From positions 5,062 to 69,061 of IMG/VR virus record IMGVR_UViG_3300010965_000258: 64,000 bases of DNA; one strand, given 5' to 3'. Position 1 is the first letter of the stretch. Each line of letters begins with the position of its first letter. The DNA is from a virus (Duplodnaviria; Caudoviricetes). The notes below the pieces were generated by a model that searched no databases, had not been told where the DNA came from, and saw only the letters and a list, made by a program, of their open reading frames with translations. The position numbers and the translations under genes were made by a program. This document shows, piece after piece, positions 1-64,000 of this stretch.

Positions 1-501
1 TGGATATGCCAAATCAATTGCCTCAAATCCAGTTTTAATTCCTGGGGAGCCGCCCATTTCTGCAGAGCGTATCTTTAGCAACTCCATATGTCTAATTGCT
101 GCATCGGCATCTGTAATATCTAAGTCTCGTACATTATTTGTAAACCTGCTAAGCCCAGCTAACTGCGACTGCATGTTTTCAAGAACTCTTGATGCAGCAT
201 CTTCTTTTAATGATGACCCTGCACGTAGAATAATTGTTTTAAGTTTATTTGAAATAAATTCATTCTTTAGTGTGTCAAGATAATATCCTGTTTGTCCTTT
301 AACATCTACTGGCTCAAAGTCTTTAAATTTCTCTTGCAGAATCCCAGCCTCTGGTACAGCTTTAAACTTATAGTAGTATGACTTTAATCCATCCCAAATA
401 TCTTTATGTGATGTAAATAGATCGTCTACGTTATCAGCAAGAAGTGTACTAATATCTTTATTCTTACATACTGCTGAGATTAGCTCTGCTTCTGTGTTCA
501 C
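1..501 (-). CDS. dnaB: DnaB-like replicative helicase, N-terminal part (runs off window start)
   Basis: Not in the ORF track. GTG at 501 overlaps the upstream TGA (GTGA) and the frame is open to base 1. Translation MNTEAELISAVCKNKD...GGSPGIKTGFEAIDLAYP; G-x-x-TGF-x-x-[IL]D is the motif that precedes the DnaB ATPase domain. Confidence 0.8.
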   Translation of the reverse strand, partial: MNTEAELISAVCKNKDISTLLADNVDDLFTSHKDIWDGLKSYYYKFKAVPEAGILQEKFKDFEPVDVKGQTGYYLDTLKNEFISNKLKTIILRAGSSLKEDAASRVLENMQSQLAGLSRFTNNVRDLDITDADAAIRHMELLKIRSAEMGGSPGIKTGFEAIDLAYP

Positions 502-821
502 TCTGGCCCGCCTTGCTCTACCATCTTCTTCGTTTCTTGTAATAACAAACGACGCTTTTCTTTATCTTTTTCAATCTCAGTTTTTGCTGTATCCATTTTA
601 TCAAAATTATATAAGAAAAACTGAATGGTATGTCCGTGCTTAGTTAAATGAAAATAGTATTCAAGCAACTCTTTCGCACGATCAAATCCTACACTATCAA
701 TGACATCTTGCATAGCCCATTTTTCACGAAACTTATTAATTGATGGCGCTTTGCCATATTTCTCTTTGTATAAATTTTGAAATAAAGACAGAAGGATATA
801 GGGCTCTTTGCTATTTGCCAC
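498..821 (-). CDS. hypothetical protein upstream of helicase (possible helicase loader/partner)
   Basis: 107 aa ORF translationally coupled to the helicase; function inferred from position only. Confidence 0.7.
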   Translation of the reverse strand: MANSKEPYILLSLFQNLYKEKYGKAPSINKFREKWAMQDVIDSVGFDRAKELLEYYFHLTKHGHTIQFFLYNFDKMDTAKTEIEKDKEKRRLLLQETKKMVEQGGPE

Positions 822-1014
822 TCTTTAATTCTTCCTCTACTTCTTCTGTTTTTTGGATTAATTTACTTTCAACAAAAGCATATACTCTTTCTGTTGCCGC
901 ATCGACTGTTTCTCCCTGCCTTACATCATCTTCTATTCCGACGCCAATTTTAATGCTTTCATAGTTGCCAAGATTTCTAGTAAAAGATAAATCTACTTTA
1001 ACTCTTGTTGTCAT
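811..1014 (-). CDS. small conserved-type phage hypothetical protein
   Basis: 67 aa ORF with GAGGGAG RBS, overlaps the next gene. Confidence 0.75.
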   Translation of the reverse strand: MTTRVKVDLSFTRNLGNYESIKIGVGIEDDVRQGETVDAATERVYAFVESKLIQKTEEVEEELKSGK

Positions 1015-1117
1015 TTTTATGCTCCCTCATGTGTCTAGATAAACTGTCGTGTGCAAAAATTCCCCAACGTAATTCCCATTCTTTATTGCATATAGAACAT
1101 TGAATGGTCCTTGACAT
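998..1117 (-). CDS. 39-aa C2H2-like zinc-finger micro-protein
   Basis: Manual translation MSRTIQCSICNKEWELRWGIFAHDSLSRHMREHKNDNKS; TGATG overlap with the upstream gene; C-x2-C-x18-H-x3-H. Confidence 0.65.
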   Translation of the reverse strand: MSRTIQCSICNKEWELRWGIFAHDSLSRHMREHKNDNKS

Positions 1118-1602
1118 CATTCCGCCTTCCATACAGGTACAAATTTTCCTTCTGCTGTTTTAGTATACAATATTAAGTTTGTTTTGAGAAGAGCTAAAAT
1201 TTCTGCTCTAGAAGGAATCTCAGAAGAATGACCAGAGTCTAATATGTATTCATGTATACCAAGTATGTCAGACTGGTTAAACATATACTTTGACCATTTT
1301 GACTCAATACCGTTCCCTATTGAATATATTTTTTGAGGAGTTTTTACTTTACCCTCTAAAATATAATCATGTATTGTTACTCTATGTTTATTTAAAATTG
1401 ATGCAACTTGCGTCATTGTATACGCAGATTCCATATTTTTTTCAACTTGAGAGTAAGAGTACATAACTCTTTTCTTATCTTCATATACCCAAGCAACAAG
1501 TTCATCTTTTGCACGAGATGATCTTAAAACTTTATGTATTTTATTATTTAAGAAGAAATAGAGAAAAGCTTTGCGTACATGGTTTCTCTTCTGTCTAGCC
1601 AT
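1117..1602 (-). CDS. helix-turn-helix DNA-binding protein (MerR/excisionase-like wHTH)
   Basis: AYTMTQVASILNKHRVTIHDYILEGKV is an HTH_17-type pattern. Confidence 0.65.
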   Translation of the reverse strand: MARQKRNHVRKAFLYFFLNNKIHKVLRSSRAKDELVAWVYEDKKRVMYSYSQVEKNMESAYTMTQVASILNKHRVTIHDYILEGKVKTPQKIYSIGNGIESKWSKYMFNQSDILGIHEYILDSGHSSEIPSRAEILALLKTNLILYTKTAEGKFVPVWKAE

Positions 1603-1733
1603 TTTGCCAACGCATTCGTTTCTTTATTAATCATCCATCGTTTTCCACACATAATGCAAAACAATTCCATATGTAGTTTTTGAGAAAAAACTCTATCAAT
1701 AAAAACTCGTCCATTACATCTTTGACACCACAT
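1548..1733 (-). CDS. small zinc-ribbon protein
   Basis: Start at MWCQRC (TAATG overlap with the upstream stop); CxxC...CxxC. Confidence 0.7.
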   Translation of the reverse strand: MWCQRCNGRVFIDRVFSQKLHMELFCIMCGKRWMINKETNALAKWLDRRETMYAKLFSISS

Positions 1734-2533
1734 TATAATGTAAATACTTTCCCGTCGACTACGCAAGAGTAGTCTGGCGATACGTGAATCATTTGAATAT
1801 GAGGATAATCATTTACAATATGTGCAACTGCAAATCCTTTTTGCCAATCATGATGCTGTGTGTACTTCATGCCTGGACCCTTTTCGTCACACATGTGGCC
1901 AATCTCATATCCACGAAGAGTTTCCCCTTCTCCGTTATTTCTAAGCTCATACGTTACCATGTGTGAAGCAATTCTATGGGAATGTCCACGAATTAAAGAC
2001 ACCTGCATATCTTCCATATCTTTTCTTGCCGATCCAGTCGCTGCAATTGAAAGTCCATGATGTACGTGAATGTCTCCAAATCGTCGCTTAGGCAACTCGT
2101 CATAATAAATATATTCATATCCAAGGGAGTCTAATGACCAAAGAGCTTCTGGGGTTACTTCATTAATATAGTCTGGAAGCTTGGCGTCTACGTAATTAAA
2201 AATACGTATATCGTGATTTCCTAAAGCAGAGAATAGCTGTGCGTTAGGGAGCATCTCTCTGGTCTTAGCATAAAAGTCTCTGGCACCTTTTGCCTCATGT
2301 CTCATCATAGGGACAATAAGATCACGGCTATCATTTTTATGAAGCTGCATAAATTCAGCTGATCGACCTTCAGTGTATTTGCTATAGCATGCTTGATCAT
2401 CTGTATCTCCAAGATAATCAACGACATCTGGTTTAAACCATTTCATTACCTTAAACCAAAGCGCAATCATTTTATCATCCTGATATGGGAATTGCTGGTC
2501 GGATGATAGCATCCACTTTAAATCGTTACTCAT
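1733..2533 (-). CDS. calcineurin-like metallophosphoesterase
   Basis: Motifs SDQQ, LGDTDD, LGNHD, VHHG, GHSH; start moved to the ATG of MSNDLKW. Confidence 0.85.
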   Translation of the reverse strand: MSNDLKWMLSSDQQFPYQDDKMIALWFKVMKWFKPDVVDYLGDTDDQACYSKYTEGRSAEFMQLHKNDSRDLIVPMMRHEAKGARDFYAKTREMLPNAQLFSALGNHDIRIFNYVDAKLPDYINEVTPEALWSLDSLGYEYIYYDELPKRRFGDIHVHHGLSIAATGSARKDMEDMQVSLIRGHSHRIASHMVTYELRNNGEGETLRGYEIGHMCDEKGPGMKYTQHHDWQKGFAVAHIVNDYPHIQMIHVSPDYSCVVDGKVFTL

Positions 2534-2575
2534 AGTTAGCCTTAATACGAAAAAAGCCACGGGTACGTGACTTTG

Positions 2576-2596
2576 ATGTTACAGTAATTGTAACAT
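2576..2596 (-). promoter_or_regulatory. extended -10 promoter (TGTTACAAT) inside an 8-bp inverted repeat
   Basis: ATGTTACA-gtaat-TGTAACAT palindrome; minus-strand TGnTACAAT at 2587-2595, upstream of the phosphoesterase/replication genes. Confidence 0.55.
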
Positions 2597-2614
2597 ATTT
2601 TTGTGTGGTGTCAA

Positions 2615-3049
2615 CTAGGCTGTAGTAGCCATGTACACTGCAACCCATTCAAAATGAACTGAGCCAGTGGATTTAGTTTCTTGATAATAAGAAATTCTTG
2701 CATTATTTTCATTTATCTGATCGACGTGATAAAATAATGAAATTGCTTTTGTACTTGTATATCTTGGTGTAACTACAATGTTTGGTGCTCCAGGAAAACG
2801 TGCTGCAGAATAATCAATACGTACGCTCTTAGATGTATCTCCAGATGGAGCTAATGCTAACACCTGTGTGCTATCGCCATAAACCATAGCAAATTTTGAT
2901 GGCTTAGTGCCATCAGTTGATGCACTTGTTAAAGGAATTTTTTTATTTGTATCAACAATAAATTGATACAGCAAAGACAACTTTTCACTTGTGAGTGGGT
3001 CGCCGTCACTAAAATTTAAATTTGGTACTGGTACCGTTGCATCTGCCAT
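2615..3049 (-). CDS. tail-associated protein with H-type-lectin/gp53-like C-terminal beta domain
   Basis: F-x-x-x-P-N-I-V-V-T-P and F-E-W-V-A-V patterns; last gene of the tail operon. Confidence 0.55.
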   Translation of the reverse strand: MADATVPVPNLNFSDGDPLTSEKLSLLYQFIVDTNKKIPLTSASTDGTKPSKFAMVYGDSTQVLALAPSGDTSKSVRIDYSAARFPGAPNIVVTPRYTSTKAISLFYHVDQINENNARISYYQETKSTGSVHFEWVAVYMATTA

Positions 3050-3057
3050 TTTTACTC

Positions 3058-3246
3058 CTAATTACCTTTAATTATATTTTGAACTTCTTCAACATAATTA
3101 TCTTTTAACTTTTCTTTTTCCGCAGCTTCATCCATTAGTTGCGTTATCTCTGCCCTAAGAATAGCACTTTGAATTTCATAATTTGAAACTAATTCGCCAA
3201 TTCTTTGTTGCAAGGCAGTAATTACTAAATCTGCTTTCTCTGCCAA
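3058..3246 (-). CDS. small coiled-coil protein
   Basis: 62 aa with heptad pattern, in the tail operon. Confidence 0.7.
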   Translation of the reverse strand: MAEKADLVITALQQRIGELVSNYEIQSAILRAEITQLMDEAAEKEKLKDNYVEEVQNIIKGN

Positions 3247-3254
3247 TTTAATCT

Positions 3255-3479
3255 CTATTCTGTCAATGCAGCAACTGCAGTTAATTCTGCATTGAGTGCT
3301 GTGATTTGTTTGCCTGTTTCTTGAATCTGAGATTCAACTGAGGTAACGGTCTGTGTATTTGGAACAGTTTTTGCATTTTCTTGCAAAAGATCCATTTGAA
3401 GATTGTACTCATTATACTTTAAGCTCTTGATGTGAGCAGATATAATATCAGTCTTTTCCTGCTTTGTTAAGATTGTCAT
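3255..3479 (-). CDS. small coiled-coil protein (paralog of 3532-3747)
   Basis: 74 aa with AAGGAGG RBS and its own TGCTATAAT -10. Confidence 0.75.
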   Translation of the reverse strand: MTILTKQEKTDIISAHIKSLKYNEYNLQMDLLQENAKTVPNTQTVTSVESQIQETGKQITALNAELTAVAALTE

Positions 3480-3531
3480 TGTCTTCCTCCTTTTATATTA
3501 TAGCATGTGCGAGTAATATCTGGCAAGCTGT

Positions 3532-3747
3532 TTATTGCTCTACAGACACTATCTCTAATTGATTATTCATTGCCTCTAGGGACATCAAGTTTTCGCTTTT
3601 TAGAAAATTTAATTCCTGTATATAGCTTTCGGAAGGAATGCTTTTAGCCTCTTCCTCTTGAATTGCCAGTTCTAGATTGTATATTGTGCCTTCAATTATT
3701 ATAATTCTATTTCCAATAATATCTAGCTTTTGTTCTTTTTTTAACAT
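3532..3747 (-). CDS. small coiled-coil protein (paralog of 3255-3479)
   Basis: Start at MLKKEQKLDII with GGAG RBS; aligns by eye to LTKQEKTDII...YNL. Confidence 0.7.
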   Translation of the reverse strand: MLKKEQKLDIIGNRIIIIEGTIYNLELAIQEEEAKSIPSESYIQELNFLKSENLMSLEAMNNQLEIVSVEQ

Positions 3748-3792
3748 GTTATTCTCCAATCTAACTATTCTATCATTTTTATTTAGTTAATA

Positions 3793-6700
3793 CTATACTC
3801 CAGTAGCATTAGTTGGTCCAGTTTTAACTGTTCCTACCCCATCTGTATACCTTGCTCTTACTTTTAGCCACCTTGGATTTGATGCGGCATTTGTAACTGT
3901 AAGGGAAAGTGTTCTTGGGCTTGCAGCAACAGAAGTAAAGGCTCCAAAGCCAGATGTTCCATTTGTTGAGCTGACAGAGTAGTCGTATCCGACTAATGTT
4001 CCGCCAGTTACTGTCGAGGCTGTCCAAGACCAGCTCTTTGTATTTCCAGAATTTCCAACAAACGTTACAGTCGGGGCTGTCGCTGAGTTTGTATTTGGCG
4101 TCCAAATTGCATATAGGGTAACATTTGCATTTAAAGGGTAAGATCCTCCAGCAGAATATGATGTTCCAGTATCAGTTGGAGAAGTGCTCCAATAAACAAA
4201 TGTAGCATTAGCTCTTGTAAATGAATTTGCTCTAAGTGTTACAGATCCATTTCCAGTTGTTGCCGTAGTTGTTCCAGTACCTCCATTAGCACTGTATGTA
4301 ATTGTATAGCTAACAGGTGCCGAAGTCCATTTTGCATACAAATCAACTGCTGCTGTCGGAGTGTAGGATGAACTTGCAGCATAATTTGTACCCGTTCCTG
4401 ATGTATTTGTATTCCATCCTCCAAATATTAATGTCCCGTTTGTTCCAGCGCCTGCTGGGAGTGTGACAGAGCCACCCTCTGTTGTTTGTGTGACAGACGT
4501 GTTGGCTGCGTTTCCGCCATTTGAAAATAAATTAACTTTATATAATGTTAAATTTACCCATACAGCATATAAAGGTGTATCTGCTGTTGGCGTCTGGCTG
4601 GAGCCAGAAGTATACGTTGCAGTTGTTGCAGTACTGGATGTACTCCATCCAAGAAACTTTTTACCAGAATATGACATTGTACCAATTGTTGCTAGCGTGA
4701 CTGCTCCTCCAAAAGACGTCTGTCTTGCAGAAGATATATTGGGTGATCCAGATGCTCCGTTTGCAGAAAACGTAAATGCATATAATGGCCGCCAAACAGC
4801 ATATAGAGTTATATTTGCAAGTGGAGTATATGTATTTGATAGTGTCGGAGCATTTCCAGTCTCAGACCACCCAGCAAAAATGCTATTTGATTTTGTCATT
4901 GTTCCAACTGAAGCAAGTGTAACTGATGCGCCAACTGATGCTTGAGTTACGCTTGCAGATGAAGGAGACCCTGTTGCTCCATTAGAATTAAATGTAACCG
5001 TATATATGCCTTGTGTTGTAAAAGAATAAACTATTGGATCTCCAGGTTGAGATAACGAATTGTATGGGGTCACAGTAAGGGTATATTGAGTTGAAGGAGT
5101 TAGGGTTGTAAACGCAAGATATTTACTTAAGGTTTCTGTTCCGCTTGCTTTTAAAGTATTGTCGCTGGTCTTCCTTAAAGCATACTGATAAGATGACATA
5201 TCATTGCTACCAGTTGTAATTCCAACGGAATAAGTTGTTGATCCAGGGATTATATCTTGTTGATATGGAGGGAACTGCTGTGTTCTAAAATAAACAAGTG
5301 GCTTTGCATATTGATTGGCAGCAGCAACTATTCTTGTATATCCATCATCATTTGTTCCATACGTAACACCGCCAGCTATTAAAAAAGCTGCGGAAGGTAT
5401 TGAAGTAAAGTACTGTCCGACTGAACCCAAGCTTCCATCTAGGTAAATTCTAAATCCATTATAACCAGAATATGGAGCCACTCCAAATCTTTGATATGCT
5501 TGATCTAAGTACAGCCCTGGGCCTGTAGAGGGGGCTGGCATGGAAGCTCCAACTCTTATGTAATTGATATCAACATAAGATTGATTTGTATAAAATTTCA
5601 TTTGATAGTCTATTGCGGTAGTAGAATTATTTTCTCCGCCAAGATTATATGATGTAGAATATACAACAAAGCTTGATGCATCAGACCAATACTTTAAATA
5701 GCCGTAACCAGTTGTCTCTGTTGTTAAGCCTTGTCTTAAATCACGCAAGTATGCTGCAATTAATCTGCCAAGTCTTGGTAAAGAATATTCTGCAAATTGT
5801 TGTTGTAGATTTGTGCTTGGTGAATCTAGAAGACCTACATAACCATTTGTAGATACATATAAGTCTTTACCGAAAGCAAATGAATAGTCTGCTGGCACTG
5901 TAATATTTACGTTGTTCACTGAAGAGGTTGTTGATCCAGCAATTGCACCCGCTCCAGTATTTGTAACTGTTAATGTAAAATTATGCAGACCGCCAGTTCC
6001 CATTGGAGTATATATCTGCTGTACAGCTGAGGAGGTGGGATAAAATTGATCAAATGGATTAGTTGATGCACCAGTCCATGTTATTCTTGCAGATGCAGAC
6101 GGGTCATCAGCAGAAAAATTAGATATATAATAAAATGCTCTTACTCCACCAGTCACAGTAAATGTTGTAATTGTTGGAAGTTTGTATAAAACCTTTGATG
6201 AGTCTTGAGGCGCATTTCCTCCAGGGAATACTCCAGTTCCTCCGTATGCAAGTTTTGCGTATCCGCTTGTGCTTTCTCCATTGGAATTAGACGCCCAAAC
6301 AATTGGTATTACGTTTTGTGTTTTATAAGAAGATGCATCAAAAGAACTGCTTGTGGCTCCATTAATTATTGACCAAGAAGATCCATAAATTGCAACAGTT
6401 GTTTCAACATACCATTGATATCTATAGGATGTCGGAGAGTTTGTCCATGTGCCATTATTAGTAATTGTGAATACATAGCTATTTGGATCTCTAGAAACAA
6501 CTACGGTGTTTATTGTAGCCTTTGGCAAGGCTCCAGTAATTACAGCAGTTGGATCAGATATTACCGTTGTAGATCCGCCAGAATTTGTTGCAGTAATTTC
6601 AACTTTTATTGTATGTCCTTTATCTGCCGTATCAATTGTATAGGATGAACTATTATTATTATTTGTTGCAAGTGCACCAGTATCTCCCCATTTCCAGACA

Positions 6701-7281
6701 TAAGCATAGGTGTCTGGTGTGGTGTCACCAGCAATATCTGTTAGAGTTTTCCATGTCGATGATGCAGTTAAAGTATTAAAGACTTCTGTTACTCCAGTAA
6801 TAACTGGCTTACTGTTTGCATTTGTATTTACTGGTGCGTACTTATTTACAAAAACTGCGTCTGCGGCAACTGTTGAGGACTGGCCAGTTCCGCTGCTTGT
6901 AGCAGTTATAAAAATAGATATCCATTTTTTATCGTCTGCAGCAACTGTTGTATAGGTTGCTGATGTTGCACCAGAAATTGAAGAGTAGGTTCCTGGGACC
7001 CCATTGTTATCTGTAGCACGTTTCCATTGCCTTGCGTATGAGTTTGTTCCACTTGGTGCAGTCCATGAGCCAAGTGAACCAGATAATGTTCCAAACAAAC
7101 GATCTGATCCAGTTATTTGTGGCTTGCTTGTATTTCCTGGCGCATTATTTTTAGAAAAAACCTTAGTCCATGCAGCAGATGCCTTATAGTAAATATTATT
7201 TATTTCAGTCCAAACACCGCCAGACTTATAATAAATTCTTTTTATTTGATTCCAAGCACCAGATTTTCTATATATAGACAT
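3793..7281 (-). CDS. tail fibre/adhesin with Ig/FN3-like domains and five InlB B-repeat (Listeria-Bacteroides repeat)-like domains
   Basis: 1162 aa, S/T/G-rich. Repeated Y-[TA]-[VFI]-T-[FY]-x-[AS]-NG-[AG]-x-G...F-x-[GY]-W units; N-terminal W-x-x-I-x-x-I-YYK motif. Confidence 0.8.
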   Translation of the reverse strand: MSIYRKSGAWNQIKRIYYKSGGVWTEINNIYYKASAAWTKVFSKNNAPGNTSKPQITGSDRLFGTLSGSLGSWTAPSGTNSYARQWKRATDNNGVPGTYSSISGATSATYTTVAADDKKWISIFITATSSGTGQSSTVAADAVFVNKYAPVNTNANSKPVITGVTEVFNTLTASSTWKTLTDIAGDTTPDTYAYVWKWGDTGALATNNNNSSSYTIDTADKGHTIKVEITATNSGGSTTVISDPTAVITGALPKATINTVVVSRDPNSYVFTITNNGTWTNSPTSYRYQWYVETTVAIYGSSWSIINGATSSSFDASSYKTQNVIPIVWASNSNGESTSGYAKLAYGGTGVFPGGNAPQDSSKVLYKLPTITTFTVTGGVRAFYYISNFSADDPSASARITWTGASTNPFDQFYPTSSAVQQIYTPMGTGGLHNFTLTVTNTGAGAIAGSTTSSVNNVNITVPADYSFAFGKDLYVSTNGYVGLLDSPSTNLQQQFAEYSLPRLGRLIAAYLRDLRQGLTTETTGYGYLKYWSDASSFVVYSTSYNLGGENNSTTAIDYQMKFYTNQSYVDINYIRVGASMPAPSTGPGLYLDQAYQRFGVAPYSGYNGFRIYLDGSLGSVGQYFTSIPSAAFLIAGGVTYGTNDDGYTRIVAAANQYAKPLVYFRTQQFPPYQQDIIPGSTTYSVGITTGSNDMSSYQYALRKTSDNTLKASGTETLSKYLAFTTLTPSTQYTLTVTPYNSLSQPGDPIVYSFTTQGIYTVTFNSNGATGSPSSASVTQASVGASVTLASVGTMTKSNSIFAGWSETGNAPTLSNTYTPLANITLYAVWRPLYAFTFSANGASGSPNISSARQTSFGGAVTLATIGTMSYSGKKFLGWSTSSTATTATYTSGSSQTPTADTPLYAVWVNLTLYKVNLFSNGGNAANTSVTQTTEGGSVTLPAGAGTNGTLIFGGWNTNTSGTGTNYAASSSYTPTAAVDLYAKWTSAPVSYTITYSANGGTGTTTATTGNGSVTLRANSFTRANATFVYWSTSPTDTGTSYSAGGSYPLNANVTLYAIWTPNTNSATAPTVTFVGNSGNTKSWSWTASTVTGGTLVGYDYSVSSTNGTSGFGAFTSVAASPRTLSLTVTNAASNPRWLKVRARYTDGVGTVKTGPTNATGV

Positions 7282-7283
7282 AA

Positions 7284-9521
7284 TTAATTCACATTCGTAC
7301 TAAAATATATGTCTCCGTCAACACCAAATGATGCACCCGCCATAGTAGTACTACTATTTGCTCCAGAATAGTGTTGTGCTCCTAAATACTGTAGCCCTTG
7401 ATCCGTAATAACTAGAGGTCTAGCAGGGACAGAGTCTCTTAATGCATGTGTACCTCTTTCTGTTGATTGATAGTTTACCCATTGTACTGCTGGTGCAGAA
7501 AATCCACCAGACCAACTAATAATTGCTCTTCCTACCCCAGGTGACGCTGTAATTGCAAATGTTCCAGCTGCAACTCCAAGATCTGCTCCAGGTCTAAAAA
7601 CAAGATCTACTGGCGTAATGCTCACCGATGATCCTGGATCTGATACTTTTAAATTTGCTGCCGAACCCCAGTTTATGAATGTACTTGCAATTGATGAGGT
7701 AAGTGAAAGCACACCATTGCCTAAAGATGTTGTCACCGTTGCAGTTCCTTGTAATCCAGCATCTACGTATCCAGTAGTTGAAAATGCACCAGATGCAATT
7801 ATATTATTTGTTCTGATAGATCCGTCTGCTGCATTAATCAGTACGTATTTTTCTCCTTCTTTATTATATGCATAAATACCATTTGATAATGAAACTCCTG
7901 GTACTGCAACATATGCGGTGCTTAATTTTCCAATTTCAATTCCTATTGTTGGAGTTGGTGAGGCTGGGTCAGTTACGTTCCATTTTTGTACAACTCTTAA
8001 TTGTCCAGGTATTTGAGTTGTATTATCTGTTTTTGAAATTCCGCCAACACTTACGGATCCAGTAAAGTTTCCAGAGTTGGCATTAATTTCTCCAGTTACT
8101 GTCAGTTTTGTTCCATTCCAATATACAGAATCTGTAGAGCTTCCTATTTTTATTCTTGCGGTATTATCTGTTACCGTGTTACCATAAATATACCAATAGT
8201 TACTTGGACTTAAATATAATCCTTTGTTAAAAGCTTCTCCACCAGGACCAACTCCATATCCAAGCTTCATATCACCAGCACTTATATACTTTGTATCTTT
8301 AATCGAACCAGAGAATGCTGGCACTGTTACTGAGGTTGTTTGCCATGTAGAGTTTACGTTGTCATATTCATCATATGTGCTTTTGCCAACTTCATAAATC
8401 TGTCCAGCTAAAACTCCAAATAAATTAGCCGTAGTAGTAAGCCTTCCAGGCACAGACATGTACTGATATGGCTCTGTGGAGTCTTTTATTCTCCAGCGAA
8501 GTTTATATCCTAATGTGGTTGTATCTTCTTCTGCTAGCCAGCTAAACTGTACCTTATAATTAAAATCAAATAAACCGTTGCTATCTACCGCTGGGGTGCC
8601 AGCGGTTATTGGTTTTGCATTAGAAGGGGCTGCCGCATCATATCCACTTGGGTCAGCCGCCTTTACTTCTTTGTAATTAGAAAATGTAGATGTAGTTCCA
8701 TCTTTTCCAACAAATCTAATTTTTACATATTTTTTACTAAGATCCGCAACATGCTTAATTATTTGAGGGCTTTGTCCTCTTACTATTTCTGCAAATGTTC
8801 CAGTGGCTGTAGAGGCTTCGTAAACTTGAGCATAATCAAAATTTTCTTTTTGTCCAGGAGTAAGCATTGCTACTCCTAATGGTGAAACATAATTTAAGTC
8901 CCAGCCAACAGTATATCCATCAAGTTGTGATACAGTACTCCATGCGCCATCTGGTATTGTTACTGCTGAAAGTCCACTCGCAGAGGCTGCTGTTGTAAAC
9001 ACTATTCCAGTGCTTATGCCATCTTTATTTACTACCTGTATCTTGCCAGTATATTGTGATGGTAAATATTTAGCATTATCAGTTTTTCTAAAATGCTCTC
9101 TTGCTATTGCCTCGGTAAGAGTAAATGTTTGAGACTTATTGTTCTTGTCAACGTTTTGATTAAAAGTGTATGCAGTTCCATATGTAGAATCTGTAAGCGT
9201 TATTTTAAAGCTATCAGCACGATTGACTGCAACGCCTTTAATTATTGACTCTGGTCTATTGAATGTTATTTTTAATGTTGTATTGGCCCAAGAGCTTACA
9301 ATGCTATCAACTTCTGGTAATGTTATTGCCTGTGTTTGAAAATCTTTTGCCACTGACCATTTGCCATAAGTGCCATCTTCCCACTGCCATCTAAATATAA
9401 AATTATATATTCCATCAAATATAGATGATTGAGGGTCTAGGTCTGGTACTGTTATTAGGTAGTAGTCAGTGTTTTCAATTCTTGAATTAACATCTTTTAA
9501 ATCATCTGGTGTTGCAACCAT
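7284..9521 (-). CDS. minor tail protein with FN3-like domains
   Basis: 745 aa; VQFSW...GYKLRWR...Y.V FN3 pattern; position in the tail module. Confidence 0.75.
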   Translation of the reverse strand: MVATPDDLKDVNSRIENTDYYLITVPDLDPQSSIFDGIYNFIFRWQWEDGTYGKWSVAKDFQTQAITLPEVDSIVSSWANTTLKITFNRPESIIKGVAVNRADSFKITLTDSTYGTAYTFNQNVDKNNKSQTFTLTEAIAREHFRKTDNAKYLPSQYTGKIQVVNKDGISTGIVFTTAASASGLSAVTIPDGAWSTVSQLDGYTVGWDLNYVSPLGVAMLTPGQKENFDYAQVYEASTATGTFAEIVRGQSPQIIKHVADLSKKYVKIRFVGKDGTTSTFSNYKEVKAADPSGYDAAAPSNAKPITAGTPAVDSNGLFDFNYKVQFSWLAEEDTTTLGYKLRWRIKDSTEPYQYMSVPGRLTTTANLFGVLAGQIYEVGKSTYDEYDNVNSTWQTTSVTVPAFSGSIKDTKYISAGDMKLGYGVGPGGEAFNKGLYLSPSNYWYIYGNTVTDNTARIKIGSSTDSVYWNGTKLTVTGEINANSGNFTGSVSVGGISKTDNTTQIPGQLRVVQKWNVTDPASPTPTIGIEIGKLSTAYVAVPGVSLSNGIYAYNKEGEKYVLINAADGSIRTNNIIASGAFSTTGYVDAGLQGTATVTTSLGNGVLSLTSSIASTFINWGSAANLKVSDPGSSVSITPVDLVFRPGADLGVAAGTFAITASPGVGRAIISWSGGFSAPAVQWVNYQSTERGTHALRDSVPARPLVITDQGLQYLGAQHYSGANSSTTMAGASFGVDGDIYFSTNVN

Positions 9522-9522
9522 A

Positions 9523-10476
9523 CTATGACCAGCCTAAACTCAAATGATATTCTATGTCTAATTGTCTTCCAGCAACTTTTGTTATAGGCGATGTTAACGT
9601 AGATCTGCTAACCAATCCATATGCTGGATCAAATGTGTCCTCATCATTAATTCTTAATGCGTCTAGATAAACAGCACAGGCTGATGATGTGCTTGCTCTA
9701 TTTACCTCTACGCCAATTTTATAAATAGATGAAGCAATCGGAGACCCAGAAGAATTGGCAAATACATTAGACATGTTAATTTCTTGAATTTTATTTCCAG
9801 TGCCAGATGTTGGTGTAAATGTACCATAATAATAATCAGTATTTGAGCTATAAAATTTTACCTTAATGTTGCTCAAGTTTGTATCACTTCTATAATAAGC
9901 AATAGATAATGTATCATTTCCGCTATACCCAGATAAATCTAATGAACCTAGAGTTGTTAGATATTCATGGCTTGCTATTGAAATATCAGTAAAATCAATA
10001 TTCATTAAATTTGAACCAATCCGAGCTGGAACTATGGAGGTTAGTGAAGGGGTGTTATTATTTAAATCAAACCAGTCATAGTTATTTTCAAATGTAGTAA
10101 TAAATTTACTATCAAAGTTATTTTTTGAAAGTCTAGACCCTGGATATATCCCTATCTCATTTATTACCCCAACGATATCTTGAGGCAAAGTAGTTTTATA
10201 TGCAACTCCATAGCTGTAGGTATTCCCGCTAGCCTGTATGTCTATACTGCTGATGTCAATAATTGATTTATAGAACTCAAAACCAAGTCTACTATTTGTA
10301 TCTGATGCTGCGTAGTCTGAGGCTCCTGCTATTCCTACGGCCATGCTTTTATTATCAAACGACACATTACCAGCAATATAATTTGTTAAAAACCTTTTAC
10401 CAAATTTAGTTATAACATTTTCAGATCGACAAATCTCTTTGCCATCTTCGTAAAATACATATGTTCCCTTTATCAT
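9523..10476 (-). CDS. minor tail protein
   Basis: 317 aa; ENVITKFGKRFLTNYIAG...LGFEF motif; coupled to its neighbours. Confidence 0.7.
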   Translation of the reverse strand: MIKGTYVFYEDGKEICRSENVITKFGKRFLTNYIAGNVSFDNKSMAVGIAGASDYAASDTNSRLGFEFYKSIIDISSIDIQASGNTYSYGVAYKTTLPQDIVGVINEIGIYPGSRLSKNNFDSKFITTFENNYDWFDLNNNTPSLTSIVPARIGSNLMNIDFTDISIASHEYLTTLGSLDLSGYSGNDTLSIAYYRSDTNLSNIKVKFYSSNTDYYYGTFTPTSGTGNKIQEINMSNVFANSSGSPIASSIYKIGVEVNRASTSSACAVYLDALRINDEDTFDPAYGLVSRSTLTSPITKVAGRQLDIEYHLSLGWS

Positions 10477-10820
10477 GATCCACCCTCTTGAGCAACTATT
10501 GATTTTGCTGCGTCAACTCCCTTTAAATTTTTTCCACTACTGTTATAAACTTTTATCACTATTGCAGCTCTAGTTTTTCCTGCTTCATCTATATACAAGT
10601 AATTATCAAATTCAGATATATCTTCTAGCTGTGGTACATCGTTTGGTTCATTATTTCCGCCTTCTTCATCTTGTACTGCTTGAGATGAGAATCCGCCTTG
10701 AACATTTCTTGCTATTAAATTAGCAAATCTTGGGTCAATAAATTTTGTATCAGGAGAGTTTTGATATAGAGTAATTAATTCTATACCAGATGTCTTTTTT
10801 TGATTGCCGCTTGATACCAT
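10473..10820 (-). CDS. hypothetical tail-module protein (leaderless)
   Basis: 115 aa; TGGTATAAT 7 nt upstream of ATG and no SD. Confidence 0.7.
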   Translation of the reverse strand: MVSSGNQKKTSGIELITLYQNSPDTKFIDPRFANLIARNVQGGFSSQAVQDEEGGNNEPNDVPQLEDISEFDNYLYIDEAGKTRAAIVIKVYNSSGKNLKGVDAAKSIVAQEGGS

Positions 10821-10837
10821 AATATTTATTATACCAT

Positions 10838-13800
10838 TTAGCTAACCAAGGTTCGGCAGCTAATAGTAGTCTCCAATCCCATAGAATATGTGTGGGAAAT
10901 ATTAGTTATTACAAATTTTTGAGTGTTATATGAAAGACCATTATATTCATAATCTATTGCTATTATGTCTCCAATAGAAAGAAATGGGTTTCCAAAAATT
11001 GTTAGGTTTATAACTTCTTGTTTTTTTGACCATACTGACTCTATCCAGTTGGCTAGGGCGATTGCGTCAGATTCTTTTTGTATCCATGCCGATGCAAATG
11101 AGACTGGTTCTTGGACAGCATATTTACTCAATTCATGATTGGTGTACTCTGAAGATCCAGTCTGATTAATTGTTTTACCTAACACATAAAAAGATGTAGA
11201 TGCTCCGTCATCTAAAGGAATAGATGTACCAGAATTATTTAAAACGTATACCTCTGCCCCAAATGTGCTCAGCTTACTATAAATAACATTTGCCAACTGA
11301 TTAATGGAGGTGGATGCATATAATGGATATGCAGCTTGTGGAGGAGATGAGTATTTAGTATTTATATATCTAAGTTCTCTTGCAACCGTTCCAAATTCTT
11401 CTAGGAATCCGCCTCTAGGAATTTCTGTCTGTAAATTTACTGATCCAGTTATTGCTTCTGACAATAATGATTTTGTTATTAGGTCTGAAAACTGTCCGTT
11501 GTATACAGAAAATAGTTTTGATTGGTCATAGTAATCTTTTGCAATTGGTATGCCATAGATATAATCAAAATTAATAGTTCCAGTATTGCAAACTAAAGTT
11601 ACTGTTTTATCTGGTGATGGTATGAGGTTGTCTGGAGATTTGCCATTAGTAGATAAAAGATACTTGTCTACTGCCGATATTTGGAAGCCATTTATATATG
11701 CTTTTATTTCAACGGTTGCTGGCTTTGATAATGAGACTGGTGACTGGGGTGGAGTGTATTTAACAAACACATCAATCTTATAAGACTCTAAATCATAAAC
11801 CCCATTTAAAGAAGATGTTGAGGCTGACTGGCTATCTGGTAATGTCTGTATTACTCCATTTTTTATTATTCTAATTTTAAATTCTTTTGATCCATACGCA
11901 GCAGCATTAGATGTGGTATCTATATTAATATAATATCCATTAAGGCCTGTGTCGTCTGCAAAAAACATAAATCCACCAGACGCATTTCCAGTATCGATAT
12001 TGCCATCAAAAAATAATGTTGTTCCAAATGCATAATATGTGCTTGTGGTATCAAGCCCAGCAAATTTTTTATATGCAATAGAATATTTTTTTATATCTTT
12101 ATCATTTGGATCTTTGCTTAATACATATAAAGATTTATTATTTGTAAATTTATCTTTCTTTGTCGATGTTCCTGCTTTAATGGCCGTTGCAGTTTTAAAA
12201 TCTGTAGACTTTGCTGTCCACGAGGCAACTTGCGAATCTGATGCGGAGTGAGCTGCTGGAGTTGTATTAAAAGCTCCTCTTGTTTTTATTCTATAAGCCT
12301 TACTGCTTTGGAAGTCAAGGCTATTCGGTCCAGCTAAAGATCTGTACCTTTTTATATCAGACTCGCTCATTATGTCAACGGATTGCTGGGCTCCGCCAGC
12401 TAACGGAGTATAGATATATTGTATTGCATCATATTCTATAACTTCATTATCTACTACTAAATATCCGTTATAAGAATTTAATGTAGTCATTTGTTCAAAT
12501 GAACTTGCTATTGGATTTAGCCAAATATATTTTTGAGATCCAGCAACAATTTCATCGGTGTCTGGGTTGTAAGAGGACTTATCTGTTGCGTTTAGATCTA
12601 ATATTAATGCGGATGCTGACAGAACAGATGTGTTTGATCTCCATAGCGGAGCAGCTGACTTATCATAGTTTGAAGTTGCAACAGCTTGCCAAGTTATTTT
12701 TACTTGATTTGCTACTGGCAATACTTTTTTATTTAAATCAATTATATTTGGCCTATATACTTTTGATGCAATAGTTTTTTGTAATTGTGTAAAATTCCAA
12801 GCAACAGTTTTATTTGCACTGCTATACATATACTCTCTTGTATAAAATTGTAAAATATTATTTTCATCTATAACTGCTGTCATCTGAACGTCTCTGCATA
12901 GCTCTTGAATTACTGACCAAACTGTTTTTGTCTCATCGCTCCACCAAAAATCTGGGGTTATAATTGATTGATCATTCTCTGTTAAATTAAACTTGTATGA
13001 TGTAAATCCAATTGAATCTAGTAGCGTTCTAAGTATGGCAACAACAGAGTAGTTGTCGCAAAGTATTGGTGGCGCTATAATTTCTTGAAGTATTTTTGCT
13101 GCGTCTAGGCATACAAGATTTATATCATTAAACTCAGACATAGTCCAGTTATCAACAAAATAAGTTCCTTGATATAAAATATCATATTTATCTAAAGATT
13201 TAAAAGTTGGGTCCGCAGTTCCATAAGTTCCAGCAGAATGATATATCTTTAAAAAAGGCTTTACTTCAACTTGCTTGTACATATATATTTTTGAAGCATC
13301 AAAAGCAAAGGCATCGTCTTTTAAGTAATTAATAATTTGTGGCGTAGAGGTATTATACTTATTTAAATTTAAAGTAAATGAATTTGCGCTTACGTATCCG
13401 ACAGGCAAAACATCTTCTGACCCAGATGAAGCTTCCTTTGTAAAACTAAAATCTACAACAGATGAGGATATATCTTTTACCCATCTTGGTGAAAATTCTG
13501 TTACTGCAACATACCCGCCGTTAGCGGCTGCCGTAAATGCGAGCTGTATATTTGTATACTCTTTGTATGCATTTGGGTTTAAATCACTTTCATCTAACGA
13601 CCAAGATGTTCCAGTATAATATAAGTTTATTACACCAGCATTGTAAGATCCAGCAACAAAACCTGGTATGTTTGTTGAGGTTCCTGTTTTAATTGTTTCT
13701 AAAGCTCCATTATTTAATTTTGCAGAAATAGTCCATGTTGCTGGTTTATCGTGTGAGACTTCAAATTTAGCAACTATTTTATTCACAAGTATTGTTTTAG

Positions 13801-14206
13801 GATATGTAATTGAAAGTGGTGTTAATCCAGTGCCTTGACCCTTTTCGCTAATCCAATATTTATATGAAGTGTCTTTGCCAGGTATATAAATTCTATAATT
13901 TAATGGGGTTGTGTTATTTTTTGGGCTTCCCCAGCTTTTTGATGGAAGGTCTCCAAGAATTGCATACTTGATACCAGATGTTATCGGTCTAAACGGCTGT
14001 ATCACACTGTCTATTGGAAATAATTTCTTAAATTTAACATACGTAGCTGAGGTATATGCTGGACCAGTCACGCTAGAATCTTTTAAATTGGTCATCAAAT
14101 TCATATTGTATTCTATGTAACAACCAGCGGCAGTCTTAATAACATTATCTTTTATAAATAAATCTTTAACTACTGTGTCATTTGAAGCAGGTGTTGTTAC
14201 TAGCAT
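10838..14206 (-). CDS. large minor tail protein (tail tip/hub)
   Basis: About 1122 aa from the ATG overlapping the upstream TAA (MLVTTP); C-terminal GNPFLSIGDIIAIDY...FVITNISH hub-type motif; two genes after the TMP. Confidence 0.8.
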   Translation of the reverse strand: MLVTTPASNDTVVKDLFIKDNVIKTAAGCYIEYNMNLMTNLKDSSVTGPAYTSATYVKFKKLFPIDSVIQPFRPITSGIKYAILGDLPSKSWGSPKNNTTPLNYRIYIPGKDTSYKYWISEKGQGTGLTPLSITYPKTILVNKIVAKFEVSHDKPATWTISAKLNNGALETIKTGTSTNIPGFVAGSYNAGVINLYYTGTSWSLDESDLNPNAYKEYTNIQLAFTAAANGGYVAVTEFSPRWVKDISSSVVDFSFTKEASSGSEDVLPVGYVSANSFTLNLNKYNTSTPQIINYLKDDAFAFDASKIYMYKQVEVKPFLKIYHSAGTYGTADPTFKSLDKYDILYQGTYFVDNWTMSEFNDINLVCLDAAKILQEIIAPPILCDNYSVVAILRTLLDSIGFTSYKFNLTENDQSIITPDFWWSDETKTVWSVIQELCRDVQMTAVIDENNILQFYTREYMYSSANKTVAWNFTQLQKTIASKVYRPNIIDLNKKVLPVANQVKITWQAVATSNYDKSAAPLWRSNTSVLSASALILDLNATDKSSYNPDTDEIVAGSQKYIWLNPIASSFEQMTTLNSYNGYLVVDNEVIEYDAIQYIYTPLAGGAQQSVDIMSESDIKRYRSLAGPNSLDFQSSKAYRIKTRGAFNTTPAAHSASDSQVASWTAKSTDFKTATAIKAGTSTKKDKFTNNKSLYVLSKDPNDKDIKKYSIAYKKFAGLDTTSTYYAFGTTLFFDGNIDTGNASGGFMFFADDTGLNGYYINIDTTSNAAAYGSKEFKIRIIKNGVIQTLPDSQSASTSSLNGVYDLESYKIDVFVKYTPPQSPVSLSKPATVEIKAYINGFQISAVDKYLLSTNGKSPDNLIPSPDKTVTLVCNTGTINFDYIYGIPIAKDYYDQSKLFSVYNGQFSDLITKSLLSEAITGSVNLQTEIPRGGFLEEFGTVARELRYINTKYSSPPQAAYPLYASTSINQLANVIYSKLSTFGAEVYVLNNSGTSIPLDDGASTSFYVLGKTINQTGSSEYTNHELSKYAVQEPVSFASAWIQKESDAIALANWIESVWSKKQEVINLTIFGNPFLSIGDIIAIDYEYNGLSYNTQKFVITNISHTYSMGLETTISCRTLVS

Positions 14207-14679
14207 TAGACTTCTTCCATTGTTAAGGATACATTCCAAAATGGTTGAAGCCCTCTTTTTAGTAGCGTAAATGATAGTGTAGATATAACAACATTAAATT
14301 GTTCGTATCCAGCGCTCTCTTGATTTGTTCCATCTTTCGCTAAATTAATTCTAATTAAAAATTCTTTTTGTCCCTCTATTGAGTTATAAAAATATCTAAG
14401 ATCTTCAGCACCCCAGCAGTTATCTACAGTTAATGTTCTATACGCTGGCAGCATGTCCCAAGAAACAGAAAATATTCTTTTATCTTTAATAAAAAATTTT
14501 CTTAAGCTTCCGTCCGCCATTCTAATAGATTTTTCATACCTCGTGGTCTGTATAGCTATATCTGATCTATTATGTTCTGTAACCTTATTGTATTTTAGAG
14601 TACCGTCTCCGCCATTTACTGCCCAGTCAGTTGCATATATCTGCAGGGCAGATCCTCTAGGCATGGTGTTTCTAGCCAT
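14206..14679 (-). CDS. distal tail protein-like (Dit position)
   Basis: 157 aa immediately after the TMP; RMADGSLRKF...FSVSWDMLP motif. Confidence 0.7.
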   Translation of the reverse strand: MARNTMPRGSALQIYATDWAVNGGDGTLKYNKVTEHNRSDIAIQTTRYEKSIRMADGSLRKFFIKDKRIFSVSWDMLPAYRTLTVDNCWGAEDLRYFYNSIEGQKEFLIRINLAKDGTNQESAGYEQFNVVISTLSFTLLKRGLQPFWNVSLTMEEV

Positions 14680-14681
14680 TA

Positions 14682-17600
14682 TTAGTTACCCCCACTCATA
14701 GATCTTTGTCTTCCATACATTGCTTCTCTCATCATATTCTTTTGGTCCAACATGCTAACTACCATTGTAGCAATAGTTTTTTCATCTTGTCCAGGTTGAG
14801 CATTGACAACTAGCCCTCCGACATCATAATGATGAACTGCGCTATTGTTTGAATTGGGCATCATTGATTTATTAATAGATACAGAAGGGGCAGGTAAATT
14901 ATATTTAGCTTTATTTATCATTCCGCCAGTAGCAAATTTAGTTTTATTTGACCAATCTTTGGCTTGTGGGACCATTAATCCGCCCATTGCCTTACGAGGA
15001 ATTTCTGTAGAATCTCTGAGCAAAGCCATAATCTCTGCTTCAATTTTAGAAGATTTTAGATCTGACTTGGTTGCTTCTATTCTTGCAACAATATCTTTAA
15101 CTTGCTGGCTAGTTATGGTGTGTTTTTTTATTGCTCCAATTGAATTCTCTACTGTGGTATACGCCAATGCATCTGTGCCTAGCTGGTTAAAATCCTGTAC
15201 TCTGGTTGGATTGTCTGATACTGATGTTCCTATCTCTGGGATAGCAACTCTTGTTCCATTCCTATGGGCAATTGCCTTTATGCCATTTTCTGCTAGCCAT
15301 GGAGAAATGTCTTTAAAATATAGTTGAAAAATCTTATCTCTAAGTGCTCCAGTGGCTGAGGCATGGGGGTATCTTCCGCCTTCTTGTCCTATTAAACTTG
15401 ATATTACAAAATCTTTTGACTGATGGTCTTGAAGTGCAATTTTACCCGACTCTATGTCTCTTAACAATTTTGCAAATACAAATGGTTGCTGCGAAGCTAA
15501 TGTATTTGCATTGTGTCTAAGGTCTATTACATCTTCTTTTTTTAATGCAGACTGAATAGAGTAAACTGAATTATCTGGAGATTTTAAAAGATAAGCTAGG
15601 GCTTGCCTGTAATCTTCTGCGGCAAACATTTGGCCACCGTACCAGCTATTTAATCCAGTTCTATTTTTTAAATCAACTTTACCACCCGTGGTTGGTAGGT
15701 TTCCTCCATGGAATAAAGATTTGGTTAAAAGTTCTTCTAATGACGATTCTGACCTAGTCAGAGGAGCAGTGTAATTGAATGTTTTGTTTAGATGAAGCTG
15801 ATCAGCAATGCTATCTGCGGTGTGATCAGTATGTACTCTTAAATTTTCAAATCCAGGTACTTTTTGCGCTGCAAGGACTGCAACTTCGTGTTGAGTCAAT
15901 GTTCGTGGGTCTGGTTTTTTTGCTAAATAATGTCTTGCAAGTATTTTTTGGTATGTTTGCAGTTCCCAAGGTTTTATTTTTGTTCCTGTACTTACAGTGC
16001 CTTTTGGCAACATACTTGGATCAAGAGCAGGGAATTGTCCTCTAAACATTTCCATTGGTGACAATGGGACTGTCGGTACTGCTGCAGAGGCTGCAGCGGA
16101 TCCTGCGGCGTTAGTTGCTATGCGTCCTGATGAGCGCCATGGAGTAAAGAATGTAAGCGCACCAGCCCAGTCAGTAACTTTGCCAGCAGTTGCATCAAGT
16201 TGTCCTATAGGACCCTCTGAAGTTTTTCCAGTAAACGCTCTGTATATTTGAGGTATTCCTGTAAACTCTTGAAAAGATTTATCCTGCTCTTTAGTAGGCT
16301 TAGGAACTATATTTTTTGCCAAGCCACTTAGTGCTAGTTGTCCTAGGTATCCTGCTTGACTTAGAACATCCGCTGCAATTGAACCAGTTAATGATTGATT
16401 TGCTTGATTTTTAAATTTATTCCAAAGCCCTGCTACTCCATGTTTATGTCCAGCTTCTGCTAATCCGCCCTTATGGAAACCAATCATGTTTCCGCCGCCA
16501 CCGCCAAGTAATCCACCAGTCATTGCAGATGCGCCAGAGCCAACTAATGGAGGAGTGTATTTGTCTATTCCCATTCCTGGACCAGATGATTTATTTGGTT
16601 GCTCGGTCATTTGATGCCAGTAGTCTGAGTGCTGTGCAAATTTACCGCTGAATGGAAGTCCTGGTATTTCTGTTCCGCCCCAGATGTCTTTACCATTTGA
16701 AGGACTATATCTTAGCTCGCCCCACCTTCCAGTCCAAGGACTTCCTGTTGGCTTTCCATTGCTCCAGTAGTTTGGTAGATCTGGGCGCCATGGGAAATAT
16801 TTAAGTTGTGGTTTTGCTGGTTCTCCTGTGTGCTGGTGCCCAACTTGTCCACCTCTATGGAATCCCATTGGAATCATGGCTGCAGTTATTGCGGCTTTTG
16901 CTGCTTCTAAATTAGCAATGTCAGCAAATTTAATTGGCTTAAATTCACTATCTCCGCTAGTAAGTCTTTGTGTTCTACTTACAAAAGAATCATCAAGTGC
17001 TGCTGTGTCCCCAACTTGGAACCCTTTTGCCCATGTTGCAAATCTAAAGTTTTCATTTGATGGGTGCCAACTAGTTTGTCCAAATGCTGGTAGCTGTGTT
17101 GCGGTTCCAGTAAGAATTTTACTTGAAAATATTTTTTGTAAAATTGAATCTGTAACTTGAGGAATGTATCCATTCTGATACATTTCTTTAAATATTCCAC
17201 CAGACATAAGGTCGGCTGACGTTTCAATATTGCTAATACCTTTAGGGTCATTGAGGCCCATTAATGTTTGAGAATAACTCTGCTTTGCATTTAAACTAGA
17301 CTGCAATGCGTGACCAAATTCATGGAATAAAGTATTTAAAACTTCCATTCTTGAATATGGATTGTTTTGAACATTTTTTGCAATACCTTCTAAAAAGTTT
17401 ATTGGAGATTGATTTTTAGAAGTTGTTGCTTTTACTGCGTGTAGATCGTCTAATGTTCCTGGTATATAAAGTGGATTTGGATTCAACATTGGATTTAAAG
17501 AATTGGCAAGCCCCATTGTAATTGTTCTATTAGCACCATCCCAATTGCCGTTGATGTGATCAGCATCTTCAGCCCATGATTGAGGAGACTGTCTTTTTGT

Positions 17601-20600
17601 TGATCCGTCTAAAATTTTAGCAATATCTAATTTAGATACAATGCTTTGTCCTTCAGGTAAACTAAGGAGATCTTTATACTTTGCACCATAGTATGTATTT
17701 AATAATGCGGTCCAATCTTCCAAATATTTTATTTGAGACTTAGTTGTTTCTCCTATCTCTGATAGTGGAGTTAGTTTTGGATGCTTATGAACTTTTCCAC
17801 CCTTGTGAAGTCTTTGTGTATTTAATTTATCAAATAAGTCTGTACCATAATGTTCTACTGATGATGCTCTTATTACATACTCACCGTTTGAAAGCATTGC
17901 TGGAATTGAATCGGATGTCGCTGTTCCTGGTCCATCTACGCCCCCACCTGGACCATAATGAAGAATTTGACCACCAGTTGCAGCTTTTGGAATATTATTT
18001 TTTGGGTTGTATTTAAAGTAATTATATTCTGGATTTTTATTTTTATCAAGAGAATATTCAATAAACTTCCATCCATTTTTTATGTATGCATTATATGCAT
18101 CATCTGTGTCACCTTTTGTGACTGCTACTTGAATGTTTTTCTTTCCATCGCCTGAAGAGAAGCGCATATAAGTTGCCTCAAATCCAATATCTTGACCCTT
18201 AAGTTTTAATTTTTTGAATTCTGTTGGTTCAGAGTAAGCTAAACCAGATGTACCGCTTAACTTATCAACATACAATGCAAATTTGTCTACCCCGCCTACA
18301 AATTTACTAGATGCTGTTGCTAATGCATCTGCACTAAGTTTTGCTAATGATGCACCGTAATCACTTGATGGAAGCTTTGCATTATATATTCCACTTGGAG
18401 AAAGAGCGTTTGCTGCATTTTTACCAAGGGTTCCATATTTTGTTAGCTCTGCAAGTTGTTTTTTAAATTGAGAATCTAGCCCAGCTATTACTAGTTTCCC
18501 AGCTTCTGTTGTTGGGTCTGCTGTTGCTCTTTGGCTAATTAAGCTTGCAATTGTTGATTGAATGGACTGTATTGCTGATAATGTATTTGCTGCATTTTGT
18601 GCTGCGGTGGATTGGTTTGTTGCTTTAAGTTGTGCTGCATTCGCTTTTTCTTGTGCTTTTGCTAGAAGAGCATTCTGTATTTTTAAGTCTGCATTTCTTT
18701 TTTCTTCTATAGCCGCTAGTGCTTGAGTTTTATTAGTCTGAAGGACCAGCTGCCTAATTGAAAGCTGTATTTGTGCTGCATCTTTTGTATTTCCAGTAGC
18801 GATTGCATCTTGATAGTCTAACTGCAATTTCTTTAATTGTATTTTTGCATCTTCTGTTGATGTCTGTTGTTCTAGAGCTCTCTTTCTTGCATCAGCCTCA
18901 TCATTAATTGCAGCAATTTTTTCTTGAATTGATTTAATTTCTTCTTTATTCCCATCAGCTGCTTTCTTTGCTGCCGAAGTTGACGCCAGTGCTGCGGCCA
19001 ATGAAGCTTTTTTATAATGATTTACTAGAGTAACTAGCGCTGTCAAGTTACCAGATTGAACTTGTACTCCCTGTTCGTCGGTTCCAGTGGCCATGGCTAA
19101 GGCTGCGCTGTCGATTCCTTCTTTTACAAGAAGCATTGCCTGTGCAGTTTTACTATTTACTGCACTTAAGTCTCCGCCTATGCCTTGTAAAACAAGTCTC
19201 ATTTTAGCGTAGGTGCCAGCAATAGTATCGTTCTTATTTAATATTCCAATTAATAATGGGTTTTGTTCTTGAAGAGCCTTTAATCCATCTTCGCCTAGCT
19301 GTACGTTTCCTTGTTGCGTGGAATGTATTTGCTTAAAAGTAGCCTCGAGTGCTTCAGCTTCTGTTATTACTTTACCAGTTTCATCTTTTGTTCCGATCAG
19401 GGCTTTGGTAGAAGCATCTACTGCACTTACCATAGCTTCAAATGATGAAACAATTACTTTTGCGTCTAAATCGGATTTTATTGCTTTTGCTAGGCCTTGA
19501 ACGGAAGCTGTTGCTGCTGTAGACTTGTCCTGTATGTCCATGAACGCTTTTGTTGAAATTGCATCGGCTGCTTGTCCAGCTTTGTTGGAGGCTGCAACGA
19601 TTCCATATATTTTTATTGCTGCTTTCTCGGCAGACATTCCTTGAGAAACAAACTGTACTTTTAGATTTGCGGCAGCATCTGCAACTTGATCAAAGTTTAA
19701 ATCGTCAAACATCTTGACGACATCGGGCATGTTCTTTTTAGCGTCTTTAGTTGCTTTCTTTAATTCTTGATAGCTAAATACTAATCCACCTATACTGGAA
19801 TTTTTATTTGCCTGTAGTGCAATTCTTCCAGCTTCCATCATTAAGCGTTGCTGTTCTCTTACATCTTCTACTTTTTTCTTAAAGTCTACGTAAGCTATTC
19901 CAGCTTGCTTTGCTTGCTTTTCATTTAATTTAAATGAATCAGATTGAGCTTGTATCGCTGCTTGTGCTGCTTTATGTGCATCCCAAAAATATTTTCCTAT
20001 TAGCAGTAGGGCTGTGAGAATAGCTCCAGGTATACTAAGGCTTTTTAAAATTGATGCTATTCTAAAAATAATTGGACCAATTCTTGCAAATAGTCCAGCT
20101 GCTTTTGCTCCTTGTGCTAGCATTAAAGCAAGTATGCCCTTTTCAGCACCTGCTGCTACTCTTGCACCCATGCCAGTTTTTGAAGCCAATGCAGAAGTTC
20201 TTGCTGCTTGTGCAGCAGCCTTTTCTGCTTGTTGTTTTGCGACAAGTGCCTGTCTTTCTTGAGCAATTGTGGTTCCATTTCTTTCTGCCAATAACCTTGC
20301 TTCATCATTTAACAGGGCTGCTTTTGCACCCTTTTTTTGCATTAGCATTTGTGGCAACATAAAGGGAAGAACGCCAGCCATTGTAGATATAATGCCAGCT
20401 ATTGCTGGGTTTTTAATTTTTGAAGCTGCGTACATTCCTCCAGCGGAAGCTGCCATTGAAACTGCAAATGGATGATTTCCAAGTGATGCTCCAAATGGTT
20501 GTCCTGGAACTCTTCTTGCATTATATCCAGTAGGATTAAATGGACTTAATTCCCTCCAGCTTGTTGGCCTGTATGTTGATCTAGCATACGCATCCGATAA

Positions 20601-23600
20601 TCTTGCTGTTGCTGCACCCTTTAATTCTTTTATTACAATACCGCTAGTCTGTAATGCATTTTTTGCAGCGGTCTGTACCTCTAACAATTTATTTAAAGCA
20701 GTTAATTGTAATACTGTTACTCTGGCACCTGCACGAGCATAAGCGTCTGAGGAAGCTGATTTTAATGAAGACGCTGCTGCCATTGTTCCTACTCCTGGCT
20801 GCCATCCTCTAAATGGGTTATTGTCATAAATTGGTCTATAGGTTGGCATAGCGTGAATACCAGATACTTGTGAACCTCTAATTTGATAATCAGTAAAGCC
20901 TGTGCCTCTTGTACCTGATCCTCTTGTACCAGGTGACTGTTCTCCTTGGAATACCCCTGGTGTGCCTCCTACGGCTACCTGGGAGCCTTTTGCGGACTGT
21001 GCAAGTAACCATGTTTGAGCTGCTGCTCTGACGGCTGGGTTGCCGCTTCTAAGGGCTTTCTTGGCCTGTGCAACAGAACCAAATGTATCTGCAGTAACTG
21101 GTCCATCGCCAGATCCAGTTCCGTAATATCTTACACCAGCAACTGGTCCACCTGAATTTAATTTATTGTTTGGAATTATTCCGCCATCATGTCTTGGAAT
21201 AAATAGCTCTGGTCCTTTTTCACCTACAATGTAAGGGGTATTTTTATTTACTGGTCCGCCTGTCGCTCTTCCAGCAATCCACCTCCTAGTCATTGCGGCT
21301 GCTCTTGGGTCTCTAGGAGCAAATGTTGGATTTAATTTGCCAACTCTGACTCTTCCAGTTAGTTCGTCTATAAGCAAAACTACAGCCTCTCTTAATTTAG
21401 CTGTTGTTGCTCCTCCTTCATGCACTGTGGCAACTCCATTGCCGCTATTAACCCAAATATTTCTTTTGCCTTGACTATTTGGTATGCTGATATCCTTTTT
21501 ATCAGGATACTTTGCAAAGTATCTCTCTGCTATTCTTTTAGCATTAGCATCAAACCAACCAACACTTTTAGTTACCTCAGCATTTTTTGAGGTAGAATAT
21601 CTTGTAACTTCATCTGGCTTGGGAATATCTATGCCTAATTCTGTTCTTAATTTTTCAAGCTTTTTTGAAGCAGCAAATATTTTTGCAGAAGCCTCTACAT
21701 CTTTAAGTGTTGTTAAAACAACTTTTGTTTTTTGTTCTGCTTCTCTAAATGAAAATGCAAATTTTCTAATATCTTCATAATCTAGGGATGTATCATTTAG
21801 AAGTCTTTCTTTTGTAGTCTTAAATATTCTTTCCATATCTGGATCTCTGTAACCTGCAGCTGGGTCCGCTGGTGTAGATAGAGATATTTGTGTAAGAAGC
21901 TCTGCTTTTAATCTTTCTTTTAATCTTTCATCAAGATTCCATCCAGAAAACATTGTTGTTGCTGGTACGCCTCTTATGTGTCCCAGAGCTTGTTCTTTTG
22001 ATAAGTTTGCACGGCTTGCTAATCTTAATTTTTTATTTAAAATTCTTGGTAATGTAAGTATTTGGCTATCTTGAATTAAAAATGTTTGTCCTGGGAATTG
22101 CAAAACGCTTGCTTGCATGTGTGGAGGCAAAGCATCAAATAGTCTTGGAGCATTTTTAATTTGCTCTCCAGTTAATCTCACATTTCCGCTAAAATGTGCT
22201 CCCTCTAAAACCTCACCGCCAGTTAAAAATTTTTGTACTGGAACAATTACTGCTCTACCAGCATTGTAATCTCTAAGCCCTTGTGGGTCTTTTTGAGTTT
22301 GTTTTTTATTGACAACAAATTCTCCTGGTGTGAGCATGGCTGGAACGGTGTCGGTGTTTCCAACTCCTGGAACAAAAGCTCCACCTTCTGCTGTAAATAT
22401 TTCTCCGCCAGTATTTCTTTTTACAATTGGAAGGAATTTTGGTTTAGTTGTTGCAATAGAATATCCTCCGCCAGATGTTCTAACTCCAAGGGCATCAGCA
22501 ATAGCATCTATAGTTGAGGCAGTTCTTCCTGGTCTAAATAATTCTTTCATATTTGACTTGCCTGTGGCGGGATCAATAATTGGTTGGCTTAACAAAGGTA
22601 CTGAAGTTAAATTAATTGATCTGCTTTCTATGGCAGCAATTTGTGAAGAAGTCTGTACCATCATTGCTTCTATTCTTGCATTTAAAGCTACAATTTGTGC
22701 TTGTGCCTGTGCTACAGTTATTGCACCAGCTTCAAGAGCTGCTACTATCTTTGCTCCTTCTTGCGCTGCATGTGTAGTTAGCTTGGTCATTTCTGGCAAT
22801 AATCTTTGATAAGAAGTTGACAGGGATGTTGTGATTCCTCCTGTTGCTGAAACTTCCCTCTTTAATAGAGTAAGCTCTTGCTCAGACTGCATTGCAAGCG
22901 CAGCAGTCATTGAATGCCACTTAGCTGCTTCTGATGCAATGATTCCAGTTGAAGCACCGTTTACTGAAGTTAGTCCAGGAATTAATGGCATGTCCCCAGT
23001 CATATACATCTGTGGGTTTGCGCCAACTTTTCTATTTACTGGTGCTGGATTTGGAACTGTTGAAAATATAGTTTGAGATAATCTTTCTACCTCTGTCATT
23101 TTTGAAACAGGATTTAAGTGTGCCATTGACCTTGAATAAGGCTGTCCTATTAATGGGTGTGACGGATCTGCAACTCTTGTTGAACCCTGCAATATTGGAG
23201 AGCCAGCTATTGTGCTTATTGTTGGTTGTGCAGCAATATTTGCTGCCAATATCTTTCCCTCTAAATCTTTGTAGGCTGCAGCTAAACCATGAAGTGATGT
23301 TTGTAGTGTGGCAGCAGCTTTTGCATCGCTATAAAATGTTTTTTCAATTAAAGATCCAGCTTTTTCTGCAGCCAAAATTTCTGGTGTAAGGTATTTCCAT
23401 CCTTCTCCGCCTTTAAATAAAGCTTTAAAATGGAATAAACCTTTTACTATATATCCAAAAAAGTTAGCAAGCACACCAGTCAACATGATAAGAGGACCAG
23501 CAACTGCTGTTATTCCTCCCAAGAAAGTCAATGCTTTTTTTAATGGGTCTGGGAGTTTACCAAAAAATTTAACAATTCCGTCAATAATATTTAATATTGT

Positions 23601-25148
23601 TGTACCAATTGAAAGGAAAGAGTTTCCAATTTGTGCCATATCTGCTTTAACTGATTCAAGAGCTCTTTTAAATTTTCCAGATGCGGACTCAGTTATTTGT
23701 GCTAATTCTCTAGAAGATAGATTTGCTAAATCTCCTGCAGATGCATTCATTAAATCTAGCACCTGAAGTGTTTGGGACCCCTGCTTTCCAAGATTTGCAA
23801 ATAAAGCATTTAATCTTGAAAATTGAAATTTGCCAAAAAGCTGTTCGATTGCTTGCTGTTTTTGCAATGGATTTAGTTTGTCTAAGGCTGATTGAAGAGC
23901 CATTATTGTGCCAGTCAAGTTACCAGCATTTTTTTCTACTATCTCAGTAAGGTCAATTCCAAAATCTGCAAACATTGCTTTTGCAACTTTTGTTGGATTA
24001 ATTAATGAAGCAAGAGCAGACTTAAGAGCATTAGCTCCTTCAGAAGCATTAATTCCTCCTTCTTTCATTGCAACCAATAACAATGAAAGATCTTTTACGC
24101 TGCCTCCCATTGCTTGAATTACGGGACCAGCTTTAGGTATTGCAGTAACTAAATCATTTAGTGTTGTAGATGTTTGGTTTTCTACTGCGTTTAAAAAATC
24201 AATTGATTGCGTAAGTTCATCTGTACTTTGCTTAAATGTACTTTGAATTGCAAGGGTTGCTTTCATTGCTTCTGCATGCTCAACCTCACCAAGAATTGCA
24301 AGTCTTGTTGTTTGAACTGTTGAATCTAAGAGGTCTTGGCCTTGTTTTCCAGTCGCAGCTATATCGGCAGCCAGTCCGATTGTTGCAGTATAAGATGCTC
24401 CATACTGGGCTGCTAATTCTTTTGCAGTTGCCGAAACTTCATTTCTTATCTTTTTTAGATCGGCTGCGCTTGTAGCAGCAAGTCCGCCATAAACTTTTGT
24501 AAGTCTAACTAATTCTTTATCTGCTTCTAAGAATGCTTTTGATGCTGCCTGGCCAAACATTGCAAGAGGCAGTGTCAAGCCAACTGTTAGCTGTCTACCA
24601 GCCCACTGTGTATTTTTACCCCAGTTAATTAATTGGTTTGCACCATCTTGCATTACTTTATTTAATATTTTTGCTTGCATTGCAGCAAGCGCTGTTTTGT
24701 TTGCTATGGTATCTAGGCCTTGTGCAACATGCACATTATATTGCATTAACCCTTGGGCATTTTTGCCCAAGGGTTGTATGACTGCATTTTGTAATGTTAC
24801 TTGCTGTTGGGCTAGCTGCCTTATTAGGCCACCAGAAGTTTTTGCATGATCCTGCCAAGTTTTAAAATATCTACTTAATTTTAATTTTCCAGAATCTAAG
24901 TTTCTTCCAAAATTTTCTACGTCTGAGTTTAGGGTTACAAAGTGTGTAGCAAATTGTCCAGTACTTCTCATATTTTCTGCGAATGCACGATTCATTACAG
25001 AAACTTGATTTTGGAATACTTTGTTTGTGCCTATAACTGTTTGCTGAAGTTGTAGTAACTGGGAAGTTACTGCTGATAGCTGAGATGTTAAAGAAGAGAA
25101 GTTGGCAGTAGCTACTATGTTAGTATTAATAAACTGCGGTGCTGACAT
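14682..25148 (-). CDS. tape measure protein (TP901-type core) with accessory cassettes (zincin, ART-like)
   Basis: 3488 aa following the tail chaperones; TP901-like core (LNAVENQTSTTLNDL...GINASEGANALKS); GPGTATSDSIPAMLSNGEYVI and YIVGEKGPELFIP TMP motifs. Confidence 0.95.
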   Translation of the reverse strand: MSAPQFINTNIVATANFSSLTSQLSAVTSQLLQLQQTVIGTNKVFQNQVSVMNRAFAENMRSTGQFATHFVTLNSDVENFGRNLDSGKLKLSRYFKTWQDHAKTSGGLIRQLAQQQVTLQNAVIQPLGKNAQGLMQYNVHVAQGLDTIANKTALAAMQAKILNKVMQDGANQLINWGKNTQWAGRQLTVGLTLPLAMFGQAASKAFLEADKELVRLTKVYGGLAATSAADLKKIRNEVSATAKELAAQYGASYTATIGLAADIAATGKQGQDLLDSTVQTTRLAILGEVEHAEAMKATLAIQSTFKQSTDELTQSIDFLNAVENQTSTTLNDLVTAIPKAGPVIQAMGGSVKDLSLLLVAMKEGGINASEGANALKSALASLINPTKVAKAMFADFGIDLTEIVEKNAGNLTGTIMALQSALDKLNPLQKQQAIEQLFGKFQFSRLNALFANLGKQGSQTLQVLDLMNASAGDLANLSSRELAQITESASGKFKRALESVKADMAQIGNSFLSIGTTILNIIDGIVKFFGKLPDPLKKALTFLGGITAVAGPLIMLTGVLANFFGYIVKGLFHFKALFKGGEGWKYLTPEILAAEKAGSLIEKTFYSDAKAAATLQTSLHGLAAAYKDLEGKILAANIAAQPTISTIAGSPILQGSTRVADPSHPLIGQPYSRSMAHLNPVSKMTEVERLSQTIFSTVPNPAPVNRKVGANPQMYMTGDMPLIPGLTSVNGASTGIIASEAAKWHSMTAALAMQSEQELTLLKREVSATGGITTSLSTSYQRLLPEMTKLTTHAAQEGAKIVAALEAGAITVAQAQAQIVALNARIEAMMVQTSSQIAAIESRSINLTSVPLLSQPIIDPATGKSNMKELFRPGRTASTIDAIADALGVRTSGGGYSIATTKPKFLPIVKRNTGGEIFTAEGGAFVPGVGNTDTVPAMLTPGEFVVNKKQTQKDPQGLRDYNAGRAVIVPVQKFLTGGEVLEGAHFSGNVRLTGEQIKNAPRLFDALPPHMQASVLQFPGQTFLIQDSQILTLPRILNKKLRLASRANLSKEQALGHIRGVPATTMFSGWNLDERLKERLKAELLTQISLSTPADPAAGYRDPDMERIFKTTKERLLNDTSLDYEDIRKFAFSFREAEQKTKVVLTTLKDVEASAKIFAASKKLEKLRTELGIDIPKPDEVTRYSTSKNAEVTKSVGWFDANAKRIAERYFAKYPDKKDISIPNSQGKRNIWVNSGNGVATVHEGGATTAKLREAVVLLIDELTGRVRVGKLNPTFAPRDPRAAAMTRRWIAGRATGGPVNKNTPYIVGEKGPELFIPRHDGGIIPNNKLNSGGPVAGVRYYGTGSGDGPVTADTFGSVAQAKKALRSGNPAVRAAAQTWLLAQSAKGSQVAVGGTPGVFQGEQSPGTRGSGTRGTGFTDYQIRGSQVSGIHAMPTYRPIYDNNPFRGWQPGVGTMAAASSLKSASSDAYARAGARVTVLQLTALNKLLEVQTAAKNALQTSGIVIKELKGAATARLSDAYARSTYRPTSWRELSPFNPTGYNARRVPGQPFGASLGNHPFAVSMAASAGGMYAASKIKNPAIAGIISTMAGVLPFMLPQMLMQKKGAKAALLNDEARLLAERNGTTIAQERQALVAKQQAEKAAAQAARTSALASKTGMGARVAAGAEKGILALMLAQGAKAAGLFARIGPIIFRIASILKSLSIPGAILTALLLIGKYFWDAHKAAQAAIQAQSDSFKLNEKQAKQAGIAYVDFKKKVEDVREQQRLMMEAGRIALQANKNSSIGGLVFSYQELKKATKDAKKNMPDVVKMFDDLNFDQVADAAANLKVQFVSQGMSAEKAAIKIYGIVAASNKAGQAADAISTKAFMDIQDKSTAATASVQGLAKAIKSDLDAKVIVSSFEAMVSAVDASTKALIGTKDETGKVITEAEALEATFKQIHSTQQGNVQLGEDGLKALQEQNPLLIGILNKNDTIAGTYAKMRLVLQGIGGDLSAVNSKTAQAMLLVKEGIDSAALAMATGTDEQGVQVQSGNLTALVTLVNHYKKASLAAALASTSAAKKAADGNKEEIKSIQEKIAAINDEADARKRALEQQTSTEDAKIQLKKLQLDYQDAIATGNTKDAAQIQLSIRQLVLQTNKTQALAAIEEKRNADLKIQNALLAKAQEKANAAQLKATNQSTAAQNAANTLSAIQSIQSTIASLISQRATADPTTEAGKLVIAGLDSQFKKQLAELTKYGTLGKNAANALSPSGIYNAKLPSSDYGASLAKLSADALATASSKFVGGVDKFALYVDKLSGTSGLAYSEPTEFKKLKLKGQDIGFEATYMRFSSGDGKKNIQVAVTKGDTDDAYNAYIKNGWKFIEYSLDKNKNPEYNYFKYNPKNNIPKAATGGQILHYGPGGGVDGPGTATSDSIPAMLSNGEYVIRASSVEHYGTDLFDKLNTQRLHKGGKVHKHPKLTPLSEIGETTKSQIKYLEDWTALLNTYYGAKYKDLLSLPEGQSIVSKLDIAKILDGSTKRQSPQSWAEDADHINGNWDGANRTITMGLANSLNPMLNPNPLYIPGTLDDLHAVKATTSKNQSPINFLEGIAKNVQNNPYSRMEVLNTLFHEFGHALQSSLNAKQSYSQTLMGLNDPKGISNIETSADLMSGGIFKEMYQNGYIPQVTDSILQKIFSSKILTGTATQLPAFGQTSWHPSNENFRFATWAKGFQVGDTAALDDSFVSRTQRLTSGDSEFKPIKFADIANLEAAKAAITAAMIPMGFHRGGQVGHQHTGEPAKPQLKYFPWRPDLPNYWSNGKPTGSPWTGRWGELRYSPSNGKDIWGGTEIPGLPFSGKFAQHSDYWHQMTEQPNKSSGPGMGIDKYTPPLVGSGASAMTGGLLGGGGGNMIGFHKGGLAEAGHKHGVAGLWNKFKNQANQSLTGSIAADVLSQAGYLGQLALSGLAKNIVPKPTKEQDKSFQEFTGIPQIYRAFTGKTSEGPIGQLDATAGKVTDWAGALTFFTPWRSSGRIATNAAGSAAASAAVPTVPLSPMEMFRGQFPALDPSMLPKGTVSTGTKIKPWELQTYQKILARHYLAKKPDPRTLTQHEVAVLAAQKVPGFENLRVHTDHTADSIADQLHLNKTFNYTAPLTRSESSLEELLTKSLFHGGNLPTTGGKVDLKNRTGLNSWYGGQMFAAEDYRQALAYLLKSPDNSVYSIQSALKKEDVIDLRHNANTLASQQPFVFAKLLRDIESGKIALQDHQSKDFVISSLIGQEGGRYPHASATGALRDKIFQLYFKDISPWLAENGIKAIAHRNGTRVAIPEIGTSVSDNPTRVQDFNQLGTDALAYTTVENSIGAIKKHTITSQQVKDIVARIEATKSDLKSSKIEAEIMALLRDSTEIPRKAMGGLMVPQAKDWSNKTKFATGGMINKAKYNLPAPSVSINKSMMPNSNNSAVHHYDVGGLVVNAQPGQDEKTIATMVVSMLDQKNMMREAMYGRQRSMSGGN

Positions 25149-25151
25149 TTA

Positions 25152-25523
25152 CTACTCCTTCGAGTACCCTAATCCTGCTCCGATACCAAATCCACTTTCT
25201 GCTGCCATTTGACCCTGTAGCGAAACAATGTCATCTTTACTGGCTTCTATTCCAAGTGCTTTTAGTCTTACATCATCAAAGGTTGGGCCTTCTGCTTCTT
25301 CTTTATCTTTTCCTAACTCTATACCTTGTATAGCTGCTAAGAAAATTCTTTTATCTTCTTCAGTCTTTGTCATAGACTTTAACGTTTGTATTAATTCTGG
25401 CATTGAGAGATTTTCTTCTAGTTCTTCATAATTCTTCCAGTGTCCTAAAAGAAAAACATCTCCTTCTAAAGCGGCTAGATCTAGTTCTGACCAGCTAGAA
25501 CTTGAGCCGCTAGAAGGTTTGGG
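25152..25523 (-). CDS. tail assembly chaperone, -1 frameshift extension (gpGT-like)
   Basis: The -1 frame is open from the slippery site through WSELDLAALEGDVFLLGHWKNYEELEENLSMPEL into ORF 25152-25403. Confidence 0.8.
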   Translation of the reverse strand, partial: PKPSSGSSSSWSELDLAALEGDVFLLGHWKNYEELEENLSMPELIQTLKSMTKTEEDKRIFLAAIQGIELGKDKEEAEGPTFDDVRLKALGIEASKDDIVSLQGQMAAESGFGIGAGLGYSKE

Positions 25524-25813
25524 TCGTCCATCTTAATTCCGCCGCAAACTTCAAGAATGCGATTGATTGTTGGAACATCCAAAACATCTTCGAATGCATC
25601 TCTGTCTGCTACTAATTCTGGTAGCTGCTTTTCTAATGCTACTGCACATGCATCAATAAGAATTGATAGTGTCTCATCTTCTGTAGTAACTTCAGATGTC
25701 TTCTGAATAGCTGCCATAAACTTTCGAAGCTCTTTAATTGTTAAAGGCTTTAGCTTAACTATTGCGCCATTTTGTAACTTAATTTCTTCTACGTCATATA
25801 CTGTAGATGCCAT
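25481..25813 (-). CDS. tail assembly chaperone (gpG-like)
   Basis: 110 aa between the major tail gene and TMP; LKPLTIKELRKF motif; AGGAGG RBS. Confidence 0.85.
   Translation of the reverse strand: MASTVYDVEEIKLQNGAIVKLKPLTIKELRKFMAAIQKTSEVTTEDETLSILIDACAVALEKQLPELVADRDAFEDVLDVPTINRILEVCGGIKMDDPNLLAAQVLAGQN
25517..25523 (-). other. programmed -1 ribosomal frameshift heptamer C-CCA-AAC
   Basis: In-phase X XXY YYZ (GAC CCA AAC) 12 codons before the gpG stop; the -1 frame opens just upstream. Confidence 0.8.
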
Positions 25814-25871
25814 TATTTATCCTCCTAGGATTGTCTTAATTATTGTATCATATTCATTTTATCACTACAAG

Positions 25872-25903
25872 TAGAAAGCCCCTGATTTCTCAGGGGCTTT
25901 CTA
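25872..25903 (-). terminator. intrinsic terminator after major tail gene
   Basis: Perfect 14-bp stem TAGAAAGCCCCTGA / TCAGGGGCTTTCTA with a 4-nt loop. Confidence 0.8.
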
Positions 25904-25916
25904 TTAATTAAATTAA

Positions 25917-26588
25917 TTAATCGTTTGCTGGGCTAGTTAGAACACGATCAATAATCTTACCGTATTCTTTTCCTGTGTACGCTGCGTCTGGAAGCAGACG
26001 GAATGTAACTGGGAATACTGTTGGATTATTACGTGCTAGTGTAAACTGTGATTGCTGTACTGAAAGCACACGGCGACCATAGTATACACGCTCTGTCTTA
26101 GTAGACACTGTTGTTGGAGCATTTCCAATTGCGACTAGCTGGCGCTCTGTTGGTGCAATACCAAGAGCTCCTGCTGCCATTCCAAGTGTCTGGTCTGTAC
26201 CAGCTGCTAAATCTGCTGAAAGTGTAGTTGATCCCTGACCGAATACTGCAAGAACGTTCTCGAGAGTACCTTCTGCTAATTCTGTAGCGATCATAACTTC
26301 CATTGACTCCTTGAAAAGCTTTGCTGTATCAAGAAGCTGATCGACAGTTACTGAACCGTAAGTTGGGTTGTATGTAATCTGAAGACCATTGTTTGTGTAA
26401 CCTACATTGCGGAACTTTGTTGTTGCTGCATCGAGTGTTTTTGCTGCTGACTTACCTTGCACAAGTGCTACTCCACCAGATGCTCCATCTAACATGTTTT
26501 CTACGTAATCGTTATCAGTTGAATCTTTTACTGAAAGATACAGTGGTGATGCTCCTACGAGAATATTTTTGGCTGTATTAAATGCCAT
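25917..26588 (-). CDS. major tail (tube) protein
   Basis: 223 aa; GYTNNGLQITYNP...VDQLLD...ATELAEGTLEN and FPVTFRLLPD motifs; GGAGG RBS; followed by a terminator. Confidence 0.9.
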   Translation of the reverse strand: MAFNTAKNILVGASPLYLSVKDSTDNDYVENMLDGASGGVALVQGKSAAKTLDAATTKFRNVGYTNNGLQITYNPTYGSVTVDQLLDTAKLFKESMEVMIATELAEGTLENVLAVFGQGSTTLSADLAAGTDQTLGMAAGALGIAPTERQLVAIGNAPTTVSTKTERVYYGRRVLSVQQSQFTLARNNPTVFPVTFRLLPDAAYTGKEYGKIIDRVLTSPAND

Positions 26589-26678
26589 TTTTTCGACCTC
26601 CTATGTAATTCTTAAATTTTGGTTGGCTAGACCCTTTCCTCTGTTCTAATAATAGTGCACTTGGCACCTAAAAGCAAG

Positions 26679-27188
26679 TTAAATAAATCTGCCAGCCGAA
26701 TTAGATTCTCTGGAATACTTAACCTCTAAGACTATATCCGTTCCCAAAAAGCCTTGAATTTCCTCTGAGGGTGAGACTGGGGATATGTCTATCATGGTGA
26801 TAGTATGGAATTTAAATGTATTTGAAATTTCTCCCGACCTATTTACATCCCTGGCCGATTCGTCCATTCTTCTAAATAGGTCAACCATCAAATTTCTAAT
26901 CTCGTTTATTTCGGATATATCTGTTGCATATATGCAAAATAATATCTGCTCATCACATATGGCCCAAAGGTCATCATAGGACATCTTTATTTTGTCATAG
27001 ACAATATGCTTTTTCCCGCTCAAAAATTGATTAAGTTCTGGTTGTTGCTGTACGGGTATGATAGGAATTATTTCTTTATCTAAACTATCAATAAAATAGT
27101 CGTGTCTATCAAAAACATTATGTTGTTTTAATTGGGCCCATAGATATTTCCTGATATCCGATGTGACGTCTAGCTTGTAATTTGTCAT
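26679..27188 (-). CDS. tail terminator-like protein
   Basis: 169 aa directly upstream of the major tail gene. Confidence 0.65.
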   Translation of the reverse strand: MTNYKLDVTSDIRKYLWAQLKQHNVFDRHDYFIDSLDKEIIPIIPVQQQPELNQFLSGKKHIVYDKIKMSYDDLWAICDEQILFCIYATDISEINEIRNLMVDLFRRMDESARDVNRSGEISNTFKFHTITMIDISPVSPSEEIQGFLGTDIVLEVKYSRESNSAGRFI

Positions 27189-27976
27189 AATGATCCTCCA
27201 AACGCAGCTGCCACTGATGCATCAGCCTCTACTCTAATTTTATTTGCTGCAAATGAGTATTGTATTCTTTTTATGCTTGCTGGTATTTTTAAAGCCTTGG
27301 CTGTCTTTATATTAAATATTTTTTCAAATCCTGAATTTTTAATTGATTGACTGATTAGTGGTCCGCTAAACCATCTACTATACTGTAAAGTAAATGCATT
27401 TGAGCTTGCTGATCCACCTGGCCTATTTGCTATTACAGATTGTCCTTTTGGCATATATACCGTTTCTCCATTAATTTCAAATACAAGTCTTTCTGCACTC
27501 TTTGGGGATATAACCACTGGTTGATTTTTTTCCATAATAGATGCTTTCCTAGAAAATATATATCTTTTATGTTGCCCCTTATTATCATTTGGAACAAACG
27601 ACCTAGATAGAAGAAACTCTGGTCTTACTTGAAAAGACAAAGTGTTTGAATTTATTGGATTCAATATAAATAATCTTGCTGTAGGGTCTCCAGTTTTTCC
27701 CCATTCATAGACATGGTGCAATGACTTTGGTTTCATTCTAGCTTGCGAGTCTACATATAAAGAAAAATCTTTTTCAATTTGATTAAATATGGTATTTTGA
27801 AAAAGGCTTTTAAATTTTTGATTTGTTGTTAGCTGGGCAATTACATTAGCCTGAAAGTACAAGAAGGCCGATATCTGTGCTACGTTGCTATCTTTAAGTA
27901 CGCCAGTTTTAGGTGCGCCAACCATGAGTCGCTCTAGGCCACTTGATACTTGAATTAAAGCTACATTAGATTCCAA
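27185..27976 (-). CDS. neck/tail completion-region protein
   Basis: 263 aa; LHHVYEWG motif; position in the head-tail joining block. Confidence 0.65.
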   Translation of the reverse strand: MESNVALIQVSSGLERLMVGAPKTGVLKDSNVAQISAFLYFQANVIAQLTTNQKFKSLFQNTIFNQIEKDFSLYVDSQARMKPKSLHHVYEWGKTGDPTARLFILNPINSNTLSFQVRPEFLLSRSFVPNDNKGQHKRYIFSRKASIMEKNQPVVISPKSAERLVFEINGETVYMPKGQSVIANRPGGSASSNAFTLQYSRWFSGPLISQSIKNSGFEKIFNIKTAKALKIPASIKRIQYSFAANKIRVEADASVAAAFGGSL

Positions 27977-28394
27977 TTATCTGGTTCTCCGATCTTTTGA
28001 GAACTGAATTATATCCAAGTATTGTTCCAAAGGGATCTACAATCGGAGTGGAGCTTGTTACTTCAAAAACTGTTGGCGTCTCTGTTGGAAAATTTAGCTC
28101 TTTCCAAATTACCTGATCATTGCTGTCTCTCACATTTGAAATTTTATGTCTATATGTTACTTTTGACTCTGTTCTAAATTCAATAACCTGTTCGTTGATA
28201 TACTTAGATCCAATCATCTGTCTATCTCCGCTTCTTGAGCTTCCAGAGTTACTTATTATACCCTTTGCATGGCATGGGACTGTGTGAGAATAAGACCATT
28301 CTTTTTTTAAAGCGCCTGTGTCCTCATCTTGAATCTCAGATTGGCTATAGATATCTGCCCTCATTACAAGAATAGAGTCTACTAGGTTATTCAT
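27966..28394 (-). CDS. head-tail stopper/adaptor-like protein
   Basis: 142 aa; position in the block; TVPCHAKG and FEVTSSTPIVDPFG motifs. Confidence 0.65.
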   Translation of the reverse strand: MNNLVDSILVMRADIYSQSEIQDEDTGALKKEWSYSHTVPCHAKGIISNSGSSRSGDRQMIGSKYINEQVIEFRTESKVTYRHKISNVRDSNDQVIWKELNFPTETPTVFEVTSSTPIVDPFGTILGYNSVLKRSENQIIGI

Positions 28395-28395
28395 T

Positions 28396-29376
28396 TTATA
28401 TCAAAACCATTTTGTTTATTGTATAAGGCAATAGTAATTGGTCTACATAGTTATTACCAGTACCAGAAAATGTTGAGCTGTTGTACTCAAACTGCCAGTC
28501 AAAAGTACTAATATTTTTTATGTATTTATTTCTCCACACTTTATCTTTAGAGAAATAGTCTTTCATTAATTCTACGCAAGCTACCTGTATATTATTAGGA
28601 ACATGCTCCCAACCAAAAACTGCTTGTATCACATACCTAGTATCTTTTCTAAAAAACCCAAGGCCGACTTCATTAATCATTGGTGGTACAAGACCATTTG
28701 CAACATAAACAGTCTGATCTAAATAGGCACCTCTATCTATTTTTATTCCAAATTTAGTCTCTGATATTTTTGGAAGAACGCTAAGTGCATTCATTTGCTG
28801 TCCAGTGTAAGTGCTATAAGATAGCACATCGTTAATATAAATTTCTTTTAATTCAACAACCCTCATTGGAGATGGCATGATATCTGAGTTATCCCCATAC
28901 ATTACATAGCTGTCTTGGTAGGAATTAAAACTTTGTCCTGTCTGAGACTCGATCATTTTTCTTGCATATCTTTCTGCAAGCTGTAGCTCATTTAAAGTTT
29001 TATTATTTTCATCATTATAATCCCAGCCCAATTCAAGCTCTTCGAGAACTTCAATTAAATCAACATATGGCTGTGTGACAAATATCTGCTGCTTCTTTAC
29101 AATATCTTGCCCATTAATCCTATACTTCCAAGAAGCTTCGATCTGCCTTTGAGTATTGACAAGATAATTAGGCAATGTAACTTCATATGCGCCTATATCT
29201 GTTTCTATTTTCAAAGCATTAAATGTTGCTTGAAGTACATGTGTAAGAGTCTGCTCAATTGGATCTTTTTCGACATAATAAATGTCTACAGCAACTAGGC
29301 CATCTGGGTCAATTGACTCCCCGCCATAAATAACTTTATGTTTTAATGGTGCGCTTAATCCAACTAATATTTCCAT
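28396..29376 (-). CDS. head-to-tail adaptor
   Basis: 326 aa; LAERYARKMIESQTGQSF and FGWEHVPNNIQVACVEL gp6/gp15-like motifs. Confidence 0.75.
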   Translation of the reverse strand: MEILVGLSAPLKHKVIYGGESIDPDGLVAVDIYYVEKDPIEQTLTHVLQATFNALKIETDIGAYEVTLPNYLVNTQRQIEASWKYRINGQDIVKKQQIFVTQPYVDLIEVLEELELGWDYNDENNKTLNELQLAERYARKMIESQTGQSFNSYQDSYVMYGDNSDIMPSPMRVVELKEIYINDVLSYSTYTGQQMNALSVLPKISETKFGIKIDRGAYLDQTVYVANGLVPPMINEVGLGFFRKDTRYVIQAVFGWEHVPNNIQVACVELMKDYFSKDKVWRNKYIKNISTFDWQFEYNSSTFSGTGNNYVDQLLLPYTINKMVLI

Positions 29377-29392
29377 TAATTAATGTTTGCGT

Positions 29393-29785
29393 TTAGCTAT
29401 AAAACTCTTGAACTTCTTTTGGTGTCGCTAAACGGAAACCCTCCTCTATATTAAAAATTTCTTGAGCATCTTCTTCTGACATTGCAACAAACGGGTGTTC
29501 CTGTGTAAATGTTTTTCCAAGAATATCATATCTCATATTGCTTCTTGTCATTCTTACTAAGACTGAATCTTCTGGTTGTAGGGCTGGGTTAAACTTTGGC
29601 AAAATTTCAATTTCTTCTACTGCATCTAGTATATCTTGTTTTGTTTTTTGATAAATTGACCAGCTGACGCCTTCTTCTGCTAGAGCTGCAACTATATCTT
29701 TTTTATTCTTTAAGCCGTCTGTATCTACTGCAAACTCTTCTGCAATTTCTTTTAATTCGGCTACCTTTAATGTGTCAAATGACAT
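29393..29785 (-). CDS. hypothetical protein with N-terminal HeH/Rho-N-like domain
   Basis: LKVAELKEIAEEFAV helix-extension-helix pattern; own promoter and RBS. Confidence 0.65.
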   Translation of the reverse strand: MSFDTLKVAELKEIAEEFAVDTDGLKNKKDIVAALAEEGVSWSIYQKTKQDILDAVEEIEILPKFNPALQPEDSVLVRMTRSNMRYDILGKTFTQEHPFVAMSEEDAQEIFNIEEGFRLATPKEVQEFYS

Positions 29786-29839
29786 ATTCTATTCTCCTTT
29801 TATCTAGGTAAAACCATTATAGCATTAGAAAATTAAAAT

Positions 29840-29874
29840 GAAAAGCCCCCATAAATTAATATGGGGGACTTTTC
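29840..29874 (-). terminator. intrinsic terminator after major capsid gene
   Basis: AAAAGCCCCCAT / ATGGGGGACTTTT stem with one bulge, T-rich flank. Confidence 0.7.
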
Positions 29875-29894
29875 TAGCTGGTCTATTTCTTAAA

Positions 29895-30944
29895 TTAAGA
29901 AGCAACCTTAACGTTCTTAACAACTACCCAAGCGTCTGCCTGCTCGATCTGGACACCAACACGAGTATACATTGTGTACTCAATTGAGTCCTTACGTGGC
30001 CAGAAGAATCGGTAAACAGTTACATCACGCTTGATACCAATAACTATGTTATTTGGGAATGTCAAGTGGATATCTCCGTGTGAACCTGATGCTGCTGAGT
30101 ATGAGCCTGTCTGTGTTTCAGGAAGAAGTGGAACTTCAACGATTGGAATACCAAATGCGTATGGAGCTACATATCCTGCTGGACCACCTAGAACAGGAAC
30201 ATCGCCACGGATAATGCCAGAAGCAATATCTTGTGGGTTAACGTTCTGAATGTTTTGTGATGTTGAGTACAAGTAATCCTGAATCAAGTTTGATCCTGAT
30301 AGGAAGCGAAGGTCTGTACGACGTTGCTTGTACTTACGTGGTAGTGCCTTAAGAGCACTGTTGAATACTGCACGAGAGATTCCAGCACCAGCTGCGTCTA
30401 CGACGTGGCCATGTGTTTTTGCCTTCTTTACTGCGCCATCAAATGACTTGTAAAGAGCATCTCCTGTTAGTGATGTATCACCGTTAAGAATAACATCTTC
30501 GATGTCATTTCCTGCTTGTGTTGCCATCATACGTGCAATATGATCTTCGAGATCAGCACCTTCAATATTGTCTTCTAGAGACTCTGTTGAAAGTTCCCAA
30601 TCCATGCGAAGCTTCTTTGTTGTCAAAGAAATTTTTGAGAATGTGACTGGTGAGTTAACACCTGTGTTGTCTGCTTCAGTTGCAAGCTTAACAAGCTTCT
30701 CACCGATTGACATACGATCAATTTCTGTTGTGTCTGCTTTCATTCGAACCGTACGTGCAACCTTACCAATTACGGTAGCATCGAACATATAGTCCAAGAA
30801 TCGTGCTGATTGTTCTGGGTTTAGAAGACCACCATTTCCATTTTCTGAAGCTGTGTGTACTCCGTCGCCACCTGTTGAAGAACCGAAACCTGTTGATACT
30901 TGTGTACCAGCTGCTGCGGCCTTTTCTAATAATTCATTACTCAT
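29895..30944 (-). CDS. major capsid protein (HK97 fold)
   Basis: 349 aa; GGLLNPEQSARF, ELSTESLEDNIEG and GIPIVEVPLLP motifs; downstream of the protease. Confidence 0.95.
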   Translation of the reverse strand: MSNELLEKAAAAGTQVSTGFGSSTGGDGVHTASENGNGGLLNPEQSARFLDYMFDATVIGKVARTVRMKADTTEIDRMSIGEKLVKLATEADNTGVNSPVTFSKISLTTKKLRMDWELSTESLEDNIEGADLEDHIARMMATQAGNDIEDVILNGDTSLTGDALYKSFDGAVKKAKTHGHVVDAAGAGISRAVFNSALKALPRKYKQRRTDLRFLSGSNLIQDYLYSTSQNIQNVNPQDIASGIIRGDVPVLGGPAGYVAPYAFGIPIVEVPLLPETQTGSYSAASGSHGDIHLTFPNNIVIGIKRDVTVYRFFWPRKDSIEYTMYTRVGVQIEQADAWVVVKNVKVAS

Positions 30945-30964
30945 TTTTATTTCACCTACCCTAT

Positions 30965-32287
30965 TTAGTTAAAGATTTCATTTACGGAACCGAGGAAAGA
31001 ACCGTTCCATTTTGATTTTGATCTTGCTGATTCCTGTGATCCGCCAAGATCAAAGGACTTCTTTATAGCGGTATCGCCTTCGACGGCATCTACCCGCTTC
31101 TGAACACCATCAATGGTGCCCTTTATTTCAGTTACAGCAGCACTAAGTGCGCTGTGTTTTTCTGCCAACTCAGAAATTCTAGCATCGACATTCTTGCTAA
31201 ACGCCTCGACAGAAGTCTTAATTTCTGTTACTTGCATTGCATTTGCCTCTGTAGCCTTTGTGAGAGTCTCTGCGAAAAAGCCTTTTAGATCGCCTAACAT
31301 TTTTGCAAAATCAGGTTCATCAACCGTGACTTCTGATGTTTCGGCTGCTTTTTCAACGGAGTCGGCAGGAGCTGTTTCTTCTGCTGCTTCTTCAACAACT
31401 GCATCTTCTGCAGGAGCTGCTTCTACAACATCGACAGACTTTTCAATAGTTGTATCTTCTGCTGGAGTTTCTACAACTACATCGTTTTGTACGTCTGACA
31501 TCTCATTACCTCCTTCTACGTTTGCCTGTTTTGCTATTTGTGTTTCAGGCAACGGTAATCTTGACTTCTTAAATGAAGCAAGAATCTTATCTATTTCTTT
31601 TGATTTGTTTATATCTGAACTTTCAACCCAACCAATTAAAGTTGTAGATTTTCCAGTTACTGGTGAATCAAAAGTTTTTTCTGTTGACATAAATACAGAA
31701 TCACTTTCTTCACAATAAAAAATATTTTCTGTTATAACGTCTGCTGCCATGCCTTTGTATATCATTTTGCCGCCAACTTTTTCAATTGATAAAATATTGC
31801 ATAGCTCATTTGCTGGTGAATCTACTATTGATAACTCAACTAAATCATATTCCTTAATAAATCTAACTTGTTGTCCTGTTGACTTATTAACTTCGTTGTC
31901 AGAATCTTTAATTTTTCCGCCGATTGAAAAACCAGAAAGGGTGCCATCCAAAACCTTTTCCCAAGTATCTTGTGCGCCCTTTGAAATGTATGAAGTTACA
32001 TAAACTCCATTATAAAATTCTTTTGACTTTTGGTCATAGTATGTTTCAGGTTTAAACGAAACAACTTTGCCAACTGCAAGAGGTTGATGCATCTCACGAA
32101 GATTGCCTCTAAAATTTTCAAATGCCTTAACGCTTGCTTCGGCAGTTACAACATCTCCTGTTTGATCAACGTTGTCTAACGTAGCAAAACCAGATACGGT
32201 TCTATTCTCTCTGTTGACCTTTGTAAACGGAACAGATAGATGTAGGGTGTCACCGCTGGTAGACCACACGGCCTTTTCAATGTTCAT
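30965..32287 (-). CDS. capsid maturation protease fused to scaffold domain
   Basis: GFATLDNVDQTGDVV, REMH, LSGFSIGG and ELSIVDSPAN HK97-protease motifs; acidic coiled-coil C-terminus. Confidence 0.9.
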   Translation of the reverse strand: MNIEKAVWSTSGDTLHLSVPFTKVNRENRTVSGFATLDNVDQTGDVVTAEASVKAFENFRGNLREMHQPLAVGKVVSFKPETYYDQKSKEFYNGVYVTSYISKGAQDTWEKVLDGTLSGFSIGGKIKDSDNEVNKSTGQQVRFIKEYDLVELSIVDSPANELCNILSIEKVGGKMIYKGMAADVITENIFYCEESDSVFMSTEKTFDSPVTGKSTTLIGWVESSDINKSKEIDKILASFKKSRLPLPETQIAKQANVEGGNEMSDVQNDVVVETPAEDTTIEKSVDVVEAAPAEDAVVEEAAEETAPADSVEKAAETSEVTVDEPDFAKMLGDLKGFFAETLTKATEANAMQVTEIKTSVEAFSKNVDARISELAEKHSALSAAVTEIKGTIDGVQKRVDAVEGDTAIKKSFDLGGSQESARSKSKWNGSFLGSVNEIFN

Positions 32288-32340
32288 ATGCTTAATTTTA
32301 TAGGGTTATTTGCTCTAACGCAAATAGCAGTTGATTAAAC

Positions 32341-33927
32341 TTATTTGACTTTTGGACCATCGCCCTTAGCATTTCTGCCTTCTCCATTTTTATCTGGGGC
32401 ATTGGAGGCTCTTTGCTGGTCTCTGGTTTTATTTCCAGTTGATTTGGCTTGCTGATCTGCGGCCTGCTGAGGCTTTAATTCTACGACTTCATCTCCGCCC
32501 TCTATAGGAATCATATTCTTTCTAATTCTTACTTCATTTGGAGTAATTACTTGCATTCTTAAATAGATTTCGTCTATTTGGCTTTGCGTAATTTCATCTG
32601 TGAGGCTAAGCTCATTAAATTTTAATTCCACAACATCTGTTTTTTCTGCAATCAAATAATTCAATTTCTTTTCTAATCTATCTTGCGCTGGCCTGCATAC
32701 CTGCTCTTTAAATGTTTTATCTGCATCACGAGCAACTGCTAAATTTACACCCTCTGGTGTTCCTATTTTATTAATTGGAACACGATGTGCAAGTAGGATT
32801 TCATCTCTATTAGTTTTACGATACTTCTCAAATGAGCCCTCTTGGCTACCAGCTTCAACTGGCTCCATCTTAAATTCTGTTTTTGAGTCAGGGGTGTCTG
32901 CTGGCAATGGGATATACAAGGATCTATGATTTTTCCCTTTTAATCCAACTTGAAAAAACTCAAGTAATTTTCTTTCTGACTCTGTTGATAACTTGGCTCC
33001 CTTTACTGTAATAATATATCTGGGGACCGCTTTATTTTCAAAATAATCTAAGTTGTATCTACCAGCAAATTCGTTTCCTGCTAAAGCTTGCTGAGCAGCA
33101 ATAATATCTGGTACACCATAGTAGTTATTCATAGGAGTATATTTCTTTAAATGAATAATTTCATTTGGTCGGTCCTCTTGACCTGCTATCGGATTAGGAG
33201 TTTCAGTGTCACCAAAATTTCTAAAAAATACAGCCTTACCATAAAGCAATTGAATAAATCCATCACGAAGTCTGCGTACACGCATTGTTTTTGCTGGTAT
33301 GTGGCCGATGTAGCCTATATCTCCAGCTGTTGTGCGTCCAACCTCAATGTATCCGTTTCCAGTTGCCTCAAGGTCTGTGTAGGCCTTTATGAGGGTCTCT
33401 GTAAAAGTTTCCTCTTGGTTACAGTCATCAAGCCATGAATCAAGATTTGTTTTAATTCTATTTATTTTAGCTCTTGCTCTTTCAAGCTGCTTTTGATCTG
33501 TTATCTGGTCCATAGAATCTTTTGCTCTAGGAGTTTCTGTAAATGTATAACCTAGACCAACAATATTAGAAACCTTAGCATTAATTGCTGCATAGTTATA
33601 TGTTGATACTTCATAAATTTGAGATAAATACTCTTGATTATAGACTGGTTGAACTAGGTCAAATAGGGCATATCCACTAATTGCTTGTTGTAATAAATTT
33701 TGCTGGGTCTGTGCTCCGTTAACACCTACAAAAGATTTTGTAAAATCTCTATTTATTTTTCTTTTAAATGATTGCCCTAAACCTCTAATTTTTTTAAGCT
33801 CGTCTAAACCTATATTAAATGGGTCTATCTGGTCTTTTTCTTTTTTAAAAGAAAACCAGTCTGACGTATTTGATATGTCTATTGTTGTTGAATCTCCAGA
33901 CTCATCTTCTATGAACTGTGCTGTCAT
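32341..33927 (-). CDS. portal protein (HK97/PBSX type)
   Basis: 528 aa; DLEATGNGY, HIPAKTMRV, YYGVPD, ILLAHRVP and ITPNEVRIR motifs. Confidence 0.93.
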   Translation of the reverse strand: MTAQFIEDESGDSTTIDISNTSDWFSFKKEKDQIDPFNIGLDELKKIRGLGQSFKRKINRDFTKSFVGVNGAQTQQNLLQQAISGYALFDLVQPVYNQEYLSQIYEVSTYNYAAINAKVSNIVGLGYTFTETPRAKDSMDQITDQKQLERARAKINRIKTNLDSWLDDCNQEETFTETLIKAYTDLEATGNGYIEVGRTTAGDIGYIGHIPAKTMRVRRLRDGFIQLLYGKAVFFRNFGDTETPNPIAGQEDRPNEIIHLKKYTPMNNYYGVPDIIAAQQALAGNEFAGRYNLDYFENKAVPRYIITVKGAKLSTESERKLLEFFQVGLKGKNHRSLYIPLPADTPDSKTEFKMEPVEAGSQEGSFEKYRKTNRDEILLAHRVPINKIGTPEGVNLAVARDADKTFKEQVCRPAQDRLEKKLNYLIAEKTDVVELKFNELSLTDEITQSQIDEIYLRMQVITPNEVRIRKNMIPIEGGDEVVELKPQQAADQQAKSTGNKTRDQQRASNAPDKNGEGRNAKGDGPKVK

Positions 33928-34262
33928 TTGACTTTCCCGCCTCTCAAAGCTCCATCTTTATAGTTTCCAATATCAAGTTGGTCGGGTATCAATCCCCACT
34001 TTAATCTTTCATTTTGATGTTCAAATTCTTCATCATCAATTTTTCTTCTACCAGATAAAAATTTAGGTGAGCCCTCGTAAATACCATAAGACCTAACTTC
34101 TCTTGCCAAGGCGTCCATTCTTGATCTATTGCCTTTCATCGAGGCTACAGACAAAAAGTTTCCGTCGTCGTCACCAATCCATCTGCCGTCTGGCATTTCC
34201 CAAACATATATGCCTAGTCTGGTTTCTTCAATGATTTGCGACTTCTGATTTAATATTTCCAT
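33924..34262 (-). CDS. conserved-type hypothetical protein upstream of portal
   Basis: Likely leaderless start at MEILNQ (TGGTAGAAT 8 nt upstream); GIYVWEMPDG motif. Confidence 0.7.
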   Translation of the reverse strand: MEILNQKSQIIEETRLGIYVWEMPDGRWIGDDDGNFLSVASMKGNRSRMDALAREVRSYGIYEGSPKFLSGRRKIDDEEFEHQNERLKWGLIPDQLDIGNYKDGALRGGKVK

Positions 34263-34346
34263 AGATCTCAATTCTACCATTCTTTGATATTAAAGTCCAG
34301 GAAAATGTCCAGACTTGTGACAAAAAAAAGAGTTTTTGTCTAAAAC

Positions 34347-36083
34347 TTATCTACTTTGTATTATTTCCCAGGTATTATTGAACACCTTCGTGCCAGATTC
34401 TGAAATGGACAATATCTCTGGGTCTGCCAAGTTGGATGGGAAAGAGGTATATAGATTGTAATGAGTTGATACATAAGCCTGAGTAAGAGTGTATTCGTAT
34501 AAAGCTATATTAGAATATAGGGCTTCTGGACCAGCTCCAATGCTGATATCTCCCGATATTGCAGATGTAAAATTTACTACTACATAATGAAGTTGATTTA
34601 AATTAGAAAAGAGCGCCGAAGCCGTATTTATTGAGGATCTATCTATTCCGTTTACATATATGGAGTCAATATTATTTTTTGATATTGTTCCACCCGCATT
34701 CCAAGATAGGCTAGCAGAGTCATTAGATATCAGCTGGTTTGCGCCATTTGAAGTTGGTGTATAAAAAAATTCTACTGATTTTATTGATTTAGAGTTTTCT
34801 ACTTTAAATCCATTTGATGACTGAGTTCTTAACCCATTGTAGTAGTTGTGAGAAAGAATATTATGTACTTCGGTGCCCACGCTATATACTTCATTTATTT
34901 TAGAAATCTTGTCCCCAAAATTATAAGATGGTAATGAGCTTCCATTATAAATAGATAAATTAAAATATTCTAATTTAGGCAAGAATTTTGATGTGTCAAA
35001 ACTGCTAAATACTATTTTAATATACAAGACCCCACTTAGATCCAATGAGGTTGAATTATATTGAGGTATTTCTTTTCCGTTTGTACATTGAGACCAGCTG
35101 ATATTATCTAGACTCGTATAAACTAGGATACCGTTTTCGCCAGACCATTCAACTTTAGAAATAACTGGCATTTGATTTAAATGTGTTAATGGGATAACTG
35201 TATAATCATATATCTCTATGTCTTTGGACTGCCCAATTGATTCTTGTGCCATCTGTAAGGATTTTTCAACTTGATTATACTGCAAACTAGAATTTATAAA
35301 ATCATATAGATTTTTGTTTTTAGGGTATCCGTATTCAAATACTTCTTTTAGATCATTCATATCTGGCATAAATAATGTTCCGCCATCTGGGCTAACTATC
35401 TGTATAGGCGATATTGTCTTTAATAAATTAAAATGATTTAGTATGCTTTCTTGAGAAAGTGCGTATCTGTAAACTGCTGGAGCGTCTATTAAAAATGAAT
35501 CCGAAGAGTTGAGAGTTGGACCAGAAGAAAATGATATAGATGTATTTGTAAATACAAAATTGTCTAGTATTTTTGATGCAAGTAAGGTCCCGTCAACATA
35601 AATACATATAACCTGCTGCGAATAAGTTACTACTAAATGCATTGATTTTTTTATATTTTTAGGTGTGCAGTAAAGCTTTGTATTTTGTAAAGAAAATAGG
35701 ATTGAACCATTTTCCCAATATATACCTATTTTATTGGTATTGTCCGCAAATATTGGTGTTGCACTTGAAGTTGATATATATGACTTAAATAAAAGTTCTA
35801 TTGAAAAATCATTATCTGAATAATATTTTGTAGCAAGCCCGCCTTTTTCAGTAGACCCTATATAATTTTTTGTTATAGGAAGTGTTAAATAGTTTACAGT
35901 ATTAATAAGGGTTGAATATAGGCCACCAGGACACATAGGCAAAATTTTAGAAAATATATTATTTGCTGGGTAGGATCCGTTATTACCACACCCTGAGCTA
36001 TCGTAAGCAATGGTGCCAGAAGTTTCATCCAATGGCCAATAGCCAATTGGATTATCATTCATGACATTCATAGAGTAAGACAT
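34347..36083 (-). CDS. LamG/concanavalin-A-like lectin domain virion protein
   Basis: DNPIGYWPLDE...AYDSSG N-terminus and HLVVTY...IYVDG LamG motifs; a second degenerate LamG at the C-terminus. Confidence 0.8.
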   Translation of the reverse strand: MSYSMNVMNDNPIGYWPLDETSGTIAYDSSGCGNNGSYPANNIFSKILPMCPGGLYSTLINTVNYLTLPITKNYIGSTEKGGLATKYYSDNDFSIELLFKSYISTSSATPIFADNTNKIGIYWENGSILFSLQNTKLYCTPKNIKKSMHLVVTYSQQVICIYVDGTLLASKILDNFVFTNTSISFSSGPTLNSSDSFLIDAPAVYRYALSQESILNHFNLLKTISPIQIVSPDGGTLFMPDMNDLKEVFEYGYPKNKNLYDFINSSLQYNQVEKSLQMAQESIGQSKDIEIYDYTVIPLTHLNQMPVISKVEWSGENGILVYTSLDNISWSQCTNGKEIPQYNSTSLDLSGVLYIKIVFSSFDTSKFLPKLEYFNLSIYNGSSLPSYNFGDKISKINEVYSVGTEVHNILSHNYYNGLRTQSSNGFKVENSKSIKSVEFFYTPTSNGANQLISNDSASLSWNAGGTISKNNIDSIYVNGIDRSSINTASALFSNLNQLHYVVVNFTSAISGDISIGAGPEALYSNIALYEYTLTQAYVSTHYNLYTSFPSNLADPEILSISESGTKVFNNTWEIIQSR

Positions 36084-36100
36084 ATTTTTATTATACCCTA

Positions 36101-36736
36101 TTAAAGATCTTCAACTAAATATACAAAGCTGCACATGTATTTATGACCAGATTTTATTGCTTTTACTGTGTGTTCGTATGGGGTATGTGAAGGGAACATG
36201 AGAATGCTACCAGCCTCTGGTTTTAAAGAAATTCCAAAGTTATCAAATACAACCTCTCCGCCCTCATACTCATCGTTTAAATAAATTATTGCCGAAGCTG
36301 ATTTATTAAAATCACTGTCTGAGTCCACATGGGTGCCCATTCCTCCGTGCTGATTATACTTAGAGATTGTAAGTGGGGAAAATCTAAATGTATGTTTTAA
36401 ATTATTTTCTTTACAATAATACTTAGTAGCATCTTCTAAAGCATTTTCAATTATTTTAACAACCTCTAAACACTTCTCATCTTCTTCATTTTGAACCTTA
36501 TCCCATTTTTTATTTTTTGTTTTTTGAGATCCAATGCTTTTGGGATCTGTTTTATATGAAGTTTTATCTTCAGCATCTTCATTTAAATATGTTCCTCCCC
36601 ATCCATGCCATGGAGAAATAATAGTATTTGAATTTAATGAAGAGTTTGTGCTTTCAATAGTTTTTATAATTTCTTTAGGATTTTCTATAAGATTTTTAAT
36701 ATAGTAAATGTTGTTTGGCATCTTGATTATATCCAT
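36101..36736 (-). CDS. 2OG-Fe(II) oxygenase, prolyl-4-hydroxylase-like
   Basis: HVD...YLNDEYEGGE...H(TVKAIKSG)-x-K-Y. Confidence 0.9.
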   Translation of the reverse strand: MDIIKMPNNIYYIKNLIENPKEIIKTIESTNSSLNSNTIISPWHGWGGTYLNEDAEDKTSYKTDPKSIGSQKTKNKKWDKVQNEEDEKCLEVVKIIENALEDATKYYCKENNLKHTFRFSPLTISKYNQHGGMGTHVDSDSDFNKSASAIIYLNDEYEGGEVVFDNFGISLKPEAGSILMFPSHTPYEHTVKAIKSGHKYMCSFVYLVEDL

Positions 36737-37347
36737 GACAACTCCTTGTCTTTAAAATAAAATGCTAGGCTCATATATTTATTACCAGATAAAAGAACAT
36801 GAGATTCGTGATAATATGGTGCTGTCGATGGGAATATAATTAGACTACCTGCCTCTGGTTTTATTTTGATATCGTGATTTGGAAAACCAATTTCCCCACC
36901 CTCATAGTCATCGTTTAAATAAAAAACAATAGATATAGTAGACTGTGGCTTATTAGGATCTTCTTGATAATCTATGTGTGCCCCCATTGATTGTTTTTGG
37001 TTATATTTTTTTATATTAAACTCTGGTGACCTTCCTCCAGGCTCAATATTTAATAATTTAGAGTAGTGGTCTACGCAAGAATCGATTGAATTTTTTAAAA
37101 CATTTACTATAGAAGAACATCTTATATCAATATCTGTCTCGTTTAAAAAATTGTGCTCTATGCCATTTTTCCAAACTCCGTAAGGAGATGGATTTTCATC
37201 GCTTGAGTACCAAGTTTTCCATTTTGATATTTGTGAATTTTCTTGCAATAGGCTGTCAAGGTTTTCAATTTCTTGAATAAATGCAACGGGATTTTCTATT
37301 AAATTTTTGTACAAGATAATTCTTTTTTCAAGTACTTCGTGATTCAT
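36727..37347 (-). CDS. 2OG-Fe(II) oxygenase, prolyl-4-hydroxylase-like
   Basis: HID...YLNDDYEGGE...YHESHVLLSGNKY. Confidence 0.9.
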   Translation of the reverse strand: MNHEVLEKRIILYKNLIENPVAFIQEIENLDSLLQENSQISKWKTWYSSDENPSPYGVWKNGIEHNFLNETDIDIRCSSIVNVLKNSIDSCVDHYSKLLNIEPGGRSPEFNIKKYNQKQSMGAHIDYQEDPNKPQSTISIVFYLNDDYEGGEIGFPNHDIKIKPEAGSLIIFPSTAPYYHESHVLLSGNKYMSLAFYFKDKELSWI

Positions 37348-38060
37348 TATAGATCTTCTTTGCTTTTATATATAGGAATATTTCCTATTTCTTTTCCTTT
37401 ATCCCAAGCCTTATACATGTCATCTTGAAGTGCTCTAATCTCTGCAAGTTCTTTAGCCCAAGCTTCTTTTTGTTCCTCGCTGTAGACTGCATCTGCTCGA
37501 TCCCAGAATGATCCTATTGTATATCTTGTTCCGCTGTTTACTGTTGCAACTTCGTGTTCCATTCCAAATCCACCTGCAAAGACCGCAAGCATTCCAACCT
37601 TTGGTTCTATTGAAAGATCAAAATGCTTAAAGTTTAATTTACCACCAGTAAAATCTTCATTTAAATAAAGAAAAGCGGCATATCTACTTCTTTCAAATGG
37701 CGTTGGGTTTCCTTCTTCATCACAATTATCTGAGTGGAAGCTAGCAAAGGCTCCTTCTATCCATTTTTGTGCATGGTAGCTTATTTCAGAGACTTTAAAT
37801 CCTAGGCACTCTTCAACCTTTTCTCTAATTCTTACATTTAAATTTTTAAAATAATCTGCTGGTAATCCAAATGCTAATAGATTAATGTCTGTATCCCAGA
37901 ACCCCATAGCGTAAGATTCGTAAAAAGAAATCTGGTTCCATTTTAAATTTCCAGAATCTGCTAGAAACTCTAAATAAGCTATTACTTTTTTACACTCTTC
38001 TTCAGTCATAAATTCTAAGACAGAAAATGCATCATATCTATGTTTTTTAATTTTGCTCAT
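37347..38060 (-). CDS. 2OG-Fe(II) oxygenase, prolyl-4-hydroxylase-like
   Basis: HSD...YLNEDFTGG...EHEVATVNSGTRY. Confidence 0.9.
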   Translation of the reverse strand: MSKIKKHRYDAFSVLEFMTEEECKKVIAYLEFLADSGNLKWNQISFYESYAMGFWDTDINLLAFGLPADYFKNLNVRIREKVEECLGFKVSEISYHAQKWIEGAFASFHSDNCDEEGNPTPFERSRYAAFLYLNEDFTGGKLNFKHFDLSIEPKVGMLAVFAGGFGMEHEVATVNSGTRYTIGSFWDRADAVYSEEQKEAWAKELAEIRALQDDMYKAWDKGKEIGNIPIYKSKEDL

Positions 38061-38736
38061 CGTCTGTTCCTAGCTTTGTGATTGTCCAAAAGAATGGGCA
38101 TGTATATCTTGTTCCTTCTGTTACTTTATTTACCCCATGAATATAGTTTAGATCTCCTGGGAAAAAGTAAGCCCCTCTTGCTTTTGTTTTAAATGTTATA
38201 TTTTGTTTTGGAAAGAATAACTCCCCGCCAATATAGTCATCATTTAAGTAGAATACTGTTCCGATGTCATACCAAGGAAATTCATTTTCTGTACCAGCGT
38301 CTGGGCCCTCGTGAAGCTCTTTGTCTGCGTGTGGGAACTGCATCGTTCCAACTGGCCATCTAACTATCGCTGGTGAGGTAGGCCAAACTTCAACCTTAAA
38401 GAACTCTTCAATTACTGGCTTCATTCTTGCAATAACAAGATTTAAGATCTCTATAACTTTAGGGTCAGATTTTTCTAAAGTTTTTACAGTTGCTACTCTA
38501 TTTTCCCAAACTCTATGGTCATAGATAATGTTTCCATTTTCATTCCATTGAGATTCGGTTATATCCCAAAACTTATTATTCTTTGCAAAATTTAAAAGAT
38601 AATCCTGTTCTTCAAGTGTTATAAAGTCTTCAAGCTCTACTATATTTTCTGACTGCGCTCCGAAGTATCCAGAAGGGGTAATTGATTTTCTTGAAAACCT
38701 AACTCTTTCTGAGACGTCTTGATTCATATTTTGCAT
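38047..38736 (-). CDS. 2OG-Fe(II) oxygenase, prolyl-4-hydroxylase-like
   Basis: HAD...YLNDDYIGGE...IHGVNKVTEGTRY; start moved to MQNMNQ (AGGAG RBS). Confidence 0.9.
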   Translation of the reverse strand: MQNMNQDVSERVRFSRKSITPSGYFGAQSENIVELEDFITLEEQDYLLNFAKNNKFWDITESQWNENGNIIYDHRVWENRVATVKTLEKSDPKVIEILNLVIARMKPVIEEFFKVEVWPTSPAIVRWPVGTMQFPHADKELHEGPDAGTENEFPWYDIGTVFYLNDDYIGGELFFPKQNITFKTKARGAYFFPGDLNYIHGVNKVTEGTRYTCPFFWTITKLGTDDEQN

Positions 38737-38744
38737 TGTAGCTC

Positions 38745-39470
38745 CTATTCGTATTTCTTTCTTGACCATGTGTTCTTTTTGTAAGAACCACCATCTTTTG
38801 TTCTATAAAGTTCTGCCTGAGCATTGTGTCTTTTTATAATGTCACCATACTCGTAAAATTTAAAATCCATTTGCCAGTCTTCTCTTTTAAATGGAAGTAT
38901 CTGTAAATAGGGTGTGCCCGCTGGTAATACGCCCTCAAATCCATTCCTTAAGAAAAATGGAACAAGTCCTGGTGTATCCATCTTGTCATTATCTATTATA
39001 CCAGCAGTAGTTATAAATGGTAATTCAAATCTGTTTAACGGACTGACATACAATGCGCTGTACCCTTGAGGCAGCTGTGGGGCCCAGTTAGGATACCAAT
39101 GAAAATGAGAGCTACCATATCCCTCTGGTACCTGAAAATTTGGCATTGCGGGTCTTGATCCACAAAAATCTTCAAAGCCTAATTCTGTTTTAACGTCCAT
39201 TGTTCCATCTGCTTTTTTAAAAAATGTTAAATCGCATGGAGTTACATACAGATATCCTGATGTGAATAAATCTAGCATCGCTGGGCAAGCTTTAAATGAT
39301 AATAGCTTTCCTCCCTCATTATTTAAATAATACTCCCCAGTAGCCATATTTTTTTCATATCGATCTGCATTTGAATACCATTTTGGTACATAAGATTTAG
39401 CAACTACTGGTCTAAACTTTTCTGCAGTTTTATTGTATAGCCTATTGGCGTGGAATATTATTTTATTCAT
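38745..39470 (-). CDS. DUF6065-related hypothetical protein
   Basis: PKWY...KACPAMLDLFTSGY...GTPYLQILPFKRE; beta-rich family recognised from freshwater and marine phages. Confidence 0.65.
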   Translation of the reverse strand: MNKIIFHANRLYNKTAEKFRPVVAKSYVPKWYSNADRYEKNMATGEYYLNNEGGKLLSFKACPAMLDLFTSGYLYVTPCDLTFFKKADGTMDVKTELGFEDFCGSRPAMPNFQVPEGYGSSHFHWYPNWAPQLPQGYSALYVSPLNRFELPFITTAGIIDNDKMDTPGLVPFFLRNGFEGVLPAGTPYLQILPFKREDWQMDFKFYEYGDIIKRHNAQAELYRTKDGGSYKKNTWSRKKYE

Positions 39471-40176
39471 TTTTGTCTCCTATTTGTTTTGTCCTAAGTC
39501 TAATTGATTTAACTTCATGTTCCCCAATTTTTTTCCCAAAAGGATCAACACCATCTCTATAAAAATTTGTCCATCCGCCCTCATCAACTGTTTCTTTTAC
39601 AATTTGTAAATGGTCTTGCTCTGTGTAGTCTACAACCTTTAATATTTCTGGGCCAGAGAACTGCATTTTTGAATTCTGAAGTTCTGACAAGGATATTGGT
39701 AGCAATGATATAAATGGCTGGTTTGCTTTTATTGTTATTATTTTATTTGGTACGGTAACTCTCCATGCACAAGGCAAATCCCCGCTAAAAAATGAGGTAC
39801 TAATAATTGTTGTAAATGCCTGTGCTCCTTCCCAAAACATGTTTGGTACTGGCATTTGTAGCAGACTAGTGGATGAATCTGTTTTAAATATTAGGCCTGT
39901 TTTAAAACTTATGGTTGCATTTGCTCTTTCTGTAAAGCAATACTTTTCTCCCTCAAGTATTCTTACGTGCGAGCCAGATGTGTCAGAGATTCCGTCCCAT
40001 ACAAAAGATATGTCTTCTGGGAAAGACAGGCCCCAGCCTAAAGAATTTGTTAATGTTACTGGAAAACACCTGTATGCATGTGCATCCACTGTTTCATCCA
40101 TCCATGATCTTTTAACTGGAAGCTGGGATAAATTGGCTGCATTTTCACTGCTTTTATAAACTTTAATTTCTTTCAT
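39463..40176 (-). CDS. DUF6065-like protein
   Basis: KRSWMD...HAYRCFPVTLTNSLGW signature. Confidence 0.75.
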   Translation of the reverse strand: MKEIKVYKSSENAANLSQLPVKRSWMDETVDAHAYRCFPVTLTNSLGWGLSFPEDISFVWDGISDTSGSHVRILEGEKYCFTERANATISFKTGLIFKTDSSTSLLQMPVPNMFWEGAQAFTTIISTSFFSGDLPCAWRVTVPNKIITIKANQPFISLLPISLSELQNSKMQFSGPEILKVVDYTEQDHLQIVKETVDEGGWTNFYRDGVDPFGKKIGEHEVKSIRLRTKQIGDKNE

Positions 40177-40876
40177 TATTATTTTCCTTAATATTAAAAA
40201 TAATTTTTTTTACTTCGTGTTCGCCAATTTTATTCCCATTATGGTCAGTTGCATTTCTATAAAACCCAGTCCATTTTCCAGAAAAAATAATCTCTTTTTT
40301 CTTTTTATCATATTCATTCATATCAAACAAAGATGCCATTTTGCTTGAAGGGGCCTCAATAATTAAATTTGAGTTATTCATTTCAGATAAAGATATTGGT
40401 ATTATTGAAAACAGTACCGTTCCAGCTTTAATAGTAATTAATTCATTTGGTTTTGTTATCTTAAAAACACAAGGCATTTGTCCTGGAAAGAATGAGGAAC
40501 TAATGATGGTTGTAAATGGTGAAAGCCCATCTACAAATTCATTTGGCGCACCCATTGTAAGCAGACTTACATTTTTTTCTGTCTTGAAAACAATACCAGT
40601 ATTTAAACTTATTGTTGCATTAGATCTATCTAATGAGATGTACTTCTCTCCAGAAATTATTTTAATGTGACTTTGGTTTGGGGAGGTTATTCCATCCCAT
40701 ATAAAAGATATGTCTTCTGGGAACGACACGCCCCATCCCAAAGAATTTGCTAGAGTGACTGGAAAACAGTGGTATGCATGTCCTTCATATGTTTCGTCCA
40801 TCCATGATCTTTTAAAAGATAATGGATAAATGTCTGCAACATGTTTTTCTATTGGGTATGCATGTACTGTATACAT
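40163..40876 (-). CDS. DUF6065-like protein (tandem paralog)
   Basis: KRSWMD...HAYHCFPVTLANSLGW; both paralogs are 237 aa and collinear. Confidence 0.75.
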   Translation of the reverse strand: MYTVHAYPIEKHVADIYPLSFKRSWMDETYEGHAYHCFPVTLANSLGWGVSFPEDISFIWDGITSPNQSHIKIISGEKYISLDRSNATISLNTGIVFKTEKNVSLLTMGAPNEFVDGLSPFTTIISSSFFPGQMPCVFKITKPNELITIKAGTVLFSIIPISLSEMNNSNLIIEAPSSKMASLFDMNEYDKKKKEIIFSGKWTGFYRNATDHNGNKIGEHEVKKIIFNIKENNNERN

Positions 40877-40891
40877 TAAAATATTTCTAGA

Positions 40892-41557
40892 TTACAGATA
40901 ATCTTTTGTATATCGTTTTTCTATTTCACGATAGTCGGGAGTATGTGGTGCTTCTAAATAATCTAGCATTGTAACTATTGAGTATTTAGTTCCAGATGTA
41001 ACTGGCATCGCTGCATGTGAGTAGATATATGCTGACGGGAAAAGATACAGGTCTCCAGCCTTTGGCTTAATCTTTAAGCCTAGTTTATCAAAAAATAGCT
41101 CTCCGCCTTCGTAGTCATCATTGATATATCCAACAGACGATAATACACAGATGTAAGAATATCCATGGTCAGAGTGAATATCAAAGTGCTGGTCTGGGCC
41201 GTACTTTACAAAATTAAATGACTCCCAATAGTTTAATGGAGCGAGCCCAAACATTCTTCTATAGTCTTCTACTGGCGTAAGTTGGGCTGCCTTTGCATCT
41301 TCCCAAATATTTTCAAGCTTAAGGGTAGCTTCACTTTTGCCAGTTGGGTCATCAACATTTTTTTTAATCTTAAAATCATAACAATCACGGTATTTTTTAT
41401 TTGTATCTCCATATCCAGTCATTGCTTGTTTCCACTGTAACTCAGAAGCATTTTCTGATAGTGTATCTTCAAGTCTATTTATGAGGTCCATTTCTTTTGT
41501 AAATACATTTCTATAGACTAGTATTCCTGGTGCTAGATATTCTGCATTTGGTAACAT
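40892..41557 (-). CDS. 2OG-Fe(II) oxygenase, prolyl-4-hydroxylase-like
   Basis: HSD...YINDDYEGGE...SHAAMPVTSGTKY; start moved to MLPNAE. Confidence 0.9.
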   Translation of the reverse strand: MLPNAEYLAPGILVYRNVFTKEMDLINRLEDTLSENASELQWKQAMTGYGDTNKKYRDCYDFKIKKNVDDPTGKSEATLKLENIWEDAKAAQLTPVEDYRRMFGLAPLNYWESFNFVKYGPDQHFDIHSDHGYSYICVLSSVGYINDDYEGGELFFDKLGLKIKPKAGDLYLFPSAYIYSHAAMPVTSGTKYSIVTMLDYLEAPHTPDYREIEKRYTKDYL

Positions 41558-41558
41558 T

Positions 41559-42179
41559 TTAATTTCCTTTATGATATTGATCATTATAATCTAGCATCGT
41601 GACTAGAGAATATTTGGTGCCGTTGGTTACTGGTAGGGCTGCATGTGAAAATAAATAAGTAGATGGGAATAGATAAAGGTCTCCCTTTTCTGGCTTAATC
41701 TTTAAATTAAAATTATTAAAGTATAGCTCTCCACCATCGTAGCTATCATTAAAATAACCTACTGCTGAAAGCGTACAGACATAAGAGTGGCCGTGATCAG
41801 AGTGTTCGGAAAAATGTTCATTTGGTCCGTATTTAATAAAATTAAATGCTTCCATATAATTCATTTGGATTTTATATTTATTTGAATACTCAGAGATTGG
41901 ATTAACCATTGCATCATAACAATCTTGCCAAATAGAATCGGCCTCAAGCCAATATTTATTTTTGTTTAAAATTGTTGGATCCTTTTTAATTTTAAAATCG
42001 TAGCAGTCACGATAATCTTTTTTTATTGACCTATAGTCTTCTGACGCTACGGAAGGCTTCCAAAAATATGAATTATTTTTGTCCTCTAGCAATGACTCAA
42101 GTCTATTTATTATATCAAGACTCTCTGGCAAGGCATTACGGTAGACCCATATGCCTTTTTCGATTTCGTATGAATTCAT
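41559..42179 (-). CDS. 2OG-Fe(II) oxygenase, prolyl-4-hydroxylase-like (close paralog of 40892-41557)
   Basis: HSD...YFNDSYDGGE...SHAALPVTNGTKY. Confidence 0.9.
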   Translation of the reverse strand: MNSYEIEKGIWVYRNALPESLDIINRLESLLEDKNNSYFWKPSVASEDYRSIKKDYRDCYDFKIKKDPTILNKNKYWLEADSIWQDCYDAMVNPISEYSNKYKIQMNYMEAFNFIKYGPNEHFSEHSDHGHSYVCTLSAVGYFNDSYDGGELYFNNFNLKIKPEKGDLYLFPSTYLFSHAALPVTNGTKYSLVTMLDYNDQYHKGN

Positions 42180-42237
42180 TTTGTTCCACTCTACTTATAG
42201 GTATATAATACCATAACCTTAAATAATATACAATATA

Positions 42238-43719
42238 TTATTCTGATATTTCTGTAGTGTTATCAAATGATAACGTTTTGTCAGTGAAATAGAACGGATG
42301 AGGATCTAGAATTAAGCTGTATACGTAAAACAGACCTTCTTGACTAGATATGGAATCAACATGGACAAATGTATTTTCTTTGTGTGACCATATTGCATCT
42401 CCTTCAACTATTTCTGAGGCTGTGACGAATTTTACGTCTTCCCCTCGAGCAATAACTAAGGCGTGTGATGATGTAAGATATTCTCCATTAATTATTAAGA
42501 TATCATTTTTTTGATGAATTTTTACTTCTGTGACAGTTGTGAATGCTTCTTCTGCATCACGTACATCTTGTGGCAAAAGATCAAGAGTCGATATATCTAA
42601 TGGCTTTGATTTATCTGCAAACATTTCTGTTATTGAAGGTATATTAATAGATTTTAATTTATCTCCAACAACTATATTTTCTGCTCTTGTCAATCCGTTT
42701 TCTGTTAGAACAAGAGTCTCTGGTCCGATTGAAAATGGTGGTGGCCCAAAAAATCTTGGTGGTGAGAAGAATACTGGTGGTGAGAAGAATACTGGCGGGC
42801 CGAAGAATACTGGTGGACCGAAGAATACTGGTGGACCAAAGAATACTGGCGGTGAGAAGAATCCTGGTGGGCTAAAGAATACTGGCGGACCAAAGAATAC
42901 TGGCGGGCTAAAGAACGCTGGTGGTGAGAAGAATACTGGCGGGCTAAAGAACGCTGGTGGTGAGAAGAATACTGGTGGGCTAAAGAACGCTGGTGGGCTA
43001 AAGAACGCTGGTGGGCTAAAGAAAGCTGGTGGGCTAAAGAAAGCTGGTGGTGAGAAGAAAGCTGGTGGTGAGAAGAAAGCTGGTGGACCAAAGAATACTG
43101 GTGGTGCAAAGAATGTTGTAACTGGGCCTACTCGACCTGCTAAACCTTCTCCATTTGCATTTGTTAAAAATACGTCATAGCTCTGTGCTGTTCCTGGCTC
43201 ATTTGTAACATTTTGTGGACTTGCGCCAGATCCTGATTTTGTTGGACTGTCATTAACTGATGCATATCTTCTAGAGGTAATTGCTTTTCCTCCAGTATTT
43301 GCTTCAGCCCATGATAAAACGTCAATTCCATTAACAGAGGATGTTACAGACATTGAAGTAGGTATACCTGGAACTGTTGTTACAGTTGGTGAACTTGAAG
43401 CCTGTACAGCATTTGCTGAGGAATCATAATAAGAGTCATAGGATGAAACTGCATACGTATGAGTAGATCCTGGAGCTAAACCTTCAATAAGTACAGTATT
43501 TGTGCCATAAGCAACTGTTGCCTGCAGAACTCCTGCTTTATATACCTTATACCCTGTTGGGATATTAGATATATCTGTTGGGGCTGTCCAAGAAACTTGT
43601 ATGGCACCGCTTGCGTATGGACGACCTGTTCCTACATCTGTTGCTGTAACATTTGTTACTGGTTTTGGTCCCGTAAAGTTATCTTGAGCAGCTGCTCTTC
43701 TACCTATATTTTTTGACAT
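42238..43719 (-). CDS. FN3 domains + 21x FFxPPx repeat + C-terminal Hint (intein-like) domain
   Basis: N-terminal FN3 (IQVSWTAP...YKVY...LAPGSTHTYAVSS); Hint block A SIGPETLVLTENG...IVVGD, block B LTSSH, block F VYSLIL; GGAG RBS. Confidence 0.85.
   Translation of the reverse strand: MSKNIGRRAAAQDNFTGPKPVTNVTATDVGTGRPYASGAIQVSWTAPTDISNIPTGYKVYKAGVLQATVAYGTNTVLIEGLAPGSTHTYAVSSYDSYYDSSANAVQASSSPTVTTVPGIPTSMSVTSSVNGIDVLSWAEANTGGKAITSRRYASVNDSPTKSGSGASPQNVTNEPGTAQSYDVFLTNANGEGLAGRVGPVTTFFAPPVFFGPPAFFSPPAFFSPPAFFSPPAFFSPPAFFSPPAFFSPPVFFSPPAFFSPPVFFSPPAFFSPPVFFGPPVFFSPPGFFSPPVFFGPPVFFGPPVFFGPPVFFSPPVFFSPPRFFGPPPFSIGPETLVLTENGLTRAENIVVGDKLKSINIPSITEMFADKSKPLDISTLDLLPQDVRDAEEAFTTVTEVKIHQKNDILIINGEYLTSSHALVIARGEDVKFVTASEIVEGDAIWSHKENTFVHVDSISSQEGLFYVYSLILDPHPFYFTDKTLSFDNTTEISE
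42736..43113 (-). repeat. 21 tandem 18-bp coding repeats (FF[SGA]PP[AVGRP])
   Basis: 378 bp = 21 x 18 bp counted unit by unit; synonymous variation between units with the peptide conserved. Confidence 0.97.
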
Positions 43720-43739
43720 ATTATTCTCCTATTTCTCAA

Positions 43740-46205
43740 TTATGCTTTCAAATCTCCAGCTAACAACCAAGTTGTTGCTGCAATCTTTGTTATTGTTACT
43801 GATGAATTTGTTGTTCTTAATGTTTTTCCTGGTGTGGCTAATAGTGTTATTCCACTTTCAACAAAGTTTGCACCTGTTCCAGATGCCTGGTAGAAGGTTA
43901 TAGAAGAACCAATCGAATACTTTGCATTTCCTGTAGCTTCAAAAGTTATTGCTATTGCACCAGCAAGTGGCTGAATAGTATCCCGATTTGATGCTGATGT
44001 TCCAAGTTGATCAAGAGTACAACTTGTTGAAGTAGTTGGTCCAATTGCAGTTAAAGACGGAACGCCTGCTTTGTTTTGAACTCCATCTGTGAATTGTATG
44101 CCTGATGCTGAAACTGTTAGAGTTCCAGTAAATGTTGGTGAAGCAATTGGTGCCTTAGCTGCAAGACCGTTTGTGACAGTTGTTGCAAAGTTTGCGTCAT
44201 CACCAAGTGCTGCTGCAAGCTCATCAAGTGTGTTGAGTGCTGCTGGAGCTGATGCAATTACTGCGTTTACCTGTGCTGTTGCATCTGCAATTGCTTCTGA
44301 TTTAGCTGTAGCAATTGCTGTTGCCTGTGCTGTAGATACTGGCTTAGCTGAATCTGCTGTATTGTCAACATTTGCAAGTCCTACTGAAGACTTTGTAAGT
44401 GCTGCTACTGCAGTTGATACCTTTGTGTCTGCTGCTGTTCCTGCTGCTGCAATTGCTTCAGATTTTGCTGTAGCAACTGTTGTTGCTGTTGCAAGGACTG
44501 AGGTATCTGCAATGCCATGAACTGCAGTTGTGTCAGCGCTGTGTGAACCAATTGCTGAATTTCTATCAGTAACTTCGGTTCCAATTGCTGTGGCTATTGC
44601 AGATGCTGCTTGTCCATTTGCTGTAGAAATTGCATCTGCTTTTGCATCATCTACAAATGTGCGAGTTGCTAATACTGCTGTGTCTGGAGCAAAATTAAGT
44701 GTCCCCGCTGAGTCATTATAAGTCTTTGTTAATCCACTTGACACGCTGATCAGCGCATCAACACGATCATCTACTCTTTCATTTGTAAGATAAAGATTTG
44801 TTGTTCCTTCTGCTAAATTGTCTGTTGTTGAATCAGAAACACCATTTTCTGATGTTATAGTTAAACCATTTTTATCGCCTGTTATAACAATATTTGATTT
44901 AGTTGCTCCAGTCAAGAGACTTGCTGCAAATTCTTTAGTTGCAATCTCTGCAGTGTTAGCAATTCCGTGTACTGATGTAGTAACTGCTGCGTGGTTTGTA
45001 ATTGCAGTATTTCTGTCAGCAACTTCTGCATTAATTGAGCTTGTTATTGCTGTATTTCTATTTGATGTTTCAGTTGAAAGTGCTGCAGTTCTATTTGTTG
45101 TCTCAGTACCAACTGCAGCTGTAATTGCTGCATCTCTGTTTGTAACTTCAGTTGCAATTGAAGAGCTTATTGTTGAATCAACATAAATTTTTCTTGCTGC
45201 GTCATTGTCTGCCACAGGTGCCGCTAAGTTAGTTACCTTATTATCACCAAGCGATATGTTGCCAGACATGGTTCCGCCTGACAAAGATAGCTTTGTTCCA
45301 AGTGAATTAGTAACTGTTGTTGCAAATGAAGCGTCATTTCCTAATGCTGTTGCAAGTTCATTTAATGTGTTTAATGTACTTGGTGACGCTGAAACTAGAT
45401 CGGATACTGCTGTACTTACGGCATCTGTTGCAAAAGCTCTTGTTGCAATTACGGATGTATCTACAACTATTGTGTCTCCTGCGTCATTATAAGTAAGTCC
45501 AGATCCCATGATTGTGCCTACTGCATCTTGAGCTCTTTCATTTGTAAAGTATAAGTTAGTGCCTTCTGCAATATTTGTTGTACTAGCATTTGCTAGAGCA
45601 AATTTTCCATCTAGCTGTGTTTGAATATTTGAGCTTACATTGTCAAGGTATCCAATTTCTGTATCTGAAATATTTGCTACACGAGCTTGAATTGCTGATG
45701 TGTCTACAGAAACAGTTAGTGTGTTTGCTGCATCATCGTAACTCTTTGTAATTCCAGTTCCAGCGACCACTGAGTCGTTGATAGAATCTTGTGCTAGCTC
45801 TGCAATATCTGATATTAATGCTACAGTTCCGCTTGCATTTGGGAGTATAATTGTGCGGTCTGCTGTTGGGTCTGTTACAGATAATGTTGTTTCAAATGCA
45901 TTATTTGTCGTACCCTCAATAATTATAGATGATCCAGGAACCAAAAGGTTGCCAGATGGATCTAATGCTGCTACGCCGTCGGCAACATTTCTATCTGATA
46001 TCTCTACATACTGCGCTAAAGCATTTTGAAAACCTTGTTGGGTTTCATTTATTACAGGTAATGCGCTCCATGTGTTGACGGCATCGCCAACTCTAATTTG
46101 GGATGTATCTGTTTCATATCCCATTTCACCTGCTGCTAATACTGGATTAGCGGCTGTCCATTGAGCCGCTGTTCCTCTTCTTACTTGAATTCTTACTGTT
46201 GACAT
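43740..46205 (-). CDS. fibre protein with Mtd-N-like N-terminal domain
   Basis: RIQVRRGTAAQWTAANPVLAAGEMGYETDT; repeats of AEGTxNLYFTNER and LNTLxELAxALG; A/T-rich shaft. Confidence 0.8.
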   Translation of the reverse strand: MSTVRIQVRRGTAAQWTAANPVLAAGEMGYETDTSQIRVGDAVNTWSALPVINETQQGFQNALAQYVEISDRNVADGVAALDPSGNLLVPGSSIIIEGTTNNAFETTLSVTDPTADRTIILPNASGTVALISDIAELAQDSINDSVVAGTGITKSYDDAANTLTVSVDTSAIQARVANISDTEIGYLDNVSSNIQTQLDGKFALANASTTNIAEGTNLYFTNERAQDAVGTIMGSGLTYNDAGDTIVVDTSVIATRAFATDAVSTAVSDLVSASPSTLNTLNELATALGNDASFATTVTNSLGTKLSLSGGTMSGNISLGDNKVTNLAAPVADNDAARKIYVDSTISSSIATEVTNRDAAITAAVGTETTNRTAALSTETSNRNTAITSSINAEVADRNTAITNHAAVTTSVHGIANTAEIATKEFAASLLTGATKSNIVITGDKNGLTITSENGVSDSTTDNLAEGTTNLYLTNERVDDRVDALISVSSGLTKTYNDSAGTLNFAPDTAVLATRTFVDDAKADAISTANGQAASAIATAIGTEVTDRNSAIGSHSADTTAVHGIADTSVLATATTVATAKSEAIAAAGTAADTKVSTAVAALTKSSVGLANVDNTADSAKPVSTAQATAIATAKSEAIADATAQVNAVIASAPAALNTLDELAAALGDDANFATTVTNGLAAKAPIASPTFTGTLTVSASGIQFTDGVQNKAGVPSLTAIGPTTSTSCTLDQLGTSASNRDTIQPLAGAIAITFEATGNAKYSIGSSITFYQASGTGANFVESGITLLATPGKTLRTTNSSVTITKIAATTWLLAGDLKA

Positions 46206-46253
46206 TTTATTTCTCCCTTAGAAATTATAGCATTTAATCCATATGCAAAGCTA

Positions 46254-46610
46254 TTAGATAGTACCTGGATCGAAGTACATATCAAAATTAGTTGTTGTTG
46301 GGGTCCCGCCGTCTGCGAATTTACTTGTGCCAGATGGATATACTCCATTTGCCTGGACAATATATGTGGGATTGCCATCATAATCTATAGCCAATCCAAT
46401 ATCCATAAAGTTAATTGTTGATGTTGCATCAACAATATCAGCTGTATGTGCAAAGGAGACCCAGGATCCATTTACCTGGATCTTAAGTCTGCCTGTGGTT
46501 GAATCAAAAGCAATTGGGGCACTTCCAATGACTACACCAGTATCAAATGTGGCAGTACCTGCTACATTTAAACCATTTTTAACTCTAAAGTTTTTATCTA
46601 CTGTTGCCAT
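46254..46610 (-). CDS. short fibre-cluster protein
   Basis: N-terminus MATVDKNFRVKNGL is shared with 46681-48420. Confidence 0.7.
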   Translation of the reverse strand: MATVDKNFRVKNGLNVAGTATFDTGVVIGSAPIAFDSTTGRLKIQVNGSWVSFAHTADIVDATSTINFMDIGLAIDYDGNPTYIVQANGVYPSGTSKFADGGTPTTTNFDMYFDPGTI

Positions 46611-46641
46611 TTAAGTTCACGTATCCCCTAATTGTTTTTGG

Positions 46642-46664
46642 TGGGGTTTTTAAAAGGAACCCCA
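46642..46664 (-). terminator. possible intrinsic terminator
   Basis: TGGGGTT / AACCCCA stem between fibre genes, followed by AAAAA on the minus strand, so possibly bidirectional or weak. Confidence 0.4.
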
Positions 46665-46680
46665 TAACCTCGTTATTTAA

Positions 46681-48420
46681 TTATTTAATTAATGTTCCAA
46701 CAACGACAACTTCAGTGTTAGCGTTTGCTGGGGTTACTCTAATTCTTACATCTGATCCAGAATAATCTGCTGTTACTGCAGCTAGCTCTGTTCCGTTTGA
46801 ATATGTAATTCCATATTCAGAAACTGCTACATTGTTAGCTGTATCAAGGGTGACTACTAGGTCTGAAACCTGAGTGTGTACACCATTCTTTACTTTAACT
46901 ATAAACTTAGCGCTTCTATAGTCTGCTGCTACCCATGAGATAGCTGTTGTTGCTGCTGCTGCTGCTGCAATATTTCCAGTTGTTGCGGCAACTTGCTTAG
47001 CAACTGAATTTAACTCAACGGCTGTAAATGAACGAGTTGTTCCGTCTACCGCAGTACGAGCACGAGCATCTGTAAAGTACTGCGCTGTTCCTTCTGCCAC
47101 ATCGTCTGTTGTTAATGCATTCGCTGCAGAGGTTGCTGCTGCTTGGGCTGCATCTGCTGCGGCTTTAACAAATGCTGTAGTTGCAACCTGAGTTGTATCA
47201 GTTCCTGGTGCTGCAGTAGGTGCTGTTGGTGTGCCTGTTAATGCAGGTGAGGCCAAAGGAGCTTTTAGCGCAACATTTGTAATTGTTTCATATGTTGTTG
47301 CAGCTGTTGCGGATGCAAGTTTTGCATCTAAAGCTGTTTGTGTAGCTGTTGAAACTGGCTTGTTAGCGTCAGATGTGTTATCTACGTTGCCAAGACCAAC
47401 CATTGTTGATGTAATACCAGATACTGTTCCAGTAAATGTAGGTGATGCTAGAGGAGCCTTTGTTCCAACAAGAGTTGAAAGGTTTGAAACTGTGTCTGGT
47501 GAATCAGCAAGTGCTTGTGCCAACTCATCAAGAGTGTTTAGAAGTGCTGGTGCTCCATCTACAAGGTTTGATACTGCAGTTCCAATTGCTGTATTACGGT
47601 TTGAAACTTCTGTGTTAATTGCAGCTGTAAGTGCTGAGGCTGCGGTTGCTTCTGCTGCTGCTTGAGCGGCGTCTGCCTCTGCCTTAGCAAATGCTGTGGT
47701 CGCAACCTGAGTTGTATCAGTATTAGGTGCTGCTGTAGGTGCTGTAGGTACACCAGTAAGTGCTGGTGATGCCAGTGGTGCGTATGTTGAAGCTGCTGTT
47801 GCAGACGCAAGCTTTGCGTCTAAAGCTGTTTGTGTTGCTGTTGAAACTGGCTTGTTAGCGTCAGATGTGTTATCTACGTTTGCAAGACCAACATCAGACT
47901 TTGTAATTCCAGTCGGTGTATTAATTACTGGAGAAGTAAGAGTCTTATTAGTAAGTGTCTGTGTATTTGTTGTACCAACTACTGCACCAGTAGCACCGTG
48001 TGCTTCTGTTGCAGATGTATGCGTTGTAAGGTTTCCTGCAACTGTTGCTGAAGAACCTGCTGCATCATATGCTGCGGCTGTTGCATCAAGTGCTCTTTGG
48101 TTTGTAAAGTATAGGTTTGTTCCTTCTGCAAGATCTGCAGTGTCGTGATTTGAAAGACTTGAAACTGTACCAGTTACATTGCCAGTAAGATTACCAACAA
48201 ATGTTGCAGTAATTGTTCCAGCAGCAAAATTGCCTGAGCCATCACGCTTTACAACAGTATTTGCTGTATTTGCTGATGTTGCTGTTCCGCCAATTAAACT
48301 AACAATATAGTCTTGGTCTGCTTGTGCCTTGGTTAGTAAATCATATCCATTTACGGTAGCCGTGCTTCCTTCAACGATAAGACCATTTTTAACTCTAAAA
48401 TTTTTGTTTACTGTTGCCAT
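46681..48420 (-). CDS. repeat-rich fibre protein
   Basis: 579 aa; duplicated VGLxNVDNTSDANKPVSTATQTALDAK and APLASPALTGxPTAPTAA modules; C-terminal YRSAKF...VSEYG domain. Confidence 0.8.
   Translation of the reverse strand: MATVNKNFRVKNGLIVEGSTATVNGYDLLTKAQADQDYIVSLIGGTATSANTANTVVKRDGSGNFAAGTITATFVGNLTGNVTGTVSSLSNHDTADLAEGTNLYFTNQRALDATAAAYDAAGSSATVAGNLTTHTSATEAHGATGAVVGTTNTQTLTNKTLTSPVINTPTGITKSDVGLANVDNTSDANKPVSTATQTALDAKLASATAASTYAPLASPALTGVPTAPTAAPNTDTTQVATTAFAKAEADAAQAAAEATAASALTAAINTEVSNRNTAIGTAVSNLVDGAPALLNTLDELAQALADSPDTVSNLSTLVGTKAPLASPTFTGTVSGITSTMVGLGNVDNTSDANKPVSTATQTALDAKLASATAATTYETITNVALKAPLASPALTGTPTAPTAAPGTDTTQVATTAFVKAAADAAQAAATSAANALTTDDVAEGTAQYFTDARARTAVDGTTRSFTAVELNSVAKQVAATTGNIAAAAAATTAISWVAADYRSAKFIVKVKNGVHTQVSDLVVTLDTANNVAVSEYGITYSNGTELAAVTADYSGSDVRIRVTPANANTEVVVVGTLIK
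47170..47891. repeat. two pairs of intragenic direct repeats (~85-92 bp)
   Basis: 47309-47400 resembles 47799-47891 and 47170-47255 resembles 47690-47774, by visual alignment. Confidence 0.75.
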
Positions 48421-48448
48421 TACTGACTCCTCTTACTGCTTTATTTTT

Positions 48449-49021
48449 TTATGCTTTTAATGCTGTTCTGTAATATCTTACCGTTATTGATCCAGAAACT
48501 GGTGTCACACATAGATTAATTATACCGCTACTTTCTTCAAAAGTAACAGTTGCTAAAGAACTATTTGAATTTGAAACTATATTAGATTCTGATACCTGTA
48601 TGTCTGTTCCGTCGTTTAAAGCAAGTATAGAAGATGAATAGTACAAAGAGCCAGAAGTCTTAGATATCTGTATCTCATACTTTACCGTTCTCCATCCAGC
48701 TTTTGAAAAATAGTCTATGACTGTCTTATTTTCAATTCCAGAGACGACAAGGTCATTGTTTCCTTCAAGACCAAGCAAGGTAGATGCTGCCTCTGCTGAA
48801 TTACCAATTGAGGTAATTTGAGACTCTATAGAACTTACTTTATAGTCTAGCGAATTTGTATCTGCTGATCCATTTACACCAACTTTAGATTGTAGTGCTT
48901 CAATTGCATCATTTTCATTAGCATGTTGCTGTGAGTGTGACGGGCTTGATAATGGATTTGATGAATTTGGATTTGTTAATGTGTCTAGCGAGTTTGGGAA
49001 ATTAGTTGCCAACTGTGCCAC
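48449..49021 (-). CDS. fibre-cluster structural protein
   Basis: MAQLATNFPNSLDTLTNP N-terminus; C-terminal WRTVKYEIQI...VSE domain like that of 46681-48420. Confidence 0.7.
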   Translation of the reverse strand: MAQLATNFPNSLDTLTNPNSSNPLSSPSHSQQHANENDAIEALQSKVGVNGSADTNSLDYKVSSIESQITSIGNSAEAASTLLGLEGNNDLVVSGIENKTVIDYFSKAGWRTVKYEIQISKTSGSLYYSSSILALNDGTDIQVSESNIVSNSNSSLATVTFEESSGIINLCVTPVSGSITVRYYRTALKA

Positions 49022-49376
49022 CGTCCAATAATGTTAAATTTGTTAATGTGGGAGATGCAATATTTGAACTTGCATTTCCACCATCTAAGCCAATTATAGC
49101 AGGTAGAGTTTCTTCAGTTAAAGGTTTATCATTTATAACTGTAAATGTAACTGGATTTGATACATCTATCGTATGAACATCTCCGTCATATGTATGCGTA
49201 TGCATATAGAAAGGTGTTGGGTCTGTACTTGCAGGGGTAACATCAACCCAAATGGCTCCATTATATATTCTAATATTTTTTGTTGTTGTATTAAAATATA
49301 CATCACCTTCAGTACCAGATAAAGGGTTAACTGATAAAGTAAGTAGGTTTAATGGAACCTTCATCTTTCTTGACAT
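49002..49376 (-). CDS. fibre-cluster structural protein
   Basis: EGDVYFNTTTKNIRIYNGAIW motif shared with 49380-50663. Confidence 0.7.
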   Translation of the reverse strand: MSRKMKVPLNLLTLSVNPLSGTEGDVYFNTTTKNIRIYNGAIWVDVTPASTDPTPFYMHTHTYDGDVHTIDVSNPVTFTVINDKPLTEETLPAIIGLDGGNASSNIASPTLTNLTLLDGGTVGN

Positions 49377-49379
49377 AGA

Positions 49380-50663
49380 TTATCCAGCTACGACTACTCT
49401 GTATGCTCCAGAAGCTGGGGCGGTAGCAAAATCAACTGTTACTACAGTATTAGATGTATGCTTTACGTCTGCTTCAATTTGTGCATATGGGGATGCAGAT
49501 TCGTATATCTGAACAGTTACATCTTGTGATCCAAGATTATGTGTTATTGTATACGTGGTTGCAGATCCATCTCCTATAGATGTTGAATATTTGCGAACTA
49601 TTGAATGATAGTTTGAGCCATCATTTGTTAATGTCCATTCATTTCCAGACTCATTCCAAATAAGTCCAGTATCTGATTCGTCTCCACGCTCTACTATAAT
49701 TCCAGCATTTGAAGTTGGTGAACCAGTAAAGTTAGTATTAAGCTTTATTGTATTATCTTCAATATTAACTTCTGTTCTATTTATTGCATTAATGGTTCCT
49801 GATACATTTAAATTTCCGCCAACATTTAAATTGTTAGTAATGCTTACATCATCAGGAAGTCCTATTGTTACTGCGGCTGTTTCTGATCCAGATCCAGATA
49901 CTGTAATTTCTCCAGTTGTCCCAGCAATTGTTGCAACATAGTTACCAGTTGTATCTGCGCCCAAAGCGACAGAATTTGGCTCTATTGTAGTTGTAATTGT
50001 TACATCGCCAAGGTTTGTCATTGTTGCAGAACCAGTTACATCACCTGAAAGAGTAATTACTGGGTCTTTATTAAGAGATACAGCACCTGCGGTTACTGTA
50101 AAATCTGTTGAGCTAAATGAGGCAACACCCTTATTGGTATATGTTGCATCTTCTGCTGATACTGTAATTGTATTATTTGTTACAGCTACATCAATTCCTT
50201 CTCCACCAGCAACTGTTAATGTATCAGTCAGTAGGTCTACTGTGTCTGTTCCAGTATCCCCAGCTATTGAAAGATTTGTAGCAACATTTGCTTCACCTGC
50301 TGCAGTTAAACGACCTTGCTGATCTACTGTAAATGTTGGAATCTTTGTTGTTGAGCCATATGATCCTGCTGTAACGGCTGTATCGTTTAGCTTTAATGTT
50401 GTTGTTCCTGCCGTGTCGTTGTATGTTGAGGTTAACGCTGTACCTGCAAGTACCGCTGAACCAATTACATCTTGAATTACCTCTGTTGAACCAGATGTGG
50501 GTGTCCAGTCTGTTCCATTGTAGAAATAAAGGACATTTGTGCCAGTGTCAAAATAAATTTGACCCGATACTGGACTTGATGGTGCTGCTCCTAAGTTTTG
50601 AATCCTGGCATTGAGCAACTCATTTTTATTGAGGTCAACGCTAACTAAAAATTTTCTTGCCAT
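49380..50663 (-). CDS. fibre-cluster structural protein
   Basis: GQIYFDT...FYNGTDW; GSYGSTTKIPTFTVDQQGRLTAA; IEDNTIKLN...AGIIVERG; C-terminal HNLG domain. Confidence 0.75.
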   Translation of the reverse strand: MARKFLVSVDLNKNELLNARIQNLGAAPSSPVSGQIYFDTGTNVLYFYNGTDWTPTSGSTEVIQDVIGSAVLAGTALTSTYNDTAGTTTLKLNDTAVTAGSYGSTTKIPTFTVDQQGRLTAAGEANVATNLSIAGDTGTDTVDLLTDTLTVAGGEGIDVAVTNNTITVSAEDATYTNKGVASFSSTDFTVTAGAVSLNKDPVITLSGDVTGSATMTNLGDVTITTTIEPNSVALGADTTGNYVATIAGTTGEITVSGSGSETAAVTIGLPDDVSITNNLNVGGNLNVSGTINAINRTEVNIEDNTIKLNTNFTGSPTSNAGIIVERGDESDTGLIWNESGNEWTLTNDGSNYHSIVRKYSTSIGDGSATTYTITHNLGSQDVTVQIYESASPYAQIEADVKHTSNTVVTVDFATAPASGAYRVVVAG

Positions 50664-50678
50664 TTTCTATCTCCCTTT

Positions 50679-51134
50679 TTATGACAGGTACGCTGTCCCT
50701 GAAAATGGCTGTGCCATTGTCAGTGTTATTTGATTTATACTGTTATAGTCTATTCCAGTTTCTAGAATATCCCCTGCACTTGATTTGACTGTTACGTTAG
50801 GATAAAATCCTAAATTATGATATATATCTACTGAATATATGTTGTTTGTAGGACCCTGAATCATCTGTAATGACCATGAAAAATCAAGAGCATCTGTTGC
50901 TAGTTTAATTCTAACTACGTCAGTCCAATTCGAATCAACAATTTTTGGACCATAAAAATAATAAGTAGATGTGTCATAATAAAAATCCCCAATGCGGCCA
51001 AGATTTGATGCTGGGGCTCCAACTCCATTCAGAATTGTTTTTCCAGCAGGTCCTTGTGGGCCTGGGGTAGATACGACAGCCTTGTTTACATTTTCAGTTA
51101 CTATTATTGTTTCTTGTGATTCATATATTGGCAT
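50679..51134 (-). CDS. structural protein with single collagen-like GPQGPAG and HNLG domain
   Basis: PGPQGPAGKTILNGVGAP...GDFYYDT; IYHNLGFYPNVTV. Confidence 0.7.
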   Translation of the reverse strand: MPIYESQETIIVTENVNKAVVSTPGPQGPAGKTILNGVGAPASNLGRIGDFYYDTSTYYFYGPKIVDSNWTDVVRIKLATDALDFSWSLQMIQGPTNNIYSVDIYHNLGFYPNVTVKSSAGDILETGIDYNSINQITLTMAQPFSGTAYLS

Positions 51135-51481
51135 TATATAGTTACCGATCTATTGAGAGTCATAAAACCTTCAAGGAGTTTTATTTTATTCGCATTAGAA
51201 TCGATAACCATAATGTCATAAGATGACTTTGGATAAAAAAGTTTGTTTGTTTGTGTGGGGGTTAGCTTAATTGTTAATTTACCATTTGGAGCATCAAGAA
51301 CAATGCCCCCAGATGGTGAAGTTAATGTAACAGCTAATTTTGCTCCGCCTTTTGTATCACGAACCTGCATTTTTGCGGATGCACCAGTAAGATCAATTGC
51401 ATTTCCATTATTATCTTTATATTCTACTATAAAGCTAAATGTAGCGTTTTGATCTACTTCAAAGTTTTTTTGTCCTGCCAT
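51134..51481 (-). CDS. BppU-N/Ig-like adaptor protein
   Basis: DQNATF...AIDLTGASAKMQVR...YDIMV...LLEG pattern typical of fibre-anchoring domains. Confidence 0.7.
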   Translation of the reverse strand: MAGQKNFEVDQNATFSFIVEYKDNNGNAIDLTGASAKMQVRDTKGGAKLAVTLTSPSGGIVLDAPNGKLTIKLTPTQTNKLFYPKSSYDIMVIDSNANKIKLLEGFMTLNRSVTI

Positions 51482-51503
51482 TTGCCATAGTCTCCTAAAT
51501 AGG

Positions 51504-51537
51504 AATACTCCTGTACTAATTTTAGCACAGGAGTATT
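51504..51537 (-). promoter_or_regulatory. 11-bp inverted repeat enclosing extended -10 (TGCTAAAAT)
   Basis: AATACTCCTGT / ACAGGAGTATT; could be a terminator for the holin and/or an operator for the fibre operon. Confidence 0.55.
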
Positions 51538-51553
51538 TCTAATTGACTATTTG

Positions 51554-51793
51554 TTAAGCTTTATTTTGAAACCCAAAGCTCTTGTCATTAGGGTTTAATG
51601 CTTTGAGGATAACGGGTGCAACTGCTGCAACTCCGCCGAGCAATAAATCTCTAGGATTTGTATTGCCTGTCATATATAGGGCTAGTGCTGCTGAAAGAAA
51701 AGCTCTTCCGTAACTTGCTAGCGCTGCTAGAATTTGTTCTTGCATGGTTACCTTTCCATCTTTGTTTAAATCCGCTTTATCGAATTTAGCCAT
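51554..51793 (-). CDS. holin-like membrane protein with N-terminal EF-hand loop
   Basis: Two hydrophobic segments and a LNPNDKSFG tail like actinophage holins; DLNKDGKVTMQE; GGAG RBS 8 nt upstream. Confidence 0.65.
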   Translation of the reverse strand: MAKFDKADLNKDGKVTMQEQILAALASYGRAFLSAALALYMTGNTNPRDLLLGGVAAVAPVILKALNPNDKSFGFQNKA

Positions 51794-51859
51794 TTTATCA
51801 TCTCCATTTTGGGCGTAGTGCCCAGAATTTTGGGTTTCCCCAATCCTATTATTCTACCA

Positions 51860-53794
51860 CTATGCTGAAATATCTACAAGCTCACAGTTTCCATCTGAGC
51901 TGCAGGCAAGCGTAGCATTGGTAGATGTTCCGTCTTCTGTCTCATAAAAAGATAAATCTTCCCAGCGAATATTCTTGGGCATTTTAGAAACAAGAGCATC
52001 ATGATCTTCTTTTGTTACTTCTTGGTATGGGGCTTGCTTGTAAGAGTGATCCGAATGAGGTAGGAATGAAATTCCAGAGACCTCATCAAAATGCTTATAT
52101 ACCCAAGCGCCAACTTCCATCCATTCATCTTCTTTTACGGACACTGTGATAGATGGCTTGTGCTCGCACCACGCACGTTGGTAAACCAACCAAATGTTTA
52201 GGTGTTCAATAGCCGTTAAGTCATTTCTAACAATTGCGCCCTCTGGTGCTTTTACTGGAAATGAGAATACATATGTATCGTTTGGCTTCATAACATCATC
52301 TTCTACTGGAATCCCGACTTCCTTCAAAAACGTAGAGATTGGATCTCCTTTTGAACCACGAACCGTACGAATGTAATATGGAGAATGCCAAGCATGCATT
52401 CCTGAAGATACCCCGACCAATTGAGACACTGTTCCTGACGGCTTTACACACGTAATAGCTGCAGACTCTGGAATCCCAATTTTCCCAGCCTCATCTTTAT
52501 TTACTTCTCTTGCTTTTTCTCTAAGTGTCATTAAAAATGCTTCTAAAGAAACTAAATCTTCTTTGCCTGACATAAACTTATTGCCAAATTGCCCAGTCAA
52601 TGAAACGCCAAGAAGTCGCTCTTCCTCCGTATTATCTTTCCAGATTTTACGAAGATACTTAAAGTCAGTTAAAGTAGATTGCCAAGTTCCAAGAATGGTT
52701 GCAAGTTCTACTTTGCGTTGAATATCTTTTTTTGTATCTTTTTCACGTAGTACGACTTCTGAAAGGTTACAAAACTGGTAAGGACGTAAAATAATTTCTG
52801 AACATGGGTTAGTTCCGTAATGTATATCTGGACTTCTTCTTCCATGCTTTGCTGCTTGGGCTTGGGCTGCGGCCACATTGTATATGCCTCGCTCTCCTGA
52901 CTTTGAGTCATAAAGAGATTTCCATTCTGCAATAAATTGCTCCATATCTGGCTTGCGTGAATACGCAACAGAGTTATTAGACAAAGCACGTTGTGGGCTT
53001 GCTTCCCACCAATTGCCTGATTTAGCCTGAGCCATTTCAATATCATTAATGTTTGAAAGAGAAATCATCGCTGATCTACGAACTCCACCAACAACAACAA
53101 CTTCACCAATTTTGCACATAATGTCATGGCATTCAATTGGCTTAAGGTTTCTTCCTGTGGCATTTTTAAACTTTGCAATTGTAAAATCAAATAAGTTTAC
53201 AAGTGGTTGAGGGCCAGATGATCTTCCGCCCATTGTTTTGAGTCTTGCGCCTGCTGGTCTAACTTTTGAAACATCAATTGCTGGGATTTGTCCTGACCAG
53301 AGTAGTGCTAGTAATTCACGGTATGCTTTTGCCCAGCCTTGCTTTGAATCTTCTACTGTAATTACCGTAGTCGATTTTTCTAATGACTCTGGGACGGCAG
53401 GAAGCTTATTTATGTATTTATACTCAACAGAGAATCCTACACCTGTTCCACACATAAGAATATACATTGTTTCATCAAATGAACGTGGTGAATCAACTGG
53501 GAGGAAAGCACAATTGTATCCTGCTACATTATCTCTGCTTAAAGCTGCCCCTGCAGTCATAACGGAGCGCATTGAGGGCATTACATTTCTTTTAAATACA
53601 CCGTCTTTTAATTCCGCAACAAGCTTTTCATCTGGAATATAATTATAATTATCTTTTAAGCTGGTTAACATAAATGAAAAGTATCTATCTACTGTTTCTC
53701 CCCATGTTTCTCGTCTACCTTCTGCTTCCACCCATTTTGCATATCTAGATAAAGCAATAAAGTTTTCATAAGGATTTTCAATAGTTCTTGACAT
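51860..53794 (-). CDS. nrdJ: class II (adenosylcobalamin-dependent) ribonucleotide reductase, monomeric type
   Basis: YNCAF, TNPCSEI, TCVKPSGTVS and HKPSITV motifs; no beta subunit or activase gene adjacent. Confidence 0.92.
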   Translation of the reverse strand: MSRTIENPYENFIALSRYAKWVEAEGRRETWGETVDRYFSFMLTSLKDNYNYIPDEKLVAELKDGVFKRNVMPSMRSVMTAGAALSRDNVAGYNCAFLPVDSPRSFDETMYILMCGTGVGFSVEYKYINKLPAVPESLEKSTTVITVEDSKQGWAKAYRELLALLWSGQIPAIDVSKVRPAGARLKTMGGRSSGPQPLVNLFDFTIAKFKNATGRNLKPIECHDIMCKIGEVVVVGGVRRSAMISLSNINDIEMAQAKSGNWWEASPQRALSNNSVAYSRKPDMEQFIAEWKSLYDSKSGERGIYNVAAAQAQAAKHGRRSPDIHYGTNPCSEIILRPYQFCNLSEVVLREKDTKKDIQRKVELATILGTWQSTLTDFKYLRKIWKDNTEEERLLGVSLTGQFGNKFMSGKEDLVSLEAFLMTLREKAREVNKDEAGKIGIPESAAITCVKPSGTVSQLVGVSSGMHAWHSPYYIRTVRGSKGDPISTFLKEVGIPVEDDVMKPNDTYVFSFPVKAPEGAIVRNDLTAIEHLNIWLVYQRAWCEHKPSITVSVKEDEWMEVGAWVYKHFDEVSGISFLPHSDHSYKQAPYQEVTKEDHDALVSKMPKNIRWEDLSFYETEDGTSTNATLACSSDGNCELVDISA

Positions 53795-53878
53795 TTTAAA
53801 TACGACCTTTTCTCCGCCTTGCGGTGCTAATTTTAGTTGAAGTCCTAGTGTATCAAACTTTTATTTAATGGTCTATAG

Positions 53879-54868
53879 CTATTCAAATTTTTTAAAAATA
53901 TGATCAAAAGCATTATTGGTTAACTGCAACCAGTTATACTCTTGATGAATTTTAGTTGACTGGGCATAGTAATATCCTGCATATGCATTAAAGTCTATTG
54001 CAACATCTCTCATTAATTCAATTAAATGTTGTCTGTCTGGCTCAAAAACTAATCCAGGCAAATTTAAAAACTGAGATTTAGTAAGACTTGATTTTAATCT
54101 TAGTGGTCCTAAAAATTTAGAATACTGAGCCCAACCATTAGTACAAATTGTTGGCATTCCAGTAGCCATTGCTTGAAGAGGAATAAATCCAAAACCCTCT
54201 CCATAGCTTGGATAAACAAGAACATCATGGTCATGATAAAGCTTTACAAGATCTTCTTCAGACATTTCATCTGTTATTATTTTTATGTTTTTATAAATTT
54301 GATCTGGTAATCCTACTATTGATTTATCGATATAGTTGTCATGAACCCTTGTTGTGTTATTTTTATGTGCTTTAATTGTTAAGGAATAATTTGGATTATT
54401 TCCATACAAGGAAATGAATACATCTACAACCATCTGTCCAGCTTTTCTTGGTGCAGGCTCTCCTACGTGTAAAAATTTTAGAACGTCTCCTTGTTTTCTA
54501 CGTCTTGGTTCCCATATTTTATCTATACCGTGAGGAAAAACTTTAATTGGTTTTTTAATACCTGCGTTTTCATAAACTTCAGCATTCCAATCAGATGTTG
54601 CCCAGTATTCATCAACCAAGTTCATGTGAGGCTTCCATGTTTCTGGTATTACAGTTGATTCCCAGGGAGTGTAACCAATTTGATATTGATTTTTATGCAT
54701 TTTAAATTGAAATGGTTGACAAAAATTTATTTGTACTGGTGGCTGAGGTGATCCGTAATAAACCTTATGTCCAAGTGCATTTAAGCTTTCTATGATATTA
54801 GAAGACGCATAACCATATCCTGTTGCTCTAGTTAAATTAACATTAGGCGTAAAAAATGATAAATTCAT
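53879..54868 (-). CDS. glycosyltransferase, GT-B fold (GT4-like)
   Basis: RKAG...DVLVYPSYGEGFGFIPLQAMATG; start moved to MNLSFF. Confidence 0.88.
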   Translation of the reverse strand: MNLSFFTPNVNLTRATGYGYASSNIIESLNALGHKVYYGSPQPPVQINFCQPFQFKMHKNQYQIGYTPWESTVIPETWKPHMNLVDEYWATSDWNAEVYENAGIKKPIKVFPHGIDKIWEPRRRKQGDVLKFLHVGEPAPRKAGQMVVDVFISLYGNNPNYSLTIKAHKNNTTRVHDNYIDKSIVGLPDQIYKNIKIITDEMSEEDLVKLYHDHDVLVYPSYGEGFGFIPLQAMATGMPTICTNGWAQYSKFLGPLRLKSSLTKSQFLNLPGLVFEPDRQHLIELMRDVAIDFNAYAGYYYAQSTKIHQEYNWLQLTNNAFDHIFKKFE

Positions 54869-54893
54869 GACTTTCTTTCTAGTCAACTGACTT

Positions 54894-54923
54894 GACAGTG
54901 GTTTATAATCAATGTTATGATTA
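54894..54923 (+). promoter_or_regulatory. sigma70/HrdB-type promoter TTGACA-N18-TATGAT
   Basis: Lies upstream of the SLT gene and its GAGGAGG RBS, divergent from the GT4 gene. Confidence 0.55.
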
Positions 54924-54954
54924 TAGTTCGTTATCTCTAGAGGAGGAAATGCCA

Positions 54955-55506
54955 ATGGAGAATATAAAACAGCAGTTTAGCAATTTAGTTCAAGAATGGA
55001 CTGTAATCATAATGGTAACATTATTTTTATTTCCTGTACAGCCAGCTAATGCGTTACCTGCAAAAACTTTGGTGAAAACTGAAGCCCAATTAAAGCAAGA
55101 AGTTTTAGATAGTTTTAGTAAAGAAATTTACAAACATTCTGAAATGCTTACAGACGAAAAGTTAAAACTATTACTTGAGACTGTAGGATTCGAAGGAGTG
55201 GGCCTTAAAAAAGCCTGGTCCATAGCAAAGCGTGAATCCAATGGAAGACCGCTTGCATATAACGGGAACAAGAATACAGGAGACAGCTCTTACGGTCTGT
55301 TTCAGATAAATATGATTGGGGATCTCGGTCCAACAAGACTTGAGAAATTTAATCTACAGAGTAACAAAGAGTTATTCGACCCAGTAACAAACGCAGAGAT
55401 AACGTACTATATGACCGATGGCGGCACGGATTGGTCGGCTTGGAAGGGTATGACCCCAAGGGCTAAGGAATGGCTTATGCAATTCCCTAACGATGTAAAG
55501 AAATAA
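54955..55506 (+). CDS. secreted lytic transglycosylase/lysozyme-like (SLT-type) protein
   Basis: Signal peptide (…ANA); AWSIAKRESNG...SYGLFQINM...LFDP..NA...WSAW. Confidence 0.85.
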   Translation: MENIKQQFSNLVQEWTVIIMVTLFLFPVQPANALPAKTLVKTEAQLKQEVLDSFSKEIYKHSEMLTDEKLKLLLETVGFEGVGLKKAWSIAKRESNGRPLAYNGNKNTGDSSYGLFQINMIGDLGPTRLEKFNLQSNKELFDPVTNAEITYYMTDGGTDWSAWKGMTPRAKEWLMQFPNDVKK

Positions 55507-55512
55507 GGGGTT

Positions 55513-55746
55513 ATGCAAAAGATACAATACGTATCCAAGTATATATCATTATCAGAAGAGGGCCTTGTTCCTAGACTTGAATGTCCTATGGATCAGGGCT
55601 TTCTTCTGCCCAATCAAACGCAGGATGATATAATTTTCTTATACTGTATTTCTTGTGATTACACAAATTATATTGGTGCAACGTTTTATCAGGACCTAGT
55701 AGAAAAAGTAAACAAAAATGAATCCGAGCCAAATTCTATCTTTTAA
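55513..55746 (+). CDS. small zinc-ribbon protein
   Basis: CPMD...CISC. Confidence 0.7.
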   Translation: MQKIQYVSKYISLSEEGLVPRLECPMDQGFLLPNQTQDDIIFLYCISCDYTNYIGATFYQDLVEKVNKNESEPNSIF

Positions 55747-56821
55747 TAAAGTTAATGATGTGACGCATATTGCTAAAATAAAAATGCCATACTTTACAAA
55801 AAATAATTCACATATAAATGCTAATGATAAATGGCTATTCACTAAAATTCTTTTAGATGAAATTCCTAAAGATATTTCTAACAATATTCATTTTGAAGGC
55901 AATGTTTTATTTTTGCCTTTGGGTGGAAGATATTATCATGACTTTGTAGAAATATTTCCACAGATTTTAACATTAAAAAAAATCAACGAAGATTTTAAAG
56001 TTGTATTTTTTTGCATTAGTGATGAAGCAGCTGTGACTGATTCCGAATACGCTCCTCCACATTTTACAAAAATTATTGATGGTATTTATGACTCTATGCA
56101 CAAAGACTATAAAGGCATGACTTTTAAATATATGAAAGATATTTTAGATAGTTTTGAAATAAAATTTCAATGCTTAGTTTGGGAAGAAGGGATGACTTTT
56201 TCTTCTGATGCGTCCTACATGTTTTATTATGATAGGGATAGCTTTGGGGCCGAAGGCATTAACCCAGCAATTGAGACTATATTTCAAAATGAAAAAATAT
56301 CAAAAGAATATATATATCATTCTTATTTAGTTACTGGTTTATCTAACTTGCAAACATTTTATTCCTATAAAGCAATATTAGAAATGTTTCCTAAAAATAA
56401 AACAATAAAAAATAAAAAAATATTTATTGGAAGAAAGCAGCATATTTTTATAGATAGGCTTATAGGAAATTATAATGAGCTTGAAGCGTTTTTTAATTCT
56501 TTGGGATATGAGACTATTTATCTTGAAGACTACGACCTTTTTGATCAAATAAAAATTTGTCAAGAAGCTGACTTTATTTGTTCTCTTGCTGGTAGTAGTT
56601 TTATTAATTCATTAATGGCAAATAAAAATACAAAATTATTAAAAATACATACTGGGGATAAAATTAATTTTACTACGTACACATATGTGGCAGCTAAATT
56701 AGAATTAGACATGAAAGAAGTTTATTGTGAACCAGATGGTATAGAAATTATTAATTATTTAAAAAACGATAATAGCGAATTTATAAAAATATTTTTAAGA
56801 GAGGAAAATTATGGAAAATAA
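55718..56821 (+). CDS. glycosyltransferase family 61 (DUF563)-like
   Basis: YYHDFVEIFPQI; IFIGR...RLIGNYNEL...DQIKICQEAD...AGSSFINSL. Confidence 0.75.
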   Translation: MNPSQILSFNKVNDVTHIAKIKMPYFTKNNSHINANDKWLFTKILLDEIPKDISNNIHFEGNVLFLPLGGRYYHDFVEIFPQILTLKKINEDFKVVFFCISDEAAVTDSEYAPPHFTKIIDGIYDSMHKDYKGMTFKYMKDILDSFEIKFQCLVWEEGMTFSSDASYMFYYDRDSFGAEGINPAIETIFQNEKISKEYIYHSYLVTGLSNLQTFYSYKAILEMFPKNKTIKNKKIFIGRKQHIFIDRLIGNYNELEAFFNSLGYETIYLEDYDLFDQIKICQEADFICSLAGSSFINSLMANKNTKLLKIHTGDKINFTTYTYVAAKLELDMKEVYCEPDGIEIINYLKNDNSEFIKIFLREENYGK

Positions 56822-57023
56822 AGAATCTTCAAATTTAGAAGATAATTTGCCTATGGTAAATTATATAATGCTGCATAGAATTTATGATATCTTGACCCTT
56901 TTGGCTGACAAGGTTGTAGGTGGTGAAGAAATAAGTAAAATGGTAGAATATCATAAAGAAGGCTATCTACTAGGACCCGCTCCAGCATTCAGTGTGGCGG
57001 AAAATAATCAGGAGGAAATATAA
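56811..57023 (+). CDS. hypothetical protein
   Basis: 70 aa with GAGG RBS. Confidence 0.7.
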   Translation: MENKESSNLEDNLPMVNYIMLHRIYDILTLLADKVVGGEEISKMVEYHKEGYLLGPAPAFSVAENNQEEI

Positions 57024-57024
57024 G

Positions 57025-57213
57025 ATGGATAAAGAAAAAGTTGTACATGCAATGTTAGAAAAAGTTCAAAATGATACTAGATCAGCATGTGTTCAAAGCG
57101 GAATGGATCTAATGGAAATTGAACAAACAATTATAAAGAATCAGCAAGGTTTACTTTGGACTCTTTCAAACCTTTATGACTTTATTGTTGAAAAAGATTT
57201 ATTTAAAAATTAA
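57025..57213 (+). CDS. hypothetical protein
   Basis: Start at MDKEK (AGGAGG RBS). Confidence 0.7.
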   Translation: MDKEKVVHAMLEKVQNDTRSACVQSGMDLMEIEQTIIKNQQGLLWTLSNLYDFIVEKDLFKN

Positions 57214-57217
57214 TCTA

Positions 57218-57246
57218 TTGACTTATTCTTATAGTTAATATACAAT
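57218..57246 (+). promoter_or_regulatory. consensus promoter TTGACT-N17-TACAAT
   Basis: Exact 17-bp spacer. Confidence 0.75.
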
Positions 57247-57252
57247 AATATT

Positions 57253-57327
57253 AAGGTTGAGTTAACACTCCCTTATGTGCTTATGCACAACAAAACCCAA
57301 TCGGATCCGCCTCTGATTGGGTTTTGT
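57253..57327 (+). ncRNA. putative ~75-nt three-hairpin small RNA
   Basis: Between the promoter and a 13-bp perfect terminator-like stem; hairpins AAGG..GAGT/ACTC..CCTT and TGTGC/GCACA. Confidence 0.5.
57290..57327 (+). terminator. intrinsic terminator-like hairpin
   Basis: ACAAAACCCAATC / GATTGGGTTTTGT. Confidence 0.7.
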
Positions 57328-57351
57328 CATTATCGGGTGTATAATATATAT

Positions 57352-57507
57352 ATGAGCCCAAGACATTTTTCAAAGGTAATGCACAGCCCTTATTTTCAAT
57401 CTGATCATTATAAGGAAGAATCTCCTGGCGGCATTTTAGAAACAAGAATTGAAAACTTTTTTAAAAAAATTTTTAAAAAGGAAAAACTAGAAAAGAAAAA
57501 ACAGTGA
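57352..57507 (+). CDS. small basic-tailed protein (leaderless)
   Basis: TATAAT-N6-ATG; MSPRHFSK...KKEKLEKKKQ. Confidence 0.6.
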   Translation: MSPRHFSKVMHSPYFQSDHYKEESPGGILETRIENFFKKIFKKEKLEKKKQ

Positions 57508-58175
57508 ATTCTCTTGTAAAAACTTTTGGATCTATAAACATAATTGAAGACTATATATCAAAAGATACATGTGATTTTTTAATTAATATTTACAACGACT
57601 CATTTACAGAAACTCCAAATAAAGGAATTTTAGGCGGACCATCTCAAGGTCTTGATTATGCTTGGACGGTTGGCCCAGGTTCACCATTTCCCCCATACTC
57701 AGCAAATAAAAATAAAAACATTGCCTCAGATCTGATAACCAATATAACAAACAGCATGGGTAGATCAATTTCTAACTTTTATTCTGAATCCGTAGACCTA
57801 AGAACAATATTTTTGAGTAAAATGATTACTGGTGCAAAGTTACAAGAGCATTATGATAACTATGAGCCTGGCGGAAAAGAATTTTATGCACATGGAACAG
57901 ATGCAGAAACAATTGATAAAATTGGATTTGAGTCAGACTGGTCAGCTCTTCTATATTTAAATGATGAATATCAAGGCGGAGAAATAGAGTTTCCGCAATA
58001 TGATTTAAAGTTAAAGCCCAAGCCAGGAACTTTTGTATTCTTTAAAGGAGATATGGACGCCTTACATTTTGTAAATGAAGTTACTGGCGGAAATAGAATT
58101 AATCTAATTACATTTTACTGGCGTACAGAATACATAAAACAATATTTTGAAACATTAGCCTCTAAGGGCATCTAA
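57504..58175 (+). CDS. 2OG-Fe(II) oxygenase, prolyl-4-hydroxylase-like (seventh copy)
   Basis: HYD...YLNDEYQGGE...LHFVNEVTGGNR; GTG start overlapping the upstream TGA. Confidence 0.88.
   Translation: MNSLVKTFGSINIIEDYISKDTCDFLINIYNDSFTETPNKGILGGPSQGLDYAWTVGPGSPFPPYSANKNKNIASDLITNITNSMGRSISNFYSESVDLRTIFLSKMITGAKLQEHYDNYEPGGKEFYAHGTDAETIDKIGFESDWSALLYLNDEYQGGEIEFPQYDLKLKPKPGTFVFFKGDMDALHFVNEVTGGNRINLITFYWRTEYIKQYFETLASKGI

Positions 58176-64000: not shown

Follow-up and report, generated by a model that had tools for sequence, protein, structure and literature searches.

Eriksson et al. are said to have reported in 1999 that the proline-rich repeat proteins of PBCV-1 are the substrate of the prolyl 4-hydroxylase (P4H) of this virus.

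Another described system is that of the cyanophage Syn9, in which numerous 2OG dioxygenases, only distantly related to one another, form a tandem array accompanied by a conserved-Cys protein of dUTPase fold (Iyer, Abhiman, de Souza and Aravind 2010, PMC2938197). The authors suggested that the array makes secondary metabolites, and no protein substrate was named. The same work describes bacterial operons in which 2OG oxygenases of the beta-hydroxylase type occur with sulfotransferases and PAPS synthetases, the tail-collar/collagen-like proteins being the predicted substrates.

The cassette discussed here belongs to an uncultured lake phage (Duplodnaviria; Caudoviricetes) that is kin of the Streptomyces siphoviruses. 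The window, i.e., the whole stretch of DNA that was analysed, comprises 64,000 nt (positions 5,062 to 69,061 of the IMG/VR virus record IMGVR_UViG_3300010965_000258). On its minus strand, a gene for a repeat protein (REP) is followed by two oxygenase genes (ox1-ox2), two DUF6065 genes, a distant DUF6065 relative (duf3) and four further oxygenase genes (ox3-ox6). An earlier note on this DNA had described a repeat protein, two oxygenases, DUF6065-like genes and four more oxygenases, and this gene set is indeed present where it was placed. The features are as follows.

43740..46205, minus strand: fibre protein, 821 aa, with an Mtd_N N-terminal domain (Pfam Mtd_N 1.3e-14) and tail-fibre repeats (many PHROG tail-fibre families)
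42238..43719, minus strand: REP, 493 aa, with FN3 domains, (FFxPPx)21 and a Hint-type domain
42736..43113, minus strand: repeat tract of REP, residues 203-328 (126 residues), 21 exact FFxPPx hexapeptides, TRF period 18
42241..42732, minus strand: Hint/BIL-like domain of REP, residues 330-493 (family alignment and family profile)
41559..42179, minus strand: ox1, 2OG-Fe(II) oxygenase (PF13640, Pfam 6.6e-13; HSD...H...K)
40892..41584, minus strand: ox2, 2OG-Fe(II) oxygenase (Pfam 4.3e-12; best PDB match B. anthracis P4H, 2.6e-6)
40163..40876, minus strand: DUF6065 protein a, predicted dUTPase fold (PF19541, Pfam 6e-29)
39463..40176, minus strand: DUF6065 protein b (PF19541, Pfam 5.3e-29)
38745..39470, minus strand: duf3, distant DUF6065 relative (phrog_7084, PHROG 1.4e-30)
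38047..38769, minus strand: ox3, 2OG-Fe(II) oxygenase (24.9 bits, slightly under the Pfam cut-off of 27)
37347..38060, minus strand: ox4, 2OG-Fe(II) oxygenase (Pfam 8.2e-9)
36727..37347, minus strand: ox5, 2OG-Fe(II) oxygenase (Pfam 1e-12)
36101..36736, minus strand: ox6, 2OG-Fe(II) oxygenase (Pfam 1.4e-11)
34347..36083, minus strand: LamG/concanavalin-like protein (Pfam Laminin_G_3 1.7e-9)
57504-58175, plus strand: seventh oxygenase, outside the cassette

The genes overlap at 7 of the 10 cassette junctions, which indicates one operon. The cassette is a late, fibre-module one. The Mtd_N fibre gene lies directly upstream of REP, with a gap of 20 nt, and the LamG-like gene forms the closing end. 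A fibre gene (‘fib1’) stands ahead of REP in nearly all related loci. The LamG-like protein is a distant homologue of gp20 of the Streptomyces phage Circinus (tblastn 3e-7), the gene of which sits upstream of the portal gene. The portal of the cultured relatives, the Streptomyces phages, is 55% identical to that of the window, and the order RNR ... LamG-like-gp21-portal is common to both. These phages lack REP and have no close ox3 homologue.

The repeat of REP is the sole Pro-dense coding stretch of the 64 kb window, and the plus-strand ORFs over it are its shadows. Position 3 of the 21 units is occupied by Ser (14), Gly (6) or Ala (1), and position 6 by Val (10), Ala (8), Gly, Arg or Pro (1 each). 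The Ser codons are split between TCA (7) and AGC (7), those of Phe and Pro vary too, and the DNA identity between units is only 79-83% (TRF). Thus, it is the peptide that is conserved and not the DNA, and the codon usage points to selection at the peptide level, as the earlier note had argued. The FN3 domains that were also claimed are recovered in the relatives, which exceed the Pfam cut-off; in the window itself, the match stays below it (21.4 vs 25 bits). The nearest Atlas clusters of REP are viral fn3 proteins. Across the family, the repeat is either the hexapeptide FFxPPx or the tetrapeptide PP[FHY]F, and it is also found on Ig-like fibre proteins of 520-890 aa and on one S74-capped protein. 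The proposed analogy with plant extensins is weak, as the residue at position 3 is not conserved in the family (A > S > G) and the PP[FHY]F repeat used by a whole sub-clade is devoid of Ser. Extensin-like glycosylation finds no specific support: the glycosyltransferase of the window (53879-54955) adjoins the ribonucleotide reductase gene, and the same is seen in Streptomyces phages without the cassette.

At the family level, the C-terminal domain of REP is assigned by sequence to the Hint/BIL-type autoprocessing domains. The family profile matched the bacterial intein-like domain 2lwy at 1e-7, with inteins next, and of 18 relatives, 10 have a Pfam Hint_2 match and 9 an Intein_splicing match. 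The Hint domain named in the earlier note is, therefore, recognised through the family profile only, as the window's own copy has no Pfam Hint match. Its landmarks are Ser330, the putative nucleophile, after Phe329, then TSSH at 416-419 and the end ...FDN487/T488. Most variants in the family alignment lack the +1 nucleophile, so that cleavage and not splicing is expected. Hint is, moreover, only one among several interchangeable caps, the relatives having Hint, a Peptidase_S74 chaperone (directly after the repeat in the variant L174), a Cys-rich tail or none.

The HxD...H triad is kept in all six cassette oxygenases, with a Lys/Arg ten residues past the second His. The strict YLNxxYxGG motif attributed to them gives way to Y[LFI]N[DE]x[YF]xGG. 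Their description as prolyl-hydroxylase-like holds, since prolyl and lysyl hydroxylases are the solved proteins closest to them: B. anthracis P4H, LH3, P3H1, PBCV-1 P4H and the mimivirus lysyl hydroxylase. The likeness to solved P4Hs is confined to the catalytic core (E about 1e-6). Cassettes of this kind carry 5-9 distinct, divergent oxygenases, some with an added AurF-like di-iron oxygenase. The most conserved member is ox3 (62-98% identity across loci), and the ox2 type is the most constant neighbour of REP in the gene orders.

The co-occurrence and synteny suggested earlier as a check came out strongly positive. Starting from ox3 or duf3, 120 loci had an upstream flank of 2.5 kb or more, and in every one of them a Pro/aromatic repeat gene lies no further than 4 kb upstream. 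Starting from the repeat, a DNA-pattern scan found an oxygenase within 3 kb downstream of 85 of 95 repeat ORFs, and the same was observed for 143 of the 158 distinct repeat sequences with flank, in several gene layouts. Where no oxygenase lies within 3 kb (~10% of the repeat genes), the repeat is in most cases a second copy carried by a large fibre protein. More than 250 related loci, all from one broad phage assemblage and hence not phylogenetically independent, thus show the linkage in both directions. The linkage is kept where REP carries the S74 cap and across the change from FFxPPx to PP[FHY]F. In one rearranged layout, a short REP of 100-150 aa is followed by an opposite-strand ox3 gene and then by ox1 and DUF6065; in another, found in some relatives, a sulfotransferase (Sulfotransfer_2) stands between REP and ox2. 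Furthermore, 596 Gb of bacterial and archaeal contigs yielded only two true repeat genes, and both adjoin ox2 and DUF6065. The oxygenases and their partners nearly always come after repeat proteins, which makes the REP repeat a candidate phage-oxygenase substrate that can be put to the test.

The hydroxylases might instead act mainly on other virion proteins, such as the Mtd_N fibres, the LamG protein or a small collagen-like S74 fibre. Fibre genes and LamG border the array in nearly all loci, the array and LamG are separated in some relatives by a 366-aa fibre that carries a Peptidase_S74 domain and a short run of GXY, and collagen lysyl hydroxylases are among the solved relatives. We consider this unlikely, as no Pro-dense tract occurs in the window's fibres or LamG, and neither the window nor many of the loci that retain the array contain the collagen-like fibre. 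In the rearranged layouts, it is REP that remains the constant neighbour of the oxygenases and LamG is not seen, though the fibre gene still precedes REP.

Of the three DUF6065-like genes noted earlier, two belong to PF19541. The third, duf3, is only a distant relative with no Pfam match (hhalign E 3.6e-5, probability 71.5%), the Atlas clusters of which carry PF19541 in part. The AF2 model of DUF6065 protein a (pLDDT 87.7) matches dUTPases with Z up to 10.5, so the modelled fold is that of the dUTPase/dCTP-deaminase. Cys37 of DUF6065 and Cys62 of duf3 are invariant. In 5 of the 10 long forms examined, DUF6065 is fused to a YLNDDxxGGE-type oxygenase, the type found in the cassette, and these fusions establish the partnership of the two. 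A fusion of DUF6065 with the sulfotransferase Stf0 also exists, beside an APS kinase gene. In other viruses, relatives of DUF6065 belong to DNA-replication or nucleotide modules, and no repeat gene is seen around them: in haloviruses, they adjoin thymidylate synthase and DNA polymerase, and in a podovirus-like contig, one lies between ligase and DnaB/primase/PolA.

Two DUF6065 genes sit inside a bacterial McbB/nitroreductase/YcaO azole-peptide (RiPP) cluster. There is a 4-nt overlap between one of these and an oxygenase gene, the product of which is modelled with a P4H/PHD-like fold (Foldseek 1.2e-9) and has PBCV-1 5c5t among its fold relatives. DUF6065 occurs in ABC-transporter/nitroreductase clusters as well. 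Along with the repeated core beside tailoring enzymes, this would suit REP as a true RiPP-type precursor, its cores being tailored and cut to small bioactive peptides, with release by Hint and other proteases. Such a role is highly improbable. REP contains folded FN3 domains and is part of the fibre block, and the 520-890 aa Ig-like and S74-capped carriers of the repeat bear the hallmarks of structural fibres. Pfam and PHROG annotation of the window's cassette revealed no leader peptide, RRE, protease or exporter, and cleavage by Hint would free only the end of the tract. Thus, the RiPP-like character proposed earlier survives as an analogy with tailoring clusters, through the DUF6065 fusion and the McbB/YcaO cluster, and fails as a leader-core precursor.

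A further view is that the oxygenases and DUF6065 form an auxiliary pathway with targets other than REP, adjacency reflecting a shared variable fibre-to-portal region; this site could be a hot spot that gathers accessory genes. The targets could be a small molecule, a non-ribosomal or ribosomal peptide metabolite as for the Syn9 array, nucleotides/DNA or host proteins. The dUTPase/dCTP-deaminase fold, the replication-module relatives, the many divergent enzymes and the AurF-like oxygenase favour it, and so does the metabolite synthesis that Iyer et al. (2010) proposed for cyanophage arrays with a dUTPase-fold, conserved-Cys protein (PMC2938197). Among the structural neighbours, the P4H of P. 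putida has EF-Tu, a protein of the host type, as its hydroxylation substrate according to the PDB title. We regard this pathway as possible, with a probability well short of even. A neutral hot spot predicts neither the 120/120 nor the 143/158 adjacency, kept through inversions, insertions and the change of period; nor does it predict the pairing of both cellular-contig repeat genes with an oxygenase or the joint absence from cultured relatives. The window's cassette also has no peptide synthetase, halogenase or nucleotide-metabolism gene by Pfam and PHROG annotation.

The linkage, the P4H/LH relatives and the DUF6065 partnership make hydroxylation of the repeat the best reading, and we give about even chances to a self-contained protein-tailoring cassette of this kind. 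We infer REP as the substrate, prolyl hydroxylation as the reaction, cleavage by Hint and a product in the virion. REP would be made with two FN3 domains, the 126-residue aromatic/proline repeat and the C-terminal Hint domain. The co-transcribed P4H-like Fe(II)/2-oxoglutarate oxygenases would hydroxylate the repeat, most likely at the Pro-Pro pair, the paralogues being perhaps specialised by position or regiochemistry, with the dUTPase-fold DUF6065 proteins and duf3 as their putative partner subunits. An N-to-O acyl shift at Phe329-Ser330 would then lead to removal of Hint, a cap comparable to the Peptidase_S74 chaperone of the sister variant. The mature FN3-repeat protein, ending in the repeat, may serve as a virion fibre or appendage stalk. 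Against this tailoring, 5-9 distinct oxygenases exceed the need of simple prolyl hydroxylation of a repeat of 4-6 residues, and the dUTPase fold and DNA-metabolism neighbours of DUF6065 fit a nucleotide or small-molecule role.

When compared with known systems, the cap resembles the BIL domains and Hedgehog-type Hint in being C-terminal and in placing a Cys/Ser nucleophile right behind the cargo, and its best solved match is 2lwy. It differs in that the cargo is a repeat protein of a phage fibre module, the cap can be swapped with Peptidase_S74 or Cys-rich tails, and the window's copy has Ser1 and ...DN/T, the penultimate His being missing. The Peptidase_S74 chaperone of endosialidases and phage tail fibres is likewise a self-cleaving C-terminal domain removed after fibre assembly; however, it occurs only in the relative, and Hint has another fold and chemistry. 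The Syn9 array shares the divergent 2OG dioxygenases and a dUTPase-fold Cys protein, matched here by the invariant Cys of DUF6065 and duf3, but adds JmjC-type enzymes and tryptophan halogenases, whereas the window's cassette is free of halogenases and has the repeat protein as its constant neighbour. The bacterial beta-hydroxylase operons follow the same logic: a fibrous, non-enzymatic protein beside hydroxylases is the predicted substrate, and sulfation comes next. The Sulfotransfer_2 gene directly after REP in some relatives and the DUF6065-Stf0 fusion recall them, while the phage cassette differs in its aromatic-Pro repeat/FN3/Hint substrate, its PF13640 oxygenases, its phage setting and the lack of a sulfotransferase in the window. 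PBCV-1, with its P4H (vCPH, PDB 5c5t), and mimivirus, with the lysyl hydroxylase L230 (6ax6), also combine a P4H/LH-type 2OG oxygenase with repetitive Pro-rich substrate proteins in one virus, those of mimivirus being the products of collagen-like genes, and both enzymes are among the sequence relatives of ox1/ox2. These are, however, giant viruses of eukaryotes; each has one such enzyme, and the substrates are of the (PAPK)n or collagen GXY type, whereas the phage cassette joins an aromatic-Pro repeat without Gly periodicity to divergent paralogues, dUTPase-fold partners, a Hint cap and strict gene adjacency.

The window covers most of a 69-kb virus record and carries a cassette in which a 493-residue repeat protein, here called REP, is followed by a series of 2OG-Fe(II) oxygenases of Pfam family PF13640 (ox1 to ox6). 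The features needed at this point are as follows.

43740-46205, minus strand: fibre gene with an Mtd_N domain; REP begins 20 nt after its end
42238-43719, minus strand: REP, 493 aa, directly after the Mtd_N fibre gene
57504-58175, plus strand: ox7, a seventh PF13640 oxygenase with HYD...H...R intact, in a divergently transcribed region far from REP

After REP come ox1, ox2, two genes of family DUF6065 (PF19541), a distant DUF6065 relative termed duf3, ox3 to ox6 and a gene for a LamG-type protein, and these are followed by a 118-aa gene and then the portal gene. Overlaps of 1-26 nt are present at seven of the ten junctions within the cassette. The fibre block lies upstream of the portal. Elsewhere in the window, a tRNA-Ile gene with the anticodon TAT is found at 60797-60870 on the minus strand.

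The N-terminal FN3 region of REP scores 21.4 bits against Pfam fn3, which is under the cut-off; its relatives and its Atlas clusters are clear fn3 proteins. Next come 21 exact FFxPPx units (residues 203-328), the sole Pro-dense coding tract of the 64-kb window, and a C-terminal domain of 164 residues. Position 3 of the unit is Ser in 14 of the 21, encoded seven times by TCA and seven times by AGC, and the Phe and Pro codons vary too; it is therefore the peptide that is kept and not the DNA. A close relative that is 97% identical (L008) also has 21 units, with substitutions. In a lake metatranscriptome contig of a close relative, 18 extra bases are present at window position 42766, which is exactly one hexapeptide unit.

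Five of the six cassette oxygenases match PF13640 at 36.7-49.9 bits (cut-off 27), and ox3 scores 24.9 bits, under the cut-off; a genome search lifts ox3 over it only when neighbouring in-frame stretches are added (26.7 bits alone). All six, as well as ox7, have the HxD...H iron triad and a Lys or Arg ten residues past the second His, the HxD of ox3, ox4 and ox7 having been assigned by eye, as MAFFT does not align the N-terminal halves correctly. Searched as single sequences and as profiles, ox1/ox2 and ox3 have as their best solved relatives the collagen-type prolyl 4-hydroxylase (P4H) of Bacillus anthracis, at about 1e-6, the collagen lysyl hydroxylase LH3, prolyl 3-hydroxylase 1 (P3H1), the PBCV-1 P4H, the mimivirus lysyl hydroxylase and PiuC, with a likeness confined to the catalytic core; P4H, LH3, P3H1 and PiuC span E 1e-6 to 1e-2. 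When ox2 (alignment A3) was co-folded with Fe(II) and residues 197-256 of REP, without controls, the verdict was 'no answer' at a score of 0.00, which speaks neither for nor against binding.

Other enzymes join the array in related loci. A Sulfotransfer_2 gene lies directly past REP in some cassettes (L173:1508-2212, minus strand), and an ORF of similar size, about 235 aa, occupies that place in about ten other loci. One cassette layout includes an AurF-like di-iron oxygenase (L189:9367-10473, plus strand), and in some cassettes small genes of 160-200 aa, for which no family was matched, stand between REP and ox2. In one sub-clade, a 367-aa protein with short collagen-like GXY runs and a Peptidase_S74 domain is encoded between the oxygenase array and LamG (L029:12835-13935, plus strand); it is absent from the window.

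The earlier note had paired the repeat with the oxygenases as substrate and enzymes, and this association was searched for independently from both sides. From the enzyme side, profiles of ox3 and duf3 gave 150 loci from viral contigs. Of these, 120 have 2.5 kb or more of flank upstream, and in all 120 a Pro/aromatic repeat gene was found upstream of the first cassette gene, no more than 4 kb away. From the repeat side, a DNA pattern that spells three and a half units of FFxPPx and holds no enzyme information gave 115 further loci, in which an oxygenase lies within 3 kb downstream of 85 of the 95 repeat ORFs. The exceptions listed for this set are mostly second repeat-bearing proteins, either a large Ig-like fibre or one of 100-110 aa, and several of them have the oxygenase array farther off on the same locus. 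For the pooled, non-redundant repeat genes the count is 143 of 158. Since the loci are not phylogenetically independent, these counts are not independent observations; the co-occurrence and synteny are nonetheless about as strong as sequence data allow. The same pattern, run over bacterial and archaeal contigs totalling 596 Gb, found only two real repeat genes, on MAG contigs, both with ox2 and DUF6065 adjoining. The other 16 of the 18 stretches were rejected as off-frame or low-complexity false positives. The pairing is kept where an ox3-type gene lies on the opposite strand, where genes have been inserted, where REP is short and lacks FN3, and where the repeat itself changes from hexapeptide to tetrapeptide.

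This last change takes the repeat from FFxPPx to PP[FHY]F, with up to 37 units. Across the family, position 3 is small (Ala 712, Ser 586, Gly 305) and position 6 is most often Gly, giving Pro-Pro-Gly. The repeat also ends Ig-like proteins of 520-890 aa in the fibre block.

The carriers of the cassette have cultured relatives. The window portal is 55% identical to the portals of Streptomyces siphoviruses (Stanwilliamsviridae), in which the order glycosyltransferase, RNR, endolysin, gp20, gp21, portal is that of the window, gp20 and gp21 being homologues of the window LamG and 118-aa proteins. Compared with Streptomyces phage Circinus, the order is the same from the RNR to the tape measure gene, apart from the inserted fibre-REP-oxygenase block. 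A 3488-aa ORF (14682-25148, minus strand) occupies the tape measure position in the window. Among the INPHARED phages, there was no DNA match to the 30-50 kb part of the window and no tblastn match to REP, and ox3 found weak cyanophage matches only. The Streptomyces relatives thus carry neither gene, and the block is an addition in the lake clade. This clade is abundant in lakes, with more than 250 loci retrieved, and the window stretch or parts of it were found in metagenome runs from lakes or fresh water that belong to at least four further studies, the total being eight studies. Lake metatranscriptome contigs that are 90-97% alike (three runs, two studies) cover parts of the fibre genes, REP, ox1/ox2 and ox3/ox4. 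They give a weak hint that the cassette is expressed and are not proof of it, as the contigs come from relatives and DNA carry-over is possible.

The C-terminal domain of REP is a Hint domain as judged from its family profile. A profile of 18 homologous domains (alignment A4) matched best the bacterial intein-like (BIL) domain 2lwy at 1e-7 and then inteins, and Pfam Hint_2 and Intein_splicing were detected in ten and nine of the 18 members, respectively. The window copy, which is N-terminally truncated, had no Pfam Hint match when searched singly. Its first residue, Ser330, directly follows Phe329, the last residue of the repeat, and the aligned column holds Cys in most relatives. The block B TxxH is TSSH in the window (residues 416-419), with the His missing in some relative sub-families. 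At the other end, where splicing needs His-Asn and a +1 nucleophile, the window has FDN487 and then T488, that is, Asn and Thr+1 without the penultimate His. The ends of relatives are HN followed by Lys or Leu (many), YNGC, or FDS, FDA and FDM, and some lack Asn. As this end varies so widely, the acyl shift with a predicted cleavage at the repeat-Hint junction is the only step that could be common to all variants.

The end of REP is itself interchangeable across loci. Hint is the commonest; others are Peptidase_S74, a Cys-rich tail, or just a few residues past the last repeat. In one variant (L174:9631-10284, minus strand), 11 FFxPPx units lead directly into Peptidase_S74 (Pfam 6.5e-10), the endosialidase chaperone, and not into Hint. 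Peptidase_S74 is a self-cleaving C-terminal cap, an intramolecular chaperone of trimeric phage fibres. Its presence in the same place argues that Hint, too, caps the protein during assembly and can be removed, and that the repeat is part of a fibre. Tetrapeptide-type and some hexapeptide-type REPs (L112, L114, L144, L138, L020) have short tails with four to seven Cys in about 20 residues, such as ...CPCCCC... and ...CGYGC..., which might form disulfide knots tying chains together. We regard it as about an even call that REP is a protein of the fibre module whose repeat is hydroxylated by the adjoining P4H-like enzymes and their DUF6065 partners, with Hint acting as a self-removing cap.

The DUF6065 genes bear on this reading and on its main rival. 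The two in the cassette match PF19541 at about 101 bits each, over the gathering score. The third, duf3 (38745-39470, minus strand), has no Pfam match and is tied to DUF6065 by hhalign (E 3.6e-5), by shared PHROG and Atlas clusters and by a common invariant Cys, which in DUF6065 is Cys37, invariant in 34 sequences. An AF2 model of DUF6065 from these 34 sequences (pLDDT 87.7) has the dUTPase fold: its 13 best VIA matches are dUTPases or viral proteins related to them (Z 8.4-10.5), and dCTP deaminases rank lower. A HMMER search of the duf3 profile against PDB sequences gave no match; to the eye, its GIIDxD and PYxQI strings recall dUTPase motifs III and IV. The duf3 family (phrog_7084) is present in 49 haloarchaeal tailed-virus records. 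The sole context inspected there, HRTV-7 gp38 (L014:7851-8741), adjoins thymidylate synthase and is near the DNA polymerase, and DUF6065 itself is found in phage replication modules (L299/L300 and L305). Both the dUTPase fold and these DNA-module contexts favour the alternative in which the function of the array concerns a metabolite, a nucleotide or a host protein and the array only shares a variable locus with REP, which we hold to be possible and rather unlikely.

Other relatives place DUF6065 beside oxygenases. A homologue search with DUF6065 returned only close phage relatives; the fusions and bacterial contexts came from an exhaustive search, which found 1547 cluster representatives. Among ten long forms, five are fusions of DUF6065 with a PF13640 oxygenase that has the same YLNDDxxGGE motif. 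A sixth is joined to a Stf0 sulfotransferase and has an APS kinase gene as its neighbour, and a seventh is joined to TPR repeats. A duf3-DUF6065-oxygenase triad occurs at L306. In another context, a cluster of surface-glycan type, DUF6065 is accompanied by genes for a sulfotransferase and a GT41 glycosyltransferase and by a PF13640 gene. Two further contexts are azole-peptide-type clusters.

L303:4135-11410, and L304: azole-peptide cluster, on bacterial metagenome contigs

Here a 69-aa ORF stands first and is followed by McbB, by a gene of nitroreductase type and by YcaO. Next come a 229-aa gene and DUF6065, which overlap by 4 nt, and then an ABC transporter and a second DUF6065. The 69-aa ORF is precursor-like and has CASCGTGGPKPGP within its C-terminal part. 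In the 229-aa family, the residues H, D, H and R are the same in all members, and the closest folds to its model (pLDDT 83.5) are the prolyl hydroxylases of P. putida and Dictyostelium, the PBCV-1 P4H and PHD2. Its profile had no match among PDB sequences, its hhalign comparison with ox1/ox2 was not significant and Pfam returned nothing; it is solely the AF2 model and Foldseek that show the family to be a 2OG oxygenase of P4H/PHD fold. The product of these clusters may be a hydroxylated LAP. Taken together, the fusions and cluster neighbours show that the oxygenase and DUF6065 form a recurring two-part unit, in at least one case within a peptide-tailoring cluster.

A bolder version of the fibre-hydroxylation reading, improbable as a whole, is that lake phages carry a modular protein-tailoring system without a described counterpart. 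Two-component hydroxylases, made of the P4H-like oxygenase with its DUF6065 subunit and sometimes aided by a sulfotransferase or an AurF-like oxygenase, would densely hydroxylate an aromatic-Pro polymer on the virion appendages. Mussel foot proteins are rich in hydroxyproline and DOPA, and the hydroxylated polymer would be adhesive or rigid in a comparable way. Beyond shedding a cap, the Hint thioester would ligate the C-terminus of the polymer to another molecule, for example a protein of the virion or a component of the host envelope. In the RiPP clusters of bacteria, the pair of oxygenase and DUF6065 would be a tailoring module that has so far gone unrecognised.

Of the accessory genes in aquatic phages that lack an explanation, those for 2OG-Fe(II) oxygenases are some of the most common, and they are usually put down as generic auxiliary metabolic genes. 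The cassette offers them a specific and cheap-to-test candidate substrate, a six-residue repeat peptide, along with a candidate partner subunit in DUF6065, which is tied to the oxygenase through the fusions and the RiPP-cluster neighbour. If the hydroxylation holds true, phages modify their own appendages post-translationally, DUF6065 gains a function, and a self-cleaving, hydroxylated Pro/Phe polymer becomes available as something new for materials and protein-engineering work.

A study of 2010 described arrays of phage dioxygenases and gave no protein substrate for them; for bacteria, it proposed that hydroxylases and sulfotransferases act on the tail-collar and collagen-like proteins whose genes lie next to theirs (Iyer et al., PMC2938197). 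Our literature search found no paper naming DUF6065 and none that deals with these repeats, with phage virions containing hydroxyproline or with phage fibres capped by Hint; a 'Hint' mention for phiCbK proved to be a terminase intein.

Among known repeat classes, a collagen-like triple helix, in which every third residue is Gly, was set aside, the repeat having a period of six or four and no Gly periodicity. The earlier note had likened REP to plant extensins, as a hydroxyproline-rich glycoprotein, and this does not hold across the family: Ser at position 3 is variable and is missing from the PP[FHY]F variants. An extensin Ser-(Pro)n glycomodule with dedicated glycosyltransferases was likewise dropped, the only glycosyltransferase identified in the window belonging to the ancestral RNR neighbourhood. 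The suggested RiPP-like precursor fails in its classical form of a short leader-core peptide, as REP is a 493-aa protein with FN3 domains and the cassette has no RRE, protease or transporter. What the cassette has in common with RiPP clusters is only a repeated core with adjoining tailoring enzymes.
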